Source: Trypanosoma brucei (Eukaryota). From it: a stretch of 64,000 nt of DNA. How positions within the stretch are numbered: the stretch's first letter is position 1; each line of letters opens with the position of its first letter. The notes under the pieces were generated by a model. It did no database searches and was not told the origin of the DNA. It worked only from the letters and a program-made list of their open reading frames with translations. Made by a program: the position numbers and the translations under genes. The stretch is from assembly GCA_000002445.1 (NCBI GenBank), contig CH464491.1, positions 3,136,001 through 3,200,000 on the forward strand, written 5' to 3'. Below, in pieces: positions 1-64,000 of the stretch.

Positions 1-2596
1 CCTCGGATGAAGGCGGCGATGCCTGTTGGGAATTGTCCACCCGCCTCGGAGATTGCGGAAACAAGTGCGCTCAAACCTGCGGATGGCAGGCGCAAATAAA
101 GGACATGCGGTGGGGAGCGGGAGGGGGGTACGACGAGAGGGCACTCAACGGGTTAAGGGATATACCGCCGAAAGAAAAAAAAGTGGATCAACGCACCCTC
201 TCCTCTCCGCCGCAACCATTCCCAAAACCCTCCTTCTCACCTCTGTTGCCGTTCCCGGCCCGAGTGATGCGCACCGGTGTGAAGCCGAAGCCCTACTGCC
301 CTGTGAAGTGCTTTTGAAAGATAACAGGATACGCCCAGTTACGAGGAAGCGAAAGTTTAGGTTGCAACGCCGCATGTGCGACCTTCGACGATTCCCTCCT
401 GCTCTCAGTCGGTTGCGGGCACCTTCCTTCACATAGCCACGTGGCTTTCTCAGTCGTCTTTTTAGCTCAATCAGTCTTCCACATGTATTACCGCAGTGCG
501 GAAGTCAGCGGGTTTCTGCTTACGTTTCCTTCTGCGACCTTCAAGCGCCTCCCCGCACCATGCGGTGGTCTCTAAACTGCATCTTTAATGTGATTTTGGG
601 TGCGTGTCTGGCTCCTCCGAGCCTTCCACATTCCATGTTGGGCTACGGCTTCCCCTTGGTTCTTTCATCTTCGCTAACAACCGCGATCGCCCCATCCACT
701 TTCCGTTCCGTTGCGCAGCATTCGGTAGACAAGCCGTTCCCCATTACCACCGGGAGCCATCTTAGTAACCCCATGAGGTCTCTTAGAAGTGCCTGCAGGC
801 GCCCCGCACCAACACCTAACTCGTTATTCGCTCCGCTTCAAGGTTCCCAAGAGCCGCTCGCATTCCCCGATGCGTTGGGTTTCGGGAGCCACTTAATAGA
901 ACAAAACTGAAGGTGTGCAACCTTCACTGCTACCCTCAGGCAGCCTATCTCAGAACGGCGATACACTATACCGAGGCGAAATTATTCCAGGCTTCTGCTG
1001 CCTAAAATTTAAAAACCCTAACCCAAGGAGCACACACACACATACAGACACATTGCATCAGTCAATAACGTCATTTAAGCATCGTCCGCACCACACTTAA
1101 AATACTGCTTTCAGCACTCAAACATTACTCAAACCACTCCTAACGCAGTTGAAGTGCTAATCTCAGAGTTACCTGGAGTACTCATAAATGGCTTTTCAAA
1201 TCAAATGGAGATCACCACACTAGTAAGGCATACAGGACTCGTTACAGCTCAGTATCTCAACACACAAAGAAGGAGGCAGCACAAAGCCCACCCCAAAACA
1301 GCACACATCACTATCCACAATTGTTCGTGGAGCATTCATTTGTGTTAGCGAGACGAGCACAAGAGGAGCAGTTGGTTTCAATCCTTAGTTTGCCGTTTGC
1401 ATAATACATGGTCGAAAACCAATGCCAATATGATTCCTCCTGTGATCTGTAAAATTAACGACCCAACAAAAATTACTAATGTAGGAGTGGGAGGTTCGGC
1501 AGGGTCACGCAGGAAAACGATCGGTGCCATTAAAGGATGCTACTACCATCCAACTCGGAAGCAAATACACGGCGGCATGCATGTGATCGATAAGGAATCA
1601 AATCAAATACAATAGTGAACCCTAGCGGCATCCAAACTGTTAAGAAGATTGACGCTCCGAAGGTGGGTGAGCCAGGATAAAAACAACCAAACAATTCAGT
1701 GGGACGAGTAAGTGACACAGAGGAACCCAATATGGCCAAGTCACAGAAACTATCAGTGGGTACCACAACAAATCTGCAGAAAAAATTAATGGCGTACACT
1801 TCGCAAAACAACGCTCATCCACCATATCAACTCTCCGGTGACACAGCAGCACCAAACAGGCGCCGAGTCACCTTCCAACCCAGGAGTTACTCAGTGTGAC
1901 ACACGTATATGTTGACTTTCATGCCACCACCAGTAGTACACTCACGCTGCTTCAAACCGTGTACCAGCTAACGGCAGGTATATTCATCCAGCACTATAAA
2001 GGAATTAAGCATCTAAGGATACGCAGGCCCTGCTGATTCTGAAACAGTCCCTAATACAATATTATCCTTACCACTAGAAGTAACTAAATTCATTAACAAT
2101 CATGAGGGATATAAAGATAGCAATCGGTTTCTGGAAAAGCACCGAACCAACAGTAAAGAGAAAGTCAACAACGCAGCCACAAGCGTCGAGTTACCAAGGA
2201 GGGGGGCGGTGGTTGGAAGTATTAACGACACATAACGCGCACAACAACTGCCCAATTAAGACGCTTTGCACCCTAAGATCCCCATCAATTCATTTAACAA
2301 ACAAAGAAAGGGATGAGAGGCGGGACTATCATACAGCCACGCTGCTAAGCCTTCCTACGTTAATGCAGAGTGCGGCGGATGTGACAGCAACCCCCCAAAC
2401 CAACAGAAAAAACTCAAGGAAATTATTCTTTACTTTGTATGTGCGTTCTTCTTTCATACATCATTCGGTAGCACTGCTATAGTCAGGAGAACAGAAGCGG
2501 CTTTATTAAAGAGCAATTGCCATTCCCTTAACAACACATCATCTCCTTTAACCAAACCCCATATCTCCTTCTTTCCGATTCTTGTTCCACTCAACT

Positions 2597-2962
2597 TTAC
2601 ATATCCACAGATGGCTCCTTAGAGGGTTTCTTCCCCCTCGCAGTTAACGAGCCGCTCGGCCTTTGCCTCCGAATGCCGTCCATCTTCTCTTTCATTTCAG
2701 CCATCTGTTCCGCAAGCTTGGTGCGTGCGGCACTCAGCTTCGACAGTTTATCCTTAACTTCATCCTCGGCTTTAATTATATCGGCCTTCTGCTTCTCCAG
2801 GCCCTTCAATCTGAACTGCAGGTCCTTCATATTCTTATCGAACAGATTGTCCTGACTCCTCATGTCACCCATCAGCTCGGTCATTAAGTCCATGTTTTGC
2901 TTCCGGAACTCCGCTTCGCGCCGCGTAATGACGGCTTGCATTTCGATGAGTCTCCGGTCCAT
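2597..2962 (-). CDS. Small coiled-coil protein, 121 aa, K/E/R-rich with heptad character. Copy 1 of 3.
   Basis: ORF conserved 100% at protein level in three repeat copies (7799-8164 minus, 12808-13173 plus). Charged, low-complexity-free sequence typical of a coiled coil. Function unknown. Confidence 0.4.
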   Translation of the reverse strand: MDRRLIEMQAVITRREAEFRKQNMDLMTELMGDMRSQDNLFDKNMKDLQFRLKGLEKQKADIIKAEDEVKDKLSKLSAARTKLAEQMAEMKEKMDGIRRQRPSGSLTARGKKPSKEPSVDM

Positions 2963-3376
2963 GGTTTATTGGGATTCCTTACCGAAGTATCACTTTAAGA
3001 ATATCAGACTGCAGTAGAGGTCTTCACTGCAGTACGTAATAGCTATTCTGAATATATACACAGAACGCTATATTACGTTGTCCAAAAATATTTATATTCT
3101 CCCCGCTGTTTTACCTTTCGTTGTTCTTTCAATACGAGCCTCAGCAAAAAGAAAAAAAATGATTTACAAAAATAGCCTAATACAGGATGCTTTGTCTAGG
3201 TATCGCAAACACTTGAAAAATCTGCAACTAGTAAGGAGGAAGAAGGCACAAATTGGGAGATGGCTGTGACAGTTGTAGTGTCCATAAAATAATTAGCATA
3301 TTACTAGACACGGGAATATGGAGAGAGTACACTTAGCCACACACCAGTAGCGCTACCGGATCTCTGATACACATTT

Positions 3377-3742
3377 TCACAACCGCAACAGCATCTTATC
3401 TTGTTCCTTGTAGAAGATCCCATTGTTCACACTCATTAAGGAAGCATTAAATCGTCTCATACATAATAGAAAGGTGCTGTGGTAAAGAGAGTGGAAATCC
3501 GCCTTATGGAAGTTAAAGAGGGAATCCATAACCCAACCGGTGCACTTCACGGAATAAATTAAAGCGCACGTATCCACGTATGCACATATTGGTAAAGTTA
3601 GCAAATGCAACACAGATGACAGAGGTACCGAACACCAAACAAATATATTATCAAAGTCTTCAATAATCACATGGTGTGGCAAAATCATGAAAGATACACC
3701 GAACAAAGCGGCACGTGTCACGACTAGAGGTGTGAATGGCAA
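3377..3742 (-). CDS. Small hydrophobic protein, 121 aa, about 3 predicted TM segments. Copy 1 of 3.
   Basis: ORF identical in three repeat copies (8579-8944 minus, 12028-12393 plus). Alternating hydrophobic stretches (AALFGVSFMILP, VLHLLTLPICAY, TFLLCM). A KADF motif gives a weak resemblance to DAD1/OST2-like small membrane proteins. This is not verifiable here. Confidence 0.3.
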   Translation of the reverse strand: MPFTPLVVTRAALFGVSFMILPHHVIIEDFDNIFVWCSVPLSSVLHLLTLPICAYVDTCALIYSVKCTGWVMDSLFNFHKADFHSLYHSTFLLCMRRFNASLMSVNNGIFYKEQDKMLLRL

Positions 3743-6399
3743 ACGGCGAACAAAACACAGTCAATCAGACACCAAGCCATACGAGCATCAGGTAACTCCT
3801 AAGCGAGCCCTTCAACAGGAAAGAAGCAAAGTAACATTTTTCATCACTTGAAGGACTCCCTTCCAGTTATTGCAAGGTTAGTAAGCAGATGTCGGTTCCC
3901 TGGCTTGAATGCAAACGATGATGGTGTTGTTTGGAAATAAGCAGTGCCTATCCTTGGATGTTTTACGTTTTTTTCAGCAATTTTTCTGCGATAATGAAAA
4001 ATACCGTTCCCTCGGCTGCTTTGCGCTCCACTCCGCAGGTGACGAATATAGTTTACTAACCATATCCTGATCATCCTCACTTGATATCTTCCATAGCACG
4101 GAAGCTGTCCCGTTCATCTCGTCGGGCGGGGATCTACTTTGTAGTGATTTAATGCCACAACGGTGCACATATGATTCACGGAGCCGAATGTTCTTGTATA
4201 AACCATACGGTTCCCACCACCGTCTTTCTTTCTTTTCTTCGCCCCAGCTTAGTGGCCTAAGCAGCTTTGCCGCAACGCCTACCGTCGATCTCTTGGGTTA
4301 GGGCCCTGATTGTTGCGGCTGAGGTAAATGGTTCGGGTAATCTTTCAACCTGAGAGCAATATTCCATCCCATTAGTTTGCGGGCGGTGCTCTCAAGGGTT
4401 GCTAGCCGGAGCAATATCACATCTGCTGCGGATTTGCTTGCATTCGGGAAGTGGTATTATAATGCCCTTCCCTCCGCTTCTTCGGTGCTACACTGTGTTC
4501 CACACAGTGGCTATACAGTTTCGGTAGGTTTTTTTGTCCCCGCCGAGCTTCTATAATCCCACGCACGCATTTTCCCTGTGGACACCGTTCTCACGGATAA
4601 TCCACTTAACACTAACTTTAATTCCTCCATGGCAAGCAAGATGTGCATATAATTCCCTACCCCAGGCAGCGCCGTCTCCGGAGTCCCTAGAACCTTTGCG
4701 AATTCCCTCCTGCTAATCCCTGCAGTTGCCTTTTCTTTGCTGCTTTTGCACCCGGTGGTACCTGCCATGTACCACCACTGGGGTGCTCCGCAGCGTTGGT
4801 GCATATGCCGCATTTACTAAGCTCTGGGTTCATGACTCAGTGAGATTGTGTACACACCCACTGCTACCGCGCGTTCCCTCCAGTGCAGCATACATGGTGA
4901 CAGTGTCATGGCTGTCACGGGTTATGCCAAATATGTTCACACAAGCGTGTATTTATGGGCACTTTTCTGGTGTTAGTCTAACCGACGCTCTTCTAAACTC
5001 TCCCGTTTGTCCTGGCCAATGCACCACATACGTACAGCCCTCTATCGCCACTGACACCCTTAACTCCTTAAGGTGCCATGCTATTCGAGTGTTCCGGAAA
5101 ACCAGGTATCACTTTGCCTTCTACTCGTTCACCGCCCAGACACAACCCCCGCGTAATGCGAAGTCCACCTTAGTCTTCGTGAATGTACTTTGCCAACGCA
5201 AGTCTTTTCAGCTGGGGGAGGACTAAAGTATTCTACCGCGATCCACGTGAAATAGGATCTGTGGTGTTTTTTTTTCCGATATTACCACGCACGGTATCAG
5301 TGGTAGCAAAGCACATATAATCAAAAAAGCGTGCTTTCACGCCCAGTAGATAATAAAGATATCCCTCGCCACCACCGGAGGGGTTACGGCGTTGCTGTAT
5401 GCCCCCACCGTAGTGAACAATGGCAGTTCGGCGGCGTCAATATCCAAAGACTGAGTGATGCAGAAACTTGGTTTGTCCTACAAGGGTATCCGCACAAGAT
5501 GCATGTGCGACACCCCTACTTGCATGCAGAACAGGTGCCTGTTGTGCAACTTCGAAAGCAAATTAGGTCGTTTCTCCGTAACGCATTAAGCTGGGTGAGG
5601 ACAATCATTTAACATCAGAGGACACTGTAAAGGTGTAAGAAGTCTTAGCGGTCGCGCACAGTCAATGCGACAAACACATTCATGTTGTCCTGTGTTTAGT
5701 GCCACAGCCAGAATAAAGGAGCCTGCAGTAGAAAGTAATAAGCTCCTTTCCGCCCCCACCCCGTTCAGGTAGCAGTTCCGTGTTCCCCCATGGTGGGGTT
5801 CCTGTGGAGGCCAATCAACACTGAAAAATATTGGCAACAAAACGAGACTCAGCGAAGAGTAGGCAAACAAAATAAAAAAAAAGTGCAATTGCTCTGCCTA
5901 ACACACTGTTGTTATAGTATCCCTGAGTCCGGAAGGCGGCGCCCCATGCATCGCGCAACGTCACAAAGTCAACCAAACACAGAGAGCATGCAGATTGATA
6001 TCACACGGAAATGATGAACATTCGTCCGTCAGAGGAGGGGAAATAGCGACGGCACGCGCCACTTATCTCGAGAACACGGTAACAAGCACGGCAGCAAACG
6101 ATACGACCCGCACTTAAATATTTCTTTACTTTTCATTGTCTACATACCAGAAACGCAACACCGCCATATCTCTTAAAATCTGCACACCCTTTCATTTCTG
6201 CGCACTAGTTTATGAAAAAAAAACAAAGAGTCCCCAAGACAAGCTTGATGCCCAGAAACCACAGTTACTAAACGGTACATCACATTCTTCAGTGCTTCCC
6301 CCTACACCAAAAAGTTGGAAAAACAAACAAACATATGCTACATCAACATTACGACACTGCAGAGCTCCAGAGACATGATTCACACATGCAGAAACAATT

Positions 6400-6987
6400 A
6401 AAGACAAAACAACTAAAGGACAGAGATGACATATTTTTGTAATAACAATATGGGCACCAACATTTTTCGGAAGATCAGCTAAGGGTAAAAAAAACATATA
6501 TACACATCAGATCCAACCTACAAAATTCAACAAAAAGGAAAGCACAGCAAAAGATCTAGCAAATATATGTAGTAAAACAGAAACGAAGACACAGCAATTA
6601 TTTATATTATTAAAATTACAAATTCTAAACACATTTTAATAAATCAACAAAGCTCCAAGAATGTCAAAAAAAAAAACACGTAACCCACAACAATAAACAA
6701 AACAGGAAACCGCCACCCACAAAAACTGCAACAGCCAACAAAATAGGATTAAACAAAAAAATGAAAAACCCCTCCGTCACCATAAAAACAAATTAATAAT
6801 ATACTAAGAAGAAAAAGCAACCATCCACCACCGAACACAAAAAAATAAGAATATAATATATAAAAAATAAAAAAATTCTAACAAATTATACGGAAGTGGA
6901 ATCTAAATGTAAATATATACAACACCGACTAAAAATCATAAAAAAACAAGAGCAAAAAATACATGAGCATAATTGACAACAAAAAAA
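6400..6987. repeat. A/C-rich low-complexity tract (poly-A runs, AACA/AAAC-like microsatellites) immediately preceding repeat copy 2.
   Basis: Direct inspection shows about 80% A on the plus strand. A mirror-image T/G-rich tract follows the inverted copy at about 14920-15600. Confidence 0.8.
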
Positions 6988-7798
6988 TTAATGGCGTACA
7001 CTTCGCAAAACAACGCTCATCCACCATATCAACTCTCCGGTGACACAGCAGCACCAAACAGGCGCCGAGTCACCTTCCAACCCAGGAGTTACTCAGTGTG
7101 ACACACGTATATGTTGACTTTCATGCCACCACCAGTAGTACACTCACGCTGCTTCAAACCGTGTACCAGCTAACGGCAGGTATATTCATCCAGCACTATA
7201 AAGGAATTAAGCATCTAAGGATACGCAGGCCCTGCTGATTCTGAAACAGTCCCTAATACAATATTATCCTTACCACTAGAAGTAACTAAATTCATTAACA
7301 ATCATGAGGGATATAAAGATAGCAATCGGTTTCTGGAAAAGCACCGAACCAACAGTAAAGAGAAAGTCAACAACGCAGCCACAAGCGTCGAGTTACCAAG
7401 GAGGGGGGCGGTGGTTGGAAGTATTAACGACACATAACGCGCACAACAACTGCCCAATTAAGACGCTTTGCACCCTAAGATCCCCATCAATTCATTTAAC
7501 AAACAAAGAAAGGGATGAGAGGCGGGACTATCATACAGCCACGCTGCTAAGCCTTCCTACGTTAATGCAGAGTGCGGCGGATGTGACAGCAACCCCCCAA
7601 ACCAACAGAAAAAACTCAAGGAAATTATTCTTTACTTTGTATGTGCGTTCTTCTTTCATACATCATTCGGTAGCACTGCTATAGTCAGGAGAACAGAAGC
7701 GGCTTTATTAAAGAGCAATTGCCATTCCCTTAACAACACATCATCTCCTTTAACCAAACCCCATATCTCCTTCTTTCCGATTCTTGTTCCACTCAACT

Positions 7799-8164
7799 TT
7801 ACATATCCACAGATGGCTCCTTAGAGGGTTTCTTCCCCCTCGCAGTTAACGAGCCGCTCGGCCTTTGCCTCCGAATGCCGTCCATCTTCTCTTTCATTTC
7901 AGCCATCTGTTCCGCAAGCTTGGTGCGTGCGGCACTCAGCTTCGACAGTTTATCCTTAACTTCATCCTCGGCTTTAATTATATCGGCCTTCTGCTTCTCC
8001 AGGCCCTTCAATCTGAACTGCAGGTCCTTCATATTCTTATCGAACAGATTGTCCTGACTCCTCATGTCACCCATCAGCTCGGTCATTAAGTCCATGTTTT
8101 GCTTCCGGAACTCCGCTTCGCGCCGCGTAATGACGGCTTGCATTTCGATGAGTCTCCGGTCCAT
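7799..8164 (-). CDS. Small coiled-coil protein, 121 aa. Copy 2.
   Basis: Identical translation to 2597-2962. Confidence 0.4.
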   Translation of the reverse strand: MDRRLIEMQAVITRREAEFRKQNMDLMTELMGDMRSQDNLFDKNMKDLQFRLKGLEKQKADIIKAEDEVKDKLSKLSAARTKLAEQMAEMKEKMDGIRRQRPSGSLTARGKKPSKEPSVDM

Positions 8165-8578
8165 GGTTTATTGGGATTCCTTACCGAAGTATCACTTTAA
8201 GAATATCAGACTGCAGTAGAGGTCTTCACTGCAGTACGTAATAGCTATTCTGAATATATACACAGAACGCTATATTACGTTGTCCAAAAATATTTATATT
8301 CTCCCCACTGTTTTACCTTTCGTTGTTCTTTCAATACGAGCCTCAGCAAAAAGAAAAAAAATGATTTACAAAAATAGCCTAATACAGGATGCTTTGTCTA
8401 GGTATCGCAAACACTTGAAAAATCTGCAACTAGTAAGGAGGAAGAAGGCACAAATTGGGAGATGGCTGTGACAGTTGTAGTGTCCATAAAATAATTAGCA
8501 TATTACTAGACACGGGAATATGGAGAGAGTACACTTAGCCACACACCAGTAGCGCTACCGGATCTCTGATACACATTT

Positions 8579-8944
8579 TCACAACCGCAACAGCATCTTA
8601 TCTTGTTCCTTGTAGAAGATCCCATTGTTCACACTCATTAAGGAAGCATTAAATCGTCTCATACATAATAGAAAGGTGCTGTGGTAAAGAGAGTGGAAAT
8701 CCGCCTTATGGAAGTTAAAGAGGGAATCCATAACCCAACCGGTGCACTTCACGGAATAAATTAAAGCGCACGTATCCACGTATGCACATATTGGTAAAGT
8801 TAGCAAATGCAACACAGATGACAGAGGTACCGAACACCAAACAAATATATTATCAAAGTCTTCAATAATCACATGGTGTGGCAAAATCATGAAAGATACA
8901 CCGAACAAAGCGGCACGTGTCACGACTAGAGGTGTGAATGGCAA
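8579..8944 (-). CDS. Small multi-TM protein, 121 aa. Copy 2.
   Basis: Identical translation to 3377-3742. Confidence 0.3.
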   Translation of the reverse strand: MPFTPLVVTRAALFGVSFMILPHHVIIEDFDNIFVWCSVPLSSVLHLLTLPICAYVDTCALIYSVKCTGWVMDSLFNFHKADFHSLYHSTFLLCMRRFNASLMSVNNGIFYKEQDKMLLRL

Positions 8945-9102
8945 ACGGCGAACAAAACACAGTCAATCAGACACCAAGCCATACGAGCATCAGGTAACTC
9001 CTAAGCGAGCCCTTCAACAGGAAAGAAGCAAAGTAACATTTTTCATCACTTGAAGGACTCCCTTCCAGTTATTGCAAGGTTAGTAAGCAGGTGTCGGTTC
9101 CT

Positions 9103-9670
9103 TGGCCCAATAGATAATCTTCCTTATTGATGCTCACATTCAATACGCCGAAAGAAATGGTACGGTGCGATTACCACCTCGGAAAAAAGCTCCACCCATG
9201 TAATGGATCCCCAATATAAGGGGCGTGCAACCTGGAAAGAAGGGCAAAAATAAAAAAGAGCCATCGCGGTTACACCTCGCCTTTACGCACTGTATGTGAT
9301 GTTCATGCCAAGCACACCCGTACTCCGCTACGTCCTCGCTGGCTCTGGAATCCCGCTGCCATGGAGGGGTGCCCACTCATGGTGGGGATGAAGACGCGTG
9401 GCGCCTGCCGCGCTGGGCAGGGGGGCGGGGGAAAGCGGAGGGAGGCCAGGCGACGTTTTTAACCGCCTGTGCGTCTCAGATTATCACCCCATATAGCACT
9501 GACCTACCCAGATTGGGAATTGCGAGCTCATTACCACTTCGTAAAAGATGGAACGACCAACACACGGCAACCAGCACATCGGCCCACGCACCCCTCCCTT
9601 CTCCACCAGGGGAGAAGCAAGAGTAGTGAATGCGACACCGCCTTGGGCATCTCACTGCGTTACCGCGGCC
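9103..9670. repeat. Inner palindrome arm B (left). G+C-rich, non-coding in appearance.
   Basis: Reverse-complement of 11297-11868. Symmetry axis near 10486 (for example ORF 9140-9376 minus equals 11596-11832 plus). Contains GGGGGGCGGGGG. Confidence 0.85.
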
Positions 9671-11296
9671 CTACATCAACCGGATGCCCGAGTGAAATAG
9701 GATGGCCGCACTAAATAATATACTAGCAACCGCGGACCTGGCTTCTGGTAGACCCGTTGTTTTTATTGGCGATATAATTTTTTTTGTTTAAGCTTGTTAC
9801 ACCACTTTTTGTAGTTTGCTGAATAGGTATCTCCTTATATCTCTTGTCATCGGTATTAGATAACGGTAAAGGTGCTGAGCTGAATGTGGAGGTTTTACCT
9901 TTTTTCATTGGAAGCTGACCTATTATGTGCGTTAGGGTCTTAAGGCATTAAATGTTGCTATGAGCAGAGGGGTATATTGCCTTCAGCGCGTGTGTGTCTT
10001 CTCTGGGTGTGCGGTGCTTCCTTCCCAGAGAGGCACACCGTTCGCGACCAAAGGTCTGTTTAAAACCGTTGCTTCAGGTGTGCCGGCGGCCCTTCAACAT
10101 GATTGTTCTCGAACACTGTTTTGTTTAGCTGACTATGTGGACTTAAGGTAGGGAAAATACACTACCTTATTTAAACATTTTAGCACAAAAAATAAATCAG
10201 CAATTGCGGGGGATTTTACAAGTAACCTTTTGTTTCAACTGAAATCAGGAATACAAGGGTCGAATCTTCAGCGGAAATGGTGGCCTACCAAGTTAAGGAT
10301 ACAAAACTGACGGAGCACAAAACCACATCTGGACTCATGCGTAGACCGCGCCACTGTAGTGCCGAGTCATGTGTCAGAGTGAGAGGCGCCTTTGACAACA
10401 CGACTGGACAACTACTCGATTTCCCGTTTCAATATGCGCCACTCCGCCTAAGCATATTCTGCGCTCACTTTCAGGTGAAACGACCTCCAGAAGAGGAAAA
10501 GGTAAAATTAAAGCAGCAGAGCAACAACATGAGCAACCGTGAAAACAATAGATGCAAGTAACAGCATTCTGTAACAGAGGGCGCGTGTTCTGCGCGAAGT
10601 GCGTGTTAAGGGCTGGTGAAAGCCGCCGCCACTCAAAGAAAATTGGTTACTTAGCCCCGCCAAATCCCTGTATTTTAGTTTGGCCGCGCCCTTGTTGCTC
10701 CAGCCGCACGGCGTACACGCGTATTAGCATAGAATTCTCAACCATTCTTCCCGTATAATCTTAAACCTCTTCGGGGGAGCGTAATTGACTAACGCCACGC
10801 CTGAACGTATCTAAGGGCCTTCTGGAAATAATTTTTGCCTTGCAACGGATCTAGTGCGCTCCCCACTATGAGTTGATACCGTTGCCTTTCCGCCCCACTT
10901 TAATCCTCGTAGAATAAGATGAAGCCGCTCGGCTTTCGCTATCCGAGTAGGGTGCCGGAGCCTGGTAGCACGTTTGGGTGGCCCGCATCGCCAGGAGAAA
11001 CGAAATTATATCATTTCCCGCGATACACACCAAAACTTAACAAATACACCAGAGGCTAACTATTTCTTTACATTAGGCACTTCCTGCCAAAACAGCTGAT
11101 CGACACCGTCTCAACAAATGTAAGGCGTGGCTGTGAGCCTTCCTGGGGTCAGGAGGCGGCGGCGATGCAAGTGCCGGTTGGCGCCGGGGTGCCTGAATCG
11201 TTTGGGACTGTGGCCAGCACCCTTCGTATAAAACGCTTGCGAGTCGCCGGCCCCTCACGATTTGAGCATTACGTGCTTGTTGGCATTGAGGTTACA
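9671..11296. other. Unique 1.6-kb spacer at the centre of the palindrome. Putative divergent strand-switch or transcription-initiation region.
   Basis: Sequence between the two inverted arms has no counterpart elsewhere in the window. Genes on the left arm are minus and genes on the right arm are plus, so they diverge from here. Confidence 0.5.
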
Positions 11297-12027
11297 GTGC
11301 TGGCCGCGGTAACGCAGTGAGATGCCCAAGGCGGTGTCGCATTCACTACTCTTGCTTCTCCCCTGGTGGAGAAGGGAGGGGTGCGTGGGCCGATGTGCTG
11401 GTTGCCGTGTGTTGGTCGTTCCATCTTTTACGAAGTGGTAATGAGCTCGCAATTCCCAATCTGGGTAGGTCAGTGCTATATGGGGTGATAATCTGAGACG
11501 CACAGGCGGTTAAAAACGTCGCCTGGCCTCCCTCCGCTTTCCCCCGCCCCCCTGCCCAGCGCGGCAGGCGCCACGCGTCTTCATCCCCACCATGAGTGGG
11601 CACCCCTCCATGGCAGCGGGATTCCAGAGCCAGCGAGGACGTAGCGGAGTACGGGTGTGCTTGGCATGAACATCACATACAGTGCGTAAAGGCGAGGTGT
11701 AACCGCGATGGCTCTTTTTTATTTTTGCCCTTCTTTCCAGGTTGCACGCCCCTTATATTGGGGATCCATTACATGGGTGGAGCTTTTTTCCGAGGTGGTA
11801 ATCGCACCGTACCATTTCTTTCGGCGTATTGAATGTGAGCATCAATAAGGAAGATTATCTATTGGGCCAAGGAACCGACATCTGCTTACTAACCTTGCAA
11901 TAACTGGAAGGGAGTCCTTCAAGTGATGAAAAATGTTACTTTGCTTCTTTCCTGTTGAAGGGCTCGCTTAGGAGTTACCTGATGCTCGTATGGCTTGGTG
12001 TCTGATTGACTGTGTTTTGTTCGCCGT

Positions 12028-12393
12028 TTGCCATTCACACCTCTAGTCGTGACACGTGCCGCTTTGTTCGGTGTATCTTTCATGATTTTGCCACACCATG
12101 TGATTATTGAAGACTTTGATAATATATTTGTTTGGTGTTCGGTACCTCTGTCATCTGTGTTGCATTTGCTAACTTTACCAATATGTGCATACGTGGATAC
12201 GTGCGCTTTAATTTATTCCGTGAAGTGCACCGGTTGGGTTATGGATTCCCTCTTTAACTTCCATAAGGCGGATTTCCACTCTCTTTACCACAGCACCTTT
12301 CTATTATGTATGAGACGATTTAATGCTTCCTTAATGAGTGTGAACAATGGGATCTTCTACAAGGAACAAGATAAGATGCTGTTGCGGTTGTGA
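12028..12393 (+). CDS. Small multi-TM protein, 121 aa. Copy 3 (inverted).
   Basis: Identical translation to 3377-3742. Confidence 0.3.
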   Translation: MPFTPLVVTRAALFGVSFMILPHHVIIEDFDNIFVWCSVPLSSVLHLLTLPICAYVDTCALIYSVKCTGWVMDSLFNFHKADFHSLYHSTFLLCMRRFNASLMSVNNGIFYKEQDKMLLRL

Positions 12394-12807
12394 AAATGTG
12401 TATCAGAGATCCGGTAGCGCTACTGGTGTGTGGCTAAGTGTACTCTCTCCATATTCCCGTGTCCAGTAATATGCTAATTATTTTATGGACACTACAACTG
12501 TCACAGCCATCTCCCAATTTGTGCCTTCTTCCTCCTTACTAGTTGCAGATTTTTCAAGTGTTTGCGATACCTAGACAAAGCATCCTGTATTAGGCTATTT
12601 TTGTAAATCATTTTTTTTCTTTTTGCTGAGGCTCGTATTGAAAGAACAACGAAAGGTAAAACAGAGGGGAGAATATAAATATTTTTGGACAACGTAATAT
12701 AGCGTTCTGTGTATATATTCAGAATAGCTATTACGTACTGCAGTGAAGACCTCTACTGCAGTCTGATATTCTTAAAGTGATACTTCGGTAAGGAATCCCA
12801 ATAAACC

Positions 12808-13173
12808 ATGGACCGGAGACTCATCGAAATGCAAGCCGTCATTACGCGGCGCGAAGCGGAGTTCCGGAAGCAAAACATGGACTTAATGACCGAGCTGATG
12901 GGTGACATGAGGAGTCAGGACAATCTGTTCGATAAGAATATGAAGGACCTGCAGTTCAGATTGAAGGGCCTGGAGAAGCAGAAGGCCGATATAATTAAAG
13001 CCGAGGATGAAGTTAAGGATAAACTGTCGAAGCTGAGTGCCGCACGCACCAAGCTTGCGGAACAGATGGCTGAAATGAAAGAGAAGATGGACGGCATTCG
13101 GAGGCAAAGGCCGAGCGGCTCGTTAACTGCGAGGGGGAAGAAACCCTCTAAGGAGCCATCTGTGGATATGTAA
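12808..13173 (+). CDS. Small coiled-coil protein, 121 aa. Copy 3 (inverted).
   Basis: Identical translation to 2597-2962. Confidence 0.4.
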   Translation: MDRRLIEMQAVITRREAEFRKQNMDLMTELMGDMRSQDNLFDKNMKDLQFRLKGLEKQKADIIKAEDEVKDKLSKLSAARTKLAEQMAEMKEKMDGIRRQRPSGSLTARGKKPSKEPSVDM

Positions 13174-13177
13174 AGTT

Positions 13178-13400
13178 GAGTGGAACAAGAATCGGAAAGA
13201 AGGAGATATGGGGTTTGGTAAAGGAGATGATGGTGTAAGGAATGNNNNNNNNNNNNNNNNNNNNNNNNNNNNNNNNNNNNNNNNNNNNNNNNNNNNNNNN
13301 NNNNNNNNNNNNNNNNNNNNNNNNNNNNNNNNNNNNNNNNNNNNGGAAGAAGAGATTGGGGTTTGGTTAAAGGAGATGATGTGTTGTTAAGGGAATGGCA
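13178..13400. repeat. Tandem repeat of an about 50-bp unit (ggaaRgaaggagatWtggggtttggt(t)aaaggagatgatg(g)tgtKtaagg(g)aatg). At least 2 copies spanning the N gap.
   Basis: One unit ends at 13244 and a second starts at 13345, with 100 N between them. Copy 1 and copy 2 have a single unit at the equivalent site (about 2526-2580). Confidence 0.7.
13245..13344. other. Assembly gap (100 N). Also a single ambiguous base at 13628.
   Basis: Run of exactly 100 n characters. Confidence 1.
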
Positions 13401-16400
13401 ATTGCTCTTTAATAAAGCCGCTTCTGTTCTCCTGACTATAGCAGTGCTACCGAATGATGTATGAAAGAAGAACGCACATACAAAGTAAAGAATAATTTCC
13501 TTGAGTTTTTTCTGTTGGTTTGGGGGGTTGCTGTCACATCCGCCGCACTCTGCATTAACGTAGGAAGGCTTAGCAGCGTGGCTGTATGATAGTCCCGCCT
13601 CTCATCCCTTTCTTTGTTTGTTAAATGANATTGATGGGGATCTTAGGGTGCAAAGCGTCTTAATTGGGCAGTTGTTGTGCGCGTTATGTGTCGTTAATAC
13701 TTCCAACCACCGCCCCCCTCCTTGGTAACTCGACGCTTGTGGCTGCGTTGTTGACTTTCTCTTTACTGTTGGTTCGGTGCTTTTCCAGAAACCGATTGCT
13801 ATCTTTATATCCCTCATGATTGTTAATGAATTTAGTTACTTCTAGTGGTAAGGATAATATTGTATTAGGGACTGTTTCAGAATCAGCAGGGCCTGCGTAT
13901 CCTTAGATGCTTAATTCCTTTATAGTGCTGGATGAAATATACCTGCCGTTAGCTGGTACACGGTTTGAAGCAGCGTGAGTGTACTACTGGTGGTGGCATG
14001 AAAGTCAACATATACGTGTGTCACACTGAGTAACTCCTGGGTTGGAAGGTGACTCGGCGCCTGTTTGGTGCTGCTGTGTCACCGGAGAGTTGATATGGTG
14101 GATGAGCGTTGTTTTGCGAAGTGTACGCCATTAATTTTTTCTGCAGATTTGTTGTGGTACCCACTGATAGTTTCTGTGACTTGGCCATATTGGGTTCCTC
14201 TGTGTCACTTACTCGTCCCACTGAATTGTTTGGTTGTTTTTATCCTGGCTCACCCACCTTCGGAGCGTCAATCTTCTTAACAGTTTGGATGCCGCTAGGG
14301 TTCACTATTGTATTTGATTTGATTCCTTATCGATCACATGCATGCCGCCGTGTATTTGCTTCCGAGTTGGATGGTAGTAGCATCCTTTAATGGCACCGAT
14401 CGTTTTCCTGCGTGACCCTGCCGAACCTCCCACTCCTACATTAGTAATTTTTGTTGGGTCGTTAATTTTACAGATCACAGGAGGAATCATATTGGCATTG
14501 GTTTTCGACCATGTATTATGCAAACGGCAAACTAAGGATTGAAACCAACTGCTCCTCTTGTGCTCGTCTCGCTAACACAAATGAATGCTCCACGAACAAT
14601 TGTGGATAGTGATGTGTGCTGTTTTGGGGTGGGCTTTGTGCTGCCTCCTTCTTTGTGTGTTGAGATACTGAGCTGTAACGAGTCCTGTATGCCTTACTAG
14701 TGTGGTGATCTCCATTTGATTTGAAAAGCCATTTATGAGTACTCCAGGTAACTCTGAGATTAGCACTTCAACTGCGTTAGGAGTGGTTTGAGTAATGTTT
14801 GAGTGCTGAAAGCAGTATTTTAAGTGTGGTGCGGACGATGCTTAAATGACGTTATTGACTGATGCAATGTGTCTGTATGTGTGTGTGTGCTCCTTGGGTT
14901 AGGGGTTTTAAAGTTAATCTTAGCTTTTTTTGTTCTTCCAGTTGAATGTTGTTGTTTATGTTTTTCGTGGATATAGTGTTGTTTTAAAGCGTAAGGAATT
15001 TTTTGACGATATATTTCTATTTATTATTTTAAATCTGTTGTTGGTGAATGTAGATTTTGTTTTGTTGACTTAATTTGTCTTCTTTTTTGTTTCTTTGTTC
15101 TTTTTTTTTTTTTGTGTGGTGCCTTGTAATTCTTCTTTTTTTATCTTGGTGATTTTGCATGATAATGCTTTGTGTGTGAATATTTGTTTACCGATTAGCT
15201 CATTAATGGTCATATGTGACTTATAAGTTCGTTTATTTGTGGCAGATTGTGTTATTTTTATATGGCTTTAGTTCATCTTGCTGCAGCGGTTTTTATTAGA
15301 TTAATTTTTCGATACCTGTTTGTTGACGTTAAAGTGTGTTGGTGAGTGATGGCCTCTTATCTTGGCGTGTTGCGACGCATAGTTCCATTATTACTTAGTT
15401 GTGTATAAGTGACTGCTCATCTTTTGCTAGTGGTTAATCATTGCGGATGGGGTTAAGCGAATCACGTATAATTAAAATTGAAAAATTGGTGGGAGCAGTT
15501 ACTGCACGGTGTTGCATCGTTGTTTGGTGTGTGTGTGTGGTGTTGCTGCCGTAACATGCAGCAAAAATCTCGGTACTGAATGCCTTTGTTTTGCATGCTA
15601 CAGTGCTTTGGCAACGAAATTCACCGCCTCCGTAACTTCGATGTACGGGGTGCTTGTGATTTGTTGCTAGTGCCTGTGTTTGAAGAGTGAAAGATATTTT
15701 CTATACCTAAAAGAAGTTGACATGAAAGGGTCTTGGCAAATGAATGGTGGCTCAATGAAACATAAAAAAGAGAGGGGTCTTTAAAAAAAAAAAAAAAGAA
15801 CGCGCCTCTACGGTTCGCCAATATTAGTAAATGCCTTTAACTCTTCGCGTTGTATTCAGCTCGTGTTGGAGGCGTGCAAGCGTATCCTTGGTGTTGTTTA
15901 ATTCATATGTGCTCTGTGGAAGTGATGGCCTCCTAAATGTGGTACCAGAGACGGCAGTACTGCTCACATGGAGAACTGTGTTGTGTTTTGGTTGAGGTAT
16001 GTGGTGCAGCACAAGGATGAGTCGCTCTGTGCCGAGGCGCCGCTTTTCTACCTTGTCGGTGCGTGGCCGCGTGCAAATGGGCTGTCAGCACTATCCCTCC
16101 CAATGAAATTGTTATCGGTGCGAGATGGGATGTCCCTGGAGCCATGTGATGGATCCTTGAAAGCAGTCTGTAGAGCTGATTAGTTGGAAACCAAGTAGAT
16201 GAAGTCAAGTGTTTGGCGCATTCATCTTCGGTTAGCGGTATGCATCGAAACAACTTTTTTTCGTGAAGCGGAGGTCGTGGGGCTAAAGGGTAGCCAACCT
16301 CCACATCCCTGTTCATGTTGCTTTGTATGGCGCGTCCACCGAAAAGGCAAATGGCTGAAGGTAATCATATACGGAAATAGAGCAACACACTCTTTGACAG

Positions 16401-17690
16401 AAGGTGTTCGGCACTACTCTCCGAGCAGCAGGGGCACATGGTTCGTACAGGTTCGGGTGACGCAACTGACGGCTGAAAGTATAGCGACAGGCACTACATT
16501 CTGTTCTCCACCTGAACACTTTGGGCGAGCAGATGTTTCCCCGGACATTTTCACTTCTTGTGGCAGAGAGGTTGAATCGTTTGCATACCGTCTGCAAAAT
16601 GACATCTACCCCGGCATTGGCGTTTGTTTTGCAACCCACGGTGGGACATGCATGGCATGTCACCAACTTCTGAGAACGAGGCTCCTGATCATTCAGAATA
16701 CCTTCTGGGAATGAGAATGCACGACATATTATCCAGGAGGAAATCAAGAGCGGGTATCTTCGTGTTGTCCAAGCGGTCGGATCAAGGGTTGGCATGCTAT
16801 TTCGCCGCGATGCCACGCACACTGAATGCGAACAGGGCTTGTGACCTTGTTGTCTGTAATCTGATCACCTTTCCGTCATCGAGACTGCCTTGTCACCGGG
16901 CCTGCAAGGTTACTGAAGGGAGGAGGGTTTGGATTCTCAACGAGGCATGAGCAGGCTTTTCCTGATTGAAAATAGCCAGCGGCGATGATAAATTCTGATT
17001 TCCTAGGCATCCACCCTTTGATCCATCACGTTCCGGAGCGTCTGGTCCGGATGAAGGTTTGACCATTCAATTTCTTCCGTTATTCTTGTTTTGCTCATGG
17101 CAGAAGTTTTGCCGCGCGGTGTTTCCATTTTTTTTTTTCTTTTGCATTCCAGCTCCCGTCAAGTCAGTTTTACCTGACTCCAGTTTCCACCAACCCTCGC
17201 ACTACCTTTCGGCGGAGTAACCCTATGATCGGTGTTGTGCGCGTGCCCATAGCAGGGCGATGCAATGAGCGCCTCCTCGCTCGGCCATCGAAGGAGGTCC
17301 CTAAAAGTTATCAAGAAGAAAAGAAAGCACCGAATGGTAGCGTTTTGCTGTACCACGTTTTTAAGATGACATAGTTCGGTAGCAAAATTTGTGACGAAAA
17401 TGAACACACACACACACACGTATATATATATATACTCTCAAGCTAAGGTAGTTTGAGACTTGCTTTGGTTAGGCCGTTTTTTGTGCTGTCGGGAGACTTT
17501 TCCCCCCTGGAAACCTTTCCCTGTTAAGCGCCGGTGAGGGTGGTTACAGCCACAGCGCCGCGTGTGACAAGCATGATGATTAAGCACCCCTCGGAAGAAA
17601 CCCTTTATCCCTTGATGTAGGAAAATCCACTCGGCACGTGTTCGCCTTCGAGTTTTTGCCAGCTTAGACCATTCTAAGGTTTGGCTTTCT

Positions 17691-18680
17691 TCATCTGCGT
17701 GGGCCAGTTTTGAGACACCGCTGATTCCATTCCAAGAAGCGCCGTTCGCACCGCGTTGTGCAAATGGTTACTTTTTTGCTGGCGGTAAGTGGCACCTCGG
17801 GGAGAAACTGCCGGTATAAAGAAAGGCTTAGGTTGGCCAGCGTAAGTGAGCCTAGTTCCACGCTAGCTTCCATCAGTAGTTCAGCAGCTACAGACCCGCG
17901 TTTTTCGTAGCTTCCGGGTAGAGACAGTCCGCAGTCTGCTCCGCCTCCTGTGATGCAGTCTTCCATAACAAAAGTTGCTTGTGAAGAAGCTATATCTCCC
18001 ATAGCCAAACAAAGCCCCAAACCGCGCAGGAAAGGCACCCAGTTCTCGTTGCTCACCCCCTTCGCACGGCATTTCTGCACGACGGAACGGTCATCCCCGT
18101 CGTACTCGCCAAGAAGGTCCACAAGCAGCCTTAGCAGAACGTCCGACCGCTCCTCTCCAAAAAACAACTTGAACTTTTCCGGATGTCGCATGACACTTAT
18201 GGGATGAACGAAAAATTGTGATGGTTTGACGTTTGGGGCGATGGCACCGTGCAACACCGCTCTTTCAAAGATTAAGCGACTCTCAAACAGGCAGTAGGCG
18301 TAAACGTGGGGGTGATACGGCAGTGAAATCAGCCTTACTGCTTCGGTTGTGGAGTAACCACAGGGCGGTGCTGTGTCAGAAGAAAATGGCAGGTGCATAG
18401 ACAAGAGGTCATTATCCTCAGAAGCACTCGATGCCTTTTTCCGTTCGGCACCGAATGTCCTTTCAACCCATGACCCTCGGTTGCACTTCTGTGTGAACTG
18501 ACAAAGCGGGCGACAAACTTTCATTAAATACTTTACCTTACTTTGTTGTAAAAGCAGCTGGGGGTGGGTGGTTGAGGTGCTCGACATGTGGTATTTGAAG
18601 GAAGGGGAAACATGGGTAGGGTTGAGAGTGCTCCCAACAGTGGCTGCGCCGGCTTTGAGACTAATCGGTGACAGTGGCAA
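17691..18680 (-). CDS. Hypothetical protein (up to 329 aa; true start may be an internal Met). No recognisable domain.
   Basis: Longest ORF in the region. Non-repetitive, mixed composition. Sits just left of the divergent strand-switch region. Confidence 0.4.
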   Translation of the reverse strand: MPLSPISLKAGAATVGSTLNPTHVSPSFKYHMSSTSTTHPQLLLQQSKVKYLMKVCRPLCQFTQKCNRGSWVERTFGAERKKASSASEDNDLLSMHLPFSSDTAPPCGYSTTEAVRLISLPYHPHVYAYCLFESRLIFERAVLHGAIAPNVKPSQFFVHPISVMRHPEKFKLFFGEERSDVLLRLLVDLLGEYDGDDRSVVQKCRAKGVSNENWVPFLRGLGLCLAMGDIASSQATFVMEDCITGGGADCGLSLPGSYEKRGSVAAELLMEASVELGSLTLANLSLSLYRQFLPEVPLTASKKVTICTTRCERRFLEWNQRCLKTGPRR

Positions 18681-19686
18681 CTAAAAGCGTTCTGAGTGAA
18701 CAGAGCTGTGACCGGCTTCCACGAGGTTGTCCCTTTAGATCTCAAGGTGGGCTGCGCGGCCGCCCCCGTGGCGGGTTTCTGCTTCTTTTTTTTTTCCGCG
18801 GCCCCCCGGCATCAAAAAGAAATAGAAAAACAAAGCAGAAACGGGGGAAAATGACGAGACCCGGGTGCTTTAATTCCCTTTTCGCTTTGTTGTGCTTTGC
18901 TGCGAACCGCTTGCACTGAGGAATGGGCCCCTGGTGGCACGTCAACACTTGACCTTTCGGGCTGAATTTGTTGAAACCGTAGAAGGTTGCGGTTTGCTGC
19001 ATTTTCAGCACGTTTTCTGTCCTGCGGTAGCACCTCCCGCGTCGGGTGTTGCGGCTTCGCCCCGAACAGCTTGTGTGGTGGTCGGTTGGCCACATCCTGT
19101 GGGATACCACCGATTGGGGCCGTTGTTCCTTCGTCTGGTTTGCAGCACCAGCGTCGTCGGTGAAGGGTGGTGGCGTTACTCGTTCTAATCGGCTTCTCTG
19201 GATTTCTGAAGTTCTGTCGCTCCATGCCTTTGAGAGCATAATATGGTGTCAGGCGGGGGGGGGGGGCTCCCAGTTTGAGTGAAGCTGGTCCTGCTCCCCT
19301 CCCCTGGAGGTTGCTTCCCCTTCCGCCGATATTGAGCAGGGATCTGCGTGAAAAATCCTACCCATGATTGTGGGTGTGGGACTGACTGCTTGGTCAAGCG
19401 TCTTTTTCTTTCGTATAGATTTGAAAAAAAATGTTGTTGGCGTCCTGGGTGTGGTCGTGGTTCAGTAACCATTTTCTTTTCTTTTTCTTGCGCTCGAGCA
19501 AACACAAATATTATCGACGCCGACTGCCTAACTAGGTTAGTCGTGAGCCATTGTTGAAATTTATACCGTTAAATCCGGGCGGAATAGACGGTAAAGGGTG
19601 ACGAAAAAAGGGGGAAAAAGAGCATCTCAAGTTATATGACATTAGCTACTCAGCTATTAGTACTTGGAGTCATCGACTAGGGTGAA
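18681..19686. promoter_or_regulatory. Divergent strand-switch region (putative Pol II transcription start zone) with a G12 tract at 19255-19266 and CG-rich runs.
   Basis: Minus-strand ORF to the left, then an uninterrupted run of plus-strand ORFs to the right through the end of the window. Poly-G/poly-C tracts are typical of kinetoplastid divergent strand-switch regions. Confidence 0.55.
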
Positions 19687-20370
19687 ATGGTGGACGAGCT
19701 TCCACCAGTACTGTCTGGAGTTGGCACAACGGACTCGGTACCGCGTGTAAACGAGCACGAGCCTACAAGTCCTTCTGTGGATTTTGAAGGGCAAGAGATG
19801 CTACTGGAGCCGGGAACCTCCACGATCAACGATGAAAGTAATTCAGCTCTGTTCTGTGGTGCGGGCGACCCTAAAGAATTACAAGCCGAGCCGAGGGATT
19901 CTAGGGACAGGACGGGAATAGTATCGAGACAACTTATCACTCCGCAACAACAACAACAACTGGGAATATCTACCTGCAGTAGAAAGAGTTTGGAGCAAAA
20001 GATAAGTATTCTAGAGGCAACCATAGCTACTCAGAAGAAGGAAATCATTCTACTACAAAGGCAGCTTCAGTCTAGGTCGACGGGGGCGACTGACCATCGT
20101 CTTGCAAATGCTCTAAAAGAGATTGCTGCCCTGAAGGAGGCATTAAATCATGCAAATGGGAAAGCTGAAAGTGAGCGCGAACCTGCAGCTTTGCAGATGC
20201 AGGCTACGATTGAGAGGCTCTCCACCGAAAGAAATGAGTTGATGAACTGCTTGCGGAAGCAAAACAAACTAATAGAGGCGTTAAAACGGCAAAAAGTACA
20301 CCTGGAATCGGCTACACTCCTCAATATAATGGAAAAAGAGATTGAAAAATACTTTGAATTAGCTCGATGA
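19687..20370 (+). CDS. Coiled-coil hypothetical protein, 227 aa. C-terminal half rich in Q/E/L/K heptads.
   Basis: Clean ORF. First gene of the plus-strand unit. Confidence 0.5.
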   Translation: MVDELPPVLSGVGTTDSVPRVNEHEPTSPSVDFEGQEMLLEPGTSTINDESNSALFCGAGDPKELQAEPRDSRDRTGIVSRQLITPQQQQQLGISTCSRKSLEQKISILEATIATQKKEIILLQRQLQSRSTGATDHRLANALKEIAALKEALNHANGKAESEREPAALQMQATIERLSTERNELMNCLRKQNKLIEALKRQKVHLESATLLNIMEKEIEKYFELAR

Positions 20371-20532
20371 ATTACTCTGTAAATCTCTTTTTTTTTTTGT
20401 AGTTGTGACACTGCCCACAGACTTCCCGCCTTTATGTGTCTTGTCAAACGTGGGTTACCACAAAATGGTGGCGGTGGCGGCGAATTCGTTCTTTGTTGTT
20501 CTACTTTTTTCAAAAGAAAGTGTTGCGTAAGT

Positions 20533-21603
20533 ATGGCTTGTGTAACCGGTGACGACACTGGATTGGTAAAAGTTTGGAACATCTCGAAGAGTACTGGGGC
20601 CACGTTGTCTTTTTCATATGGTGAACAAAGCAGAAAAAGAGGTATTGCCGGTATGTGTTGGGTGGACAGCTCGACAACAAGGGTTGCCTTTTCTATGAAT
20701 GATGGAGTTCTTTCAATATTGGATCTGAGCGAACGCGCTGTTACTTTATCGAAGAAAGTCGGTGTATTTTCCGCTTTGTCGAACAGTTTGTGTTCGTACA
20801 AAGGGAAAATTCTCGTCGCGTCTGGTAGTGGAAAAGTTTTATTAACAACTCCGGTTCTAGAGGCAGCAGACACTATCGAATGCGGTGGTCCCGTTGAGGC
20901 ATTTCACTTCCACCGCAGGTATGGTATGTGGTCCATGGGAGGGAAGGGGAACGACATGTGCGTTTACGACCTTAATTCGCAGGATGTTGGGACGCCTGTG
21001 TTTCGTGCGCAGAATGTGAGGGATCATGTTTTAGATGTACCGTATCCTGTATATGTAACAGGGACGTGTGTAATTAACCCATTCGTATTTTGCACAACCA
21101 CTGCATATCACCAGGTGCGTTTTTACGACCGTCGAAGTAGCGAGAGACCGATACAAGAGTTTGAAATTAGTCGAGAGATCGAGCGAAGGCCAACAACTCT
21201 TTTACAGTGGAACTGCAACAAATTTCTTATTGGTGAAGCGAGTGGTGATGTTCATTTGTATGATACCAGACGGGGGTTCGCATCGAGAGCCAAGTTGCGT
21301 GGAGGCGTTGGGAGCGTTCGGAGCATGGCCAAGCACCCATCTGGACACCAGATTCTTGCCGTTGCTGGTTTGGACAGAAAGGCGCGGTTATACCACGTTC
21401 CGACAGGGAAGCTTCTTATGACAATGTACACGAAGCAAAGGACTACGAGTGTTCTCCTTGACAAGGGAATACCACTCAAAGATAATACAGCAGTGTACAG
21501 TAACGTGGCAAATTCTAAACAGCCCAGTAAGTTGAACGGCATCGGCGACGAGGTTTGGGACAACATGGATCCTGTTGTCGATGATATCAACTGGCAGCAG
21601 TAA
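20533..21603 (+). CDS. WD40-repeat-like protein, about 356 aa from Met at 20533 (MACVTGDDTGLVKVWN).
   Basis: Repeated GxLxVW and LxxYD-like beta-propeller signatures (GLVKVWNIS, GDVHLYDTR, ARLYHVPTGKL). ORF track 20434-21603. Confidence 0.5.
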   Translation: MACVTGDDTGLVKVWNISKSTGATLSFSYGEQSRKRGIAGMCWVDSSTTRVAFSMNDGVLSILDLSERAVTLSKKVGVFSALSNSLCSYKGKILVASGSGKVLLTTPVLEAADTIECGGPVEAFHFHRRYGMWSMGGKGNDMCVYDLNSQDVGTPVFRAQNVRDHVLDVPYPVYVTGTCVINPFVFCTTTAYHQVRFYDRRSSERPIQEFEISREIERRPTTLLQWNCNKFLIGEASGDVHLYDTRRGFASRAKLRGGVGSVRSMAKHPSGHQILAVAGLDRKARLYHVPTGKLLMTMYTKQRTTSVLLDKGIPLKDNTAVYSNVANSKQPSKLNGIGDEVWDNMDPVVDDINWQQ

Positions 21604-21933
21604 CCCGTAAAACCCAGGAAAATGTTTGGGAATATGTATCTGTTTCTCTGATCGGGAAGGCAGGTAATATGATACTGTACCAAGCGGAGGTAAGTTAAAC
21701 ATCGTTTAAACGTTTTTTTTTGTATTTGGGTCGTTGCATCGTAAAGAGAATTTATTCCCTGCCGAGGGAAGTGGTAAATGGTGCAGTTCACAGTTCTGTA
21801 TACAATGCTTATGTGCCTTTTAAAACGTTGTGTACAAGTGTATGTAATGTCTTTGTTATCTTGCCGTATCAAATTTCTGCCTATTTATTTATTTTGTCCC
21901 CTTTCCAACTCAGAAGGTATTAAACAAGCAAAA

Positions 21934-22257
21934 ATGGCTTCTTGCAGAACTGGGCGGTTACCGATGCCTGACGACCCACTTTTTAATCCTATTCATATGG
22001 CCAACTTCCGTTCGACGGCGCGCATTGCCGGTGTGGGACTTCTGGGCGTCATTTGGATAATGTACCAAAAACTTCACCATTCGCATCATTATATTACCTA
22101 CAAGGGGCCGGAAAACCCTTTCGCTCGCATTCGTCACCGTAGGTTTCCTGGTGGTACTTTCGCCTTCGGGTGGGGTAATAATGGATTGAACCGCGACTGC
22201 GGCCTAAAGGAATGGGAGTGCTGGGCTGGGTACACTGGTAAAGAGTACACTTATTAG
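21934..22257 (+). CDS. Small single-pass membrane protein (about 107 aa; MASCRTGRLP..., TM helix IAGVGLLGVIWIMY).
   Basis: Polypyrimidine tract plus AG (ttattttgtcccctttccaactcag) immediately upstream of the ATG. In-frame part of ORF 21778-22257. Could be a small mitochondrial or respiratory-complex subunit; this is speculative. Confidence 0.35.
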   Translation: MASCRTGRLPMPDDPLFNPIHMANFRSTARIAGVGLLGVIWIMYQKLHHSHHYITYKGPENPFARIRHRRFPGGTFAFGWGNNGLNRDCGLKEWECWAGYTGKEYTY

Positions 22258-23035
22258 GCATTTTTAGCGAATACATGGAAATTTTTTGTCTTCAAAAGTT
22301 TTTTTGTTTTGTTTTTTGTTTTCTTTGTCTTTTGTTGTTAGGGCGTACCGGCAATACGGTAGGGGGAATTAGTATTTATGTGTAGACTGCTCGTTATCTG
22401 ATTTAGGGATTTTTGTAAAACCAATAAAGTACCATATAAGTACTGAAAAAAATTTGCATGCTCTATTTTTCCCGTTGGTGTACCTGGTACGTTGTTGCCT
22501 TGGCACGTTCATGTCGTCCATCTTTGCATCTTCATCAATCTTCTTTGTTAGTTATTATAGTTGTTCTATTTGCTTGTGTGCAACAACTTTTGTTGTTTTA
22601 GATCATCGCCATGGATCCTCGACGAGGGGGGACGCGTAGCAACGTGGGAGCGTCTTCTGCATGCGATAAGGATTTCCTTCAGACAATTCGGAATTATTCC
22701 ATGCGTGTCCAACAGGAGGAATGGATGTATAGTGGACCGTCGGCATACTTTTCTCTTCCGAAGAATTCAGCGCCTTCAGGAACAAAGTAAGCGCTCAGTC
22801 TGGCGCTCTCAGTGTTCCTCCTGAGTTATTCTGAGGAAAAGGCATGGTAGCTGCCACCAGGTGCGACCAAATATGTGCCTTCACGTTCCCCCTTGTTATG
22901 CACGTTTTCCCTCTTTCCCTTTTCCTTCCAAGAATGAATAAATTCTGTCTGTGTATGCATCATTAACTGTCTTCATAGAGTGGCTGCTGCAGCCCTTCAT
23001 GCCGCTTATTTCCCTTCTTTTTTCCTTTTTTTTTT

Positions 23036-24913
23036 TTGAGAGCAATAATGGATATAGGCAACTTTGACTCACGTCCCGCGTCTATTCTGGAATACATCAA
23101 ACGGAATCCCTCCTCCGCACTTAGCACCCGGTGGGTTTTCGACCTTCCAGAGGCTGAACAAGAGGAATGTCTGGTAAAGATGATTGAGAATGCCGCCTTT
23201 CCTGAAACATGGATGGTATATTTTGATTATGCTGAGCGTAATAGAATAACCGTTACCGATGACATTGCATTGGAAGCTATTCATAGTGTCGGACTTGACC
23301 CCCACAGCGCCCCTTTGTGGTTAAAGGTTATCGATATTTGCTGCGGGGAGGGGAAGAAAAGGGAGTTGTTTCATATGGCTTTGCAAGTCCCTTTATATCA
23401 GCAAAACATGGTCTACAAAGTGTACAGAACATTTGAGAGCGATGCTGCGAAGCGGAGTGGGGAAAAGGTCGGTAACCATCTTGCTCTTTCGGACATCAAT
23501 CACTTTTCGGAGATGCTGAAAACGGAGCCCCGCTGGCCCGATCGATTTGTCGATTCCTCCGCATGCAGCAGCTACCAAAGAAATGTTCTATGTTCACAGT
23601 GGAACATCCTGCTTCAAACTCTTTTAGGTAGGTGTGATCAGGATTCTATGCGGGAGCTTCACTTAAGGAGGGCAGAACTTGCATTTCGCCAAATGTGCAG
23701 TCAGTTTCCCAATGAAGACGTATGTTGGTACACATACGCATGCTTCATGGCTGTAAAGATGAACGACCATGTCCAAGCTATGGAGATACTGAAGAGAGGG
23801 CGAGCGTCTAGCAGTGAAGTCTCGGTTGCACTCTGGTTGGCGGAACCGTTACTGAACAGGGATTTTCAGTTGGAGCAACCGTTGACAAAGGACAAGGTAA
23901 ACGCGCAACTTTTTATTCAGCGGCTCTATGCTAACACCGCTAGAAATTTCTTGCAAAACAAGAAATGTCTTCGGGATATTGGAAAGAGGGCTGTCGCTGA
24001 AAATGTTAGTGATTGGAAACTTTATCACCAGTGGGCCTCCGCGGAGCGCTCCGTTCTACGGGATCAGTCAATGACGTCCAAAATATACGAAAGGGGTATT
24101 TCTTGCGTCTCGAAGTCCCCAAAAGATGCTATACTGTTTTCCAATGAGGCCATGAAGTACCACCTTTGGCGGCAGGACGAACGTCAGGTTGTTGGTTACT
24201 CCGAGTTGCAAATTGAATTACTGTCCACTTCGCAGCACGATGGATGGGTAAGGGCAGGTTGGAACTATCTTGTTAATGCGGAGTCCATGATCGGTTTGCC
24301 TTCGCTACCGAAAACTCTGAATAGGCGAGCTGAGCGGAATAACGATTTACCTTATAAATCAATTATCGAGCGGTACCGTGTGGGAAGTTACATTCCATGT
24401 GCGGACCGGGATCTTGATTGGATTGAATTTGTCAATGACATCACTCGTATTCGAAGGGAGGAACAGGAGCATATCTTCCAGGCAGTGACACCTATAAAAA
24501 ACTCGTCTATTTCGGTTCCCGCTCCTCGCAAGTTTGTGGGAGCGTCACCAGACACATCTCTGTGGTGCCCAATTGAGATGGCCCCCAGACATGAAGGAGT
24601 TTCTATAAAAGACCCAGATGAAATAGTCGGACCACGATACCTCCGCGGGAGGCTTGTGTATAAGCTGACGCTTGACGACAAGACTGCAGCGAGGCTTCGA
24701 AGGGAAGAGTATATGCGAGGGAAGAGGGAGGGTATGGACGAAAAACACACCCCAGCGGGCGCCGCCCAAAGCGCTCTCCAGTTGTTGGTGGAAAGGCTGG
24801 GTGCAAAGAGGTGGAACGAAACTCAACTTCGGTTGTGCAGACTCGTTAGCGCAGAGTGGCTTATGAACACCCTTGCAATGGGTGATTTGGACCTCGCGAA
24901 GAAAAAAGCGTAG
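23036..24913 (+). CDS. Helical repeat protein (HAT/TPR-like), 625 aa. Possible RNA-processing factor.
   Basis: Recurrent W...Y...E and A..IYERGIS motifs reminiscent of HAT repeats (as in CstF77, Clf1 and Utp6). No enzymatic motif. Confidence 0.5.
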   Translation: MRAIMDIGNFDSRPASILEYIKRNPSSALSTRWVFDLPEAEQEECLVKMIENAAFPETWMVYFDYAERNRITVTDDIALEAIHSVGLDPHSAPLWLKVIDICCGEGKKRELFHMALQVPLYQQNMVYKVYRTFESDAAKRSGEKVGNHLALSDINHFSEMLKTEPRWPDRFVDSSACSSYQRNVLCSQWNILLQTLLGRCDQDSMRELHLRRAELAFRQMCSQFPNEDVCWYTYACFMAVKMNDHVQAMEILKRGRASSSEVSVALWLAEPLLNRDFQLEQPLTKDKVNAQLFIQRLYANTARNFLQNKKCLRDIGKRAVAENVSDWKLYHQWASAERSVLRDQSMTSKIYERGISCVSKSPKDAILFSNEAMKYHLWRQDERQVVGYSELQIELLSTSQHDGWVRAGWNYLVNAESMIGLPSLPKTLNRRAERNNDLPYKSIIERYRVGSYIPCADRDLDWIEFVNDITRIRREEQEHIFQAVTPIKNSSISVPAPRKFVGASPDTSLWCPIEMAPRHEGVSIKDPDEIVGPRYLRGRLVYKLTLDDKTAARLRREEYMRGKREGMDEKHTPAGAAQSALQLLVERLGAKRWNETQLRLCRLVSAEWLMNTLAMGDLDLAKKKA

Positions 24914-25137
24914 TGTTGATTTTATGCAGGTGTTTGGAGCTTTGTTAGTTTTCTTTTGTTACCTCGGATACCCGCTTTATTTTTTCCTTTTTTTTTGCTT
25001 CAGCAAAGGAAGAACTGGTGGGATTCGGTTTCATATTTTCTTTAAATGTGTTCCTAGCCAAGCCATTATCTTGTACACATCATTTATTTTGCTTGTTTTA
25101 CCTCTTAGGTGCATTTGAGAAGTTAGATAGAGAGAAC

Positions 25138-26088
25138 ATGAAGAACACTAATAACCTCCGCGTTCTAGGAAGCGATCCGTTTAAGGATATTACAGCGAAA
25201 GCACGGGTGAGGCAGCTGCTGCAGACGCACCAAGGTAGAGACAAACTCTTTAAGGTCGTTCAATACTTTCTCCGAATCAAGCTTTGGAGGGACTCAGTGG
25301 CTTACAGCACAAGCTATCTGCCCGGGGGACACTACACTGCAGTTGAGCGGAATTTGATGACGATTATGAACACTCGCAGACTTTTCCGAGTAGGGCGCTT
25401 TGTCGGAGAACTTGTGAGGATGAGGGTGACGTTGATCAAGTGCTCGGAGCTCGTGTATATACCTGCTCGTGGGGGGCAATGGGTTGGTTTTTTTATTCAG
25501 TGTCAAATGATCTGTGACTTGATTGCTCGGCTTCTGATGTGTGTGAAGTCATTGTGCGAGGATGTTGCTTTTCTTGCGCAGAAAGGGTTCTTGCACAGTA
25601 ACGTAGCTGAGCAGCTTTTCAACATTGCTTTCCGCTGTTCGCATCCTGTTTTGTTAGTTGATCTTTTTCTCAATACACTCCGGTTGCTACAAGGAGTAAT
25701 TGACGCCTCACATCAACCGGATGAAAAGGAAGTGATATCGGCGACATACTCGTTTTCTCTCCTCTCCAGGTATGATCGTGTCGACAAACTGCGCCGAGGA
25801 ATGTGCGAATCGAAGGGCGACGGAAAATCAAAAGACGATCGACAAAACTCGAAGATTGTAAAGGCTCGCATGGAGAATAACGTGGTTTTAGTAGATTCTT
25901 ACGCGAAGCTACTTTGGAAGGATTTCGAATTGCACTGGATTTTCGTCACTGAGCTCAAACTACTACTCGATATTTTCGTTGCTTTTGCGAGTATGAAGCG
26001 CTACGAAGCGGCGCGCGGCGTCGCCAGTGTTGCTGGTCTCTTTTCTGGTATTCTTTCTGTCTATCGTGTTTGGACGTATGGCCGCTAA
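25138..26088 (+). CDS. PEX11-family peroxisomal/glycosomal membrane protein, about 316 aa from Met MKNTNN.
   Basis: N-terminal signature QGRDKLFKVVQY (compare the PEX11 GR[DE][KR]LxRxxQY motif). C-terminal hydrophobic tail VAGLFSGILSVYRVW resembles the PEX11 C-terminal TM segment. Confidence 0.6.
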   Translation: MKNTNNLRVLGSDPFKDITAKARVRQLLQTHQGRDKLFKVVQYFLRIKLWRDSVAYSTSYLPGGHYTAVERNLMTIMNTRRLFRVGRFVGELVRMRVTLIKCSELVYIPARGGQWVGFFIQCQMICDLIARLLMCVKSLCEDVAFLAQKGFLHSNVAEQLFNIAFRCSHPVLLVDLFLNTLRLLQGVIDASHQPDEKEVISATYSFSLLSRYDRVDKLRRGMCESKGDGKSKDDRQNSKIVKARMENNVVLVDSYAKLLWKDFELHWIFVTELKLLLDIFVAFASMKRYEAARGVASVAGLFSGILSVYRVWTYGR

Positions 26089-26416
26089 CGGGTCTAAGGA
26101 GGAGTTGAAGCTGGGTGAGGGAGTCAGCCGCGAAAAGAAGATTTCAACATACGCATTTATCCGCCTTTATGATATTGCTAATCCATTGTATAATGTTCCC
26201 TTTCCTGGGGCAAAGGCATTTGCTCCCCGTTTGCGCCCCTATATACAAGCGCACGTATATGCATATGTACGATGCTATTTGCCTTCTGAGGCGGCTCTGT
26301 TCTCCCTTCCCCCTTAGCGCGGTTCAAACGCCCCCTCGTTCGTTGCTCTTTCTTTTATGTTTTGTAACTTGAATGTCTGTCTTGCCTTTCTCTCTAGCCA
26401 GTACGGGAAAGAGAAC

Positions 26417-27292
26417 ATGAACGCTAGGAAGCCACTCGCAGTCTCGGCGGGGACGAACTCTCGCAGTGGAGAGGGCGATTGGAAGAGCACCATGCGTAGC
26501 TTCAGGGAGGGTGTCCGATGTCTTGGTGAGGAAAATGAAGCTCTAAGAACCGTCAGAAGTGACTTGGACGCCATTTCACGGAAGCTCACTGAAAAAATGA
26601 ACTCTTTGGTTGAAGAGAATGGGTCATTTCACAAATCCATGTCTACTTTATTGGATGATGAGCGGCGTAAGGTTTCTATCATCACAGATCAAAACGAAAA
26701 CCTACTTCACAAACTAGAGGAACTCAGGAAGGAATATGATGATGCGAACAAGGAAATATCTCGACTTACCGATTTAGTGCATACCGAGAAGAGCAGGAAT
26801 AATAGTGTTGTGGGGTTGTTTGAAAAGAAGCTAGCAGAGAAGGAGGATGAATACCAGACGGAACTCCGCCTTCGAGAACAGTCGCTGGAAAAGCTAAAAA
26901 CGCAACTAGAAGAAAAGTGCTCAGCCTATGAAGCACAACTGACTGATAGGGATAACCTGTTACAGACAGAAAGGTGCCAGTGGAAGTTACAGAAGGAGGT
27001 GTATGAGAAGGAGATTGAGAGGCTTCTTTCTCAAGTGGGAAAGTTTGCCATCACCCAACGATCGTCTTCACAGCAGTCTACATTGGGTGTGGATGTCGCA
27101 CACGCAAAGCCCCCTCTAGCCCCCGTCCCTCCCCCCGCGCCTACGGATGAGGAAGGCGACCGTGCCGTCGTTAAAAAGAGACGCTTGGAAGCTGTTCGCC
27201 AGCAGCGGCGGCTAAAGGAGAATGACAAAAATGATACCACCTTGGCGTCCATTGGTAAACTGAAAGACCTTAAAGAAAGTCTTCAGTTGTAG
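26417..27292 (+). CDS. Coiled-coil hypothetical protein (about 291 aa from Met MNARKPLAV) with a proline-rich PLAPVPPPAP segment.
   Basis: Long E/K/L/R heptad region. ORF track 26357-27292. Confidence 0.5.
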   Translation: MNARKPLAVSAGTNSRSGEGDWKSTMRSFREGVRCLGEENEALRTVRSDLDAISRKLTEKMNSLVEENGSFHKSMSTLLDDERRKVSIITDQNENLLHKLEELRKEYDDANKEISRLTDLVHTEKSRNNSVVGLFEKKLAEKEDEYQTELRLREQSLEKLKTQLEEKCSAYEAQLTDRDNLLQTERCQWKLQKEVYEKEIERLLSQVGKFAITQRSSSQQSTLGVDVAHAKPPLAPVPPPAPTDEEGDRAVVKKRRLEAVRQQRRLKENDKNDTTLASIGKLKDLKESLQL

Positions 27293-27481
27293 ATTGAATT
27301 TTGTTTTGTTCCCATGAGTAGATGCTAGATTTTAAAAATTATATTCAAACCCAGTTTGACTTAGTAGTCTTAACCAAATCGTGCTATTAAAGGAAATACA
27401 CCCGCTGCGTATGTCTATACGTGAGAAGACGCGCCGCTACCTAAGGCGGCGGAGTGTGGATTTTTATCTTCTATCTTATTT

Positions 27482-28309
27482 ATGTGCCCTATCAATGCGT
27501 CATTCTATATTCTGATTGTTGTTAAGTTGTTGAGGGAGTCGCTCATACACATGCATGGTGCTTTGGTGTTTGGGTTCGTCGTCGTTTTTTTATCATTTCT
27601 AGTCTTATGGCAACGTGCATCTTGCGTAAGTAAGATACACCTACTTGGGGACGTTCTTTTTGTGTTCGCACACCCGGACGATGAAGCGATGTTCTTCTCG
27701 CCGCTGTTGGATTATGTCAGGCGCCATGGCCTGAATGCCCACTTTCTCTGCTTGTCCAATGGAAACTACAGTGGCTTGGGCACAGTCAGGGAGAAAGAGT
27801 TAGTTGCCAGTGCGGAGTACTTTGGAGTTAACAGGCGTAGCGTCCGCGTGGTAGACCACCCGGACCTACAGGATGGTCCAGACAACTTATGGAATACCGA
27901 AATAGTCCAACGAGAGGTTCTTTCGTACCTGCACAGCGTCAAGGACATCCGCACTGTTATCACGTTTGATCATAGGGGAGTCTCTTCTCATGCGAATCAC
28001 GTAGCGGTGTATGAGGGAGTTCTCTTGGCGAAAAAGAATCTTCCTCCCGGGATACTATTTTTGAGTCTGCACACGAGGGACTTATTGGAAAAGTACGTGG
28101 GTATACTTTCCACAGTAGGCTATACGGTAGGAATACATCGTTGCGGCGGACGCCGAAACCACGTAATCCTCATTCCGCCGACCTCATTGTTCACAAGCTT
28201 TTCCGCCATGAGGAAACACAAAACCCAACTTGTGTGGTTCCGCTATTTGTTTGTTTGGTTTTCTTCCTACTCTTACGTTAATGAAGTGAAGGAATTGGGG
28301 GTCGCATGA
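27482..28309 (+). CDS. GPI12: N-acetylglucosaminyl-phosphatidylinositol de-N-acetylase (PIG-L/LmbE family; GPI anchor biosynthesis step 2).
   Basis: N-terminal TM segment followed by the diagnostic LFVFAHPDDEAMFFSP motif (PIG-L AHPDDE) and downstream HxxH. Length about 275 aa, matching PIG-L/GPI12. Confidence 0.75.
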   Translation: MCPINASFYILIVVKLLRESLIHMHGALVFGFVVVFLSFLVLWQRASCVSKIHLLGDVLFVFAHPDDEAMFFSPLLDYVRRHGLNAHFLCLSNGNYSGLGTVREKELVASAEYFGVNRRSVRVVDHPDLQDGPDNLWNTEIVQREVLSYLHSVKDIRTVITFDHRGVSSHANHVAVYEGVLLAKKNLPPGILFLSLHTRDLLEKYVGILSTVGYTVGIHRCGGRRNHVILIPPTSLFTSFSAMRKHKTQLVWFRYLFVWFSSYSYVNEVKELGVA

Positions 28310-28519
28310 ATCGAGGAAATTTAGCCCCCGCGCACTTTTTCTACTGCTTACTGGTGTACATTAAGATGATGAATGATCAACGCTGTCCTCTATAACCGTT
28401 AGTGGGCAGCTACTAAAGTTGAATGACGTGTTTCACAGATTGGCGTTGCCTCCCTTTGTTGACGTGCATATTTATATGTTTCCTTTCTCTTATCCGTTTA
28501 CTTTAGCTGGGCAGCGGCG

Positions 28520-29299
28520 ATGGGCAAGCTATTTAAACCACCATCCAACTGGAGCAAATTGTACGCTAAAGTGAAGGAAATTCGAGAAGAAGTCCAGGCA
28601 CCAGTGGACACCGTAGGGTGCTCAAAGTTGTTTGACCCATCGGCGTCAGATGAGGTCAGGCGGTACCATATATTACTGGCACTCATGCTCAGTGCCCAAA
28701 CCAAAGATCACGTGACTGCAGCGGCGATGCACTCCCTTATTGATCACGGTTGTACACCGGAGACAATTTACAAGATGCCGGAGTCGAAGCTTAACGAGTT
28801 CATATCTAAGGTTGGTTTCCACAACACAAAGGCGAGGAATATAAAAGCAGCTACTGAGTCTATACTGCAGCTACACAAAGGAACAGTGCCGCGGTCTTAT
28901 GAGGGATTGGTTTCCCTTCCAGGTGTTGGGCCCAAGATGGCCCATCTTTTTCTACAGGAAGCAGACAGTGTGGTAATCGGAATTGGAGTTGATACACACG
29001 TCCATCGAATCGCCCAGCGGTTCCACTGGGTTCCCTCAACGGTAAAGAGTCCAGAGGATACGAGGAAGGCTCTCGAAGCTTGGCTTCCCGCCAAGTATTG
29101 GGGTGAGATCAATGGAATGTTGGTGGGATTGGGCCAAACAATATGTACTCCCCGGATCCCGCGATGTTCAGAGTGCCCAGCGAGTGGGCTGTGTCCCAGC
29201 GCCTTCCGCGAGGCAAAGGGCGGCGTGAAGCGTCAGAGGTTGCCCGAAATTGAGGACGTTGGTGCTGTGGTTCCAGCCCCAAAACGGAAGCGTATATAG
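28520..29299 (+). CDS. NTH1: Endonuclease III (Nth) base-excision DNA glycosylase/AP lyase. HhH-GPD with 4Fe-4S cluster.
   Basis: HhH motif LVSLPGVGPKMAHLFL. Catalytic Lys/Asp region (VDTHVHRI). C-terminal C-x6-C-x2-C-x5-C cluster (CTPRIPRCSECPASGLC). Confidence 0.8.
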   Translation: MGKLFKPPSNWSKLYAKVKEIREEVQAPVDTVGCSKLFDPSASDEVRRYHILLALMLSAQTKDHVTAAAMHSLIDHGCTPETIYKMPESKLNEFISKVGFHNTKARNIKAATESILQLHKGTVPRSYEGLVSLPGVGPKMAHLFLQEADSVVIGIGVDTHVHRIAQRFHWVPSTVKSPEDTRKALEAWLPAKYWGEINGMLVGLGQTICTPRIPRCSECPASGLCPSAFREAKGGVKRQRLPEIEDVGAVVPAPKRKRI

Positions 29300-29537
29300 T
29301 AATATACATGCATATTTCCCCTCTGTATCTCTTTACCACTTGTACTATTATGTCATTTTCTTTGTTGTTGCCGCCTTTCTTTGGGGGGGGGGGGTAACCT
29401 TTTCATCCCATGTGGAGGAGGGCATGTGTAGAAAGAATAGTTGTTTCTGCTGTAATATTGATGTTTGTGGCATCGATGTTTGCTTATAGGCGCTCCTTGT
29501 TTCCTTTTTCTTTTGATAGGAAGTTGCACTAAACAGC

Positions 29538-29930
29538 ATGTTCAACCAGTTTTCGAAGATGCCCTTGGAGCCTCCATACATTCGCAACGTATACATCGCG
29601 AGCCTTCCGCCCAACTACACCGAAGAAGAGCTCCGAGCGTTGTTTGCGCCGTTTGGTAAGATCGTCTCAACAGCGCTTGTACGGGATAAGGAGACAAAAC
29701 GCTGCAAGGGGTATGGGTTTGTGCTGATGGAGAGATACCAGGACGCATACAATGCTGTCATGGCTCTTCAGGGTCACACCGTTCAACACGCCCGTGTGCA
29801 AGTGCGATTGGCGCGCCCCGAAGCATCTGTGAAGAAGGCCGATCCGCTCTTGTACACTCAAGCGATGATGTGCGAGGTTGTGCAACCTGCGGTGTATGTT
29901 CTGTACCCACCGACGTGTATTACTGCTTAA
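29538..29930 (+). CDS. Single-RRM RNA-binding protein, 130 aa.
   Basis: RNP2 VYIASL and RNP1 KGYGFVLM. Paralog of the RRM in 35698-36351 (shared ...GYGFVL..., VQVRLA+PEASV). Confidence 0.7.
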   Translation: MFNQFSKMPLEPPYIRNVYIASLPPNYTEEELRALFAPFGKIVSTALVRDKETKRCKGYGFVLMERYQDAYNAVMALQGHTVQHARVQVRLARPEASVKKADPLLYTQAMMCEVVQPAVYVLYPPTCITA

Positions 29931-31377
29931 GCAGAGGGTGCGGAAAGTGGTTCCAGACGCCACAAATAAATAAGTATATTTAAATGTTAGTATATTGCAT
30001 TTTTTTTTTTACTTTCTGTTTTTTTTTTTCGTATGCTCTTGTGGGTGGCTCAGCATGTGTATGAAGTTCCGTCGTGCGCTAACATTGATTGGCTACCCAC
30101 CTCTATGCTTAAAGGACAACAATTAACCAAACGTTACAAGCAACTTTTTTTTTTATTATTATTATTTTAAATAACTTATATGAAACAACTTTTTTTAAAA
30201 AATGAGCTTATTCATCATTTGAGGTCACCCTCTTTCAACTCCTTAAAAAAAAAGATTATGAACCGCTGGGTTGTGCGGGGTGAAAAATAAACGACACCAT
30301 GAGCTGCAGAAGTACTAAGAAGAAAAGACACTAAGAGGTGTCAAGGTGGTGCACCGGTCACGAACTCGAATGAGGGCGAAGGTTGCACTCCAACATACTC
30401 TTGCACGCTACTGCTACGTTGGTGGTGCGGTTCTAATCTTCCAGAAAGATTACATCTTGTATATATATATATATATATATATTACTATTGTTGTTTCAAA
30501 CTGATGCAATCGTTACTTCTACTATCTTAATGCTTCCCTCTGAAGTGATCGGGAAGACCACGTGTACTCTGTTACCTTGAAGGTAGACCGGAAAGAAAAA
30601 GAAATTCAAAAAACAAATATGAAACGGATGGAGTATGGATGAGAGATAAAATCTGGGGAAAATGAAAAAAAAACACATAAAAAACCAGCGGAAGGGAATG
30701 GGAAGTGGGAAAAGTTATTATGGTAAGGAGTGAAATAGATTAAAGGGGGGGAAATAAATGAGTAACTGACCGTGGTAGGGGAGAAGGGTCGAAATGTGTT
30801 CGCATGTGAAAAAAGGGCATGTCAATGTCTTTTGGCATTCCCTTCCATTGTTATAAAAGAAATCGAGGGGGGGAAGGGGTTAAAAGGGGGGAGAAATTCA
30901 ACTGAAAAAAGAAATAATGATAGGTAAGTGTAAGCATTTAACAAGTACCATGGCATCAACCACTTTACTAGAGGAGAGCCTTCGTGGGTTTGTCGAACCA
31001 ATGAAAGTTGTAGTATGTGGGACCAAACAAGAGTAGAGGAAAGGGGGGGGGATGAAGAATGGTACACATAACTAGGAGGCTTTACGTACACATAAACCAA
31101 CAGTGAGTGAGTGCTTTTTATGTTACTACTTATCACTTTAGGAGGGAAATATTTTTCAAAGAGGAAAAGTTTCCAAGGGGTGGTGCGCTCCACGTACAAC
31201 CCCACAGTTTACTTGCTCCATAACTGCTTGCGGTTCCACTGCTTCGTGTGACCACTATTTTCATCTCTCGTACTTTTCTCTCTTGATGTTTACTCGCATA
31301 TCCATCTTTACCATTGGTGTGCTTGTTTGCGGGTGAGTGTGTGCTGAAAGGGAGGTGTCCAGCAACCATATAGGAAG

Positions 31378-34300
31378 ATGGGCCCCAACAGACAAAGGAA
31401 ACCAAGAGAACTGGCGCGTGGTAGAGGTCGTGGTGGTAGATGCGGCCGTGGGCGGGCTGCTGCACCGGCACCTACAGCACCGTCATCTATCCTCTCGCGT
31501 GCCGAGAAGGACATGGTAATTGACGTTCTCCACCACGCTGCCAGCGGAGGGGCAGTTCCGGTATCTGAGGAACACTTTAATCCGAACTCAGGCTCACGCA
31601 TCAAGTTTCAGCGCAATAGTCCGTTAACACCTTCGGAGATCCTTCAGCGATTATATGAAGGCCTTGGTTTCCCACCCGATCTGGTCACACAATATGTGAG
31701 AGATCTAGCGGACGAATCAAAATTACCGGTCTTTAACTCCATCGGAGAACTCCTCGCAGAGGGCGGACCTTTCCAATCATTTTTGGTTGATAGTTGCTTC
31801 GAACTGTTTTCCTACATGCTGTGGTATTCACGTGAGGAAGAGGGCACGAGCTTAACCCCTGAGGAGGGAGACTCCATACTTCAGGAGGAGTTGGAAGCAG
31901 TGCGAGCCCTCTTTGATGATAGTTTCATCGGTTTGAAGAACTTTGGCGATGACGATACGGACGACAGGGAACTCCAGTTCTCCTTCTTCACACAAGACGA
32001 CAAGGGAGTGATGCTTTCTATTCGCATTCCGGACCACTACCCCTCGGATCCCCCTAACATATTTATTGGCCCGCGCAAGCAGCAGACAGGAGGAATGTCC
32101 ACCTTAGCTGTTTTACCGCTTGATACAAAGGAACTTCCAGCCGTGGCAAGACGATCAATACTGGATGCTGCTGTTGAAGCGATTAACGGATTCGTGGGCG
32201 AGGGTTGTTTAATTGGGTTGCTTTCTTCAATTTGTGGCGCAATTTCTTCTGTTAGTGGACTGGGAGTAGTAGAACAACTTCCTACTCCCGCACCGTGTGA
32301 GAGTAAGGAGGTAAAGGCTGTAATAGCCGCAAAGCGCCAGGCGTTCGCGTCTGCGCTGTCCGCTTCTGAGGATCCGTTGGCGTTACCCCCTGAGGAACCA
32401 AGCTCGACGACGTGCTCACTACCAGCGAAGGTAGAGCTTGGTACTGTCGATCACAGCGATGACGAGGTCGGTCAAGTCCGACGGGAATTTCTCCGTAACA
32501 ACAAACAGTTGGATGCGAAGCTCAAGGAGGAGTGGCAGGCTCTCAGAGCTAACGGTACCCTGAGAAACTCGCGGGAGCAGCTTCCCGCCTACAATGCACG
32601 TGAGGAGCTTCGCCAGGCCGTGGCAAGGCACCGCGTCGTTGTTGTAAGTGGTGAAACGGGTAGCGGTAAGACCACTCAAATACCGCAATATCTGTATGAG
32701 TTTATGTGTGAAGATGGGAAGGGGAGCTCTGCCAACATTGTGTGTACGCAACCACGGAGACTTGCGGCAACTTCCGTAGCACTTCGGGTTGCTGGAGAAC
32801 GCGACGAAGCCGTAGGCGGTGTGGTTGGTTACACTATCCGTCTGGAAAACTGTGTGTCCAGTCGCACTCAAATTACTTATTGCACCACCGGTGTTGTGCT
32901 TCGGCGAATACAGGTGGATAAATTTTTGGGTAGGGTCAGCCACATCGTTGTGGACGAGATTCATGAGCGTGGTGTGGACACCGATGTCCTCCTTATTCTC
33001 CTCCGTGACCTTCTCGAGCGCCGTGATGATTTGACTGTCGTACTCATGAGTGCGACAATGGATTCTGAGTTGTTTGCACGTTACTTTGGTGGGTCTCCTA
33101 TCATTAACATTGCTGGTCGCACATTTCCCGTCCAGGTATTCCATCTAGAAGAGATTATCCCAATGGTAAACTACAGTCTGGATGATGGTTCACCGTATGC
33201 CAAGTGGGAGGTACGAAAGGAAGAGAGGCGACGGAATACGCGGAAGCAAATGTTGGACATTGACATCAATGAGATTGAAGAGGCGCGGGAACTCACCGCA
33301 GGAGTCCATGGACCGTCAACACAACTAAGCGCATCACACAGGACGTTGGATATCCTATCCCGGATGAATCCAGACGTCATCAACTACGAACTGATTGAAT
33401 CCATTGTTGTGTACATCGATACCAAGATGGGTGTGCCAGGCGCCATTCTGATTTTTCTTCCTGGCATGGTGGAGATGACTTCGTGCATGGAGCAACTAAA
33501 GTCTAACCCGAAGCTCCTCAGTAGTTGCCTCATCTACAACCTCCATAGTTCTCTTGGGTCGGCCGAGCAACAGGGCGTATTTCAGCATCCACCCAAAGGC
33601 AAGAGAAAGGTGGTCATCGGAACCAACATCATGGAGACGTCCATCACCATTGATGATGCGGTGTTCGTCATCGATTGCGGGAAGGTGAAGGAGAACCGCT
33701 ATGACGCACGGAGAAGTTTATCACAACTGGTTACTGTGAACACATCCAAAGCTAACTGCCGTCAGCGGCAAGGGCGAGCTGGTCGAGTACGTGAGGGTTT
33801 CTGCTTTCGTTTGTTTACCAGCACCCAGTTCGAGTCACTCGACGACCATCAGCTTTGTGAGATGCATCGTGTTCCCCTCGAGAGTCTTGTTCTTCAAATA
33901 TATTCCCTTAATCTCGGTGATGAAGTAGAGTATCTTCGGAAAGCTCTGTCACCGCCAGATGAGCGGGCTGTGCGAAGCAGCGTCAAAGCCCTAACAACAC
34001 TTGGTGCACTGACTATGGACAAGCGTCTTACATCGCTTGGGCGGCACTTGGCCAACCTCCCGCTGGATGTTCGTATTGGTAAGATGGTCATACACGGTGC
34101 AATTCTTCAGTGTGTGGACCCAGTACTGACGATCGCCGCATGCCTTGCTGTGCGTACCCCATTCCTTTCGGCGATGGACTATCAAGTGGAGGTGGAGGGT
34201 GTGCGGAGAGCGCTCTCTGGGGATTACATGTCAGACCATTTATCTTCGTGGTTTGCTTATTCTAAGTGGATCGCGATGTGGCACAAGGAGGGCCCTGCTG

Positions 34301-35277
34301 GAGCGAGTAAGTTGTGTGCAAAGTACTATTTGTCTCTGCCAGCACTGCGGCAAATCCAAGCCACAAAGCAGCAGTATGAGCGATTTCTCTACGAGGCTGG
34401 GCTTATTGAGGAAACACCTGTTCGTATGAAGAACAACCGGTTCCTCTATGACCCAGTTGTCACTCTTGAAGACAGTGTGTACGAGTCGGGTGGACCCCGT
34501 TTCAACACCAACTCTGGTAGTGTGAAGTGCATTCTTTCGTGCATCGTCGCCGGCCTCTATCCGAATGTGGCGTGTGTGAAGACAGTGCGAGGTGGAAAGG
34601 GAGGCAACCGTACTAACATCACGACCCTGGACGGGTCGGAAGTTCTTGTTCACCCCTCCAGCGTTGCTGGAAAGGAAAAGGCGTTCGCCTCTCCACTTCT
34701 TGTTTATGTGGATAAGGTGAAAACTTCAGCCACCTTTCTGCGTGAAGTTTCAATGGTGACGCCGCTTCATGTCGTGTTCTTTGGGAGCGGCCGCCTCGAG
34801 TATCTTCCGAAATATGGGGAACTTGTCGTGGACGAGGCAACTGCTTTCAGATGTCAAAGCGAGGATGCTGTATTGTTACGGCACCTAAAGGATCAGTTGG
34901 ATTCAGCCCTTAGCCAAAAGATCAACGACCCGTCTAAGAGTTGGGAATCTACCAGCAGCGTTGTCGTTCGCGCTATTCTCAGGCTTCTGAAAGGTGACTC
35001 GAGCACTGTCCGTGGTTTAACAGTTGTCGACAGGCGCCAGCCACGCGCACCGCTGACTGCCCCGCTGCTGCAGGTCGAGTCAAGCGACGACGCACCAAAA
35101 AAGAAGGACGGCAGCGCCGACAAGAGGACATGTTTTGTGTGTGGTGAGGGCGGTCACGTGGTTAATACCTGCCCACATAAAGCAGCAGCAGCGAAGGGAG
35201 GACCCGTGACGCGCTGCTTCATTTGTGGGGAATGGCACCACCCGACAGATTGCGCAGTAACGACCCCCATGCGTTGA
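31378..35277 (+). CDS. DEAH/RHA-family ATP-dependent RNA helicase, 1299 aa, with N-terminal RWD domain and two C-terminal CCHC zinc knuckles.
   Basis: Helicase motifs GETGSGKT (I), DEIH (II), SAT (III), TNIMETSITI (V), QRQGRAGR (VI), plus HA2/OB-like C-terminal region. RWD-like block with the IRIPDHYPSDPP (YP..PP) motif. Knuckles CFVCGEGGHVVNTC and CFICGEWHHPTDC. Arg/Gly-rich N-terminus. Confidence 0.85.
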   Translation: MGPNRQRKPRELARGRGRGGRCGRGRAAAPAPTAPSSILSRAEKDMVIDVLHHAASGGAVPVSEEHFNPNSGSRIKFQRNSPLTPSEILQRLYEGLGFPPDLVTQYVRDLADESKLPVFNSIGELLAEGGPFQSFLVDSCFELFSYMLWYSREEEGTSLTPEEGDSILQEELEAVRALFDDSFIGLKNFGDDDTDDRELQFSFFTQDDKGVMLSIRIPDHYPSDPPNIFIGPRKQQTGGMSTLAVLPLDTKELPAVARRSILDAAVEAINGFVGEGCLIGLLSSICGAISSVSGLGVVEQLPTPAPCESKEVKAVIAAKRQAFASALSASEDPLALPPEEPSSTTCSLPAKVELGTVDHSDDEVGQVRREFLRNNKQLDAKLKEEWQALRANGTLRNSREQLPAYNAREELRQAVARHRVVVVSGETGSGKTTQIPQYLYEFMCEDGKGSSANIVCTQPRRLAATSVALRVAGERDEAVGGVVGYTIRLENCVSSRTQITYCTTGVVLRRIQVDKFLGRVSHIVVDEIHERGVDTDVLLILLRDLLERRDDLTVVLMSATMDSELFARYFGGSPIINIAGRTFPVQVFHLEEIIPMVNYSLDDGSPYAKWEVRKEERRRNTRKQMLDIDINEIEEARELTAGVHGPSTQLSASHRTLDILSRMNPDVINYELIESIVVYIDTKMGVPGAILIFLPGMVEMTSCMEQLKSNPKLLSSCLIYNLHSSLGSAEQQGVFQHPPKGKRKVVIGTNIMETSITIDDAVFVIDCGKVKENRYDARRSLSQLVTVNTSKANCRQRQGRAGRVREGFCFRLFTSTQFESLDDHQLCEMHRVPLESLVLQIYSLNLGDEVEYLRKALSPPDERAVRSSVKALTTLGALTMDKRLTSLGRHLANLPLDVRIGKMVIHGAILQCVDPVLTIAACLAVRTPFLSAMDYQVEVEGVRRALSGDYMSDHLSSWFAYSKWIAMWHKEGPAGASKLCAKYYLSLPALRQIQATKQQYERFLYEAGLIEETPVRMKNNRFLYDPVVTLEDSVYESGGPRFNTNSGSVKCILSCIVAGLYPNVACVKTVRGGKGGNRTNITTLDGSEVLVHPSSVAGKEKAFASPLLVYVDKVKTSATFLREVSMVTPLHVVFFGSGRLEYLPKYGELVVDEATAFRCQSEDAVLLRHLKDQLDSALSQKINDPSKSWESTSSVVVRAILRLLKGDSSTVRGLTVVDRRQPRAPLTAPLLQVESSDDAPKKKDGSADKRTCFVCGEGGHVVNTCPHKAAAAKGGPVTRCFICGEWHHPTDCAVTTPMR

Positions 35278-35697
35278 GAACCCCCGGATGGTTCACTCAT
35301 ACGTGAGGTTCCCCCCTTTTTTCTACTGTTATTTCCCCATCGAGGGGGATGGGGACAGTCATACTTGCATGTGGCTGATGGATGGAGTAGTGAAAACATA
35401 ATTATCTCTACCGCCTTTTTCATGAATTTTTTTTTCTACTCGTTCTCATCTGCGTCTACCTTTTCTTTTTTCGGTATTATATTTCCATTTTTTTTTATTT
35501 GTTCGCCGTTTAGGGTATAAAGCAAAGACGTCTTGGAAGAGATCGTGATTTTCCTGCCTTATTCGTACCATTACTGCACAAAGGGAGAGGAAACGGAACT
35601 CAAGTGACGGCTTTACACGATATCTCAAGTGTTCAAAAAGAAAGAAAGAGAAGAAGGTGAGCGCAGAAGCGAGCGGTCAAATTCACAGGTTAACACA

Positions 35698-36351
35698 ATG
35701 GCAGCTGTCACCCAGCAGGGGAATGACACCCGGAAGCTGCGATGCAATGTTTACGTAGCCAGCCTTCCATTAGATTTTGACGACGACCAACTCTTTGACC
35801 TTTTCTCCCCGTACGGCCGCATAAGCTCTGCGCGGATTATGCGATCGAAAGGAGCGCGACAATCCAGAGGCTACGGCTTTGTGTTATTTAGGCACGCCTC
35901 CTCCGCTGAAAAGGCGATTGACTCGTTGGTGGGTTACGTCATTGGTGGAAGCCGTATTCAAGTTCGACTGGCCCATCCGGAGGCCTCCGTTGCGTACAGC
36001 GGGCAGCGTGGATCCCGCAGTGGAAACTCAACGCCTGGTGCCCTTCCTGAAAAGACGTTACCGGCGGCCTCAGGAGTAATTACTCCACCACCACCGTCAT
36101 CTGCAATTATTTCGCACCCCAATGATTCTGGTATGATGGTTCAAACATACCCCATTACGACGATGTACCCAACTATGTACCCATCTGTCGTTCCGCAGAT
36201 AATCGCTCAACCTCAAGCACCCGTACCGGCTGCTATGCAGCAAGTTGTGTTTCTCCCGCAATACGCACAACAGTCAAACCAATCAACACCACCGACATTT
36301 TATATGATGGTACCAGACGCCATGCAGGCCGTTCCTCCTACGCTGTCGTAA
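35698..36351 (+). CDS. Single-RRM RNA-binding protein (about 217 aa from Met MAAVTQQ) with Q/P/M-rich C-terminal low-complexity tail.
   Basis: RNP2 VYVASL and RNP1 RGYGFVLF. Paralog of 29538-29930. C-terminus PQAPVPAAMQQVVFLPQYAQQ. Followed by a 9.7-kb ORF-free tract. Confidence 0.7.
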   Translation: MAAVTQQGNDTRKLRCNVYVASLPLDFDDDQLFDLFSPYGRISSARIMRSKGARQSRGYGFVLFRHASSAEKAIDSLVGYVIGGSRIQVRLAHPEASVAYSGQRGSRSGNSTPGALPEKTLPAASGVITPPPPSSAIISHPNDSGMMVQTYPITTMYPTMYPSVVPQIIAQPQAPVPAAMQQVVFLPQYAQQSNQSTPPTFYMMVPDAMQAVPPTLS

Positions 36352-39300
36352 AGGGAGGACTATCTGAAGTAGAAGGTCCCCTCCGTGTTATTACAATCGG
36401 GAATATCTCCACTTTCTTTCTTTCCTCTTTTTTCTTGCTTATTTTACTTCTTTTACCTTCCACCCATCTTTCCATTCACACCATTTTTTTTTTCCGCGCA
36501 TTTTTCTTTCTTCCTTCTCCTTGATTTTTTTTTTGTTGCTCTCCGTCTCTCAGGCAGAGTCTGGTGTAATCGGACCAATTTACGGTTAAAATCAGCCGAT
36601 GGGCGAGATGAAACACTTATGAACGACGTATGTTTATGTTCCTATATGAATTAATATATGCACATTTGCATTATTAAATTTCTTCTCTCCCGCACGCAGG
36701 CACGCACACACGTTGGGATGTGCATGTAGTTGTGAGGATGGTTCTTCCAAACCTTTAGGAACTGAGGGAGGGGGGAAATGATGCATTTTCTAAATATAAT
36801 TATGGGGATACATCCATACGATGTGACACGAGTGAAGAAGCAAAAGAGAGAGAGGGGGGAGGAAGGAAAAGAAAAAGAGAGAAAAGGAAACAAGAGGACA
36901 TACTCACACACATGCAAAACAACAACAACCACATTAAAAAAAAAAAGAAACGGTCATTCCGCCGTGTTTTTTTTTCTTTTCGCTTTTGTTGTGCGGCTGT
37001 TTCCAACAACTCCCTTCTGCTCCTCCTCCTCCTCCTCTAATTCCCTTTCTTTCCTTCCCCTCTTTCTTTTCCCTCTACTCCTCTTTCTTCTTGTTTTTGT
37101 TTCTATTTTGTTTCCATTTTTTTTTTCCTTTTTATGACTCATGCATATGTGTGATGAAAAAGAGGGGAAAGATATTAAATGATATATAATATATAATACT
37201 TTTGACGGAAGAGAAAAAGAAAGAACAACAACCTGTTGCACAAAGTGGCAACTTCTATTAATAAATAACAGCAAACCATTTAAGGAAGAGAGATGAAGTA
37301 AAAGCAAAGTAATAACAGTATAATAATATTGCTTTGAAACAAAGGAAGAAGGAAAGGAAGCAGAAACAACAAAGAGGGATTTGAGAATTGAGAAATACAG
37401 GTAACACTACTAGTGTTACTATTTTGTGATTACATGGCATATTTATTATATCTTTGCACATATCAGCAGCAGGCCACCTGCCTGTCTTTTTTTTTCTTTT
37501 TCTTTTTTCTTTTTTTTTGCTGCTGTCGTTGCTCTTTTTTTTTTCCCCCACTCCTCTTTTCTTTTTGTTTATATTATAATTTATTTATTTTTATACGCTC
37601 CGTTTCCTCTTTTTTATTGTCTGTTTTTTAAGAAAAAAAAATATAATGGAGTTAAATAAAGAAAGAGGAATGAAAGTGTTTGAGAAAATAAGGAACACGC
37701 GGATTTGGAGGAAATGAATGGATGAATGGAAAAAGGAGGAAAAGGAAAAAAAGGCAGGAAAAAACTGTCGCGTGAGTGTTAATTTTTTTTATTAAAAAAA
37801 AAAAGCAATCAAATAAATTAACAAAACTAAAAAAATTGTGTAATTGAGAGAAAAAGTATAAACAGATCCGTAATACCTGAAACTATCAATGGCGATAACC
37901 AAAAAACAACTTTTAAAAGGTCTCTCTTTTTCTTTTCTTCTTCTTCTTTTTTCTTTCTTTTTTTTTAAAAAAAAGGAGAGGAAAATAAGTGAAGTTAAAG
38001 GAGAGGAAAATAAGGAGAAGGAGAAGGAGGAGAGGAGGATGGGAGAAGGAGGAGGAAAAAAAAAAAAAAGAGACAGGAAGACGGGTTAAACAGTGGAAGA
38101 ATGGAAAAGGTTGTTTTTTTTTTTTTACTTTTTGCATAAATCGTGCCGATAATTAATTAATTTTTTTTTTCGTTTTAAAAAGAAAAAAAAATCAAACGCG
38201 GTGAATAAATGGGGATAGACGCAGAAAAAGTAAAAGTAAAAGATATAAATGACGTGTGTGCGTGTGTGTATGTGTGTATGAGGAAAGTAACAAGAAGTGG
38301 CAGGCAAAATTGTAAACAAATAAATAATTATAAATAAACGGAAAGAAGAAAGATAATAAAGAGGGAAGTGGAAAGCTGTCAAATGCACTCCCTTTTTTTA
38401 TTTTTATTTTTCTTTTTCCTGTTTTGTTTTACATGTATGCGTGGAATGCTTACTTCGCGCGGATAACTCTTTTTATCCTATCTCTCTCTCTTTTTTCTCC
38501 GTTTTTTTTTTACCTCCTTTTTGATATTATCATTATTATTAATACTATGATGATTGTCGTGACTATAATGATTATTATTTTTATGATTTAATAGCCAGCG
38601 GTCCTCACACTAAAATATGCGAAAAAAAAAAGCGTTAATAAGTAAGGAGGTAAATAAAAATTGAAAAAAAAGAAACAGACGAAAATCATAAAATGAAGGT
38701 AACAAAAAAAAAATGTACGAGGGAATGCCAACAACATCAGCACACACGCGCAAACAAAAAAAAACAGTTGGGGATATGTTTGTTTGTTTGTGTATGTGTT
38801 TGTGTGTGGGGGGGGAGGGAAGGGGAGAAGCAAATAGCGATCCCATTGCAAGTATATGACATCACCCATTTTCCTATAATAATAATAATTATTATTATTT
38901 GTATTTGTGTTTGTGTTTGTGCTTTTGTTCATTCCCTCGTTTTCCTACTTGCGTTTGTTCCTGTTCTTGTTCTTGCTTTTTTTTTCTTTTCTCATCTTTT
39001 CTACCTCCTCCTCCTCCTCCTCATTATTATTATTATTATTACCGAATTCTCTCTTCATTTTGTATGCGTGTATGCGTATGTATGCATGCGCCTCTATTTT
39101 AATGTTTGTGTTGAATTCAAATGAATTCACCCATGCCGTATTTGTGCCCCACCCCTTTTTATGCCGTGTGCTTGTATGAGTTCGTATAATTTTTTTTGTT
39201 TACATCCATATAAATATAAATTATATTTATATTTATACGCTTGCATTATTCCCAAAAGAAAAAAAAATGCCGTATTTATTTATGATATTCGTTTAACAAT

Positions 39301-40771
39301 GTGCTTGATTGTTTCAATTTCTTTCTCTTACTTTCCTCTGTGTGTGTGTGTTTGTGTTTCTTCAACTTTCTGCTAGTGGCTTCGCTCCTTTATTTTCTTC
39401 CTTTTATTTTTCTTCTTTTTTTTTGTTTTGTTTTCACTTCCACTTTTTATTTCATTGAATGTGTCCCTTTTTTTGGCAGGTAACATATGGGAATATTTAT
39501 TGGGAAATAAGAGAAGAACAAAAAAGTGGTGTAGAAAACATTATTGAAACCAAAAGGAGAAATTTAAAGTAACGAAAAAGAAGGAACGTGGAAAGCGAGT
39601 TAAAGGTATCACTTTTTAAAAATTTTTTTTTAAAAAAAGAAGAGGGAAAATGAAACAAAATATAAAATAAATCAGGTAAACAACAACAACAACATCATCA
39701 TCAAAAAAAAAGCAACATTAAACAAAGAGGGAGATAAAGAAGGGGGAGAAAAGAGGAGGTTCAATGAAGAATTATGAGCATTTTTTCCTTTTTTTAAAAA
39801 AAAGACCTAAAATCTTCTTTAAAATTTTACTTTCATTCATTTTTTTTTACTTTTTTCTTTTCTAAATAGCAGTGTGGAAAAATCAGTGCACATATTTTTC
39901 GAATTGTTTCAAAGTGAAGACAGCAAAAAAAGAGAGAAAGGAAATATTCTAAAAAGAAGAGATAATAAGAAAAAAATGAAAAAAGGAAGGATATAGTGCC
40001 TGATGTGCTCACCGAAATCGACCAAGTAATAATAATAATAATGAAAATAATCCGAATATGAAGATGACATATTAAATATTAAATATTAAAAAAAAATATA
40101 TATATATATCTTTACAGTGACTATTCCTCTTTTCCCCCTCCCTTCTTACTACTTCGAAACAACAACAACAACAACAAAGAAAAACACTCTGTGGAAACAG
40201 GAAGAAGAAAAAAAGAAACACACGTACTGCAACACATGGAAATGTTCAGAAGAACAAATCATATAAACATATATTTATTTATTTAAAATATTGTTAGTAA
40301 CATGAGCGTAAACACACAAGCGAATGGTTAAAAGGCAATGATGATAACACAGTAGGAAATGAAGCAAATGTGTAGGCGTACCCATGCTATAAAGAGGGAA
40401 AGTAAAAGTGATGATTTTGCTCTTTTGTCTTTTGTCTTTTGTCTTTTTTGTTTTCTTTTTGTCTTTTTTGTTTTGTGAGTGTGTGTGTTGTTAAACAAAT
40501 TATAAAATAAAGCAGATGCGGCGAAAAAAAAAATGGGAAGAATGAAAGAAAGGAATATATATATATATATATATATTTATGTTTATTTATGTTTATGCTC
40601 ATACATCTGAGAACGGGTGGAAAAGGGATTACAAATGGTGGCATCGAGTATTTTTCAAAGCAGGAGGCAAATTGCGGGAAGAAGAAGGGATATGAGGGGG
40701 TGGGTTTGCGGAGAAATTTGTGTGTATATATGTGCTAAAAAAGACAAAAACAAGAACAAAAAACTGCAAAT

Positions 40772-40822
<51 letters not shown>

Positions 40823-43800
40823 TTATTTATTTATATCTATGTTTCAATATTTTCGCATATTTATATGTGACCTTGATCTCTCTGAGTTTATTCTGTGTAT
40901 ACAATTAGCATATGTATATTATATGTTAGTTTGCTGGCTTAACTCGCTTCGTTTATATTTGTAACTTTCCTCTTTTGTTTGTTTGTTTGTTGCGGAAGGG
41001 AATTTGACTGGACGTGTCCGTCTTTTTGTTTTTGTTTGCAACTGTTCTTTTTTGTGTGTTTCTTATTTAATTACTTTTTGACTGTGTATTTGTGTGGATA
41101 TTTATACGCAAATATCTATATCTATATATATGTATTTATATACATATGAACTTATATGAGTATAAATATAAATTTGAATGAGAATGAATAGACACGAAAA
41201 GAGCCATTATGTTGAAGTAAGTAAGCCGAACCCAGATGAAATTATATAGGGTGAGAAGGGTTGGAAATAATAATAATAATAATAATAATATATATATATA
41301 TATATATAATCATGGATGTGAGCTCAGTGTTGTTGTTGTTATAATGATTATTTTCTTTTGCCCTCATGCAAATGCTGACGGACTCGAACACGTGGGGACC
41401 ACCACATCGTCTTACTTTCCCTTCCTCTTTTTTTTTTGTTTTCTCCTTCTTATATGTTTTTTTGTTTTAATTCTAATTGGCTCGTTGCGTTTTGTTTGGT
41501 TGAGCTATTTTCGACACGAACCCGCTATGGTAGTTTTTTTTTGTTACTCTGTTTCTGCCTACTTGGTTACGTTAACTTTTTTCTTTTTTCTTTTTTCTTT
41601 TTTTCCATTTGTTTCTTCGCATGGAGGTGAGTATTCATGAAAAGTGATGGAGAGTAATTTAGAGGAAGCGAAGGGGAAGAAAAGAGCGGAGGGGGAAAAA
41701 AAAAAGGATTGTTTTGGGAGAGAAAGGGGAGAAATAAAAAAAGTTGTTGCTGTTGTTATTGTTATTAAAAAAAAAAACAAAAACAAGAGAGGTTTTAATT
41801 AGAGCGAGGAAAGAGAAAGGTGAAGGAAAGAAGGAAAGGGGGGAGGGAAAAAGTTTGTATTGGCGGTGGGATTTGAGGTGCAACGGATCCGAAATCACGG
41901 AACAATTACATTTAATCTCATTTCTCTGCGGTCATGTTGAGCCGTAAGGAACCCTCGCATACGGGAACCTTCACCATTTTCTTTTTATATTTTTCTCTTT
42001 CTTTTTTTTCTTTTTTCTTTTTTTTTTAAAAAAACATGGAGATGACATTGGATAACAAAACAAATACGCCCATATTTAAATATTTACATATTTATGCAAC
42101 TGTTAATTCATTAAAAGGTGGAGGGGAGGGAATGAACAGAACCAACAATGATGGGGGAAGGGGTTTAACAATGAATAAGTGAAACAGTGGATCAAGTGAA
42201 AATTATTGTATTTATGTTTTATATTAATATAAATACAAATTTAAACGAATTTGAATAAATAACTGAATTTAAGCAATATAATAAATCTATATACGGACAT
42301 GTAGAGTTGCACTTTTTTTTTTTAATTTGAAAGGTTATGAAATTAAAAACAGTTGCGACTGCTTCAGCAAATGAGGAATGTTTCCGTTTCTAAGTGTCAA
42401 TGTCCGTGTGAGTGGCTGAGAGGACGAAAAATATGAATAATATGACAAAAATAGAAGAAGCACAATCGAAGAGACAAACAGAAAAAAAGAAGCATAACGA
42501 AGAATATATAAGCCACGTAAAATATTTAAATGAAATAAAACAAAATGAGGAAGCACTATATTGGACACACAATGAGAAACAGCGGAAGTAATGACAAAAT
42601 TCACTCTTCCCCTCCTTTTATTATTATTATTGTTATTGTTATTATCTTAGTTTCCTCCCTTTTTTTTTTAACATTTGTGACGTGGCGTTTCTTTATTTAC
42701 GTTTTTGGTGGGTTCGTTACCACCGCTCTTCTCGGTGCATGTGTATATGTATATGCTTGCTCACTTTTTTCCCTTGTTTTTTAATATTAATCATATTATT
42801 ATTATTACAATCATATCCCTTGGTTCCATCTACAACCTTTCGTGGGGCAGATATTTATGTCCCCTATATTCCTTTCTCTTTTAAAAAAAAATCTTTATTT
42901 ATTTGATCTGGTTCTTTTTTCCTCTTTATATATATATATATATATTAACGAAACTACTTTTGTTTTTTTAAATTTTTTTACTATTACGGCACAAGCGAGT
43001 GAATCCTCACCCAAAACGGCGGGGAAGGAGCATCAACTTGTGAGGTTCCTCATGAAAAATATAAATATTGCATGCGGATACCAAACTTGCCGATGCTTAC
43101 ACGCATTAAAAAAGAAGGTTTCGTTTTGTATTTTTGAAAAAAAAAACAAAGAAGGAAAAGGAAAGATACATATATATATAAATATGAATGCAAAGAGAAA
43201 ATTAATAGACAAGGAGAGGGGCGTAACTCGAGCTTCCTTCAAGTGTTTTTCCTTTTCATTTTATCAATATTATTTTATTTATCTTTTCTCGGTGTTGTTC
43301 TTCTTTTATCTTTTCTTCTATCCTTTTCACGTGACACTATTTCCTTTGGTTGAAACTAACGAATAATATACGCCTGTGCATAAGCGATGGTGAGTGACTA
43401 AATGAATAAATAAATAAATGCTCTTTTGAATAAATGGAGGGAATATTTAAGACTCAGAAACGTAAGTTACGAGGAGGAAGGAGGAAAAAGGGACGAGAGG
43501 TGTCTTTCCTTCTTTATTTTTGCCTTTTATTGTGTGCACTTTTGCTACTCCTCGTTGCCGCATTTCCGTTCTTCCGTAACGGGGGGGGGGAAAAAAAAAG
43601 GAATTGTGCGTTTGGTAAAGAAATGAAGGTATAGAAGCGGCTTCCGCTTGTCCCCGCATGTCCTCGTGCATGTTTAAAGCCGCGCTCTTCCCTCCATTCG
43701 TGCTGATGAGTATTTGTTCATAAATATGAGAGGAAATATATATATATATATATTTATAGGTATATATTTACTTGACTTCTCTTTTCCTCTTTTTTTAATT

Positions 43801-46044
43801 ATTGTAAACTTTTATATTTATGTACATGCACATTAAGAGCGCACCCTAATGTCGTATTGCGGTGATGATTCACCGTTGTTACCCATCATCATGGCCAAAG
43901 TAATAATTATATATATATATATTATTGCATTCTCATTATGGTGCCCTTTTTCTTCCCTTTCCCTTTCTACTTACCTTCTTTGTTATCATAATTATTAAAA
44001 CTGTACGTACTTTACCTCAATTAAGCAATAATGGTAACCGAAAGTAGAAGAAGAAAAGGAAAAAAAAGGATGCGGAAGGATAATTACGCACAACACTTTA
44101 ATTATTATTATTATTATTACATTATTATTACTATTATTATTGTTTGTTCCTTTGTGTACTTCCTTGCCACTTATACGCGTACCTTTCATTGCTTTGGCAC
44201 TGATCATATGAATTAAATTTAAGGATTTTAATTATGGTGATGATTGTTGTTATTAAAAAAAAACAATAATAACTATTATTTTATATTGTGCCTTTACTCG
44301 TTGCAACCATCATACCCTCGTGGATTGCATTGTTTCGTTGGCGTGGAGGTAACAAACCACATAAACGAGCCAAATGACTGCACATATAGCGGAAGGAAAT
44401 AAAACAAAGGAGAAAGTAAAGCAAATTAAAAAAAAGAGGGAGCGAGAAGGATTTAAAAGAAACATTTTTTTTTCTTAAAGATGAGTCGACTTCTACCATT
44501 CGTGTTTATCGATCCATATTTGTATATGTTTATTTATTTATTTGTATATACGAAAAGAAGATAAGGAATGGGGGAAAAGAGGCATGAAGAAGTGAGAAGA
44601 GGATGAGGAAGAGAAGGAAATAAAAGAAAAGAAAAGAAAAAAAAAGCGATAGAAAACAGAAAGAAAAAGGAAAAAGAAAAAAAAATGAAGAAAAGAGAAC
44701 AAGGTGCTGGTGTGCCGCGTACTTGAAATTCACACTGTTCCCGTTCTTTCACATCGAAGTTGGGAAACCAATAAAACAAGAGGTATAAATCATATCATAA
44801 TTATTACTGTTTGGAGATGACTTTCTTTTCTTTTCTTTTTGTTTTTCTCTTTTTTTTTTTTTTACCCCTCTCCCATTCAGCTTTTCTTTTGTGTACCTTT
44901 TCTTTACAGCACTCTGTGTTTCAACCGACCGGATAATGGAGACCAGCAAAAACAACCACAAAATGCGAGTAAAACCAGAGCAGCAAGAAAAGAAGCGAAA
45001 AAGACAGCGCCCATTTATGGGTTTATTTACTTTAAAATTAAAATATATATATATATATATATTATACTCACATATTTGTGTGGTGACGAAGGTAAGGAAA
45101 GGGGAAATTATTGCAAGTTGTTTATATGAAACTGGCAAACAAAAACTCTTTTTCTATCTTTTTTTTTTAAAAAAAAGAAAAAGAGAAGAGGGGAGAGGAG
45201 AGGAGAGGAGGATTTCAAAAAAAAAAAAGAAGCAAGTGCGTGTGCGCACGGATGGCTGGACGGACTTTAACACATGGTGCAACACGATTTGATTTTCAGT
45301 TTGCTTTTCATTTTCTTCGATCCGACAGATAACTGCTCCGTGGGAATGACTTGCTCTCTTTTTTTTTTTAATTATTATTATAATTATTATGATTTCGTTT
45401 CGTAAATGATTTCCACTTTCCCAGTCCCTGCTGCACTTCATATCCGCGCAACATTTTCTTTGTTTTGTTTTGCTTATTCTTACCCTTCTTGTTATCTTTG
45501 TTTTTTTTAAAATTATTGCTTATTTATATTAGTTTCTATAGGGAATAGTCATATAATTTAGTTGTTTGAGACTGTGAGTCACAAGGCAGCGCCGCTTGAA
45601 CTTTCCAGCATATTGAGATGAGGAACCTGCAGACCCACACATGAAAGGGGTAATATGATTCTTTTTTTAAAAAAAAATATATAAATATATTCTGCTTTTC
45701 ATCCAAGAATAATAATAATGAAAAAGAAAGGTGCAATCCTTTTTGTTTTCAAGGAAAGGTCAGTCAATTTTTCCTCTCTTTCTTTTTCGGTTTCTTCGTG
45801 TGCCTGTTTGTTTTTTATATTGTTGTTTTCACACCAGTTAACAAGGGCTTTGTGCTCCGCAAAGTTAGCATCATAAAGTAAGGCGATAGAATACAAAAGA
45901 AAAAAAAGCTCCATCAAGAAAAGAGCGGGAGGAAAAAAAAAGAAAAATTATACACCGAAGATATATAGAAAGGGGCCATAAGCCTCGCATATAGCAACAA
46001 ACAAGGAGGACAGACAAAAGGAAAAAAAAAGGGAGGACCAGGAT
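36352..46044. repeat. About 9.7-kb ORF-free low-complexity tract. Alternating polypyrimidine and polypurine blocks with (TA)n, (ATT)n, (CCT)n and (CTTTTGT)n microsatellites and homopolymer runs.
   Basis: All ORFs in this interval on the track are translations of simple repeats (poly-F/L/K/S). Strand composition flips every 100-400 bp. Located between two plus-strand genes. Confidence 0.85.
40775..40818. repeat. (AT)22 microsatellite.
   Basis: Direct inspection. Confidence 0.95.
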
Positions 46045-47808
46045 ATGGCGTTTCTCGTACAAGTAGCAGCGGATATATTCAATAATAAAGTGAACTTTGA
46101 GCTTAGCTTCCCGTCCAGACCCAGCATATCGGAACTGACGCGTTCGGCGGAAACTGCTTTCTCAAATGAAATTTCTCTTCGCCGACCGGACAATGTGCCA
46201 TCGCACAAATTTCATTCATCGAAGATCAAAATGTACGATGAGGAGCTCAACAAATGGGTGGATCTAATAAGGGAGGACCAGTTAACGGATTATTGTCAGC
46301 TTTATGTTTTCCAACCTCCAAATGAATGGCACAAGGAAAGCCAAAAGGAAATCCCCCCTGCAATGAAGCCACCGAGTTCCGGCCAACGACACTCCGCAGG
46401 TGGTTCCTTTTCACAGGGCTCACGTGTCACTCCTAATGGAAGCCTTTCCATGCAGGGGGCTCTCGCACCGTACAACGGGTCTCGCTCACCCGTTAGCCAC
46501 CGCAGTGAGTCGCAACAGGCTCGTCACGCTTCGTTCCACGGGAGTACCTCAAATGCGCTCGTGCCGCGTGCCCAGACAGATGTGTCGCAAGAAGAAAAAC
46601 TGCGTGTGCTATTCGCGGAACTCGATGTAAAGGGTAACCGTGTGCTCGACGTTGAGGACTTCCGACACGGTTTCACTGTGTTTAATCTCAACTTCAGCCC
46701 AGCTACGGTGGACGATCTCTTTGAAAAGGGTGACAGCAACCGGGACGGGCGGATTACCTTTTCAGAATTTGAGCGGTTCGGACGGCTCTATCCAATCATG
46801 ACGGATTGCCTCTATTTCCGTTCCAGGGCTTTTTGGGAAGAAGAACAAATCAGGCGCTCTATTCAAAATGAGCGACAGGCAGTGAGACAAGCGGAGCAAG
46901 CGGTGGAGCAGGCCCGACGAGCCCTTGAGGAGGCAGAAAATGAGACAGATGCCGCTAAGGATGCCGTCGCAACTGCGGATGCGGATCTCAAGGATCGAAC
47001 GGACCGTCTGCGGGACCTCACGAGGGACATGGACAACGCAAAGCGCGAGAAGGAGCGGGCCATCCGCGAGAAGAAGGATCGCGAGAAGGAACTCTTCGAG
47101 ATTCGTGAGCGTGAAAAGGAGCTTCGGAAAGACGCACAAGAGGTGGCTCGTGAGGCTGAGAAGCAGGACCGACGGGCGTTTTCTCTCGCTGGGGAAGCGA
47201 GTGCTGCCGATGACAAGGTTCGTGCCTTGGAGAAGGCCCTTGACGAGGCTCGTCGTGCCGCTGAGCGGGCGCACAACGCCGCAGATCAGGCTGCCAGAGA
47301 CGCTGATATCGTGAAACTCCGCATGCAAGATGCTACACGAGATGCCGAGGAGGTGGCACGGGAGGTTCCCCGGGCGGAGGACGCGGTGCGGGCCGCAGAG
47401 CACAACGTATCAGCAGCAGATCAAGGGGCTCGGGAACTGGAAGGAATGGGCCGTGTGCTTTCGCGGGAGATAGAAGAGGCTGGGCAGCGACGGGATCAGA
47501 GCGAAAAGGCAGTTGAGGAGGCGAGAGGTATGATGCATGTGAAAGAGCGTCAGTTGGAGGAAGCAAAACAGCACGTTTCGGAGAGGGAACACGCCGTAAG
47601 GCTTAAGGAAATCGAACTGGCTGATCAGCTGAAGCAGCGTGAACTCGTGTCACAGCACGAGAGGACACTTATAGAGCAGGAGCTTCGGCTACGCGAACAA
47701 AGAGACAGTTTAGAGGAGCGGGAGACGAAATTGATGTCAGAAGCCAGCAGCTTCCTGGGCAATCTCCGTACGCAGTTACACGGTGGGAGGTCCTATCCGC
47801 GAGATTAA
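46045..47808 (+). CDS. EF-hand calcium-binding protein with long Ala/Arg/Glu/Asp-rich coiled coil, 587 aa.
   Basis: Two EF-hand-like loops (DVKGNRVLDVEDF, DSNRDGRITFSEFE) followed by about 300 aa of EAxRxAExA-type charged heptads. Confidence 0.6.
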   Translation: MAFLVQVAADIFNNKVNFELSFPSRPSISELTRSAETAFSNEISLRRPDNVPSHKFHSSKIKMYDEELNKWVDLIREDQLTDYCQLYVFQPPNEWHKESQKEIPPAMKPPSSGQRHSAGGSFSQGSRVTPNGSLSMQGALAPYNGSRSPVSHRSESQQARHASFHGSTSNALVPRAQTDVSQEEKLRVLFAELDVKGNRVLDVEDFRHGFTVFNLNFSPATVDDLFEKGDSNRDGRITFSEFERFGRLYPIMTDCLYFRSRAFWEEEQIRRSIQNERQAVRQAEQAVEQARRALEEAENETDAAKDAVATADADLKDRTDRLRDLTRDMDNAKREKERAIREKKDREKELFEIREREKELRKDAQEVAREAEKQDRRAFSLAGEASAADDKVRALEKALDEARRAAERAHNAADQAARDADIVKLRMQDATRDAEEVAREVPRAEDAVRAAEHNVSAADQGARELEGMGRVLSREIEEAGQRRDQSEKAVEEARGMMHVKERQLEEAKQHVSEREHAVRLKEIELADQLKQRELVSQHERTLIEQELRLREQRDSLEERETKLMSEASSFLGNLRTQLHGGRSYPRD

Positions 47809-48379
47809 TGCTTTATATGGGAGCAAATTTACCAGTGCGACGCACGCAACGTCACGGAGTGGTTGAATCAGTTGTGTGCAGGCGGGAAAATGAAGGGAGA
47901 TCATCGAAAGAAGTAATGAAAAGAATCAAGCGCTCCTCCTTTTTTGTTTAAAGTTTTATGTTCATTTTTTACTTATTGGAGGCGGACGTTTTTACCGTGT
48001 AAGGATGTTCAGGGCGCGGGGAGTTTCATAGAATATTTCTCTTTTGTTCATTTACCCCTTTTGCTCTGACTCATTGTGACCTTCTACCAACTTCCCCGAT
48101 TACTGCCGTAAACACGGCCATTAATTTTGTTGTTGTTATTGTTTTGTGCGTGTGTGTGTTTGTGCTAGTGAACCAAACGTTCGCAACATTTTATTTCCGT
48201 CCCTAGCAACCACCCAGCGGTGTGTTTGTGTGTGGCTGTGTGGGGTGTGACACTATTAGAGGTCTATAGAGAAATGGAGCAAAACAAGGAAAAAGGTTCG
48301 CGAGGAAGAGAGAAGGGGAAAAGAAGAGGTATTGGTCACGCAGGGTATCATTTGTTTTTCTTTGTGATCTCGTGGAATG

Positions 48380-48381
<2 letters not shown>

Positions 48382-48426
<45 letters not shown>
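48382..48426. repeat. (TA)n microsatellite, about 45 bp.
   Basis: Direct inspection. Generates a spurious ORF at 48220-48585. Confidence 0.95.
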
Positions 48427-48431
<5 letters not shown>

Positions 48432-48748
48432 CCACACAGTTGTCTCGCTTCCTCCTTTCTGCCAAGTAGTTAATGATCTCACGCTGTGTTCATGGCGCCA
48501 TAGAAAACCATATAATCTTCATTTTTTTTTTATGTGCTCTTGTGCCATTGCCGCTTTGTGGGTAGATGGGGTGACAGAAGGGTGATGATTGCCTCGGTAG
48601 CACATGGCCCTGCGTTGTTGCGGCGGCCCTCTCAACTGTTGTGCGTGTGCTTTTACTCATATATTCGCTGCCATAATCATTAATGCACTCATTTCTTTTT
48701 GTTTCCCTGTAAGTTCCCAAGGCTCCACCTCCAGACTTAACTGCACCA

Positions 48749-49378
48749 TTGCATACGGAGAACACGACACAGGCAATGCGGCGTAGTCCTTGTGCTGATT
48801 ACTTCACATCTCTAATGGCAACCGCCGGTTTTGTTCGATGCCGCGGTTTGAGTTCTAGCGGCCAAACAAACACCACACAAACTGTACACGTTCTCCATAG
48901 CCTATACCGTCGGTTGCGGAAGGAAGGTGAGGAACGAAAGATGCTGGAGGATGCCCTCTCCGTTAACCAACTCGAGACGAACATTCGTATCGGATTACGT
49001 CTTTTGCATTGCCACACACAGCTGGTGGATTTGAACAGACAGCTGAAGGAGTTACCCTTTTGGCGGCTAGTGAGGCGAATGTCACTTGCTGTTGCACGCC
49101 GTTATTATGCCTGGCGAATTTTTTCTATCCGGCTTCGATTGCGTAGCACAACGGCGATTAGCAACGCCCTGGTGTACACGCTCTTCCTAGTGGTTTGCTT
49201 TATGCTCTACGAGATCTATTGCGTTTGCCGCATTGGGGTGACGCGAGCGGAGGATCGGTACAAATCATTAGCCGTCCCGATAGTACAGACGTTTGAAGCC
49301 CTCGAGGAGGCGGCACGGCGACGAAAAGACATCTTGTTGAAGGAAATGGAGGGGGATATAGTTCGGCAAAGGAATTAG
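48749..49378 (+). CDS. Hypothetical protein, up to 209 aa. One predicted TM segment (LVYTLFLVVCFMLYEIY).
   Basis: ORF with non-repetitive composition in the plus-strand gene array. The start codon is uncertain (alternative Met at MATAGFV). Confidence 0.35.
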   Translation: MHTENTTQAMRRSPCADYFTSLMATAGFVRCRGLSSSGQTNTTQTVHVLHSLYRRLRKEGEERKMLEDALSVNQLETNIRIGLRLLHCHTQLVDLNRQLKELPFWRLVRRMSLAVARRYYAWRIFSIRLRLRSTTAISNALVYTLFLVVCFMLYEIYCVCRIGVTRAEDRYKSLAVPIVQTFEALEEAARRRKDILLKEMEGDIVRQRN

Positions 49379-50244
49379 ACAAACATCAGTACGTCCAAAA
49401 GGATGAGGGAATAGGATGGCTCGTTTAACTTTTTTTTTTGTCTGTCATCTCCTGGAATTATCACCCGATGGAACGTTTGCGTGCCGTGAACGTGTTACGT
49501 GTCGTTGAAGTAAATCATGGCCGTACTGGTGGGGAGAATGAACTGGCTGCGTTGCTTTATTTTCGCCGTGTGGTATGGAGTTCAGTGAAGTTACTCTAGT
49601 TGACGGATGCTTATTTCAACTCATTATCGGATACTTTGGGGGGTATGCCTTGTAGTTGGTGAGTTCCCTGCAAAGCAGCATCGTGCTGAGGTTTTTGTTA
49701 CCGCAGGTGGCGGCCAAGTTGATTGGGGGACAATTTGCACCATCAAGGAGTTAAACGCTCACCATACAGCAGTCACCGCCTTCGCATAATTTTAAATCTA
49801 TATTTAACACATGCACATATAAGCATACATATATTTATATGTGTTTTGTGAAAGCTTTTACCAGGCGAACCACTCGGCACCCCATTTAGCGCACACAGAG
49901 ATTAGCGCTGCATGCTGCGCAATCCTTTTTTTTTAATGTGCGGTTGGAGGTTGATCAGAGGCACGTTTTCCTTCTGTATGTTTACCTGTTGGATTCTTTA
50001 AGATTGTAAAGTGATGATAAGGGAAGTAACCAATTACTTCTTGATGATCAAGCAGTTCCGGGTGCTGCGAATATTAACATGTTTTTCTTTCGTCCCTTCC
50101 CCGCCACCGGTCGACCTTGCAAATACCGCTTATCACTAATGCACGTCCCCGAGACAGCAAGCACAAATATCGGAGCACATCCGCACATTCCTTTTTTTCT
50201 TTGAGCACCTCACCTTTTCCATTTTAGTAAGTGGTGCGCGGGTT

Positions 50245-52011
50245 ATGTCCGTGGCCTCTGAGGCAAATGACGTCGTATCGTTCCTCTCCAAGGTTGGGGA
50301 GCGCTACAAGCAGCACCGCGAGTTACTCCGCCGGAAGTTTTTGGAAGACGAGCGTCGCGATTGCCCCTTCAAACCAACATTGTCCAAATATACTTCACAC
50401 AGGAAACCGAGCAAAGGCTCCGAGTGCGTTGAGGCTGTGGAGAAGCGGTTATATCAACTGCATGTGCGCCAGCAGGAGTTGGCGGAAGAGCGTCAAGCTG
50501 CGCATAACAAGAGGGAGAGTGCCGAGTTGAAGGCAGTGATGCGGCCTCCGCGTCTCACCGCACAGGCGCGTTCTCTTTCGCCACGCGATCCAGCAGAAGT
50601 ATCACGGCAATGGTTGCAGAAGCGTGAAGAGAAGTTGATCCGGTTGCGTGAGGCCATCATAAAAGGAGACCTGGACGCGATGCAGTCTAAACCAACTATC
50701 TCTTCATATGCCGAAGCAAACATCACCGCTGAACGTAGAAACGGGAAAAGTATAGAAGATTATCTATTAGCTGAGCATGAGGCGAGACGAGAGCGAATGC
50801 ATCATCATTATGAAGGGGGCACAACGGCTAGTGGTCGTTCTTCTTCCCCTCTACGGCGTGTCGATTCGCAACCCGTGTTCAGACCTCGCATATCCAATTA
50901 TGCGCGACGACTCTCACTCCCTGGTCGCGTTGTGGATCGTTTACTTTCAAAAAAGAGCAGGAAAGGGGATGCGCTGCGTGACGAAAATTGCACTTTTGCA
51001 CCTCGTGTGTCATCGACCTCGACTAGGTTGCTAAGATATTTCTACAAGAATCCCAATGTGTCAGTGTACGATCGCTTATGCGATGAAAGTTACATGAGAC
51101 CTAATGGTTGCTATGCGAAGAAGGGTTCGTCTCATGTGGAACCTGGGAGCTTTGGTGTTCCGCATATAAACGAGACGTCGCGCGCAATAGTTGAACGTAA
51201 AAGAACTGGCGACGATGCGCCACTGCGGACGTATCAGCTTCGAAGCCCTACTGAACGACTTCACGCCTGCAGGGATCCCACGGCTTCGAGTGGCCGGCAC
51301 AGACGGCACTGTCAACATATGATTAGTGAACAGCTTGAAAAGGAGATATCGCAATGTACGTTTCGACCACGTGTTGACGAGGAATCGAACCAGATGTGGC
51401 GGCGGCGGTTACAACAGTTGAAGGGGGGTGGACACCCAAGAAATGTTTCAGGACTCCGTGAGCTCCTTTGGCGTCGTTCAGAAACACGTATGAAAGAGGA
51501 GTTGCGCAGGCAACGTGAGCTGCAAGAACAGAAAGAGGTGGAGGAGTGTACCTTTCACCCCAAAGTAGGGCGGGCCCCTCGAAGGCGAGTTGAGTGCGCA
51601 CTTTCCGTTCCGGAACGCAATGAGGCATGGCAGCAGCGACGGCAGAAAAAACTCAACTGTACCCGGGAAGAGGTTGAGCGTTCTGAGACATCCGAATGCT
51701 CGTTTCATCCCTCCGTTTCTTCGCTGCATTCTGCAGCTTCGGTGCCAGCCTCTAACGTAGCCGGGTACGATTCACATCTGCGGCGTCACGCGGAGTCGCG
51801 GAGGATAATTCGGGAGATGCAGGAGTGGTGGCGGCCGAAGTCTCACATATCTCGTAACAGCGGGTCAGCTCGTCGGGTGCGTTCGCAACCCCAAAAACGG
51901 GAAAAGGAATGGTGGGACTTGCCGCAGAAATGCGAGCTCAGCAGTTTTACGCGCACGTGCTCTCCCACTTCGTGGGATGATCAACTTAGTTCGTCACAGT
52001 TGGGTTCGTGA
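50245..52011 (+). CDS. Hypothetical basic protein, 588 aa, with five dispersed C-[PTS]-F-x-P-x-[LV] motifs.
   Basis: Motifs CPFKPTL, CTFAPRV, CTFRPRV, CTFHPKV and CSFHPSV spread over the whole protein and separated by R/E-rich helical segments. Confidence 0.55.
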   Translation: MSVASEANDVVSFLSKVGERYKQHRELLRRKFLEDERRDCPFKPTLSKYTSHRKPSKGSECVEAVEKRLYQLHVRQQELAEERQAAHNKRESAELKAVMRPPRLTAQARSLSPRDPAEVSRQWLQKREEKLIRLREAIIKGDLDAMQSKPTISSYAEANITAERRNGKSIEDYLLAEHEARRERMHHHYEGGTTASGRSSSPLRRVDSQPVFRPRISNYARRLSLPGRVVDRLLSKKSRKGDALRDENCTFAPRVSSTSTRLLRYFYKNPNVSVYDRLCDESYMRPNGCYAKKGSSHVEPGSFGVPHINETSRAIVERKRTGDDAPLRTYQLRSPTERLHACRDPTASSGRHRRHCQHMISEQLEKEISQCTFRPRVDEESNQMWRRRLQQLKGGGHPRNVSGLRELLWRRSETRMKEELRRQRELQEQKEVEECTFHPKVGRAPRRRVECALSVPERNEAWQQRRQKKLNCTREEVERSETSECSFHPSVSSLHSAASVPASNVAGYDSHLRRHAESRRIIREMQEWWRPKSHISRNSGSARRVRSQPQKREKEWWDLPQKCELSSFTRTCSPTSWDDQLSSSQLGS

Positions 52012-52760
52012 TAATTACGGGATGCGCGGTCCCTGTGGTCGCGTGTTGACTGGTGTTGCGCGCTTTGTTTAGTTGCGGCAGCAATGCGGTGCGCAACCCC
52101 CCGTTTTTTTTTAGACGACAATGGATGAGGTTGAGGCGTAGCGACGGCGCTCGTGCGGCTCAGACGGTAGTTGTCTATCATAGAGTTCACCCATACATGA
52201 TTATTGTCATTGATATGGTAAAGCATATACATTGAGGATCTTCATGGCAGCAGACAGAATGATGCAAGTGGGAGCACAAATGAGAAAAAAAAACAAAAAA
52301 AATCTACTTGTTCTGTTGGTTGTTGGGATTCCTTTTTTGTTTTGTTGCTTTTACTTTGTTTCACCGTTTGATGCATTGTGGTAGTGTGTTGGATACGCTG
52401 CTTTCCACTTTATTCTTCTTTACGCGCTATCACTCGGTTCCATTACGTGATGTGGGGGCACTTTCACGAAGGTTCCGGCCACTGAACTGCTGCCCCGGCA
52501 GAGGGGGATTATTTCAGCATTACTTGTTCTTCTTCCCCTTTTTGTCCCTTCGTGTAGGTCTTGGCGAGACCTGAAAGGACGTAGTTGAGGAGTTTCTTAC
52601 AAGGAAAGGGAAAGAGAGCAGAAATACACACATACACTACATATATATTTCTCGTTCCATTAAAGTGCATTAAAAACATATATCTGACCTTGCGAAAGGC
52701 GCGACCGCCTGTGTTACCGACCGGTGTTACAACACAAGGGTGGTAATAGTGGGAGGGGCG

Positions 52761-55511
52761 ATGGAAAATATTCGCGTGGTGGTACGTGTGCGGCCGTTTA
52801 TTCCGGGCGAAAACCCCCAGCAGTGCGTTACTGTTCATGACAGACAGATACGCGTCGGCGACGATCGGACGTTCGCGTTCGACAAGGTTTTCGATATGAG
52901 GGCTACATGCGATTTAGTGAACAGTTCAGTTGGAGACCCCTTAATTTCTGCGTTTGTTGATGGGTACACCGTTTCTACAATAGCGTACGGACAAACAGGT
53001 GCCGGGAAAACACACACCATGTCACGTCTATCCAGGTACGTTGTGGAACGTGTACATAAAATACTTACGAATGGCGCCGCCGAGCATTCAGGCTTAGCTT
53101 CACCAGGTGCGAGGTCAAACTCGCTGGCGGATGCTGAAGCTGCTGCAACTCAGCCCGAGTTTCGGTTTTCGGCTGTGGAGGTATACAACGATCAGATTAG
53201 CGACCTTGCCGTTTCTGCATCGTCATCATCAGCCCCTCGCCAGGTTCGAACGTTATCACTGCGGGAGGATAATCGCTGTGGTGTGTTTATTAAGGGTCTC
53301 ACTGAGACGGCCGTTGATTCTGCGGAAGGGTTGCTTACCCTTATAGAGAGATGCATATCCTCTCGTCGCACTGCAATGACGCAAGCAAACGAGACAAGCT
53401 CTCGTTCCCATTGTCTACTGACTGTGGCGCTCGTTTACCGGGGCAAAGTCGGACGGTTTGCCCTCGTTGATCTTGCGGGGAGCGAGCGGATGAAAAAGGC
53501 ACACGGCGCAACGCCGAGTGCTGCAGGTGAAGGACATTCGGGAGCAGCTGCGTCGCGGGTTAGAGAGGGCATCAGTATCAACAGTGGTCTCTTGGCCCTG
53601 GGGAATGTTATATCGGCTTTGTGTGCACGCAAGTCACATGTACCGTACCGAGCGTCGAAGTTAACGCGCCTCCTTCAACCAATGCTTAGCGGCAACTCAA
53701 AAACGACAATGATAGCTTGTGTTTCACCAGTGGCTGCGTCATTCGAGGAAACCCTCAACACGTTAAAGTACGCGAACCGTGTGAAGTCTCTCCGCACGAC
53801 GCCATTGCAAATGGCTGCTGTTTCCTCCATGGAGGACGCGCAGCGTGCCATAGAAATGCTGCATCAGCAACTTCTGGAAGCGAAGCAAGTGGGTTGTGGG
53901 CAGTTTTCCGGCATGCCATCATTTCCAACTGGCGATGTAAATGCAAAGTTGGAGGAGCTGGAGGAGAAACTAAGGGTGGAACAGAAGCTTACGCAGCGCC
54001 TAAAGGACGATCTTTTCAATGCGGAGTACACCGCGATGGTTGAGGTTGAGAAGCGGAAGAGTCTCGAAAAGCGGATTGCACTTCTTGAGTTAGTGGAGAA
54101 GGAACGATGTGTGGGTCGTGCGTCAACGAGCACTGCGGAGGTTAGTGCCGTTGGTAGTACTGTGTCGTGCCCTAGAAGGTCAGCAGAGTCTAGTGACCCT
54201 TCCGACGAGGGCGGGGATATAGAAAACAACAGGAAACTTCTAGAGAGACTAGAAGCAGAGCGGGATGAACTCGAAGCACTTAAGAAGCAAAAGGAGACAG
54301 ACTCTAAGCGGCTTGCAGAACTCGATATGGGAGGACAACATTCCATAGGGTGTGACTTTGACGGTAGCTTCTCGCAGGAGAATCTTTTGAGAGACATTGC
54401 CCTGAAGGAGCGGCATATTCAGGAACTTAAGCAGCGAAACGAAGAGGCCGTGTGGGCACTGGAAGACTCAAAGCGCAACCAGGAAGAGGTTCTTTCCGTG
54501 AAGCGTCGTCTTGAAGAAGACCTAGCGAATGCGGTCACGAAATTGGAATCAACTGAAATGGAGCAACAACGGAAGCAGGCGGAGCGGAATAGGTTGTTTG
54601 CACTGCATGAGGAGCGGCTACGCAAGGCCGAAGAAATGGCTGAAACCTACAGGCGTCGTGTGGAGGAGGCGACATTGCAGCTCAATCAGCGTCAATGTAA
54701 CGAGGAACTGATTCAACAGCTCCAGGCACAGATTCCGGAGATGCGTGAAGAGTTGAATCGCCACGTCGTTGCTGTACGCGAGGGACAGCAGCGCGAGCAG
54801 AAGATGGCTGCCTCATATGTACAAAAGGTCAAGAAAATGAAACGACAGATGCGTGAGACGGAGGCTCAGGTCTCTCGACTTCAGGTGGAGCTACAGAAGA
54901 AGGAACGTGAAATTGCTCGGGTTAAATCCAATATTGCTGATAGGTTCGACCGCTGCCTATCTAAAGCCCACGTCGAGCGGAAGCAACTGTTGCGAAACCT
55001 TCAATGCGATTCTTCCGGCCGATCTTCCAGCGTACAGAGGGAAATTGACTTAGAGCTGAGGGCGCTCGCAACGATTGAAACAGATCTTGATGATCTCATG
55101 TTGGAACGTTGTGAAATGAAAGCGCGGCTCGATGAGGTTTGCGGAAGCCCCAACGTGGTGAATAGTTGCGCGGTGGCAGCGAAAGGGTTTGAGTGTCAAT
55201 CCCGTCGCGCCGGCTCGCCAAACAGTTGTAGTGGTGCGCAGGCTGAGGCTTCTACTGACTACAGCGAGGCGCTGGGTGATGGAAATGCTGTTGTGAAGGA
55301 ACAGGCGACGAATCCACTGGTTTTCCAAACGTTGAGGCGACTGGAGGAGGTGGAGGACAGCATCGACAGCCTTCAAGAGGCACGTAAATACCACTTACAG
55401 CGGGTCCGGCGTCTACAAAATAGCTCGGCTTCGGCGCAGGGTTCTGTTACGTCCAGAGCTTGTGAATTGCTGCAGCGCAGCATTAGTGATTCTTTTAGAC
55501 AAACTTCATGA
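52761..55511 (+). CDS. Kinesin motor protein (N-terminal motor domain, C-terminal coiled-coil stalk), about 916 aa.
   Basis: P-loop GQTGAGKTHTM. Switch I SSRSH. Switch II DLAGSER. Motor start IRVVVRVRPF. Long E/K/R/L coiled coil thereafter. Confidence 0.85.
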   Translation: MENIRVVVRVRPFIPGENPQQCVTVHDRQIRVGDDRTFAFDKVFDMRATCDLVNSSVGDPLISAFVDGYTVSTIAYGQTGAGKTHTMSRLSRYVVERVHKILTNGAAEHSGLASPGARSNSLADAEAAATQPEFRFSAVEVYNDQISDLAVSASSSSAPRQVRTLSLREDNRCGVFIKGLTETAVDSAEGLLTLIERCISSRRTAMTQANETSSRSHCLLTVALVYRGKVGRFALVDLAGSERMKKAHGATPSAAGEGHSGAAASRVREGISINSGLLALGNVISALCARKSHVPYRASKLTRLLQPMLSGNSKTTMIACVSPVAASFEETLNTLKYANRVKSLRTTPLQMAAVSSMEDAQRAIEMLHQQLLEAKQVGCGQFSGMPSFPTGDVNAKLEELEEKLRVEQKLTQRLKDDLFNAEYTAMVEVEKRKSLEKRIALLELVEKERCVGRASTSTAEVSAVGSTVSCPRRSAESSDPSDEGGDIENNRKLLERLEAERDELEALKKQKETDSKRLAELDMGGQHSIGCDFDGSFSQENLLRDIALKERHIQELKQRNEEAVWALEDSKRNQEEVLSVKRRLEEDLANAVTKLESTEMEQQRKQAERNRLFALHEERLRKAEEMAETYRRRVEEATLQLNQRQCNEELIQQLQAQIPEMREELNRHVVAVREGQQREQKMAASYVQKVKKMKRQMRETEAQVSRLQVELQKKEREIARVKSNIADRFDRCLSKAHVERKQLLRNLQCDSSGRSSSVQREIDLELRALATIETDLDDLMLERCEMKARLDEVCGSPNVVNSCAVAAKGFECQSRRAGSPNSCSGAQAEASTDYSEALGDGNAVVKEQATNPLVFQTLRRLEEVEDSIDSLQEARKYHLQRVRRLQNSSASAQGSVTSRACELLQRSISDSFRQTS

Positions 55512-57939
55512 GTAATGAAGGTTTTGTTCAGTTATATATTATTGGCTTGGTTCCAAACTTTCTTTCTCTTTTTATATCCTCTCGTTTTTTGTTTGTTGTC
55601 TTCAAAAGGTGCTTTGCTCCTTCCGTCAGGTCGGAACGGTGGTGTGGAGGACGGTGAATTTTCGGTAACAGGGGTGCGAATTTTTTTCTTTTTTTTGGGA
55701 GGGGACGTTTACATATATGATATGAAAGTTATTATCATCATTTCTTTCATCGAATTTCTTTTCCCTGTTTTAATTATTATTTCCCATTGTCTTTTTCTTT
55801 TTTTTCTTTTTGCCCTTCTCTACGGTTGCTCTCTAGCAACATGTGGGGTTTTTTTTCATTGTCTCTTTTTTTATTCGTGTATTCTTCGTCCTCTTCCTTC
55901 TAACCTTCCCTTTTCACTATTCACCTTCAACCTTGTACATTTCTTCCTCGTGCTTTCTTTTTCCACACCACTGCCATCTGCGGTAACGATATCGTTGCCA
56001 TCGTAAATAACGACGGCAAAAAAGAAGAAAAAAAAGAACTGAAGCGAGGAAGGGGAATGTACATACACATATTCCCCTTTACATTCTGTTGATCAGTACT
56101 TTTCTATATCTTTATTGTTGTTGCTGTTGACCCCCTTTTTGCCGTTCGTGTTTCAACTTTTTCGCATATATGAATCAAAAGAACTTGTATATGTATATAT
56201 ATTTATTTATATATTTGTATATAGATTTACACCTATATTTTCTTGAAGAGAAACCGTCTGGTAATTTACCTCCCCTTATTTGAATAATCACTGTTTCTCT
56301 TGAATAAATTTTCGCTTCATAACCCCTCGTTGGTTGAACTATACTTATTTTTTCCCCCCTTTTAGACGTTCTGTTGTTGTTGTTGTTTTTCTTCACTTTC
56401 TTTTTTTTATGTGGGGTGGGAGAGGAGAGATAAAAAGAGGGTGCAAGGGGGGAATGCACCATTATTATCACTATTATTGTTATCATTGTTCTTTACTATC
56501 CTCATGCATCATCATCATTTGCGATGTGTCATCTCGCAAGCTGCGTGGTTAAGGAATGACAGAGAAAAGAGTGAAGGAAATAATAAAATAAAAAATTAAT
56601 TATACCGACAATAAAGGAAGAAAAGGCTTCATTCCTTTTTTTTCCTTTGTGTGGTTCGCTCTCTCTCTTTCTCTCTTCTCCTCTTTTTGATTTTTCCTTT
56701 TACGTTCTTCGTACGGGCGTGTGATAGAGACGAAAAAGTAAATGGGTGAGAAAAAACAAATAAATAAAACACAAATAACAATAATAATAATAATATTAAT
56801 ACAATACACAGTAATACTAATATTGGTAGTTGCAGAGGGTACACCGAGAGAGAGAGAGAGAAGAAAAAAAAAGAAGAGACACAGACAAACAGGATAAAAT
56901 GAATGAAGTAATTTGTGAAGAGGAGGTAATAGCAACAGCGACTGTAAGAACAACAACAATTATATTTACAGTTATCATACAGTGGAACAGGGCCTTCATT
57001 AGTAGCACGTTCTCTTCTCTGTCGACTCGCTGCTTGTTTGTTCCGTTTCCCTCTCTTTATACCTTTATCATCGTCACTGTTAGCGAGAGTCAAGGGAAAG
57101 GAAAAGGAAAGAAAGAACAAAAAAGAGCATGCGGTTAAGAGGAAACAGAAAGTCATCGGGGCCAAAACTGTTGGAGTGAAAAACGAAGACAATGGAAGAT
57201 ACAAGGCAGAAACGTTGTCATGCATTTGAACTACTACCATTCGCCTTTTTTGTTGGCTCTGGCTGTTTTTTAAGATTTGTTTTTTTTTCATTTTTCATCA
57301 TCTTTTTCAGTATGACATTCCAGCTTAATTGTATTACGCTCGGTAATGCGCATTATGCGGCAAGCTAACAACAATAATAACAAAAGAAAAAAGTGGGGGG
57401 GGGGGGCGGAGCGTGAAGCATATTTGCTCGGGAGTGTCATCGGGCCTCCGACAAACCCAATGTTCCTACCTTTCATTTTTCTCCAGTGATTTGTGAGTCT
57501 CGTTGGAAGTACTTCCATATGAGTGTGCGTGGATGGGAACTCACCTCTTCTCTTTTGTTCCTCATCTTACTTCTTCCTTTCTTCCTTCCTTTTCTCCCAT
57601 TATATGAACCCCTTCCACGGCTAATGCCCTCCGTTGAGGAGAGTGACGGGGCGGTGGGTGAGTTGGGAGCTTTCTTCAGAGTTTAGTACTACTGTACAGT
57701 CGCGCGGTAACATATCCCTTTCTTTCCTCCCTGTTTTAGGCTTATTGTTTGCCTCGCCGTCTTCTTTCTGTTAACCCACCGTCGTGATTGTTTCTATCCC
57801 TTTTTCCTTTTTTCTTCTTCTTTTCTCCCAGGTTTCCTTTCCTTTCCTTTTTCTCACTCGTAGCTCTGGTGGCGAAGCAACGGAGAGGGAGAGGTACTAT
57901 TTGTGTGTGTGTTTTAGAGGAGAGGAGAAAAGAGGGAAG

Positions 57940-59613
57940 ATGTCAGGTTGCGACGGGACGGAGGGCCGCTTTGGTCGAATTTCCTCGTGGGAGCCGAGCA
58001 CGCCACCCGATGTTGTCACCGACTCCGTTGAGGACGCCTTCGAAGAGGTCGCACCTTCGGTGAATGGACCACTCATCGCACGCCTTATTCCGATACGCGA
58101 CGGCTCCACTGCTTCACTGCGGGTACCAATGCCAATACTTGAGATATACAGAGATTCAGGCACTATCACAATGGGCCGCTCAAGGGAACTGCCTGTTGAG
58201 TGCCGCGTAGATGTGGCACGTGTATCAACTCAGCACTGTGAGTTGCGTGTTAATGCTGTCACTCGGCAGGTGACTGTGCGAGACATATCGTTAAATGGAA
58301 CATTCGTAAATGGGAAGCGGTTAGAGAAAGGTGTTGACGTGGAGCTGCAGTCTGGCGACCAAATTTCCTTCGTGAAATCCCTTCCCACTGGTACCACTGC
58401 AACGTCAACTCCGGCACAGACCTCGTCATCTGAGTCTGCAAATGTGAGCAGTGGTGGTGGAAACGGTGCAGAATACGTGTTTCAGAGGGTGTCCAGCACA
58501 CAAAGTGTTTCGCAAATGGTAGAGGAGCTTACGTGCTCCGTGTGCAAACATCTCTACCATCGGCCCTGCAGTGCATTGCCTTGCATGCATGTGTTTTGTG
58601 CTTCGTGTTTGAGCAAGTGGTTAGCGTGCGGTAACGTCACGTGTATGGAGTGCCGTGCGGAGCTGTCAGAGGTTCGCCCAACGCATAAGCTACAGAACTG
58701 TGTAGAGCAACTCTTGAAACTCAACCCGGGGCTCTGTCGTAGCGCCGAGGAACTGGCGGAGTGTGGGTTCAACGACGATATTCCCCCCGAGGGAAGAAAG
58801 TTACTGAAGCGGACACGCAGGGTTCGGGATGATGACGGTGATGACTACTCCGATACGGGGAGTGATCTCGATGATGATGATGATGATTTCGGTAGTGAAT
58901 TCAATACAAGCAGTGGGGGTGATGGCGTTAATGCAACTCATGTTCCTCAACTGTACCAAGGCCAAACGCATGGTCATGCGCCAGCAACTGGGTCTTGCAA
59001 GCACTGTGAAGCTCCTTCTGCGGTGGACGGTTTCCGTTGCCCTGCGAGGGGGATGCACCAGTCTTGTGCACGGTGTCGTCGGCTATTCCCCATGCGTCCA
59101 CTCTGCACTCGGCCGCAACGGTGCCATCTCTGCAGCACCCCGTATTGTAATTTGTACTACAAGGATGAGGGTGGTTGTCCAGTTGGCGCTGACGGGGGCC
59201 TTACCATCGTTTCGCAGTACCGTGCGCCGCAAGCCCTTCCACCAAACCTGTTTGGTGGCAACAAGGTGGAACAAAACATTGTTTCAAGTTATTTGATGGT
59301 CAAACACGTGGTGGTTGAGGATGTTTGGGGAGAATGCCTCCAGAAGTTGAGTGGTCGTGAATGGGTGCCTGATATTACTTGTGTAAATGGGCCTGTGACA
59401 GCAGATTCTGCTCTGTGTGAAGGCTGCATGGACATCCTCTTTGCCGCATTGTTGTTTCATTACCGTCGCTGCATACCTCGTGCTGAGTTACCATATTCTG
59501 TGACGGACAGACCGAACTGTTGGTACGGCCTGAACTGCCGCACACAGTTTCACAACATGCAGCACGCAAACAAATATAACCACGCGTGCTACCAAGAAAA
59601 GCGGAAAGAGTAG
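57940..59613 (+). CDS. FHA-RING E3 ubiquitin-ligase-like protein (CHFR-like architecture) with Cys-rich C-terminal region and acidic D-rich linker.
   Basis: FHA-like core (ITMGRSRELP...VRDISLNGTFVNGKRL). C3HC4-type RING (CSVCKHLYHRPCSALPCMHVFCASCLSKWL...CMEC). DDDDDD acidic tract. C-terminal cluster with at least 12 Cys/His (PBZ/zinc-finger-like). Start taken at MSGCDG; ORF track 57784-59613. Confidence 0.7.
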   Translation: MSGCDGTEGRFGRISSWEPSTPPDVVTDSVEDAFEEVAPSVNGPLIARLIPIRDGSTASLRVPMPILEIYRDSGTITMGRSRELPVECRVDVARVSTQHCELRVNAVTRQVTVRDISLNGTFVNGKRLEKGVDVELQSGDQISFVKSLPTGTTATSTPAQTSSSESANVSSGGGNGAEYVFQRVSSTQSVSQMVEELTCSVCKHLYHRPCSALPCMHVFCASCLSKWLACGNVTCMECRAELSEVRPTHKLQNCVEQLLKLNPGLCRSAEELAECGFNDDIPPEGRKLLKRTRRVRDDDGDDYSDTGSDLDDDDDDFGSEFNTSSGGDGVNATHVPQLYQGQTHGHAPATGSCKHCEAPSAVDGFRCPARGMHQSCARCRRLFPMRPLCTRPQRCHLCSTPYCNLYYKDEGGCPVGADGGLTIVSQYRAPQALPPNLFGGNKVEQNIVSSYLMVKHVVVEDVWGECLQKLSGREWVPDITCVNGPVTADSALCEGCMDILFAALLFHYRRCIPRAELPYSVTDRPNCWYGLNCRTQFHNMQHANKYNHACYQEKRKE

Positions 59614-61536
59614 ACTCTATGGGGAGTGTTGGTCTCGCTGAATGAATGTAAAGGCGTCCTTACGAGCATTTCGAGCGATTGTATTGTGTTTTGTGCCGTG
59701 GCATGTGTGCGGTGTTTGTGTCGTTGCGATGTTGGACTCGTACTGCACCTCCTAGTTGGCTTTCTTGCTTTTGCTTCCTTAACTCGACCGTGAGATGATG
59801 GAAGTAAGGGGTAGAGGAAGGGCATAAAAGAAGGCTATCTGTGCGTAGAAAATATTTTCTGTGTTAAGTTTCAGTATCGAACACTTGTGTAACGTACCAA
59901 CTGATTACAACCACATGGGTACGTACGTTGCGACTGTGCGGGACGCGTAGAAATAAGGGTGAGATTGGATTCTAACATGAAGTCCCCTCCCCTCTCCACT
60001 ACAATTCTCTGTTCCCGTCTTCACCGCTTACTTCTACTTGTCACCACATCTCTTTTATGTGCCCGGTGTTGCGAGAGGAACAGTAGTGAGAGTCCAAGGA
60101 CCAGTTTGTTACGCGTCACAGCACAGATAGGGAAGGGCATAAACCTAAAAGCTGCTGCGTCTGACGGCGACGAGCAGGCGAAACAATGAGCAGTCATTTC
60201 TCCGGTAGGGAGGAGGCGGTGCATCGTTCCAGTTTGTCATATCTTCTTTCACCTAACCGACCGCGTTCTGCTGGGGAGCAGAGATTTATTCGACATGCAG
60301 TGTTTCGTGCCACAGCATTCATTGGGTTTATTTTCTACTTCATTTATTGCAACCCAGAGTACAGTTATACGTATTCGTACCTCCAGAAGGAGTACGGTCT
60401 CGGCCTTGGTGAACCGTGGCTTCCAAAGTTATTGAAGCTACAAAAGAGACCACCAGTGGAGTGAATGACCTGAATTTTGTCGTCTGCTGCGCTACGAAAG
60501 GGTGAGGAGAGTTCTGTGGAGATCAAAAACCGGAGGTGATCATCTTATTTATTGGGGACGTGCGGGAGACAGGTAAGTGGACGGACGATTTATTTCGGTC
60601 CTTAGTTAAGGTATGCCATTACTTCTTCAGTAGCCGTGCTCATTGCGGCACTTCCATCCTGACGTCACAAAGGTTCACGTCATGTGCTTTGTGGCTTCCG
60701 CGCTCCGCGTTAATGGCAGCCTGGAAGCATGTTGAAAGGAGAGCATAAACGACGAATGCCATACCGTTAACGAATTTAAAATCTTTATACAGAGGCGACA
60801 ACCCACTTGTCCATCTCTTTTCATAAGGAAAAATTTGATCGTGCCCGCATGCTGTATCTACGTAGCTGTTTTTTTTATATTTTTTCTTTGTTGCTCATTG
60901 CCAAGGCGTGCAGCGGCGAGTTCAGGGATCTCAATGGCAACTGTAAAACCGTTAAAGCGGTTAACGGCGTTCATCGGGCCGGAAATTGTCTCTTCTTTTC
61001 ACCAGCTGGCGGATTTACGGCTTATATTACATGATCTGTAGTCAAGAGTTTTTGTTTACCTTTCGTATACGGAGCCGTATTACCGGATGAGTGAAATCAT
61101 CCCATCGCGCAGCTGTCGTGGCGCCTCATAACTGCCGTCAAGTGGCTCGGTGGTTGCCACGCTATCAATTCTTTACATACGTCAAATGGTTGGTGTAACT
61201 GGTGACGGCGCTGGTGCAATTGTTCATATCGTTTACGGTACCGTAGGTGATAATGTGTTTGATTGTTTCATCTTATTTTCCAGCTTGTTTTTAGTCTGAA
61301 TTCCTCTAAATCGCACCATCCTCACCCCTTTTTCCTTCTTGAATGTCCCACAACATTCCCTTGATCATACGTGAGAAGTGTAGGCTAGGACGAATTTGAC
61401 AACACCTCAATAAACAAAAATAATAGCTAGCCGCTGTAGGCTGCGAGAGAAAAATATATACATATATATATATTTCCCTTCTCCGTAACAATAAAAGCCG
61501 AAAGGCTGGACAGAGAGTTGAAGCGGTGAGCGGAAG

Positions 61537-62412
61537 ATGTTCAGTGAACCTGTGTATCTGACGATAGGTGATGAGTATGAAAAGCGCGCAGTAAAGCCCT
61601 CGAAGAGCAGAGGCCGCAACTTTATTGTGCCCGTCAAGCGCTCACCACACATCACCGACGCAGTGTTCCAAAAATCATTTATTTCCCTTGCTGTCGGTGA
61701 TGAGTACTTGCCACCTCCACCCGGTGGTACGTTCCGCCAACCGGCTGAGAAAAAGCCAGGGGAGCCACAACCCCTCCCGTTTAAGCCGCCAAGCCGCCCA
61801 CACAAATCATGCGGCAGTGGCTCGTATTACGGCACCTTCAACGAGAAGAACCCACCAAAGCACGAGCCGGAAACGACGATCGCTGAAGTAAAGAAATCCG
61901 GAGCCAACGCTCCTGCTGGTACAGTCCGTAAACCCAACCTCTACACAAACCCGGGTAAGAAAGGGACCTACGGGTACACTGGCCTAACCCTTGGAAGGGC
62001 TGGTGAGGTGCAGTACATATCAGATCCAGTCGGTTGCTGCAGTGGGCAACGTACTCACAGCCCACGCACACAAGCACCGTTCAGTGCGGCAGTGAAGTGT
62101 GGTGGTTGTTTTGATGAGGGGCCACATGGTTTTAGCACGGTGTACGGCATGAACAAACCGTTGCCTATGAGGAAGGTACCTCCGCAGCGTGTATTGCCCC
62201 CAATGAAGCCATGGAGACCCGCCGGCGCACTTGTGAGGGAAATCACCCGCCACCCGGAGTATCAAGAGGACCCCTACGATCTAAAGGAAAAGCGACTTCG
62301 CGAAGAGCGGTTGAAGGAACAGAGTCATAAGCCGTGGTTCCCCTGCGGCACCGATGCGTATCGCCACATTTACACTTATCCTGTGCCGTATAACCCTCCC
62401 CCAGTGGTGTAG
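61537..62412 (+). CDS. Hypothetical proline/glycine-rich protein, 291 aa. Repeated GDEY motif near the N-terminus.
   Basis: Clean ORF in the plus-strand array. No recognisable domain. Confidence 0.45.
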   Translation: MFSEPVYLTIGDEYEKRAVKPSKSRGRNFIVPVKRSPHITDAVFQKSFISLAVGDEYLPPPPGGTFRQPAEKKPGEPQPLPFKPPSRPHKSCGSGSYYGTFNEKNPPKHEPETTIAEVKKSGANAPAGTVRKPNLYTNPGKKGTYGYTGLTLGRAGEVQYISDPVGCCSGQRTHSPRTQAPFSAAVKCGGCFDEGPHGFSTVYGMNKPLPMRKVPPQRVLPPMKPWRPAGALVREITRHPEYQEDPYDLKEKRLREERLKEQSHKPWFPCGTDAYRHIYTYPVPYNPPPVV

Positions 62413-64000
62413 TGTCTAGAGGGGTTATGTAACGGTTGGGGTGTGGTGATGACGTAAGCGGTTGGATGAGCACAAACTTCTGATGTGTTTAAACTCTGCA
62501 CACCATTCTCAGCGTTTGTTACGGGAGGAAGGGGGCGCCTCGATGCCGCTTACGTGGGTGGGTTTGTGGGAGGTTATGACTATGCAATGTTGGATTAAAT
62601 ATGTATATTTTTCTATTTCAAGGGGTTTAGATTGCTGATTCAATAGTTAGAAGGCGAGCATGTATCGCGTTTGTTGGGTATACCGTTCCTCCTCCCCATC
62701 TCAACACATACTGTCTCCGTTAGATGAAGTGAGGTAACATCGGCCCTGTGGTGCGAGGGGGAACATGATTAGGTTTACTGGTTCGACTCTGTGCATATGT
62801 GTCCACTGCAGGGTCCGGTCTGTACTGTTCATACAAATATATGTAAGACCTCATTCACTTTTTTTCGGTTAGTTAATTACTCCTTTCTTCCATCTGATTT
62901 TTTTCCTGTTTGTTTCCCCGAAATTTCTCGATATCTGACTTTTATGTATTTGAGCGCCTGCGTATGTATGTGGTTGCAATGGAAAGGGTTCGGGCTGTGC
63001 TTTCTTCCGCTCTTTCCTCCCGTGTTTTCCTGATTTAACCGCAAAACTGTCGATTTGCCTCATAGGCCGCAAAAGGGAAGTGTGACCGGCCGGAGGAAAG
63101 TGCGGAAGAAAGGAAAGAAAGGCTTAAAGTGATTACTGAAAATGCGGGGAAGCGGAAGAAGGATAATAGTAATAGACGCGTATGAAAGTATGTGAGTGAG
63201 TATGTGAGTGTGTGTGTGTGTGTGCTTGTGGGGGGACGGTTTGCGGCTCTTATGTGAGGACTGGTGCACATCTTTCACTCTACCCTCTTTCACATGCAAC
63301 TGCGTGGGAAACCCCTTGAAGTAAAAAAGAGAAGGAACATTTTCATATGGAATATGAAGGTTTGAAAACTCTGCGAATGGTGGAACCAATAATACGCCGG
63401 GATACACAACCAGCGTGTTAAGGAATGAGAGAATACAAACCGAAAGATTGGGGTAAAACTCAGAGGAAGTACGTGGGTAAACTGGTTGAGATGCGCGAGT
63501 GAGCTAAGCAACAAACAGAAAGAAGTCACATGGAAAATTATCCCGCTGTGTGTATGTGTGTATGTGTGTGTGTTTATTCCTCCCTTATATGTGCCGTGCC
63601 CACAATATCACTGATGTACATAACCAAGGGATCTCACTATCTCAAGGGTTTGAAAAGAAAAAAAGACAAAAAAATATGGATGAAGAAGCAGAAAAGAACG
63701 AGCTTACTTGTAAAAGCATCTCCCCCCCTTTTTTGTTAAACCATTAAAAAAAAACCTCCGTTAGTACTATGTCAACTGTTGACAAGGTTAACGTCGCCGT
63801 CTATGGAGGTGACAATAACGGATACGATGAACCGCCGAAATATCTGAAGAAAAGGAGGGAAAAGGAAAGGGGATTGAGGCGCTCGGGAGAGTAATGAAAG
63901 GAGTTTATTTCTTTGTTCCGTATTGTTTCAGCGATGAAACTCCTCACAATATCCGGCCCGCCAATGTTGCTGTTGCCCTTCGTGATTTGCCCCTGTATGA

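What the first reader, a model, noticed from the sequence alone, without database searches (positions are those of the whole stretch)
1012..14915. Triplicated mini-gene unit arranged as direct repeat plus near-perfect palindrome around a 1.6-kb spacer
A roughly 2.9-kb unit carries a 121-aa coiled-coil ORF and a 121-aa multi-TM ORF. It is present twice in direct orientation (1012-3899, 6988-9102) and once inverted (11869-14915). The second direct copy plus a G-rich arm B (9103-9670) is mirrored by B-prime plus copy 3 (11297-14915) about an axis near 10486. The small genes therefore diverge from the unique spacer (9671-11296), like a duplicated divergent strand-switch locus. The copies are nearly base-identical, which suggests recent duplication or gene conversion. 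One polypyrimidine-tract site carries three different bases in the three copies (g at 3105, a at 8307, t at the equivalent inverted position). That site changes one codon (A/T/S) of a 63-aa K/R-rich antisense ORF. The G-rich arm B contains GGGGGGCGGGGG and could be the actual initiation region. A large palindrome with identical arms could also be a long-read foldback assembly artefact. The unique 1.6-kb spacer and the copy-specific substitutions argue against that.
Basis: seen in the sequence. Interest (0 to 1): 0.7.

Follow-up and report, generated by a model that had tools for sequence, protein, structure and literature searches.

The report
Palindromic three-copy CAP15 gene locus
This is the known trypanosome cytoskeleton gene CAP15, present as three identical copies (two in a row, one flipped) around a small transcription start region on Trypanosoma brucei chromosome 11; the structure is real and kept uniform by gene conversion, but it is an ordinary kind of locus for this parasite.

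Summary
The repeat is real. A 3.46-kb unit (segments a+b+c) occurs as copy 1 (a+b, 1005-3904, minus), copy 2 (b+c, 6982-9670, minus) and an inverted full copy 3 (11302-14915, plus). Copies 2 and 3 form a palindrome around a unique 1631-bp spacer.

The window is T. brucei TREU927 chromosome 11 (GeneDB v4 3,136,001-3,200,000). The 121-aa coiled-coil ORF is the known microtubule-associated protein CAP15 (Tb11.01.3805). RNA-seq contigs show it is trans-spliced.

The "multi-TM" ORF and the 63-aa antisense ORF are not genes.

The palindrome is still not an artefact: a gap-free PacBio assembly (T. b. equiperdum) and the T. b. gambiense assembly both carry it.

Copies within a strain are more alike than the same copy between strains, which indicates gene conversion. 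In gambiense the spacer is flipped.

A published genome-wide start-site table lists CAP15 as a one-gene, divergent-type Pol II unit.

Best explanation: a self-contained CAP15 island transcribed outward from the spacer and bounded by convergent zones on both sides.

Interest is low to moderate.

The parts
1005..3904 (-). Repeat copy 1 (segments a+b); carries CAP15 gene copy 1
   Evidence: 3 mismatches to copy 2 over segment b. 100% identical to T. equiperdum OVI copy 1 over b.
2597..2962 (-). CAP15 CDS, copy 1 (121 aa)
   Evidence: [quoted passage not shown] AlphaFold2 predicts a single helix over residues 3-100 with pLDDT above 90, plus a basic tail.
2215..3227 (-). CAP15 mRNA body, copy 1: splice acceptor AG at 3229-3228, 265-nt 5'UTR, CDS, about 382-nt 3'UTR to the major poly(A) site
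   Evidence: RNA-seq contig L001 begins with 27 nt of the spliced leader joined at this point. The poly(A) site is taken from Kolev Table S13 (3149704 = window 13704 = position 2215 in copy 1).
3905..6981 (.). Unique 3077-bp segment X between the two direct copies. It holds only the dubious ORF Tb11.01.3800 (4894-5226, +).
   Evidence: No similarity elsewhere in the window. Tb11.01.3800 is listed as giving no detectable transcript (Kolev Table S2).
6982..9670 (-). Repeat copy 2 (segments b+c); left arm of the palindrome
7799..8164 (-). CAP15 CDS, copy 2
9107..9670 (.). Segment c (GC-rich, 55% GC, contains G6CG5); mirrored at 11302-11865; absent from copy 1
9671..11301 (.). Unique 1631-bp spacer at the palindrome centre. 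Inferred bidirectional Pol II start region. Inverted relative to the flanks in T. b. gambiense DAL972.
   Evidence: Unique. No tRNA or Rfam hit. Minimum of cumulative GC skew. Kolev Table S14 types the unit as 'Divergent'. Orientation compared across assemblies.
11302..14915 (+). Repeat copy 3 (inverted c+b+a); right arm of the palindrome; contains the annotated gene Tb11.01.3805
   Evidence: Colinear and gap-free in IVM-t1.
12808..13173 (+). CAP15 CDS, copy 3 (= Tb11.01.3805)
   Evidence: Coordinates tie to GeneDB v4 through.
13245..13344 (.). 100-N assembly gap in the 3'UTR of copy 3, with low-quality contig ends and about 50 nt duplicated across it (13209-13356 in all); a single N at 13629
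   Evidence: IVM-t1 reads straight through.
3105..3105 (-). Tri-allelic site in the CAP15 5'UTR (sense C; copy 2 at 8307 = T; copy 3 at 12665 = A)
   Evidence: In IVM-t1 all three copies have A. In DAL972, OVI and all seven RNA-seq contigs the base is C.
14916..17690 (.). Unique right flank. It has + sense (GT-rich) composition to about 16.5 kb, then a convergent zone. The ORF Tb11.01.3810 is dubious.
   Evidence: Kolev Table S2.
17691..18587 (-). Tb11.01.3820, a conserved hypothetical gene (298 aa here, 372 aa in other strains), converging on copy 3
   Evidence: 100% identical to EAN80150.1. Homologues in T. congolense and T. cruzi.
19255..19266 (+). G12 run in the short divergent region between Tb11.01.3820/3830 (-) and the long + gene cluster that starts at 19687
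   Evidence: Wedel et al. 2017 report G/T stretches on the coding strand at start regions.

Best explanation
The region is the CAP15 locus of Trypanosoma brucei TREU927 chromosome 11. One complete expression module is present three times with identical coding sequence. The module comprises an upstream region with a polypyrimidine tract and splice acceptor, a 366-nt CDS, a 3'UTR of about 380 nt, and a GT-rich downstream stretch.

Copies 2 and 3 are the arms of a 2.7-kb palindrome around a 1.6-kb unique spacer. Copy 1 lies 3.1 kb downstream of copy 2 in the same orientation.

Shown here:
- The structure is real and shared by three T. brucei subspecies.
- The gene is CAP15 and its mRNA is trans-spliced.
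- The copies evolve in concert.
- No other ORF in the unit is a gene.

From the literature: the annotated copy (copy 3) is listed as a one-gene Pol II unit with a divergent-type start in the paper's table of putative Pol II start sites and units.

Inferred:
- RNA polymerase II starts bidirectionally in the spacer and c arms. It transcribes copy 3 rightward, and copy 2, then X, then copy 1 leftward.
- Both short units end in convergent zones: one against the + cluster Tb11.01.3260-3790 on the left, the other against Tb11.01.3820 on the right.
- The locus is therefore a self-contained three-gene CAP15 island. Trypanosomes lack gene-specific transcriptional control, so its likely benefit is threefold gene dosage.
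- Because transcription runs outward, the arms yield only sense mRNA, not hairpin RNA.
- Arm-to-arm and direct-repeat gene conversion keeps the copies identical. Recombination between the arms can flip the spacer.
For: Identity of the window:
- BILBO1 N-terminal residues 1-120 are 100% identical to the T. brucei PDB entry 6sjq.
- The 298-aa protein is 100% identical to EAN80150.1, a form found only in TREU927.
- Four GeneDB v4 gene coordinates fit the window with one constant offset of 3,136,000.

Gene:
- The ORF is an exact match to CAP15, Q382Y3.
- CAP15 = Tb11.01.3805 and is higher in bloodstream forms (PMC2443814).
- CAP15 stabilises microtubules (PMC4152294).
- Spliced-leader junction and canonical polyY-AG acceptor.
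- 6.5 mRNAs per cell and a mapped poly(A) site (Kolev Tables S6 and S13).
- The T. congolense homologue is 66% identical.

Reality of the structure:
- IVM-t1 is colinear and gap-free over 20 kb. Its arms show 0 mismatches over 2689 bp.
- DAL972 has copy 3, spacer and copy 2.
- OVI contigs end at the repeat edges.

Concerted evolution:
- DAL972 copies 2 and 3 differ at 1 site from each other but at 9-13 sites from the TREU927 and IVM-t1 copies.
- IVM-t1 copy 2 equals copy 3.

Topology:
- Kolev Table S14.
- Left-flank genes lie on the opposite strand to copies 1 and 2.
- The cumulative GC-skew minimum falls at 9-10.5 kb. Plus-sense composition continues past the repeat edge into unique sequence up to about 16.5 kb.
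Against: - The start-site evidence is one line of a published table. I could not see the underlying reads. Reads in the arms multi-map, and only copy 3 was annotated in v4.
- There is no direct evidence that each copy is expressed. The RNA-seq contigs come from other strains and carry only the C allele.
- The V-shaped skew at the centre follows automatically from any inverted duplication.
- The reference has a gap in copy 3, and the spacer orientation differs between assemblies. Fine structure in TREU927 is therefore not fully certain.
- A dosage benefit is inferred, not shown.
Confidence: 0.75

Rival explanations
1. Hairpin or dsRNA source. Transcription enters the palindrome from a flank, either by read-through from Tb11.01.3820 or from the left + cluster. 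One RNA would then carry antisense and sense CAP15, fold into a 2.7-kb hairpin and be diced into siRNAs that dampen CAP15, as at the seven long inverted repeats described in T. brucei.
For: Tschudi et al. 2012 (PMC3447711) found that all 7 long inverted repeats they catalogued (422-10,011 bp, at least 99% identical) give AGO1-bound small RNAs. The spacers give them too. This locus has the same anatomy and is flanked by convergent units on both sides. CAP15 is lower in procyclic forms.
Against: This locus lies at 3.137-3.151 Mb in v4. It is not in their list: the only chromosome 11 entry, IR7, is at 4.219-4.231 Mb. It is not in their list of convergent units either. The published unit map has transcription leaving the spacer, not entering it. 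Tb11.01.3810-3830 gave no detectable transcript in procyclics.
Confidence: 0.12
2. Neutral recent segmental duplication. The structure is real, but the extra copies, or at least the inverted one, add nothing. Only the copies that sit in a transcribed context are expressed, and gene conversion preserves the rest passively.
For: Gene conversion alone can keep an unused copy intact. No copy-resolved expression data are available. The RNA contigs carry a single allele.
Against: The three-copy layout is shared by brucei, equiperdum and, at least for copies 2 and 3, gambiense. The only copy annotated and quantified in the published map is the inverted one. All copies keep identical splice and poly(A) signals.
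Confidence: 0.1
3. Assembly artefact: a foldback or chimeric join, or a collapsed or expanded repeat, in the reference.
For: The only gap in 64 kb (100 N) sits inside copy 3. The contig ends beside it are error-ridden and duplicate about 50 nt across it. Spacer orientation disagrees between TREU927/IVM-t1 and DAL972.
Against: The same order, spacing (5200 and 5009 bp versus 5202 and 5009 bp) and arms occur in a gap-free PacBio assembly of another strain and in DAL972. There are strain-specific substitutions shared by the arms within each strain. Two OVI contigs stop at the repeat edges, as expected for a true repeat.
Confidence: 0.03

Closest known systems
CAP15 (corset-associated protein 15, Tb11.01.3805) of T. 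brucei, the partner of CAP17 (Vedrenne et al. 2002, Mol Biol Cell 13:1058)
   Same: The 121-aa ORF is the identical protein. It is a small helical microtubule-associated protein that is higher in bloodstream forms.
   Different: Nothing differs in the protein. The papers I could read do not describe a three-copy palindromic layout of the gene. The original paper was not available to me.
Long inverted repeats IR1-IR7 of T. brucei that yield siRNAs (Tschudi et al. 2012, PMC3447711)
   Same: Kilobase-scale arms at least 99% identical, separated by a short spacer, in the same genome. Those authors also remark on the near-perfect arm identity.
   Different: This repeat is not among the seven. Its arms carry a functional protein-coding gene. 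It appears to be transcribed outward from the spacer, which would not give hairpin RNA. Small-RNA output is untested.
Single-gene, divergent-type Pol II transcription units in T. brucei (Kolev et al. 2010, Table S14, PMC2936537)
   Same: Tb11.01.3805 is itself one of about sixteen such one-gene units in the part of the table I read.
   Different: The table was built on an annotation with only one CAP15 copy. The minus-strand partner unit (copies 2 and 1) is therefore missing from it.
Multicopy gene arrays of trypanosomatids with concerted evolution (from general knowledge: tubulin and similar arrays, where copy number stands in for promoter strength)
   Same: Identical copies, homogenisation within a strain, and likely a dosage role.
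   Different: Only three copies, and one is inverted. Classical arrays are head-to-tail within one polycistron.
Gene-bearing palindromes maintained by arm-to-arm gene conversion (from general knowledge: human Y-chromosome palindromes), and flip-flop inversion between inverted repeats (from general knowledge: chloroplast IR, yeast 2-micron plasmid)
   Same: Near-identical arms despite divergence between lineages. The spacer is found in both orientations among assemblies.
   Different: Much smaller scale. The flip is seen only between assemblies and could be an assembly choice. No site-specific recombinase is implied.

Membership tests
CAP15 (T. brucei corset-associated protein 15) | Protein sequence identical or near-identical to Tb11.01.3805 / Q382Y3 | tested here: met
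   All three ORFs are 100% identical to the 121-aa entry named CAP15 / microtubule-associated protein.
CAP15 (T. brucei corset-associated protein 15) | Expressed as a mature trans-spliced mRNA | tested here: met
   RNA-seq contig with a spliced-leader junction at a polyY-AG acceptor. 6.5 RNAs per cell in Kolev Table S6.
CAP15 (T. brucei corset-associated protein 15) | Binds and stabilises subpellicular microtubules | not testable with these tools
   Known from the literature only. The model shows one long helix plus a basic tail.
Divergent strand-switch / Pol II transcription start region | Genes on opposite strands pointing away from a gene-free centre | tested here: met
   Copy 2 (-) and copy 3 (+) flank the spacer. 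Their first exon bases are 4.1 kb apart.
Divergent strand-switch / Pol II transcription start region | Experimental start-site marks (5'-triphosphate RNA ends, H2A.Z, H4K10ac) | tested here: inconclusive
   The table lists Tb11.01.3805 as a one-gene 'Divergent' unit. The read-level data were not seen, and the arms multi-map.
Divergent strand-switch / Pol II transcription start region | G/T-rich coding strand on each side (Wedel et al. 2017) | tested here: inconclusive
   The skew changes sign at the spacer and is strongly GT-rich downstream of each gene. The spacer and c arms themselves are nearly unskewed. A mirror-image skew is automatic in a palindrome.
T. brucei siRNA-producing long inverted repeats (Tschudi et al. 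2012) | Arms of at least about 400 bp, at least 99% identical, in inverted orientation | tested here: met
   Before the gap the arms run for 1.92-1.95 kb by the different alignment settings, with 3 mismatches. The true arm is 2689 bp.
T. brucei siRNA-producing long inverted repeats (Tschudi et al. 2012) | Listed among IR1-IR7, or yields AGO1-bound 22-25-nt RNAs | tested here: not met
   The locus is at v4 3.137-3.151 Mb. IR7 is at 4.219-4.231 Mb, and no listed convergent unit covers the locus. Actual small-RNA output is not testable here.
Foldback / chimeric assembly artefact | Structure absent from independent assemblies | tested here: not met
   Present in IVM-t1 (PacBio, gap-free) and DAL972.
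Repeat family under concerted evolution | Paralogues within a genome more similar than orthologues between genomes | tested here: met
   DAL972 copy 2 versus copy 3: 1 mismatch. DAL972 versus TREU927 or IVM-t1 copies: 9-13 mismatches over 1590 nt.

The most novel reading that the evidence does not exclude
The 4.1 kb between the two outward-facing CAP15 splice sites (the 1.6-kb spacer plus two mirrored arm segments of about 1.24 kb each) would be a complete, natural, unusually compact bidirectional Pol II promoter. It would drive nothing but three copies of one stage-regulated gene and be insulated by termination zones on both sides. Gene conversion would hold the promoter-proximal arms identical, and the spacer would flip freely. 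That would make it a minimal native test bed for what defines Pol II initiation and termination in trypanosomes. The tri-allelic 5'UTR site in TREU927 would serve as a built-in barcode for the output of each copy.
Probability: 0.2. Interest if true: 0.55.

Novelty: new member of a known kind. Interest (0 to 1): 0.3.

Why it matters
There are four modest consequences.

1. The reference annotation used in several transcriptome papers carried one CAP15 gene where there are three. Read counts, knock-outs, tagging and RNAi designs for CAP15 need to take this into account.
2. The reference still has a 100-N gap in the 3'UTR of the annotated copy. This inflates its published 3'UTR length (531 nt against about 382 nt).
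3. The locus is an eighth long inverted repeat. The published catalogue of siRNA-producing repeats does not list it. Checking it for small RNAs would test whether outward transcription protects a palindrome from RNAi.
4. It is a compact, naturally isolated Pol II unit. That could be useful for dissecting initiation and termination in an organism where promoters are poorly defined.

Tried and rejected
- Tschudi's IR7 as this locus. This was tempting: it is the only inverted repeat listed on chromosome 11, 1,814 bp long with 3 mismatches. I rejected it once the Kolev supplement fixed the window at v4 3,136,001-3,200,000. No BLAST setting reproduced a 1,814-bp arm.
- My first topology, in which copies 1 and 2 belonged to a long minus cluster running left. 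This was wrong. Loci L008 and L009 are reversed, so the left-flank genes are on the + strand and converge on copy 1.
- T. cruzi synteny. The 103-aa gene next to the Tb11.01.3820 orthologue is not CAP15-like, and tblastn finds no CAP15 there.
- Wider CAP15 family. Both the word-indexed search and an exhaustive phmmer search found only the T. brucei and T. congolense proteins. CAP17 was not recovered. Pfam and PDB sequence searches gave only sub-threshold coiled-coil noise.
- RNA genes. There are no tRNA or Rfam hits anywhere in the window.
- X, the spacer and the flanks have no similarity to each other or to the rest of the window. I found no sign of a retroelement, but I ran no dedicated search for one.
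- The original CAP15 paper and Siegel et al. 2009 could not be read.
- Tb927.11.11990, described in Ouna et al. 2012 as the 'last ORF before a convergent stop', may lie in this locus. I could not map the new gene IDs, so this is left open.
- The supplements of Reynolds et al. 2016 hold nothing on these genes.

Full report
**Observation**

A repeat unit occurs at 1005-3904 and 6982-9670 in one orientation and at 11302-14915 in the other. A unique 1631-bp spacer (9671-11301) separates the second and third copies. A unique 3077-bp segment X (3905-6981) separates the first and second.

The unit is composite: a = 1005-1779, b = 1780-3904, c = 9107-9670. Copy 1 is a+b, copy 2 is b+c, and only the inverted copy 3 is the full a+b+c. 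Differences between copies are three or four substitutions per pair. The site with three different bases (3105, 8307, 12665) is real.

The sequence at the contig ends beside the gap is error-ridden, and about 50 nt are duplicated across it. The apparent 148-nt insertion in copy 3 is therefore an artefact, and the true unit is 3464 bp.

**Where the window comes from**

All of the following point to T. brucei brucei TREU927 chromosome 11.
- The BILBO1 N-terminal domain at 46045 is 100% identical to the T. brucei protein in PDB 6sjq.
- The 298-aa protein at 17691-18587 is 100% identical to EAN80150.1. Only TREU927 has this form.
- Four GeneDB v4 gene coordinates in the supplement of Kolev et al. 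2010 (Tb11.01.3800, 3810, 3820, 3830) fit ORFs of the window with one constant offset.

The window is therefore Tb927_11_01_v4 3,136,001-3,200,000.

**What the unit encodes**

The 121-aa coiled-coil ORF is, residue for residue, CAP15 (Tb11.01.3805, Q382Y3). CAP15 is a small microtubule-associated protein of the subpellicular corset. It is higher in bloodstream forms (PMC2443814; PMC4152294). AlphaFold2 gives one long helix (residues 3-100, pLDDT above 90) and a basic tail. Its only detectable relative outside T. brucei is a 148-aa T. congolense protein, 66% identical.

Seven RNA-seq contigs from public runs cover the gene. One starts with 27 nt of the spliced leader joined behind a canonical polypyrimidine-AG acceptor. 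The AG is at 3229-3228, and the equivalent exon starts are 8429 and 12543. The 5'UTR is 265 nt.

The published major poly(A) site (v4 3149704 = window 13704) corresponds to 2215 in copy 1. This gives a 3'UTR of about 382 nt. The published figure of 531 nt is inflated by the gap.

**ORFs that are not genes**

- The 121-aa 'multi-TM' ORF starts with TTG and lies in the pyrimidine-rich region upstream of the splice acceptor. It is annotated in no strain. In T. b. gambiense it carries an in-frame stop plus two missense changes, while the CAP15 CDS there has no change at all.
- The 63-aa K/R-rich ORF also starts with TTG and runs antisense across the splice acceptor. The tri-allelic site is simply a 5'UTR polymorphism.
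- The ORF at 2102-2482 is antisense to the 3'UTR.

**Real or artefact**

The PacBio assembly of T. b. equiperdum IVM-t1 (CM010682.1, 2.237-2.247 Mb) has three annotated CAP15 genes with spacings of 5200 and 5009 bp. The window has 5202 and 5009 bp. IVM-t1 is colinear with the window over 20 kb, has no N, and reads straight through the gap. Its arms show 0 mismatches over 2689 bp.

T. b. gambiense DAL972 has copy 3, spacer and copy 2. Two T. equiperdum OVI contigs end within about 35 nt of the repeat edges, as a short-read assembler does at a true repeat. An artefact is excluded for practical purposes.

**Evolution of the copies**

Over 1590 aligned nt of segment b, DAL972 copies 2 and 3 differ at one site from each other. 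They differ at 9-13 sites from every TREU927 and IVM-t1 copy. IVM-t1 copies 2 and 3 are identical. The layout is shared, so the duplication predates the split. The copies have therefore been homogenised by gene conversion.

The tri-allelic site fits this pattern: C, T, A in TREU927; A, A, A in IVM-t1; C, C in DAL972.

In DAL972 the spacer is inverted relative to the unique right flank. In TREU927 and IVM-t1 it has the other orientation. This is either a true inversion by recombination between the arms or an orientation that Sanger data could not resolve.

**Transcription topology**

I first misread the left flank. The loci fetched around copies 1 and 2 are reversed. The neighbouring genes (321 aa, COX15, and so on) lie on the + strand and converge on copy 1. 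This agrees with Kolev's unit Tb11.01.3260-3790 (+).

On the right, Tb11.01.3820 (-) converges on copy 3. It is conserved in T. congolense and T. cruzi. A short divergent region with a G12 run (19255-19266) separates it from the long + cluster that starts at 19687.

The CAP15 copies thus form an island between two convergent zones.

Kolev et al. summarise their putative Pol II start sites and transcription units in Table S14. The sites were mapped with a 5'-triphosphate-enriched library, and the authors report agreement with histone marks. The table lists 'Tb11.01.3805 - Tb11.01.3805, +, Divergent', that is, a one-gene unit with a divergent-type start. Their Table S2 lists Tb11.01.3800, 3810, 3820 and 3830 as giving no detectable transcript in procyclics.

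Composition agrees. Cumulative GC skew has its minimum at 9-10.5 kb. The + sense (G over C, T over A) signature continues beyond the repeat edge into unique sequence up to about 16.5 kb. Such a signature on the coding strand is what Wedel et al. 2017 describe. The mirror-image skew within the arms proves nothing by itself. The c arm is GC-rich but not G-rich.

**Mechanism**

The best-supported reading is as follows. Pol II starts bidirectionally in the spacer and c arms. It transcribes copy 3 to the right, and copy 2, X and copy 1 to the left. Both short units then terminate against incoming clusters.

All three genes then give the same sense mRNA. In an organism that lacks gene-specific transcriptional control, this amounts to threefold dosage. 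Stage regulation is presumably left to the shared 3'UTR.

The shown steps are the structure, the gene identity, trans-splicing, and concerted evolution. From the literature come a start site at the annotated copy, the abundance, and the poly(A) site. Inferred are initiation for the minus-strand pair, expression of every copy, and a dosage benefit.

**Hairpin rival**

T. brucei has seven catalogued long inverted repeats, and all yield AGO1-bound small RNAs (Tschudi et al. 2012). Their chromosome 11 entry IR7 (1,814 bp, 3 mismatches) looked like this locus. It lies at 4.219-4.231 Mb, whereas this locus is at 3.137-3.151 Mb in the same coordinate system. No listed convergent unit covers the locus either.

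This is therefore an eighth long inverted repeat, absent from that catalogue. Outward transcription would explain why it might not make hairpin RNA. Its small-RNA output remains untested.

**Verdict**

The gene, its expression and its start site are already in the literature. What seems undescribed in the papers I could read:
- the three-copy palindromic layout,
- its homogenisation,
- the spacer flip in gambiense,
- the gap-inflated 3'UTR length.

It is a new member of known kinds: multicopy trypanosome genes, gene-bearing palindromes and one-gene Pol II units. Interest is low to moderate.

Noticed in passing
window 13245-13344 and 13629: The reference carries a 100-N gap and a stray N inside the 3'UTR of the annotated CAP15 copy, with about 50 nt duplicated across the gap. 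The published 3'UTR length for Tb11.01.3805 (531 nt) is therefore about 149 nt too long.
   Followed up: yes
window 36400-46000: A gene-free stretch of about 9.5 kb at 31% GC lies between an RRM-protein gene (35629-36351) and BILBO1 (46045), inside a + gene cluster. It has many (TA)n, poly-T and poly-A tracts but no satellite array. Its only annotated ORFs (Tb11.v4.0002 and Tb11.v4.0003) are listed as giving no transcript.
   Followed up: partly
L013 17384-18962 (T. b. gambiense DAL972) versus window 9671-11301: The palindrome spacer is inverted relative to the flanks in DAL972 and lacks about 60 bp (window 11149-11207). This is either a real inversion polymorphism or an assembly orientation choice.
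   Followed up: partly
window 17691-19239: The conserved gene Tb11.01.3820 is 298 aa in TREU927 but 372 aa in DAL972 and in RNA-seq contigs, and it is split into 277 + 235 aa in IVM-t1. The TREU927 'gene' Tb11.01.3830 (165 aa) overlaps the missing N-terminal part in another frame. This suggests a frameshift in a homopolymer run or a sequencing error.
   Followed up: partly
window 19255-19266: A G12 run on the + strand lies in the roughly 1-kb divergent region just upstream of the long + gene cluster. It is the only G or C run longer than 6 in the first 21 kb.
   Followed up: no
window 6000-7500 (- strand) and 14000-16000 (+ strand): Strongly GT-rich sense-strand stretches (GC skew up to 0.28, AT skew up to 0.41 in magnitude) follow CAP15 copies 2 and 3. 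They extend beyond the repeat into unique DNA. Their meaning is unknown (termination zone or downstream promoter-like element).
   Followed up: no
L015 (RNA-seq contig, ERR7929162) = window 20353-17676: One assembled transcript contig runs uninterrupted across the divergent region between Tb11.01.3820 and Tb11.01.3840. This implies RNA coverage of the whole strand-switch region in that data set. It is only 97.5% identical to TREU927.
   Followed up: no
window 3150-3170 (CAP15 5'UTR): The poly-T tract in the 5'UTR is interrupted by a C in TREU927 (tttttttcttttt) but is a pure T run of variable length in the RNA-seq contigs from other strains.
   Followed up: no

What the first reader, a model, noticed from the sequence alone, without database searches (positions are those of the whole stretch)
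29538..36351. Two paralogous single-RRM genes bracketing a DEAH helicase
ORFs 29538-29930 and 35698-36351 share the same RRM (RNP1 KGYGFVL, identical VQVRLA+PEASV tail) but have different C-termini: none in the first, a Q/P-rich tail in the second. They flank the 1299-aa DEAH helicase. This arrangement suggests a local duplication of an RBP gene with subsequent divergence. Only the downstream paralog has acquired the giant low-complexity downstream region.
Basis: seen in the sequence. Interest (0 to 1): 0.5.

Follow-up and report, generated by a model that had tools for sequence, protein, structure and literature searches.

The report
Ancient RBP5/RBP9 paralogs flanking a helicase
The two small RNA-binding-protein genes are the already studied Trypanosoma brucei genes RBP5 and RBP9, paralogs that duplicated before trypanosomes and Leishmania split, and the helicase between them looks like a bystander in a block of conserved gene order.

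Summary
ORFs 29538-29930 and 35698-36351 each encode one RRM and flank a 1299-aa RWD + DEAH/RHA helicase. They are 45% identical over 82 ungapped residues.

These are known genes on T. brucei chromosome 11: RBP5 (Tb927.11.12100), helicase Tb927.11.12110 and RBP9 (Tb927.11.12120). Published ORF lengths, cloning primers, restriction sites and the F61 mutant position all match.

They are each other's best match among about 720 sampled RRM domains and the PDB. They share RNP2 and beta4 signatures found in none of those controls. The exclusive clade has only 19% bootstrap support, and other kinetoplastid single-RRM proteins could not be sampled.

The duplication is ancient, not recent. Each gene has its own orthologue, in the same order, in T. 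vivax, T. cruzi and Leishmania. In Phytomonas and Angomonas the RBP5-like gene lies elsewhere, so the bracket is not obligatory.

One detail appears new. RBP5 is not tail-less: both families end in a shared hydrophobic motif (P-x-Y-V-M-x-x-P) in a predicted disordered tail, and they differ mainly in linker length.

The long region downstream of RBP9 is also long in T. vivax and T. cruzi.

Overall this is ordinary and largely already known.

The parts
29538..29930 (+). RBP5 (Tb927.11.12100) coding sequence, 130 aa, single RRM
   Evidence: The ORF is and Pfam RRM_1 matches at 1.7e-18. It is 100% identical to P0001. The 393-bp length and the cloning primers CAGCATGTTCAACCAGTT / TTAAGCAGTAATACACGT from PMC4055773 Tables S2 and S6 match the sequence. 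F61 lies in RNP1, as in PMC8259959.
29583..29831 (+). RBP5 RRM plus beta4 extension (residues 16-98), the part homologous to RBP9
   Evidence: The BLASTP alignment is. The AF2 model has pLDDT above 90 over roughly residues 11-99, with strands and helices in RRM order.
29886..29909 (+). RBP5 C-terminal hydrophobic motif PAVYVLYP (residues 117-124)
   Evidence: A regex matches within the last 30 aa in 15/19 RBP5-family proteins and 0/150 controls. The region has pLDDT below 50, so it is predicted disordered.
29931..31377 (+). RBP5 downstream region. It contains the RBP5 3'UTR (about 1.29 kb according to PMC8259959) and the published AU-rich instability element between SwaI (29978-29985) and BstEII (30223-30229).
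   Evidence: The sequence was read. The two sites lie about 240 nt apart, matching the 236/246 nt stated in PMC4705827. The UTR length comes from PMC8259959.
31378..35277 (+). Tb927.11.12110, a 1299-aa RWD + DEAH/RHA helicase (motif II DEIH) with HA2 and OB domains and a C-terminal CCHC-like knuckle
   Evidence: Pfam domains are. The best solved relatives are DHX29 (1.7e-158) and DHX36 (3.6e-157). The 3900-bp length matches PMC4055773 Table S2. It is 61% identical over its full length to the syntenic Leishmania gene.
35698..36351 (+). RBP9 (Tb927.11.12120) coding sequence, 217 aa, single RRM plus a P/Q/S-rich tail
   Evidence: The ORF is and Pfam RRM_1 matches at 2.7e-18. The 654-bp length and the primers CACAATGGCAGCTGTCAC / TTACGACAGCGTAGGAGG match. 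The exact protein is found in T. b. gambiense chromosome 11.
35743..35991 (+). RBP9 RRM plus beta4 extension (residues 16-98)
   Evidence: The BLASTP alignment is. The AF2 model is confident over roughly residues 15-99.
36289..36315 (+). RBP9 C-terminal hydrophobic motif PPTFYMMVP (residues 198-206)
   Evidence: The regex matches in 13/18 RBP9-family proteins within the last 30 aa, and in 0.4% of shuffled tails. An HMM trained only on RBP5 tails places its best hit on this motif in 16/18 RBP9-family tails.
36352..46044 (+). A 9.7-kb AT-rich (about 32% G+C) region between RBP9 and BILBO1 with no credible gene. It is presumed to be the RBP9 3'UTR plus intergenic sequence.
   Evidence: Composition is. 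Only microsatellite-type repeats were found and there are no Rfam matches. The only annotated ORFs are low-complexity translations with no counterpart in T. vivax or T. cruzi. The extent of the 3'UTR was not measured here.

Best explanation
The locus is the T. brucei chromosome 11 segment GPI12 (PIG-L), Nth, RBP5, helicase Tb927.11.12110, RBP9, BILBO1.

RBP5 and RBP9 are ancient paralogs of a kinetoplastid-specific single-RRM family. The duplication predates the split of Trypanosoma and Leishmania. Both proteins keep the same plan:
- an RRM with the unusual RNP2 context NVY(I/V)ASLP;
- a beta4 extension (V/I)QVRLA-x-PEAS;
- a disordered linker;
- a terminal hydrophobic motif P-x-Y-V-M-x-x-P.

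The linker is about 18 aa in RBP5 and about 100 aa, rich in P/Q/S, in RBP9.

Because trypanosome genes are transcribed polycistronically, the two copies are regulated separately through their own 3'UTRs. According to the literature, RBP5 has a roughly 1.3-kb UTR that confers iron responsiveness and carries an AU-rich instability element. RBP9 is a bloodstream-form-enriched repressor and is followed by a very long AT-rich region.

The helicase between them is a neighbour kept by the general conservation of gene order, not a functional partner.

Shown here: gene identity, homology, ancient age and synteny. Taken from the literature: the functions. Inferred: separate regulation through the UTRs as the reason both copies persist, and any role for the C-terminal motif.
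For: Identity:
- ORF lengths of 393, 3900 and 654 bp, and 1764 bp for BILBO1, match PMC4055773 Table S2, as do the cloning primers.
- SwaI and BstEII sites in the RBP5 3'UTR match PMC4705827.
- F61 lies in RNP1 and the RRM spans residues 16-86, as in PMC8259959.
- Proteins 100% identical to ORF1 (T. equiperdum, P0001) and ORF2 (T. brucei equiperdum, P0018) exist, and ORF2's exact sequence is in T. b. gambiense.

Homology:
- The two proteins are 45% identical, ungapped, E 3e-21.
- The RBP5-family HMM scores RBP9-family members at 78-93 bits, against 66.6 for the best of about 720 other RRM domains. The RBP9-family HMM scores RBP5-family members at 80-98 bits, against 78.8.
- phmmer gives 69.5 bits between the two. 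The best single-domain PDB chains reach about 55 bits and T. cruzi UBP1 reaches 51-52.
- Three signatures are present in both families and absent from the controls.
- The shared C-terminal motif is supported.

Age and synteny:
- Each gene has separate orthologues across Trypanosoma and Leishmaniinae.
- The gene order is identical in L. utingensis, T. cruzi, T. vivax and T. b. gambiense.
- The helicase is orthologous, at 61% identity to the Leishmania gene.

Distinct biology, from the literature:
- RBP5 is iron-responsive through its 3'UTR, and the protein half-life is 13.6 min.
- RBP9 mRNA is 7-10 times higher in bloodstream forms, and the protein represses strongly when tethered.
Against: - The exclusive RBP5 + RBP9 clade is recovered by neighbour-joining but with only 19% bootstrap support.
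- Other kinetoplastid single-RRM proteins (RBP3, RBP4, RBP6, RBP7, RBP10 and so on) could not be sampled, apart from TcUBP1 in the PDB. The large search was swamped by multi-RRM proteins and the word-indexed search returned few sequences.
- The margin in the RBP9-HMM direction is small: 80.0 versus 78.8 bits.
- The C-terminal motif scores are weak individually. They range from -4 to 11.5 bits, while the 99th percentile of shuffles is 5.2. The regex was written after seeing both families.
- No data here bear on whether the helicase interacts with either RBP.
Confidence: 0.85

Rival explanations
1. This is a recent, lineage-specific local duplication of an RBP gene in this genome, with rapid divergence and later gain of the tail and long UTR by the downstream copy.
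For: The genes lie 6 kb apart on the same strand and share an RRM.
Against: The two proteins are only 45% identical. Each copy has its own orthologue at 56-74% (RBP5) or 44-65% (RBP9) identity in other Trypanosoma species and Leishmaniinae. The same arrangement occurs in T. vivax, T. cruzi and Leishmania. The long downstream region is also present in T. vivax (8.2 kb) and T. cruzi (4.3 kb).
Confidence: 0.02
2. The two RRMs are not specific paralogs. Their similarity is the generic similarity of ELAV/RBMS-like RRMs, and their proximity is coincidence.
For: - RNP1 [KR]GYGFV is common, with 72 occurrences in the controls.
- An ARP-type beta4 extension occurs in Hu/Sxl-like RRMs, with 11 control occurrences, and PDB matches extend to residues 96-100.
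- Bootstrap support for the joint clade is 19%.
- One control domain (P0075) scores 78.8 bits against the RBP9 HMM.
Against: - Every member of each family outranks every control in both directions.
- The alignment is ungapped over 83 residues in all 34 sequences.
- NVY[IVA]ASLP and QVR[LFMRW]A are absent from about 720 control domains.
- A second, independent shared element exists at the C-terminus.
- Adjacency is conserved across genera.
Confidence: 0.07
3. The RBP, helicase, RBP trio is a functional module. The flanking RNA-binding proteins would act with the DEAH helicase, for example by loading it on target mRNAs, and the bracket would be kept by selection.
For: The order short RRM, helicase, long RRM is conserved from T. 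brucei to Leishmania. All three products are RNA-related.
Against: - The conserved block extends well beyond the trio (PEX11, PIG-L, Nth upstream; BILBO1 downstream), as expected from the general synteny of trypanosomatid polycistronic units.
- In Phytomonas EM1 and Angomonas deanei the RBP5-like gene lies in another context with no helicase nearby.
- By established knowledge, neighbours in trypanosome polycistrons are not generally co-functional.
- RBP5 and RBP9 have different published regulation.
- No paper in the library mentions the helicase gene ID.
Confidence: 0.06

Closest known systems
T. brucei RBP5 (Tb927.11.12100), an iron-responsive single-RRM protein (PMC8259959; PMC4705827)
   Same: ORF1 is this gene. 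It has the same length, the same primers, the same F61 position in RNP1, the same restriction sites in the 3'UTR and the same neighbours.
   Different: Nothing differs. The RBP5 paper read here (PMC8259959) contains no mention of RBP9.
T. brucei RBP9 (Tb927.11.12120), a bloodstream-form-enriched repressor (PMC5413900; PMC8312216; PMC4055773)
   Same: ORF2 is this gene. It has the same length, primers and gene order, and the exact protein occurs in T. b. gambiense chromosome 11.
   Different: Nothing differs. Orthologues in T. cruzi, T. theileri, T. conorhini and Leishmania are labelled 'RNA-binding protein 5(-like)' in public records, so the names are muddled across species.
ELAV/Hu, Sex-lethal and RBMS (MSSP) RRM1 domains
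   Same: These are the best solved-structure matches for both proteins. They share the KGYGFV-type RNP1 and an A-R-P extension after beta4.
   Different: Those proteins have two or three RRMs. RBP5 and RBP9 have one RRM, a different RNP2 context (NVYxASLP) and a kinetoplastid-specific tail. Single-domain PDB scores are at most about 55 bits, against 69.5 bits between RBP5 and RBP9.
DHX36 / DHX29 / DHX57-type DEAH/RHA helicases
   Same: The helicase core, HA2 and OB domains match DHX29 (1.7e-158) and DHX36 (3.6e-157). It also has an N-terminal RWD domain.
   Different: Its specific function in trypanosomes is unknown. No paper in the searched library mentions Tb927.11.12110.

Membership tests
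RRM (Pfam PF00076) proteins | The Pfam RRM_1 score is above the gathering threshold | tested here: met
   ORF1 scores 66.6 bits and ORF2 66.1 bits, against a cut-off of 20.7.
RRM (Pfam PF00076) proteins | A beta-alpha-beta-beta-alpha-beta fold with RNP2 on beta1 and RNP1 on beta3 | tested here: met
   The AF2 models give E17-21, H29-39, E42-49, E56-64, H67-76, E88-91 for RBP5 and the same order for RBP9, with pLDDT around 90 or higher. RNP1 is K/RGYGFVL at residues 57-63 and RNP2 is NVYI/VASL at residues 17-23.
T. brucei RBP5 = Tb927.11.12100 | Published ORF length, primers, mutated residue and 3'UTR landmarks | tested here: met
   The 393-bp length and primers match. F61 is in RNP1. SwaI is at 29978 and BstEII at 30223.
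T. brucei RBP9 = Tb927.11.12120 | Published ORF length, primers and position between Tb927.11.12110 and BILBO1 | tested here: met
   The ORF at 46045-47808 has BILBO1_N and EF-hand domains.
RBP5/RBP9 paralog pair (one kinetoplastid RRM subfamily) | The two are reciprocal closest relatives among RRM domains | tested here: inconclusive
   They are reciprocal best matches against about 720 control domains and the PDB. Bootstrap support is only 19%, and other kinetoplastid single-RRM RBPs were not sampled.
RBP5/RBP9 paralog pair (one kinetoplastid RRM subfamily) | Shared derived characters outside the generic RRM consensus | tested here: met
   NVY[IVA]ASLP, QVR[LFMRW]A and A[RHN][PA][EDG]A[SC] occur 0 times in the controls. 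A C-terminal motif is shared.
Recent tandem duplicates | High identity and restriction to one lineage | tested here: not met
   Identity is 45%. Both copies have syntenic orthologues in T. vivax, T. cruzi and Leishmania.
DEAH/RHA helicases (DHX36/DHX29-like) | A helicase core with DExH motif II, plus HA2 (winged-helix and ratchet) and OB domains | tested here: met
   Pfam finds DEAD, Helicase_C, HA2_N, HA2_C and OB_NTP_bind. DEIH appears in the translation. PDB matches have E values around 1e-157.
Functional gene cluster (RBP, helicase, RBP module) | Linkage is kept wherever the genes occur, and there is evidence of joint function | tested here: not met
   Linkage is broken in Phytomonas and Angomonas for the RBP5-like gene. 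Joint function cannot be tested with these tools.

The most novel reading that the evidence does not exclude
The hydrophobic motif P-x(0-2)-[YFVLIMC]5-6-[P/Q] is conserved at the C-terminus of both RBP5 and RBP9 families, from Trypanosoma to Leishmania, inside a predicted disordered tail. It could be a previously undescribed short linear effector motif of this kinetoplastid RBP family. One possibility is a docking site for the repression or decay machinery, which would fit RBP9's strong repression when tethered. Another is a degron, which would fit RBP5's 13.6-min proteasome-dependent half-life. Under this reading the two paralogs would share one output mechanism and differ in when they are expressed.
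Probability: 0.3. Interest if true: 0.4.

Novelty: already known. Interest (0 to 1): 0.15.

Why it matters
Both genes and their neighbours are annotated and experimentally studied, so the finding mostly re-discovers known biology.

The analysis adds modest value in three ways. First, it shows that RBP5 (iron response) and RBP9 (bloodstream-form repressor) are ancient sister genes with the same domain plan, a link absent from the RBP5 paper checked here. Second, it points to a conserved C-terminal motif that could be tested as the shared effector or degron. Third, it flags a naming muddle, since RBP9 orthologues are labelled RBP5 in other species, which can mislead cross-species comparisons.

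Tried and rejected
- **Profile search of 1.84 billion representatives with the joint RRM alignment.** The top 150 were all multi-RRM proteins ranked by summed score. It did not return the nearest single-RRM relatives. I used the hits only as a pool of about 720 control domains.
- **Word-indexed profile search.** It returned only 23 proteins and no other kinetoplastid RBP families.
- **Neighbour-joining with bootstrap.** The first run was spoiled by two spurious fragments. The cleaned run recovers the joint clade at only 19% support.
- **AF2 of RBP5 and RBP9.** I was testing whether the C-terminal motif docks on the RRM. It does not: the RBP5 tail has pLDDT below 50 and the RBP9 tail averages about 40-61. 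An intramolecular extra strand is therefore not supported.
- **HMM trained on RBP5 tails only.** Its best hits fall in the right place in 16/18 RBP9-family tails, but the scores overlap those of shuffles.
- **Rfam scan of the whole window.** It gave no matches.
- **Tandem repeat scan of the 9.7-kb region.** It found only microsatellites.
- **blastn of the 9.7-kb region against the T. vivax and T. cruzi counterparts.** Only low-complexity matches appeared, so no conserved element was found.
- **Literature gaps.** De Gaudenzi 2005 (PMC1317496) and Wippel 2018 (PMC6161725) are not held. I could not check whether the paralogy was stated there.
- **Third ancient paralog, considered and rejected.** The RBP5-like genes of Phytomonas and Angomonas are no closer to each other than species divergence predicts. 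No third member appeared in Trypanosoma or Leishmania. Relocation is therefore more likely.
Full report
**Observation**

The window carries ORF 29538-29930 (130 aa) and an ORF ending at 36351 whose ATG at 35698 gives 217 aa. Between them lies ORF 31378-35277 (1299 aa), and all three are on the + strand.

Pfam finds one RRM_1 domain in each small protein (E 1.7e-18 and 2.7e-18). In the large one it finds RWD, DEAD, Helicase_C, HA2_N/HA2_C and OB_NTP_bind. The helicase's motif II reads DEIH. Its best solved relatives are DHX29 and DHX36, with E values around 1e-157.

BLASTP of the two small proteins gives 37/82 identities (45%), no gaps, E 3e-21. The core observation is therefore correct.

Three details need correcting:
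- RNP1 is KGYGFVL in one protein and RGYGFVL in the other.
- The tail matches at 10 of 12 positions, not all.
- The first protein does have a C-terminal tail, of 32 residues.

**Identity**

These are known genes of Trypanosoma brucei chromosome 11.
- Proteins 100% identical to both ORFs are deposited for T. equiperdum (ORF1) and T. brucei equiperdum (ORF2). The exact ORF2 protein lies on T. b. gambiense chromosome 11.
- The window is 97.6% identical to that gambiense record.
- Table S2 of PMC4055773 lists, in order: Tb927.11.12080 (759 bp), 12090 (780), 12100 (393), 12110 (3900), 12120 (654), 12130 (510), 12140 (357) and 12150 (1764). These match the window's ORFs.
- Table S6 gives cloning primers for RBP5 (Tb927.11.12100) and RBP9 (Tb927.11.12120). 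They match the ends of ORF1 and ORF2 exactly.
- PMC8259959 places the RBP5 RRM at residues 16-86 and mutates F61 in RNP1. F61 is the phenylalanine of KGYGF in ORF1.
- PMC4705827 describes an AU-rich instability element between unique SwaI and BstEII sites within the first 318 nt of the RBP5 3'UTR. SwaI is at 29978 and BstEII at 30223, flanking U-rich runs.
- The flanking ORFs are PIG-L (GPI12), an HhH-GPD glycosylase (Nth) and, downstream, a BILBO1_N + EF-hand protein.

**Are the two RRMs specifically related?**

I built separate HMMs for the RRM plus extension of each family, using 8 orthologues each. I scored them against all proteins fetched, including about 720 RRM domains from the 150 best hits of a profile search of 1.84 billion proteins.
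- With the RBP5 HMM, every RBP9-family member (77.7-93.0 bits) outranks every other domain (best 66.6).
- With the RBP9 HMM, every RBP5-family member (80.0-97.7 bits) outranks every other domain (best 78.8).
- Direct phmmer between RBP5 and RBP9 gives 69.5 bits. The best single-domain PDB chains reach about 55 bits (ELAV, RBMS2), and the trypanosome single-RRM protein TcUBP1 reaches 51-52.
- All 34 family sequences align without a gap over 83 residues.
- The patterns NVY[IVA]ASLP, QVR[LFMRW]A and A[RHN][PA][EDG]A[SC] occur in none of the control proteins.

A neighbour-joining tree recovers RBP5 + RBP9 + one environmental RBP9-like sequence as a clade, but with only 19% bootstrap. The families themselves get 98% and 77%. 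Other kinetoplastid single-RRM proteins could not be sampled. The paralogy is therefore well supported by several independent characters, but it is not proven by a supported tree.

**A second shared element**

RBP5 orthologues end in, for example, QPAVYVLYPP (T. brucei), SPTYVLLVPQP (T. cruzi) and QPVYVMYVPSP (Leishmania). RBP9 orthologues end in PPTFYMMVPD (T. brucei), QPTFYMLLPD (T. cruzi) and QQPVYVVLLPNG (Leishmania).

The pattern P-x(0-2)-[YFVLIMC]5-6-[PQ] gave these counts:

| Set | Result |
|---|---|
| RBP5-family proteins, last 30 residues | 15/19 |
| RBP9-family proteins, last 30 residues | 13/18 |
| Control proteins, last 30 residues | 0/150 |
| Control residues, anywhere | 1 match in 101,026 |
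| Shuffled RBP9 tails, last 30 residues | 0.4% |

An HMM trained on RBP5 tails alone puts its best hit on this motif in 16 of 18 RBP9-family tails. The scores are weak, and 8 of 18 exceed the 95th percentile of shuffles.

AF2 models give confident RRMs and low-confidence tails with no docking of the motif. The motif therefore looks like a linear motif in a disordered tail. The two paralogs share the plan RRM, extension, linker and terminal motif, and the linker is about 80 residues longer and P/Q/S-rich in RBP9.

**Age and synteny**

Each gene has its own orthologues in T. vivax, T. grayi, T. conorhini, T. melophagium or T. theileri, T. cruzi, Leishmania, Porcisia and further trypanosomatids.

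The order PEX11, (gene), PIG-L, Nth, short RRM, helicase, long RRM is the same in T. vivax, T. cruzi and T. b. gambiense; L. utingensis matches from PEX11 to the long RRM but has no gene called between PEX11 and PIG-L. BILBO1 follows where the locus reaches far enough. The Leishmania helicase is 61% identical over its full length, and the T. cruzi long RRM gene is the RBP9 orthologue. The duplication therefore predates the Trypanosoma-Leishmania split.

The bracket is not universal. In Phytomonas EM1 and Angomonas deanei the RBP5-like gene lies between a PRPP synthetase gene and RPL37e, without a helicase. In Angomonas it is tandemly repeated. Pairwise identities fit species divergence rather than a third ancient paralog.

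The conserved block extends well beyond the trio, and trypanosomatid polycistronic units are broadly syntenic (established knowledge). Conservation of the bracket alone therefore does not argue for a functional module.

**Downstream regions**

The RBP5 stop to the helicase ATG is 1447 bp, and the published RBP5 3'UTR is about 1.29 kb. The helicase stop to the RBP9 ATG is 420 bp.

The RBP9 stop to the BILBO1 ATG is 9693 bp at about 32% G+C. This interval contains only microsatellites, no Rfam match and no credible gene. The two annotated ORFs (42857-43366 and 44936-45292) are low-complexity translations. No counterpart is called in T. vivax or T. cruzi.

The same interval is 8.2 kb in T. vivax and 4.3 kb in T. 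cruzi, so a long region downstream of RBP9 is old. Its sequence is not conserved. How much of it is RBP9 3'UTR was not determined here.

**Function, from the literature**

RBP5 is cytosolic and is induced by iron starvation through its 3'UTR. It binds its own mRNA and PAP2 mRNA. The protein has a 13.6-min, proteasome-dependent half-life and is toxic when over-expressed through its RNA-binding activity.

RBP9 mRNA is 7-10 times more abundant in bloodstream forms. The protein represses strongly when tethered. It drives a bloodstream-like transcriptome when over-expressed in procyclics and prefers mRNAs with long coding regions. Its depletion has no growth effect in bloodstream forms.

The RBP5 paper does not mention RBP9, and the 2021 RBP9 paper does not mention RBP5.

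**Verdict**

This is a real but ordinary feature. It consists of two known, ancient paralogous RBP genes kept in a conserved gene order, with an unrelated DEAH/RHA helicase between them.

The only element that may be new is the shared C-terminal motif. It is a testable lead for a common effector or degron function.

Noticed in passing
window 1-15000: A large repeated element is present at essentially 100% identity. Direct copies lie 5202 bp apart (1780-2079 = 6982-7281). Inverted copies include 7750-9670 versus 11302-13222, 2548-3904 versus 11866-13222, and 1005-1984 versus 13936-14915. Only short broken ORFs occur here, and GC skew changes sign near 10 kb. From memory, the 5.2-kb period recalls the ingi retroposon; this was not tested.
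   Followed up: partly
L005 7849-10567 (Angomonas deanei) and L007 10001-10384 (Phytomonas EM1): The RBP5-like gene sits in a different context, between a PRPP synthetase gene and RPL37e, with no helicase or PIG-L/Nth nearby. In Angomonas it is present as three near-identical tandem copies.
   Followed up: partly
P0187 (Lygus hesperus) and P0190 (Bactrocera neohumeralis): Proteins deposited as insect 'CUGBP Elav-like family member 3' are 64-66% identical to T. brucei RBP5. Both carry the family RRM signatures, and P0190 also has the C-terminal motif (P0187 is truncated before it). They are probably from trypanosomatids contaminating the insect assemblies.
   Followed up: no
window 42857-43366 and 44936-45292: These ORFs have exactly the lengths of annotated Tb927.11.12130 (510 bp) and Tb927.11.12140 (357 bp). 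They translate to low-complexity sequence and have no called counterpart in T. vivax or T. cruzi, so they are probably not real genes.
   Followed up: partly
public records of RBP9 orthologues (P0020, P0022-P0024, P0031, P0034, P0035): Orthologues of T. brucei RBP9 are named 'RNA-binding protein 5' or '5-like' in T. cruzi, T. theileri, T. conorhini, Leishmania, Leptomonas and Novymonas. A T. cruzi paper speaks of 'RBP5A/B'. Names are not transferable between species.
   Followed up: partly
window 29538-29561: The first seven codons of RBP5 (MFNQFSK) are shared only with T. vivax. Met8 aligns with the start Met of almost all other orthologues in the alignment, so the protein may start at 29559. 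Published numbering (F61) uses the longer form.
   Followed up: no
P0191 (JGI metagenome, 126 aa): An environmental protein is 51% identical to RBP9-family RRMs and 39% identical to RBP5-family RRMs. It has NVYVASLP and SKGYGFVLY. It may be an RBP9-type gene from outside the sampled trypanosomatids, which would push the duplication further back.
   Followed up: no
window 35205-35277: The helicase ends in one canonical CX2CX4HX4C zinc knuckle (CFVCGEGGHVVNTC) and a second degenerate one. Both are conserved in the Leishmania orthologue. Pfam did not report them at E <= 0.01.
   Followed up: no

What the first reader, a model, noticed from the sequence alone, without database searches (positions are those of the whole stretch)
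36352..46044. About 9.7-kb low-complexity gene desert inside a polycistronic unit, immediately downstream of an RRM-protein gene
Typical trypanosomatid intergenic regions are 0.3-2 kb. Here about 9.7 kb separates the stop of the RRM gene (36351) from the next ORF (46045). Nothing in it looks coding. It consists of alternating polypyrimidine and polypurine blocks of 100-400 bp that are prone to H-DNA/triplex formation, plus microsatellites ((AT)22, (ATT)n, (CCT)6(ATT)6 at about 39001-39040, (CTTTTGT)n at about 40421-40470). One hypothesis is an exceptionally long 3-prime UTR of the upstream RNA-binding-protein gene. Very long regulatory 3-prime UTRs (several kb) are known for trypanosome RBP, zinc-finger and kinase mRNAs; RBP10 in T. 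brucei is a documented example with a UTR of about 7 kb. Alternatives are a nest of small non-coding RNAs (snoRNA cluster) or a centromere- or retroelement-graveyard-like region.
Basis: partly seen in the sequence, partly recalled or inferred. Interest (0 to 1): 0.65.

Follow-up and report, generated by a model that had tools for sequence, protein, structure and literature searches.

The report
Long regulatory tail of RBP9 gene

Summary
Window 36352-46044 is 9,693 nt with GC 0.32, 23 times the median gene spacing in the window. It has no coding potential and no Pfam, Rfam, tRNA or C/D-box signal. It holds 63 pure purine or pyrimidine tracts of at least 15 nt, against about 2 in shuffles, and 8 (AT)n repeats.

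The upstream gene is RBP9 (Tb927.11.12120), which is bloodstream-specific. The downstream gene is BILBO1.

It is probably not one uniform UTR. The TREU927 annotation places two 'hypothetical' ORFs in it (Tb927.11.12130 and Tb927.11.12140), each with its own UTR. Both look non-coding. Published read counts put them at about 20-25% of the RBP9 coding-region density, and 12130 shows RBP9's bloodstream bias.

The gene-free interval is syntenic across trypanosomatids: T. vivax 8.2 kb, Leishmania over 20 kb. Leishmania and stercorarian trypanosomes keep a third RRM paralogue in it. T. brucei and T. vivax lack it, with no remnant.

The RBP10 motif UAUUUUUU is absent from the sense strand, where 4-10 copies are expected.

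The snoRNA, centromere and retroelement readings are not supported. I did no direct transcript mapping. Interest is low to moderate.

The parts
35698..36351 (+). RBP9 (Tb927.11.12120) coding sequence, 217 aa with a single RRM. This is the gene whose mRNA the interval most likely belongs to.
   Evidence: Pfam RRM_1, E = 3e-18. It is 100% identical to P0001 (T. b. equiperdum 'RNA-binding protein'). A member of the same 90% cluster is named 'RBP9 [T. b. gambiense DAL972]' / Q382W9_TRYB2.
36352..46044 (+). Gene-free, low-complexity interval. The proposed reading is an RBP9 3'-UTR plus alternatively processed UTR-derived segments, ending in the BILBO1 5'-UTR.
   Evidence: GC 0.32. 63 purine/pyrimidine tracts of at least 15 nt, against about 2 in shuffles. 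No coding potential. No Rfam, tRNA, C/D-box or complex-repeat signal.
36404..36544 (+). First polypyrimidine tracts (58 + 48 nt), starting only 52 nt after the RBP9 stop codon, with an AG at 36552. This is a strong-looking but presumably unused or masked trans-splicing signal.
   Evidence: Polypyrimidine/AG scan and the sequence itself. That it is masked is inference from the DRBD18 model.
37919..38046 (+). A pyrimidine tract directly abutting a purine tract. It can fold into a hairpin with a stem of about 55 bp. It is one of four such U-rich/A-rich junctions; the others are at 37607, 42005 and 45147.
   Evidence: Repeat family D6. RNA fold MFE -45.9 kcal/mol, but z = -1.9 only. Weak sub-threshold miRNA-like Rfam hits are explained by this hairpin.
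39004..39041 (+). (CCT)6(ATT)6 compound microsatellite.
   Evidence: TRF rows 39004-39022 and 39023-39041, 100% matches.
40415..40476 (+). (TTTTGTC)~9 repeat that doubles as a 55-nt polypyrimidine-rich tract.
   Evidence: TRF period 7, 8.9 copies. Polypyrimidine scan.
40555..45062 (+). Cluster of (AU)n repeats: (AT)11 at 40555, (AT)22 at 40775, (AT)10 at 41288, (TA)9 at 42927, (AT)9 at 43736, (TA)7 at 43908 and (AT)10 at 45043. A further (AT)7 lies at 40096.
   Evidence: Regex scan: 8 of the window's 11 (AT) repeats of at least 7 units lie in the interval. An (AU) repeat was needed for bloodstream expression from an RBP10 3'-UTR fragment (PMC8982893). Poly(AU) and polypurine tracts are enriched in ZC3H28-bound long 3'-UTRs (PMC10090614).
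42857..43366 (+). ORF annotated in TREU927 as Tb927.11.12130, 'hypothetical protein', 510 nt. I judge it non-coding.
   Evidence: Length 510 and name from Fadda et al. file 5. The coordinates were mapped from the 3'-UTR start 3246498 with offset 3203132. Codon score -0.21, GC3 0.31. Junk-like translation. No Pfam hit. An exact look-up of the 174-aa GTG-start version of this ORF (42842-43366) found it in no other assembly.
43367..44427 (+). Annotated 3'-UTR of Tb927.11.12130. It ends at a poly(A) site in an A-rich stretch.
   Evidence: UTR_Start/End 3246498-3247558 in Trenaman et al. Supplementary Data 1. Conversion to window coordinates is good to about 1 nt.
44818..44880 (+). 61-nt polypyrimidine tract with an AG at 44879. 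It is the likely spliced-leader acceptor of the Tb927.11.12140 RNA.
   Evidence: Polypyrimidine/AG scan. Actual use of the site is inferred from its position upstream of the annotated ORF.
44936..45292 (+). ORF annotated as Tb927.11.12140 (118 aa), with an annotated 3'-UTR running to about 45396. I judge it non-coding.
   Evidence: 3'-UTR 3248424-3248527. Codon score -0.17, GC3 0.39. No Pfam hit.
44509..46249 (+). Genomic fragment scored 'increased' in the positive arm of a published massively parallel UTR reporter screen (peak_4315).
   Evidence: Trenaman et al. Supplementary Data 1: fragment 3247641-3249381, log2FC 4.43, FDR 0.052, contains a downstream splice site. The neighbouring fragment, window about 42902-44228, was not enriched.
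45764..45837 (+). Last polypyrimidine tract, with an AG at 45836. It is a candidate BILBO1 spliced-leader acceptor, so the final stretch of about 200 nt is probably BILBO1 5'-UTR.
   Evidence: Polypyrimidine/AG scan. Inference only.
46045..47808 (+). BILBO1 coding sequence (587 aa), the downstream boundary gene.
   Evidence: Pfam BILBO1_N + EF-hand. Orthologues are syntenic in all species examined.

Best explanation
The interval is the extended 3' region of the RBP9 (Tb927.11.12120) mRNA of Trypanosoma brucei. It lies inside a + strand polycistronic unit.

Proposed mechanism (inferred unless marked otherwise):
- RNA polymerase II reads through the whole interval.
- The 34 sense-strand polypyrimidine tracts are potential trans-splicing/polyadenylation signals.
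- Most are normally ignored, plausibly because they are masked by DRBD18-type proteins. RBP9 mRNAs therefore carry multi-kb 3'-UTRs, about 6 kb up to the Tb927.11.12130 processing site, with a minority reading further.
- Occasional use of internal sites releases spliced-leader-capped, polyadenylated RNAs that contain only UTR sequence. These have been annotated as the 'hypothetical' genes Tb927.11.12130 and Tb927.11.12140.
- The dense, redundant purine tracts, pyrimidine tracts and (AU)n repeats act as low-specificity binding platforms for many RNA-binding proteins. They keep RBP9 mRNA scarce and give bloodstream-form-specific stability and translation.
- Avoidance of the RBP10 destruction motif UAUUUUUU lets the mRNA survive in bloodstream forms, where RBP10 is present.

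Shown here: the interval's anatomy and composition, the absence of genes and known RNA families, the synteny, and the motif depletion.

Taken from the literature: RBP9's stage specificity, the internal annotated UTR ends, the read counts over the internal ORFs (with a bloodstream bias for 12130), and the existence and behaviour of this class of UTR.

Inferred: continuity with the RBP9 CDS, the masking, and the regulatory role.
For: - Identity: the RRM gene is RBP9.
- Stage specificity: its mRNA is 7 to more than 10 times higher in bloodstream forms (PMC5413900; PMC8312216). Ribosome-profiling bloodstream/procyclic ratios are 159 and 241, similar to RBP10's 197 and 576 (PMC6597758 Table S1).
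- Composition: 63 purine/pyrimidine tracts of at least 15 nt against about 2 in shuffles, which is 6.5 per kb against 0.8-4.8 in the other intergenic regions over 400 nt. The count of [AG]9 windows is 68 per kb and of [CT]9 windows 56 per kb, against 21 and 30 in other intergenic DNA. The interval holds 8 (AT) repeats of at least 7 units.
- Known class: this is the signature published for 44 bloodstream up-translated mRNAs with 3'-UTRs over 2 kb, enriched for mRNA-binding proteins and kinases (PMC11405848).
- Related published cases: the RBP10 7.3-kb UTR carries functional (AU)n repeats and redundant regulatory fragments (PMC8982893). ZC3H28 binds long 3'-UTRs with poly(AU) and polypurine tracts.
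- Read counts (Fadda et al.). In bloodstream t0II, read density over 12130 is 23% and over 12140 is 20% of the RBP9 CDS density.
- Stage bias in the same data. The bloodstream/procyclic raw ratio is 11.7 for RBP9 and 9.4 for 12130, against 2.2 for the helicase and 2.05 for BILBO1.
- Processing model: DRBD18 depletion produces shortened mRNAs plus trans-spliced, polyadenylated RNAs made only of downstream 3'-UTR sequence (PMC9380746 abstract). That is the same kind of RNA as the annotated 12130 and 12140 transcripts.
- Reporter screen: a fragment at window about 44509-46249 was a positive hit.
- Motif depletion: UAUUUUUU occurs 0 times on the sense strand despite 56 U runs of at least 6 nt. Markov models of order 1-5 expect 4.3-10.4, with P(0) at most 0.016. 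The antisense strand has 3.
- Synteny: the gene-free interval after the RBP9 orthologue is conserved. It is 8,244 nt in T. vivax with no gene, 10,283 nt in L. tarentolae, and 23,434 nt from RBP9 to BILBO1 in L. martiniquensis. Leishmania-to-Leishmania alignment is collinear with an offset under 60 nt after 5.7 kb.
Against: - I have no direct transcript map. Continuity of the RBP9 CDS with distal parts of the interval is inferred from ORF-level read counts, and independent co-regulated RNAs would give the same counts.
- The TREU927 annotation gives 12130 and 12140 their own UTRs, and spliced-leader tags map to 12130. At least the last 3.5 kb can therefore exist as separate RNAs.
- Read density over the distal ORFs is only 20-29% of the CDS density, so most RBP9 mRNAs probably end earlier.
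- I found no published RBP9 northern blot or UTR length.
- Primary sequence is not conserved between T. brucei and T. vivax, T. theileri, T. cruzi or Leishmania beyond low-complexity matches.
- Between T. brucei subspecies the interval diverges faster than other intergenic DNA: 15.9 against 10.5 substitutions per kb. Any constraint therefore acts on composition and length, not on specific sequence.
- RBP9 RNAi had no growth phenotype (PMC8312216), so strong selection on its regulation is not self-evident.
Confidence: 0.6

Rival explanations
1. The interval is mainly a set of independent non-coding RNAs rather than a UTR. RBP9 mRNA ends early. The rest is cut at internal polypyrimidine/AG sites into spliced-leader-capped, polyadenylated RNAs without ORFs, including the RNAs annotated as Tb927.11.12130 and 12140. 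These have their own functions or none.
For: - The interval has 34 sense-strand polypyrimidine tracts with downstream AGs, the first only 52 nt after the RBP9 stop.
- Separate 3'-UTR ends are annotated at about 44427 and about 45396.
- Spliced-leader tags are assigned to 12130, with alternative upstream sites (PMC4453557).
- Distal read density is only 20-29% of the RBP9 CDS.
- Such processed ORF-less intergenic RNAs are a documented outcome of dual processing signals (PMC6597758 section 3.2).
Against: - The bloodstream/procyclic ratio of 12130 tracks RBP9 (9.4 against 11.7) and not the neighbours (about 2.1).
- The composition is that of the long bloodstream-regulated UTR class.
- The sense-strand absence of the RBP10 motif across the whole 9.7 kb suggests the whole region is under the same bloodstream-survival constraint.
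- No structured RNA family was found.
- This rival overlaps with the main explanation. The difference lies in the proportion of each kind of RNA.
Confidence: 0.2
2. The interval is largely neutral leftover DNA. The ancestral locus held a third RRM paralogue between RBP9 and BILBO1. Salivarian trypanosomes lost it, and its former UTRs and spacers decayed into low-complexity sequence that is transcribed only because it sits inside a polycistronic unit.
For: - A third RRM gene ('RBP5-like') lies in the interval in T. theileri (328-aa ORF; 303 aa as annotated) and L. tarentolae (299 aa).
- Homologues of about 280-310 aa occur in T. melophagium, T. rangeli, T. conorhini, other Leishmania, Porcisia and Novymonas. 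Adjacent locus tags place those of L. orientalis and Porcisia in the same interval.
- It is absent from T. brucei and T. vivax.
- The interval evolves faster than other intergenic DNA, with many indels, and shows no cross-species sequence conservation.
Against: - No remnant of the lost CDS is detectable even with a profile HMM run with --max.
- In T. theileri, which keeps the gene, the two flanking spacers are only 2.3 and 2.7 kb. Loss alone therefore does not give 9.7 kb.
- In Leishmania each RRM gene is itself followed by at least 10 kb without genes. Long downstream regions are thus a property of these genes, not a product of the loss.
- T. vivax and T. brucei both keep more than 8 kb.
- The RBP10-motif depletion is strand-specific.
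Confidence: 0.1
3. The interval is a chromatin or chromosome-biology feature inside the transcription unit: a head-to-tail termination/re-initiation site (H2A.Z, base J, H3.V), a replication origin, or a centromere-like region.
For: It is about 10 kb, AT-rich and gene-free, and its position is conserved across species. Purine·pyrimidine tracts can form non-B DNA (established knowledge).
Against: - There is no tandem satellite array; the longest TRF period is 26 nt.
- There are no complex dispersed repeats and no retroelement ORFs, and no tRNA or snRNA genes.
- The G+T fraction is 0.48-0.58, with no GT-rich signature such as is seen at kb 15-16 beside the window's real strand-switch region.
- All flanking genes are on the same strand.
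- Reads over internal ORFs are present at 20-25% of the RBP9 coding-region density, with RBP9's stage bias for 12130.
- No ChIP data were available to me.
Confidence: 0.05
4. The interval is a cluster of small RNAs (C/D or H/ACA snoRNAs), or a graveyard of ingi/RIME/SIDER-type retroelements.
For: None beyond the lack of protein-coding genes.
Against: - Rfam at gathering threshold gives 0 hits in the whole window.
- At E up to 1, only sub-threshold miRNA-like hits caused by pyrimidine/purine hairpins appear, plus one snoR125 hit at 21 bits against a 100-bit cut-off.
- There are 0 C-box...D-box candidates on either strand.
- There are no tandem units of snoRNA-cluster size.
- There is no Pfam reverse transcriptase or endonuclease hit in the longest ORFs.
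- Only low-complexity repeat families were found.
- Limits: trypanosome snoRNAs are poorly covered by Rfam, and very degraded retroelements could escape an ORF-level Pfam search.
Confidence: 0.02

Closest known systems
RBP10 (Tb927.8.2780) 7.3-kb 3'-UTR of T. brucei
   Same: - Both lie downstream of a single-RRM, bloodstream-specific repressor gene.
- Both are multi-kb and low-complexity, and contain several (AU)n repeats, poly(A)/purine tracts and many internal polypyrimidine tracts.
- Both genes show very high bloodstream/procyclic ribosome-profiling ratios: 159 and 241 for RBP9, 197 and 576 for RBP10.
   Different: - The RBP10 UTR has been mapped by northern blot and dissected into at least six independently regulating fragments. 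For RBP9 nothing comparable was found in the literature I searched, and continuity is unproven.
- The RBP9 interval is longer (9.7 kb to the next CDS).
- It carries two annotated internal 'genes'.
- RBP9 depletion gave no growth phenotype.
[quoted passage not shown] 2024, PMC11405848)
   Same: - The length is over 2 kb.
- Both A-rich purine tracts and U-rich pyrimidine tracts are dense.
- The gene encodes an mRNA-binding protein and is strongly up-translated in bloodstream forms.
- One fragment from the interval was a positive hit in that paper's screen.
   Different: - I used simple run-length proxies, not the paper's FIMO motifs.
- RBP9 is not named in the paper's main text.
- In the stored, truncated table, the hit fragment is assigned to Tb927.11.12140 rather than to RBP9.
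DRBD18-dependent long 3'-UTRs with cryptic internal processing sites (Bishola Tshitenge & Clayton 2022, PMC9380746)
   Same: - There are many internal polypyrimidine tracts.
- Trans-spliced, polyadenylated RNAs made only of UTR sequence exist. This is how I interpret Tb927.11.12130 and 12140.
   Different: - RBP9 appears in that paper's main text only in the reference list.
- Its supplementary lists were not available, so DRBD18 dependence of this locus is untested.
Orthologous intervals downstream of RBP9-like genes in other trypanosomatids
   Same: - Gene order is the same: PEX11, PIG-L, HhH-GPD, RBP5, DEAH/RWD helicase, RBP9, a long gap, then BILBO1.
- The gap is gene-free, has lower GC than the CDS and is enriched in purine/pyrimidine tracts.
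   Different: - Primary sequence is not alignable outside a genus.
- Leishmaniinae and stercorarian trypanosomes have a third RRM paralogue in the gap.
- Leishmania gaps are twice as long, over 20 kb in total.

Membership tests
Long purine/pyrimidine-tract-rich 3'-UTR of a bloodstream up-translated mRNA (PMC11405848) | The sequence is part of the mature mRNA, contiguous with the upstream CDS up to a poly(A) site. | tested here: inconclusive
   The evidence is indirect. Published ORF read counts put 12130 and 12140 at 20-23% of the RBP9 CDS density, and 12130 shows the same bloodstream bias. Internal UTR ends and spliced-leader tags are also annotated. No transcript-end data could be read with these tools.
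Long purine/pyrimidine-tract-rich 3'-UTR of a bloodstream up-translated mRNA (PMC11405848) | Length over 2 kb. | tested here: met
   The distance to the next CDS is 9,693 nt. The distance to the first annotated internal ORF, whose upstream polypyrimidine tracts are at 42599-42783, is about 6.1-6.4 kb.
Long purine/pyrimidine-tract-rich 3'-UTR of a bloodstream up-translated mRNA (PMC11405848) | [quoted passage not shown] | tested here: met
   This used a proxy, not the paper's FIMO matrices. The count of 9-nt all-purine windows is 68 per kb and of all-pyrimidine windows 56 per kb. Other intergenic DNA in the window has 21 and 30, and CDS has 9 and 4. There are 63 tracts of at least 15 nt against about 2 in shuffles.
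Long purine/pyrimidine-tract-rich 3'-UTR of a bloodstream up-translated mRNA (PMC11405848) | The gene is more than 3-fold up-translated in bloodstream forms, and the class is enriched for mRNA-binding proteins and kinases. | tested here: met
   This comes from the literature, not from computation. RBP9 ribosome-profiling bloodstream/procyclic ratios are 159 and 241 (PMC6597758 Table S1). The protein has an RRM.
snoRNA gene cluster | C/D or H/ACA box architecture, Rfam family matches, and usually tandemly reiterated units. | tested here: not met
   Rfam gives 0 hits at gathering threshold and nothing credible at E up to 1. There are 0 C...D candidates. No tandem unit exceeds 26 nt.
T. brucei centromere | Tens of kb of AT-rich satellite arrays of about 147 bp, flanked by degenerate retroelements, typically at a strand-switch region (from my own knowledge of the literature). 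| tested here: not met
   There is no satellite array and no retroelement ORFs. The interval is only 9.7 kb. It has nearly the same length (9,665 nt) in a second assembly, T. b. gambiense. It lies inside a co-directional gene array.
Retroelement graveyard (ingi/RIME/DIRE/SIDER) | Recognisable reverse-transcriptase or endonuclease remnants, or dispersed complex repeat copies. | tested here: not met
   The ten longest ORFs have no Pfam hit above threshold. Only low-complexity repeat families were found.
Protein-coding genes Tb927.11.12130 and Tb927.11.12140 (as annotated in TREU927) | Codon usage and GC3 like real T. brucei genes, plus conservation or a domain. | tested here: not met
   Codon log-odds are -0.21 and -0.17, against -0.004 to +0.14 for 15 real genes. 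GC3 is 0.31 and 0.39, against 0.45-0.62. There is no Pfam hit. T. b. gambiense annotates different small ORFs at other positions. T. vivax annotates none.
RBP10-target (procyclic-specific) 3'-UTR | Presence of UA(U)6 motifs (PMC5568443; 'verified target sequence UAUUUUUU'). | tested here: not met
   There are 0 occurrences on the sense strand in 9,693 nt, where 4-10 are expected. This fits a bloodstream-expressed mRNA.

The most novel reading that the evidence does not exclude
The interval is more than an ordinary long UTR. It would be an ancient, pan-trypanosomatid non-coding domain, 8 to over 20 kb, tied to a cluster of paralogous RRM genes (RBP5, RBP9 and a third paralogue). Its length and purine/pyrimidine/(AU)n composition, not its sequence, would be maintained. 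Its processed products, the spliced-leader-capped UTR-only RNAs now mis-annotated as Tb927.11.12130 and 12140, would act in their own right. They might titrate low-specificity RNA-binding proteins, possibly RBP9 itself, or control neighbouring genes in cis.
Probability: 0.1. Interest if true: 0.6.

Novelty: new member of a known kind. Interest (0 to 1): 0.28.

Why it matters
If correct, RBP9 would have one of the longest 3' regions in the T. brucei genome. The median 3'-UTR is about 400 nt (PMC6597758), and the best-studied long case, RBP10, is 7.3 kb.

RBP9 would therefore be a second natural test case for three open questions:
- why regulators in an organism without gene-specific promoters carry enormous low-complexity UTRs;
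- how dozens of internal polypyrimidine tracts are kept from acting as processing signals;
- whether length and composition, rather than specific sequence, is what selection maintains.

The cross-species series gives a ready comparative framework: 2-3 kb spacers in T. theileri, 8-10 kb in African trypanosomes, and at least 10 kb after each paralogue in Leishmania.

In practice, the result flags Tb927.11.12130 and Tb927.11.12140 as probable non-coding annotation artefacts. It also records the loss of a third RRM paralogue in salivarian trypanosomes.

None of this overturns current understanding.

Tried and rejected
- Six-frame Pfam scan of the whole interval. I replaced it with a scan of the ten longest ORFs.
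- Exact-protein look-up of the 174-aa desert ORF in public assemblies, hoping for RNA-seq-derived contigs that end in spliced leader or poly(A). The ORF is not on record.
- T. congolense RBP9 look-up. It is not on record. Only the adjacent locus tags TCIL3000_11_12740 and 12750 suggest there is no gene between them.
- Supplement searches for RBP9 UTR lengths or poly(A) sites, in PMC8312216, PMC9380746, PMC11260167 (no files held) and PMC8982893 (no mention). No RBP9 northern blot was found.
- Sensitive blastn of the interval against the T. vivax, T. cruzi, T. theileri and L. tarentolae loci. Only short, non-collinear low-complexity matches appeared.
- Search for a decayed remnant of the third RRM paralogue, using tblastn and a profile HMM run with --max. 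None was found.
- RNA folding of pyrimidine/purine junctions. Long hairpins are possible (-45.9 kcal/mol at 37915-38050), but z-scores run from -1.9 to -3.2 at best and are near 0 for others. This shows structural potential, not evidence of a structured RNA.
- Internal GT-rich promoter idea. The G+T fraction is not elevated.
- Logan contigs carrying RBP9 orthologues. They turned out to be genomic, not transcripts.
- The T. cruzi gap length (3,649 nt) is unreliable, because 2.4 kb of it is N.

Full report
**What is there**

The window is from chromosome 11 of a Trypanosoma brucei-group parasite. From about 19.7 kb to 64 kb all convincing genes are on the + strand.

Around the finding the gene order is:
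- PEX11, an unknown gene, PIG-L and HhH-GPD
- a 130-aa RRM protein at 29538-29930, which is RBP5 (Tb927.11.12100)
- a 1,299-aa DEAH/RWD helicase
- a 217-aa RRM protein with its ATG at 35698 and stop at 36351
- the empty interval
- BILBO1 at 46045-47808, then a 588-aa unknown protein and a kinesin

The RRM protein is 100% identical to a T. b. equiperdum 'RNA-binding protein' (P0001). A member of the same 90% cluster is named RBP9 in T. b. gambiense, also listed as Q382W9_TRYB2. It is therefore Tb927.11.12120.

**Checking the observation**

- The interval 36352-46044 is 9,693 nt. Its GC content is 0.32, against about 0.5 in the flanking genes.
- The other 13 CDS-to-CDS spacings in the window run from 63 to 2,436 nt, with a median of 420. 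The published median T. brucei 3'-UTR is about 400 nt (PMC6597758).
- Purine-only and pyrimidine-only tracts of at least 15 nt number 34 and 29, and cover 14.5% of the interval. 200 dinucleotide shuffles give means of 1.2 and 0.7.
- In 100-nt windows there are 35 alternating purine-rich and pyrimidine-rich blocks of 100-200 nt, covering 48% of the interval.
- Eight of the window's eleven (AT) repeats of at least 7 units lie here.
The only correction is that the blocks are 100-200 nt rather than up to 400 nt.

**Is anything encoded?**

- No ATG ORF of at least 100 aa in the interval resembles a T. brucei gene. Codon log-odds for all ATG ORFs of at least 60 aa are -0.78 to +0.01, against -0.004 to +0.14 for 15 real genes scored leave-one-out. 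GC3 is 0.24-0.43, against 0.45-0.62.
- The ten longest ORFs have no Pfam match above threshold.
- Rfam at gathering thresholds finds nothing in the whole window, and ARAGORN finds no tRNA.
- At E up to 1 the only Rfam hits are far-sub-threshold plant and animal miRNA models, which land on pyrimidine-tract/purine-tract hairpins, plus one snoRNA model at 21 bits against a 100-bit cut-off.
- A C-box...D-box scan finds no candidate on either strand.
- Repeat searches find only low-complexity families. There is no satellite and no dispersed complex repeat.
- The snoRNA-cluster, centromere and retroelement-graveyard alternatives therefore have no support.

**What public annotation and data say**

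The T. b. gambiense record has two small gene calls in the interval, one of 137 aa on the + strand and one of 102 aa on the - strand. TREU927 has two different ones.

I converted TREU927 v5.1 coordinates to window coordinates with offset 3,203,132. The offset is anchored on the RBP5 3'-UTR start and is consistent to 1 nt.
- Tb927.11.12130 is the 510-nt ORF at 42857-43366, with an annotated 3'-UTR running to about 44427.
- Tb927.11.12140 is the ORF at 44936-45292, with a 3'-UTR running to about 45396.
- The RRM1 paper reports spliced-leader tags for 12130, including upstream alternative sites.
- Processed RNAs therefore arise from the distal part of the interval. The two annotations disagree, and the translations look like junk. 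I read these as non-coding RNAs, not genes.

Fadda et al. give ORF-level read counts from rRNA-depleted total RNA.

| Feature | Bloodstream (t0II) reads | Procyclic (first column) reads | Bloodstream/procyclic ratio |
|---|---|---|---|
| RBP9 (654 nt) | 1089 | 93 | 11.7 |
| Tb927.11.12130 (510 nt) | 197 | 21 | 9.4 |
| Tb927.11.12140 (357 nt) | 119 | not listed | - |
| Helicase | 6713 | 3089 | 2.2 |
| BILBO1 | 4629 | 2263 | 2.05 |

- Per nucleotide, the distal ORFs sit at 20-23% of the RBP9 CDS density in bloodstream forms. 12130 sits at 29% in procyclic forms.
- The distal RNA from 12130 therefore shares RBP9's stage bias and not that of its neighbours.
- I did not view the column header of the procyclic sheet. 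I inferred it from the sample list and the number of columns.

RBP9 itself is strongly stage-regulated.
- Its mRNA is 7 to more than 10 times higher in bloodstream forms.
- Its ribosome-profiling bloodstream/procyclic ratios are 159 and 241, comparable to RBP10's.

**Fit to a known class**

- Clayton's review notes that many RNA-binding-protein and kinase mRNAs have 3'-UTRs of several kb.
- Trenaman et al. 2024 define a cohort of bloodstream up-translated mRNAs with 3'-UTRs over 2 kb that are dense in both A-rich purine and U-rich pyrimidine tracts. The cohort is enriched for mRNA-binding proteins.
- By a run-length proxy the interval has 68 purine and 56 pyrimidine 9-mers per kb. Other intergenic DNA in the window has 21 and 30.
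- In the stored part of that paper's screen table, a fragment at window about 44509-46249 is a positive hit (log2FC 4.4, FDR 0.052). The neighbouring fragment at about 42902-44228 is not.
- The RBP10 7.3-kb UTR contains at least six independently regulating fragments. It also has (AU)8-11 repeats, one of which was needed for bloodstream expression.
- ZC3H28 prefers long 3'-UTRs with poly(AU) and polypurine tracts.
- DRBD18 depletion shortens more than 200 long-UTR mRNAs and yields trans-spliced, polyadenylated RNAs made only of downstream UTR sequence. DRBD18-bound mRNAs are rich in polypyrimidine motifs.
- The interval has 34 sense-strand polypyrimidine tracts. The first begins 52 nt after the RBP9 stop codon. 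A masking mechanism of this kind is therefore needed if any long UTR is made.

**A sequence-level hint of selection on the sense RNA**

- RBP10 destroys mRNAs that carry UAUUUUUU in bloodstream forms (comment field; PMC5568443).
- The interval has 56 U runs of at least 6 nt, and none is preceded by UA.
- Markov models of order 1-5 predict 4.3-10.4 motifs, with P(0) at most 0.016. The antisense strand has 3.
- This is suggestive, at about the 1% level, that the whole interval is exposed as sense RNA in cells that express RBP10.

**Comparative evidence**

Gene order is conserved in every species examined. The distances from RBP9 to BILBO1 are:
- T. b. gambiense: 9,665 nt.
- T. vivax: 8,244 nt, with no gene called.
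- T. theileri: 6,019 nt.
- T. cruzi: 3,649 nt, but 2.4 kb of this is N.
- L. martiniquensis: 23,434 nt, with no gene called in the 10 kb on either side.
- L. tarentolae: 10,283 nt from the RBP9 orthologue to a further gene, then at least 10,000 nt more without genes.

That further gene is a third RRM paralogue, annotated 'RBP5-like'.
- It is a 328-aa ORF in T. theileri (annotated as 303 aa) and 299 aa in L. tarentolae, where I located it inside the interval.
- Homologues of about 280-310 aa are present in T. melophagium, T. rangeli, T. conorhini, other Leishmania, Porcisia and Novymonas. Adjacent locus tags place the L. orientalis and Porcisia copies in the same interval.
- It is absent from the T. 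brucei and T. vivax intervals. A profile HMM run with --max finds no remnant.
- Adjacent locus tags suggest T. congolense also lacks it.
- Salivarian trypanosomes therefore probably lost this gene.

Three further points bear on whether the long gap is functional.
- The loss does not explain the length. T. theileri's two spacers are only 2.3 and 2.7 kb, while each Leishmania paralogue has at least 10 kb behind it.
- Primary sequence does not align across genera. Within Leishmania, short islands align collinearly, with an offset under 60 nt after 5.7 kb.
- Between T. brucei subspecies the interval changes faster than other intergenic DNA: 15.9 against 10.5 substitutions per kb, with many microsatellite indels.
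- What is conserved is therefore a long, gene-free, tract-rich region downstream of these RRM genes, not its sequence.

**Interpretation**

The best-supported reading (confidence about 0.6) is that the interval is the extended, alternatively processed 3' region of RBP9 mRNA.
- It would be a multi-kb UTR of about 6 kb up to the processing sites in front of 12130, with some molecules extending further.
- It would also contain UTR-derived processed RNAs, and the BILBO1 5'-UTR at the far end.
- Its redundant purine, pyrimidine and (AU)n tracts would provide stage-specific control and low abundance.

Which steps are shown and which are not:
- Shown here: the interval's structure and composition, the absence of genes and known RNA families, the synteny, and the motif depletion.
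- From the literature: RBP9's stage specificity, the internal annotated UTR ends, the read counts over the internal ORFs (with a bloodstream bias for 12130), and the behaviour of the UTR class.
- Inferred: physical continuity with the RBP9 CDS, masking of internal signals, and the regulatory role.

The main rival (about 0.2) is that RBP9 mRNA ends early and the rest is a set of independent non-coding RNAs. This differs from the main reading mostly in proportions. Lesser rivals are neutral DNA left after the paralogue was lost (about 0.1) and a chromatin boundary, origin or centromere (about 0.05). For the last, there is no GT-rich signature, no satellite and no tRNA.

**Verdict**

The feature is an extreme but unsurprising member of a known class. 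RBP9's 3' region itself appears not to have been dissected in the literature I could search. Interest is low to moderate (0.28).

The useful by-products are:
- the pan-trypanosomatid conservation of the long gap;
- the loss of a third RRM paralogue in salivarian trypanosomes;
- the strand-specific absence of the RBP10 motif;
- the probable mis-annotation of Tb927.11.12130 and Tb927.11.12140 as genes.

Noticed in passing
window 1-15000: There is a large perfect inverted repeat. Arms 7750-9670 and 11302-13222 are 100% complementary with a 1,631-nt spacer, and further arms lie at 1005-2561 and 13357-14915. There is also a 5,202-nt direct duplication. Small 121-aa coiled-coil-like ORFs are mirrored on both strands: 2597-2962 and 7799-8164 on the - strand, 12808-13173 on the + strand. 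GC skew changes sign at about 9-11 kb. It looks like a divergent strand-switch region with mirrored duplicated genes. The 100% arm identity suggests gene conversion or an assembly artefact.
   Followed up: partly
L006 13017-14003 (T. theileri); L012 10001-10900 (L. tarentolae): A third RRM paralogue ('RBP5-like', about 300 aa) sits between RBP9 and BILBO1 in T. theileri and L. tarentolae. Homologues occur in T. melophagium, T. rangeli, T. conorhini, other Leishmania, Porcisia and Novymonas. It is missing, without a remnant, from T. brucei and T. vivax, which implies loss in salivarian trypanosomes.
   Followed up: yes
L010 10739-20738, L011 1-10000 (L. martiniquensis); L007 and L012 (L. tarentolae): In Leishmania the RBP9-like gene and the third paralogue are each followed by at least 10 kb with no called gene. 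The distance from RBP9 to BILBO1 is 23.4 kb in L. martiniquensis. That is unusually long even for Leishmania, and the two species are collinear.
   Followed up: partly
window 29931-31377: The RBP5 (Tb927.11.12100) 3' region is 1.4 kb and contains an (AT)11 repeat at 30460-30481. Its published 3'-UTR contains an AU-rich instability element that responds to a DHH1 mutant (PMC4705827). RBP5 and RBP9 are paralogous RRM genes that flank a DEAH/RWD helicase gene.
   Followed up: no
window 48382-48425: A second (AT)22 repeat lies in the 2.4-kb region downstream of BILBO1. That region also contains a 209-aa TTG-start ORF (48749-49378) with no Pfam match.
   Followed up: no
window 15000-16000: The G+T fraction on the + strand peaks at 0.61-0.64 just downstream of the strand-switch region. 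This fits the GT-rich transcription-start signature described for T. brucei (from my own knowledge of the literature), and the desert lacks it.
   Followed up: no
L003 7097-9676 vs L004 5774-9676 (T. vivax): The helicase orthologue is called as 859 aa in one T. vivax assembly and 1,300 aa in another. This is probably an annotation or assembly difference and not biology.
   Followed up: no

What the first reader, a model, noticed from the sequence alone, without database searches (positions are those of the whole stretch)
50245..52011. Basic protein with five dispersed C-x-F-x-P-x-V/L mini-motifs
The motifs CPFKPTL (about aa 40), CTFAPRV, CTFRPRV, CTFHPKV and CSFHPSV recur every about 60-130 residues in an otherwise R/E-rich, probably helical protein. 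Such short Cys-Phe-Pro modules look like a repeated binding module, for example microtubule- or axoneme-associated motif repeats. I cannot assign this to a named family from memory.
Basis: seen in the sequence. Interest (0 to 1): 0.5.

Follow-up and report, generated by a model that had tools for sequence, protein, structure and literature searches.

The report
Conserved nine-module filament-binding-type repeat protein
The flagged trypanosome gene encodes a real, strongly conserved basic protein built from nine roughly 55-residue "helix plus Cys-Thr-Phe-x-Pro hook" modules; it belongs to a large, unnamed family found across eukaryotes, and its only studied relative wraps around tubulin filaments in Toxoplasma.

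Summary
Window 50245..52011 (+) is a 588-aa ORF, pI 10, identical to T. brucei TREU927 XP_829279.1 (Tb11.01.3980 by position, probably Tb927.11.12170). It has five exact C-x-F-x-P motifs; 0 of 100,000 shuffles gave three or more.

The motif is the core of a longer module: charged helix, (C)TFxPx(I/V)xxxS, linker, V-x-E-R-L-Y helix. A module model built only from non-euglenozoan proteins finds nine modules in the protein (mean spacing 55.6 aa), four of them without the Cys.

F and P are invariant in orthologues. An exhaustive profile search gives 2,296 related cluster representatives, including green algae, an oomycete, diplonemids and euglenids. Module spacing in these peaks at 50-56 aa. Profile-profile alignment to the wider family is collinear over 484 columns (E=7e-57).

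No member hits Pfam. The only solved-structure relative is Toxoplasma CIP3 (PDB 9y9z, E=1.3e-7 over three modules), an extended protein that wraps conoid-fibre tubulin protofilaments. AlphaFold gives confident helices that end exactly at each motif, with no globular fold.

Best reading (about 0.5): an extended microtubule-lattice-binding protein with one hook per tubulin dimer. Localisation data could not be retrieved, so function is inferred.

The parts
50245..52011 (+). Complete ORF, 588 aa, 68.6 kDa, pI 10.0. Identical to T. brucei TREU927 XP_829279.1 / EAN80167.1 / UniProt Q382W4. By position it is Tb11.01.3980, probably Tb927.11.12170.
   Evidence: The position lies between BILBO1 (Tb11.01.3960 = Tb927.11.12150) and the kinesin Tb11.01.3990. 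A polypyrimidine tract plus AG lies just upstream of the ATG.
50272..50361 (+). Conserved N-terminal helix (aa 10-39, VVSFL..G.RYK.H.ELLRR), which runs directly into module 1.
   Evidence: Nearly invariant columns V10, V11, F13, L14, G18, Y21, E26-R29. AlphaFold helix 10-39 has block pLDDT 87-93. It aligns with the N-terminal helix of the wider family.
50335..50517 (+). Module 1 (aa 31-91). The hook CPFKPTL is aa 40-46 (nt 50362-50382), followed by VEKRLYQLH and a helix.
   Evidence: Module model built from non-euglenozoan units only: 20.0 bits..
50548..50655 (+). Module 2 (aa 102-137), degenerate. The hook is reduced to PPRLTAQARS, with no Cys or Phe.
   Evidence: Weak hit on its own, 2.6 bits. 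However, it is collinear with a family FkPxI module in the profile-profile alignment, and a predicted helix ends just before it.
50689..50802 (+). Module 3 (aa 149-186), degenerate. The hook is KPTISSYAE.
   Evidence: 3.2 bits. Collinear with a family tf.P.In module. Helix 116-146 ends just before it.
50878..50979 (+). Module 4 (aa 212-245), Cys-less. FRPRISNYARRL ... VVDRLL.
   Evidence: 9.2 bits. F212, P214, I216, R232 and L233 are invariant.
50980..51087 (+). Module 5 (aa 246-281). The hook CTFAPRV is aa 249-255 (nt 50989-51009), followed by VYDRL.
   Evidence: 22.6 bits. C249, T250 and F251 are nearly invariant and P253 is invariant.
51160..51222 (+). Module 6 (aa 306-326), Cys- and Phe-less in Trypanosoma. 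PHINETSRAIVERKR.
   Evidence: 7.9 bits. P306, I308, S312, I315 and R320 are invariant. The more distant kinetoplastid orthologues keep TFTPRIS / SFKPRIS here.
51328..51537 (+). Module 7 (aa 362-431). The hook CTFRPRV is aa 371-377 (nt 51355-51375), followed by the long charged helix 401-434.
   Evidence: 18.0 bits. T372, F373, P375 and S381 are invariant. Block pLDDT of the helix is 85-92.
51523..51690 (+). Module 8 (aa 427-482). The hook CTFHPKV is aa 435-441 (nt 51547-51567). This is the best-conserved module.
   Evidence: 32.8 bits. C435, F437 and P439 are invariant even across 33 euglenozoan sequences.
51676..51801 (+). Module 9 (aa 478-519). The hook CSFHPSV is aa 485-491 (nt 51697-51717).
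   Evidence: 10.0 bits. C485, F487 and P489 are invariant in 12 kinetoplastid sequences; F487 and P489 stay invariant across 33 sequences, where C485 is nearly invariant.
51757..51804 (+). C-terminal family element VAGYDSHLRRHAESRR (aa 505-520), corresponding to the family consensus G[FY][ED].[HF]..R...AR.
   Evidence: G507 and H511 are invariant; R514 and R519 are nearly invariant. The same element follows the last module in distant family members, and the family profile aligns through this position in CIP3.

Best explanation
The gene encodes the trypanosome representative of an ancient, pan-eukaryotic, so far unnamed family of extended, basic, non-globular proteins.

Architecture. The protein is a string of nine modules of about 55 residues. 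Each module is a long, highly charged alpha-helix that stops exactly at a short non-helical hook, (C)-T-F-x-P-x-(I/V)-x-x-x-S. This is followed by a short linker and a V-x-E-R-L-Y segment that starts the next helix.

Proposed mechanism (inferred, not shown). The protein lies along or around a microtubule lattice. The invariant Phe and Pro of each hook dock into a site that recurs once per tubulin dimer. The charged helices act as spacers: 50-56 residues of mostly helical chain is about 8 nm, the tubulin-dimer repeat. This would be analogous to nebulin's 35-residue module per 5.5-nm actin subunit (the nebulin figure is from my own knowledge). Nine modules would span about 70 nm and would stabilise or cross-link protofilaments. 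The Toxoplasma relative CIP3 does this on conoid fibres.

The Cys behaves as a small hydrophobic packing residue, not as a metal ligand or catalytic residue.
For: Shown:
- Five exact motifs, far beyond chance, plus four degenerate copies detected by a module model that contains no euglenozoan sequence.
- F and P are invariant in orthologues.
- 2,296 related cluster representatives at E<=1e-3, 469 at E<=1e-10. They include Angomonas, Diplonema, Flectonema, Entosiphon, Bryopsis, Chlamydomonas sp. and Lagenidium.
- Spacing between successive hooks in 166 family proteins peaks sharply at 50-56 aa, with a second mode at about twice that.
- Module consensus: C 63% (otherwise L/Y), T 76%, F 95%, P 100%, I/V/L 79%, then ..S.. 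and E-R-L.
- Full-length collinear profile-profile match of the kinetoplastid orthologues to 71 diverse family members: probability 100%, E=7e-57, 484 columns.
- AlphaFold on 33 sequences gives pTM 0.24, so no globular fold. Long helices have block pLDDT 85-93 and end at the residue before each hook, including the degenerate ones.
- The family is basic (median pI 9.4; this protein 10.0).
- The only hit in the whole PDB is Toxoplasma CIP3 (9y9z chain 63). The hook profile gives E=7e-6. The broad family profile gives E=1.3e-7 as one stretch that covers three consecutive modules and continues past the last hook through the profile positions of the G-element (CIP3 residues 478-658). Its two canonical hooks are 51 aa apart.
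- The CIP3 cryo-EM paper describes an extended protein acting as molecular 'glue' that wraps protofilaments 2-5, bridges the seam and passes through the tubulin wall. Its loss reduces plaque number and size, and it is synthetically lethal with CF1 (PMC12819142).
Against: - There is no direct evidence on the location or binding partner of the trypanosome protein. TrypTag tables held here are truncated and lack the gene, and no paper text names it.
- The link to CIP3 is transitive. The euglenozoan-only profile does not hit CIP3, and a longer single-module profile scores it only at E=2.5.
- I could not check whether CIP3 residues 478-658 are the part that touches tubulin.
- Trypanosomes have no conoid.
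- The 8-nm argument is arithmetic on a predicted secondary structure, not a measurement.
- Basic, Arg/Ser/Glu-rich helical proteins are also typical of nucleolar and RNA-binding proteins.
- No match to any curated microtubule-binding family: TPX2, MAP6/SAXO or tau repeats.
Confidence: 0.5

Rival explanations
1. The hooks are short linear docking motifs for a soluble or non-tubulin partner, for example a scaffold such as SAS6L-type arrays, a kinase/phosphatase or a motor. On this view the protein is a multivalent adaptor rather than a lattice binder.
For: The conserved core is only about 7-11 residues, lies in a non-helical segment and is flanked by charged helices, which is typical of linear motifs. 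In the conoid fibre, CIP3 also contacts SAS6L, PRP, CF1 and luminal proteins.
Against: A tight 50-56-aa period conserved from green algae to kinetoplastids, together with a collinear nine-module architecture, suggests a periodic polymeric partner. None of 71 plus 9 members scanned carries a recognisable accessory domain, apart from one papain domain (P0096) that I read as a likely gene-model fusion.
Confidence: 0.2
2. It is a nuclear or nucleolar basic protein that binds RNA, ribosomes or chromatin. On this view the repeats are structural spacers and the resemblance to CIP3 is incidental.
For: pI 10.0, with R 14%, S 11% and E 10%. No cytoskeletal domain is present.
Against: The only characterised relative is cytoskeletal. 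There is no RNA-binding domain or motif. The family-wide conservation is concentrated in hydrophobic F/P/I/L positions rather than in basic patches.
Confidence: 0.12
3. The modules fold back on each other into an intramolecular helical-repeat (solenoid-type) domain. The F-x-P hooks would then be turn or packing elements of that fold, not binding sites.
For: The pattern is regular helix-turn-helix-like, with conserved hydrophobic residues at the helix ends.
Against: AlphaFold with 33 sequences gives pTM 0.24 and no packed core. Foldseek finds no PDB match. The helices are 32-53% charged and only 17-42% hydrophobic. CIP3 is described as an extended protein.
Confidence: 0.08
4. The repeats are Sfi1/POC5-like centrin- or calmodulin-binding repeats. 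Candidate sites are the Trp-basic segments such as QMWRRR, LLWRR and EAWQQRR.
For: Several W-x-x-R/K segments occur after the hooks. Trypanosome cytoskeletal structures are centrin-rich (my own knowledge).
Against: Trp at that module position is only 17% in the family. The Sfi1 consensus [FWL]xxW[RKH] (from my own knowledge) is not met in any of the five segments read by eye. The period of about 55 aa differs from Sfi1's period of about 33 aa.
Confidence: 0.04

Closest known systems
Toxoplasma gondii CIP3 (TGME49_225020; PDB 9y9z chain 63), a conoid-fibre protein
   Same: CIP3 contains a block (residues 478-658) that aligns with three consecutive modules of the family profile and through the following G-element positions at E=1.3e-7. 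Its canonical hooks are CTFHPAVNPY and ECTFQPNIHK, 51 aa apart, plus the Cys-less FKPYILEYSRKL, which resembles the trypanosome FRPRISNYARRL. It is an extended, non-globular protein that binds the tubulin lattice.
   Different: CIP3 is 1,010 aa and only part of it matches. The euglenozoan-only profile does not detect it. In the orthologue table of the cryo-EM paper it is marked present only in Hammondia, Eimeria and Neospora among the species compared. It sits in the conoid, a structure trypanosomes lack. Which CIP3 residues contact tubulin was not available to me.
TPX2 / FAM161-type microtubule-binding proteins (Pfam TPX2 PF06886, TPX2_importin PF12214)
   Same: Both are basic, extended and built from short Phe/Pro motifs separated by charged helices. 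Many family members, including the more distant kinetoplastid orthologues P0010-12, end with a T-[VI]-P-x-P-F-x-L element. This resembles the TVPKPFNLS element of human TPX2, which I recall from memory and treat as a lead only.
   Different: No Pfam match, even at E<=10 for the trypanosome protein and at E<=1 or E<=0.001 for 88 other members. The hook spacing is F-x-P here, against F-K-A-x-P in TPX2 (the TPX2 spacing is from memory). The Trypanosoma proteins have replaced the terminal PF.L element by EWWRPK.
Repeat-type lattice binders: tau/MAP2/MAP4 repeats, MAP6/SAXO Mn modules, Toxoplasma SPM1, and nebulin on actin
   Same: The concept is shared: tandem short modules, one per subunit of a polymer, in an intrinsically extended basic protein.
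   Different: There is no sequence relationship. The module length here, about 52-56 aa and mostly helical, differs from tau (about 31 aa, extended) and nebulin (35 aa). These comparison figures are from my own knowledge.

Membership tests
Unnamed pan-eukaryotic 'CTFxPxI-module' family (defined here) | Multiple modules with an invariant F-x-P core followed by [IVL]-x-x-x-S | tested here: met
   Nine modules detected by a model built without euglenozoan sequences, full-sequence score 91.9 bits. There are five exact C.F.P copies.
Unnamed pan-eukaryotic 'CTFxPxI-module' family (defined here) | Module period of about 50-56 residues | tested here: met
   The family mode is 50-56 aa. In this protein the Pro anchors are at aa 44, 102, 150, 214, 253, 306, 375, 439 and 489, a mean spacing of 55.6 aa.
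Unnamed pan-eukaryotic 'CTFxPxI-module' family (defined here) | Collinear full-length architecture: N-terminal helix, modules, then the G[FY]E.H..R...AR element | tested here: met
   hhalign of A1 against A6: probability 100%, E=7e-57, 484 columns, query 7-547. G507, H511, R514 and R519 are conserved.
Unnamed pan-eukaryotic 'CTFxPxI-module' family (defined here) | Terminal T-[VI]-P-x-P-F-x-L element after the last module (present in a subset) | tested here: not met
   Trypanosoma has EWWRPK at that place. The element is present in P0010-12 and in 50 of 166 members.
TPX2 (Pfam PF06886 / PF12214) | Match to the Pfam TPX2 or TPX2_importin models | tested here: not met
   0 Pfam families at E<=10. 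None was found in 88 other family members.
MAP6/SAXO (Pfam STOP PF05217) and tau/MAP repeat (PF00418) | Match to the family model | tested here: not met
   0 Pfam families at E<=10.
CIP3 orthologue | Reciprocal, full-length sequence similarity to TGME49_225020 | tested here: inconclusive
   The family profile A6 hits CIP3 residues 478-658 at E=1.3e-7 and the hook profile at E=7e-6. The protein itself and the euglenozoan profile A4 give no hit.
CIP3 orthologue | Association with tubulin protofilaments | not testable with these tools
   This needs localisation, co-sedimentation or cryo-EM. TrypTag rows for this gene are not in the held files.
Axonemal microtubule inner proteins with solved structures | Sequence identity or similarity to a modelled chain | tested here: not met
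   phmmer of the protein against all PDB chains gives only a chance hit to RtcB at E=0.43. Profile A4 gives no hit. That trypanosome doublet models are in this PDB copy is my assumption.
Sfi1/POC5 centrin-binding repeats | [FWL]-x-x-W-[RKH] repeats every 23-36 residues (consensus from my own knowledge) | tested here: not met
   Read directly from the sequence: none of the five Trp segments fits the consensus. Trp is only 17% at that module position.

The most novel reading that the evidence does not exclude
The (C)TFxPxI module is a previously unrecognised, pan-eukaryotic microtubule 'ruler' repeat: one module of about 52-56 residues per 8-nm tubulin dimer, a nebulin-like principle applied to microtubules. 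It would unite the coccidian conoid protein CIP3 with an unannotated, nine-module orthologous family present from green algae to kinetoplastids. The trypanosome protein would then be a new structural microtubule-associated protein of the subpellicular array, quartet, spindle or basal-body microtubules.
Probability: 0.3. Interest if true: 0.7.

Novelty: new variant of a known kind. Interest (0 to 1): 0.5.

Why it matters
About half of trypanosome genes have no assigned function, and the parasite's shape, division and motility depend on microtubule arrays whose associated proteins are only partly catalogued.

This result turns a 'hypothetical protein, conserved' into a member of a defined family:
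- at least 2,296 cluster representatives;
- no Pfam model;
- a sharply defined module;
- a fixed nine-module architecture;
- one structurally characterised relative on tubulin.

If the one-module-per-tubulin-dimer reading is right, it adds a new class of lattice-measuring or lattice-stapling protein shared by very distant eukaryotes. It also shows that the Toxoplasma conoid protein CIP3, marked present only in a few coccidians in the orthologue table of the cryo-EM paper, was built from an ancient module. The hypothesis is directly testable by tagging, by co-sedimentation and by inspecting an existing PDB entry.

Tried and rejected
- Pfam on the protein at E<=10 gave nothing. Pfam on 88 other members gave only a papain domain in one Lagenidium protein, P0096, which I read as a likely gene-model fusion.
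- PDB sequence searches with the protein and with the euglenozoan profile A4 gave nothing meaningful. A 57-position single-module profile gave only chance-level hits, with CIP3 at E=2.5.
- Foldseek of the AlphaFold model against the PDB gave 0 matches, as expected for pTM 0.24.
- A full-text search for the motif strings gave no relevant paper.
- Searches for Tb927.11.12160-12200 gave no paper. Searches for Tb11.01.3970-4000 gave only a kinesin list naming Tb11.01.3990.
- TrypTag supplements (journal and bioRxiv versions) are truncated in the held copy and lack the gene.
- Exact-sequence contig look-up returned 'not on record'.
- I looked for the missing C-terminal motif (KPSPVDFIINHH) downstream in other frames and found no significant trace.
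- A zinc or metal-site reading of the Cys is rejected. There is one Cys per module, about 50 aa apart, and it is replaced by L or Y in 16% of modules.
- I compared the hook with SxIP (EB1), RVxF (PP1) and FxFP (ERK) motif consensuses from memory and rejected all three. The spacing of the T-F-x-P core does not fit any of them.
Full report
**1. The observation**

Window 50245..52011 (+) is a single 588-aa ORF. It is identical to the T. brucei TREU927 protein XP_829279.1 / EAN80167.1 / Q382W4, annotated 'hypothetical protein, conserved'. The T. b. gambiense and T. equiperdum proteins fall in the same cluster at 90% identity and are also 588 aa.

In 100,000 shuffles of the protein, C.F.P never occurred three or more times. 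The protein is basic (pI 10.0, 68.6 kDa) and rich in R, S and E. A polypyrimidine tract and an AG lie just upstream of the ATG, as expected for a trans-spliced trypanosome gene.

**2. Which gene it is**

- The ORF at 46045..47808 has a BILBO1 N-terminal domain and EF-hands and is 587 aa, so it is BILBO1. Papers holding these identifiers together with BILBO1 indicate Tb11.01.3960 = Tb927.11.12150.
- The ORF at 52740..55511 is a kinesin, and Tb11.01.3990 is listed as a kinesin.
- One small ORF, 48749..49378, lies between BILBO1 and the finding.
- By position the finding is therefore Tb11.01.3980, probably Tb927.11.12170. This is an inference and was not confirmed.

No paper text mentions these identifiers. 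The TrypTag tables held here are truncated and do not contain the gene.

**3. The motif is the core of a longer module, and there are nine of them**

Distant hits from the first searches (P0015-P0020) carry 5-12 copies of E-C-T-F-x-P-x-I-N-x-x-S, often followed about 15 residues later by V-x-E-R-L-Y.

Across 166 family proteins, the distance between successive hooks peaks sharply at 50-56 residues. A second mode lies at about 100-115, which corresponds to one degenerate copy being skipped.

The module consensus built from 320 units is ...EELEE-C-T-F-K-P-K-I-N-r-r-S-r-r-L-a...P-V-h-E-R-L-Y...K-R-E-E-K-L-E-R-L-R..E. Position frequencies:

| Position | Frequency |
|---|---|
| C | 63% (otherwise L 9%, Y 7%) |
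| T | 76% |
| F | 95% |
| P | 100% |
| I/V/L | 79% |

A module model built only from non-euglenozoan units finds nine modules in the T. brucei protein, at aa 31-91, 102-137, 149-186, 212-245, 246-281, 306-326, 362-431, 427-482 and 478-519. The Pro anchors are at aa 44, 102, 150, 214, 253, 306, 375, 439 and 489, a mean spacing of 55.6 aa.

Four modules (2, 3, 4 and 6) have lost the Cys, and some have also lost the Phe. Modules 2 and 3 are weak on their own (2.6 and 3.2 bits). They are supported by collinearity with the family profile and by a predicted helix ending just before each of them.

**4. Conservation**

In 12 kinetoplastid sequences the invariant columns are concentrated in the hooks: F212/P214/I216, P253, P306/I308/S312, T372/F373/P375/S381, C435/F437/P439 and C485/F487/P489. 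Across 33 euglenozoan sequences, P253, S312, C435, F437, P439, F487 and P489 remain invariant.

**5. Extent of the family**

The exhaustive profile search returned 2,296 cluster representatives at E<=1e-3, 469 at E<=1e-10 and 20 at E<=1e-30. Many of them show 2-7 matched stretches.

Members that carry organism names come from:
- Angomonas, Diplonema, Flectonema and Entosiphon (Euglenozoa);
- Bryopsis and a Chlamydomonas species (green algae);
- Lagenidium (an oomycete).

All are 'hypothetical'.

A profile-profile comparison of the kinetoplastid orthologues with 71 diverse members is collinear over 484 columns (probability 100%, E=7e-57). It runs from the N-terminal helix (VVSFL..G.RYK.H.ELLRR), through the modules in the same order, to a terminal G[FY]E.H..R...AR element. 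This is a conserved architecture, not just a shared short motif.

No member hits any Pfam model. The trypanosome protein gives nothing at E<=10, and 88 other members give nothing relevant.

**6. Predicted structure**

AlphaFold2 with 33 sequences gives mean pLDDT 66.8 and pTM 0.24, so there is no globular fold. The long helices are confident (block pLDDT 85-93).

Each long helix ends at the residue just before a hook: RRD|CPFKPTL, KAV|MRPPRLTAQ, DAM|QSKPTISSY, ISQ|CTFRPRV, VEE|CTFHPKV and TSE|CSFHPSV. The helices are 32-53% charged. Foldseek against the PDB finds nothing.

**7. The only experimentally characterised relative**

A 24-column hook profile searched against all PDB chains hits a single protein: Toxoplasma CIP3 (TGME49_225020, 9y9z chain 63), at E=7e-6. 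The hooks are CTFHPAVNPYPKYL at residue 570 and ECTFQPNIHK at 621, 51 aa apart. Weaker copies lie at 484 (FKPYILEYSRKL) and 236.

The 71-member family profile again hits only CIP3, at E=1.3e-7. The match is one continuous stretch that covers three consecutive modules and continues past the last hook through the profile positions of the G-element (CIP3 residues 478-658). These correspond to modules 7-9 of the trypanosome protein.

The link has weaker sides:
- a 57-position single-module profile scores CIP3 only at E=2.5;
- the euglenozoan-only profile does not reach it.

The link is therefore transitive and partial.

According to the cryo-EM paper, CIP3 is an extended protein that acts as a molecular 'glue'. 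It wraps around protofilaments 2-5 of the tubulin-based conoid fibre, bridges the seam and penetrates the tubulin wall. Its loss reduces plaque number and size, and it is synthetically lethal with CF1 (PMC12819142; review PMC12905489). In that paper's orthologue table CIP3 is marked present only in Hammondia, Eimeria and Neospora among the species compared. The wider family does not seem to have been noticed.

**8. Mechanism**

Shown:
- a non-globular, basic, nine-module protein;
- invariant F-x-P hooks at helix ends;
- a period of 50-56 residues conserved across eukaryotic supergroups;
- homology of the best-conserved three-module block to part of a tubulin-lattice-bound protein.

Inferred:
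- The partner is the microtubule lattice.
- Each hook docks once per tubulin dimer. About 52-56 mostly helical residues at 1.5 Å each come to about 8 nm, the tubulin-dimer repeat. This parallels nebulin's 35 residues per 5.5-nm actin subunit (from my own knowledge).
- The Cys acts as a hydrophobic packing residue, because L and Y substitute for it.

I put this reading at about 0.5. The rivals are:

| Rival | Confidence |
|---|---|
| Multivalent adaptor that uses the hooks as linear motifs for a non-tubulin partner | 0.2 |
| Nuclear or nucleolar basic protein | 0.12 |
| Intramolecular helical-repeat fold | 0.08 |
| Sfi1-like centrin binding | 0.04 |

**9. Comparison with known families**

The protein works like the repeat-type lattice binders: tau/MAP repeats, MAP6/SAXO, TPX2, SPM1, and nebulin on actin. 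It is not a member of any of them by the tests available.

Many family members end in a T-[VI]-P-x-P-F-x-L element. This includes the more distant kinetoplastid orthologues. The element resembles one in TPX2, but that comparison rests on my memory and is only a lead. Trypanosoma has EWWRPK in its place.

**10. Verdict**

The finding is real. It is a new variant of a known kind: an unnamed, widespread repeat family that is probably lattice-binding. Its function remains to be shown experimentally. The decisive checks, TrypTag localisation and inspection of 9Y9Z, are cheap.

Noticed in passing
window 1-15000: There are large perfect inverted repeats: arms 7750-9670 / 11302-13222 (1,921 nt, 100% complementary) and 1005-1984 / 13936-14915. 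There is also a 5,202-nt direct duplication (1780.. / 6982..). Each unit carries pairs of 121-aa ORFs with no Pfam hit. The region lies where the GC skew changes sign, which suggests a strand-switch region.
   Followed up: partly
window ~36400-46000: About 10 kb with no long ORF, GC 0.31-0.33. It is made of (TA)n runs and polypurine/polypyrimidine tracts, with no tandem satellite, no tRNA and no Rfam hit. It lies directly upstream of BILBO1 and seems unusually long for a T. brucei intergenic region, to my knowledge.
   Followed up: partly
window 51805-52011 (C-terminus of the finding) and downstream to 52740: The T. brucei-group (588 aa) and T. congolense (556 aa, marked partial) proteins lack the last ~80 residues found in the T. 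cruzi, rangeli, conorhini, theileri and grayi proteins and in distant kinetoplastid orthologues. The missing part includes a conserved terminal motif, KPSPV[DE]FI[IM]NHH[RH]AI. No significant trace of it is found downstream in any frame.
   Followed up: partly
window 46045-47808: This ORF is BILBO1, the flagellar-pocket-collar protein (BILBO1_N domain plus EF-hand pair, 587 aa). It gives the positional anchor for the gene identifier.
   Followed up: yes
window 52740-55511: A kinesin (923 aa, N-terminal motor domain followed by a long charged tail) lies immediately downstream of the finding. It is Tb11.01.3990 by position. Adjacency says little about shared function in polycistronic trypanosome units (my own knowledge).
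   Followed up: partly
window 57784-59613 and 61537-62412: The first ORF is a CHFR-like protein with FHA, RING, zf-CRD and PBZ domains. The second is a CFAP96-like ciliary protein.
   Followed up: no
P0096 (Lagenidium giganteum, 1,752 aa): This family member is fused to two papain-family peptidase C1 domains. I read it as a likely gene-model fusion rather than a real architecture.
   Followed up: no
window 48749-49378: A 209-aa ORF with no Pfam hit lies between BILBO1 and the finding. It is presumably Tb11.01.3970. If it is not an annotated gene, the inferred identifier of the finding shifts.
   Followed up: no
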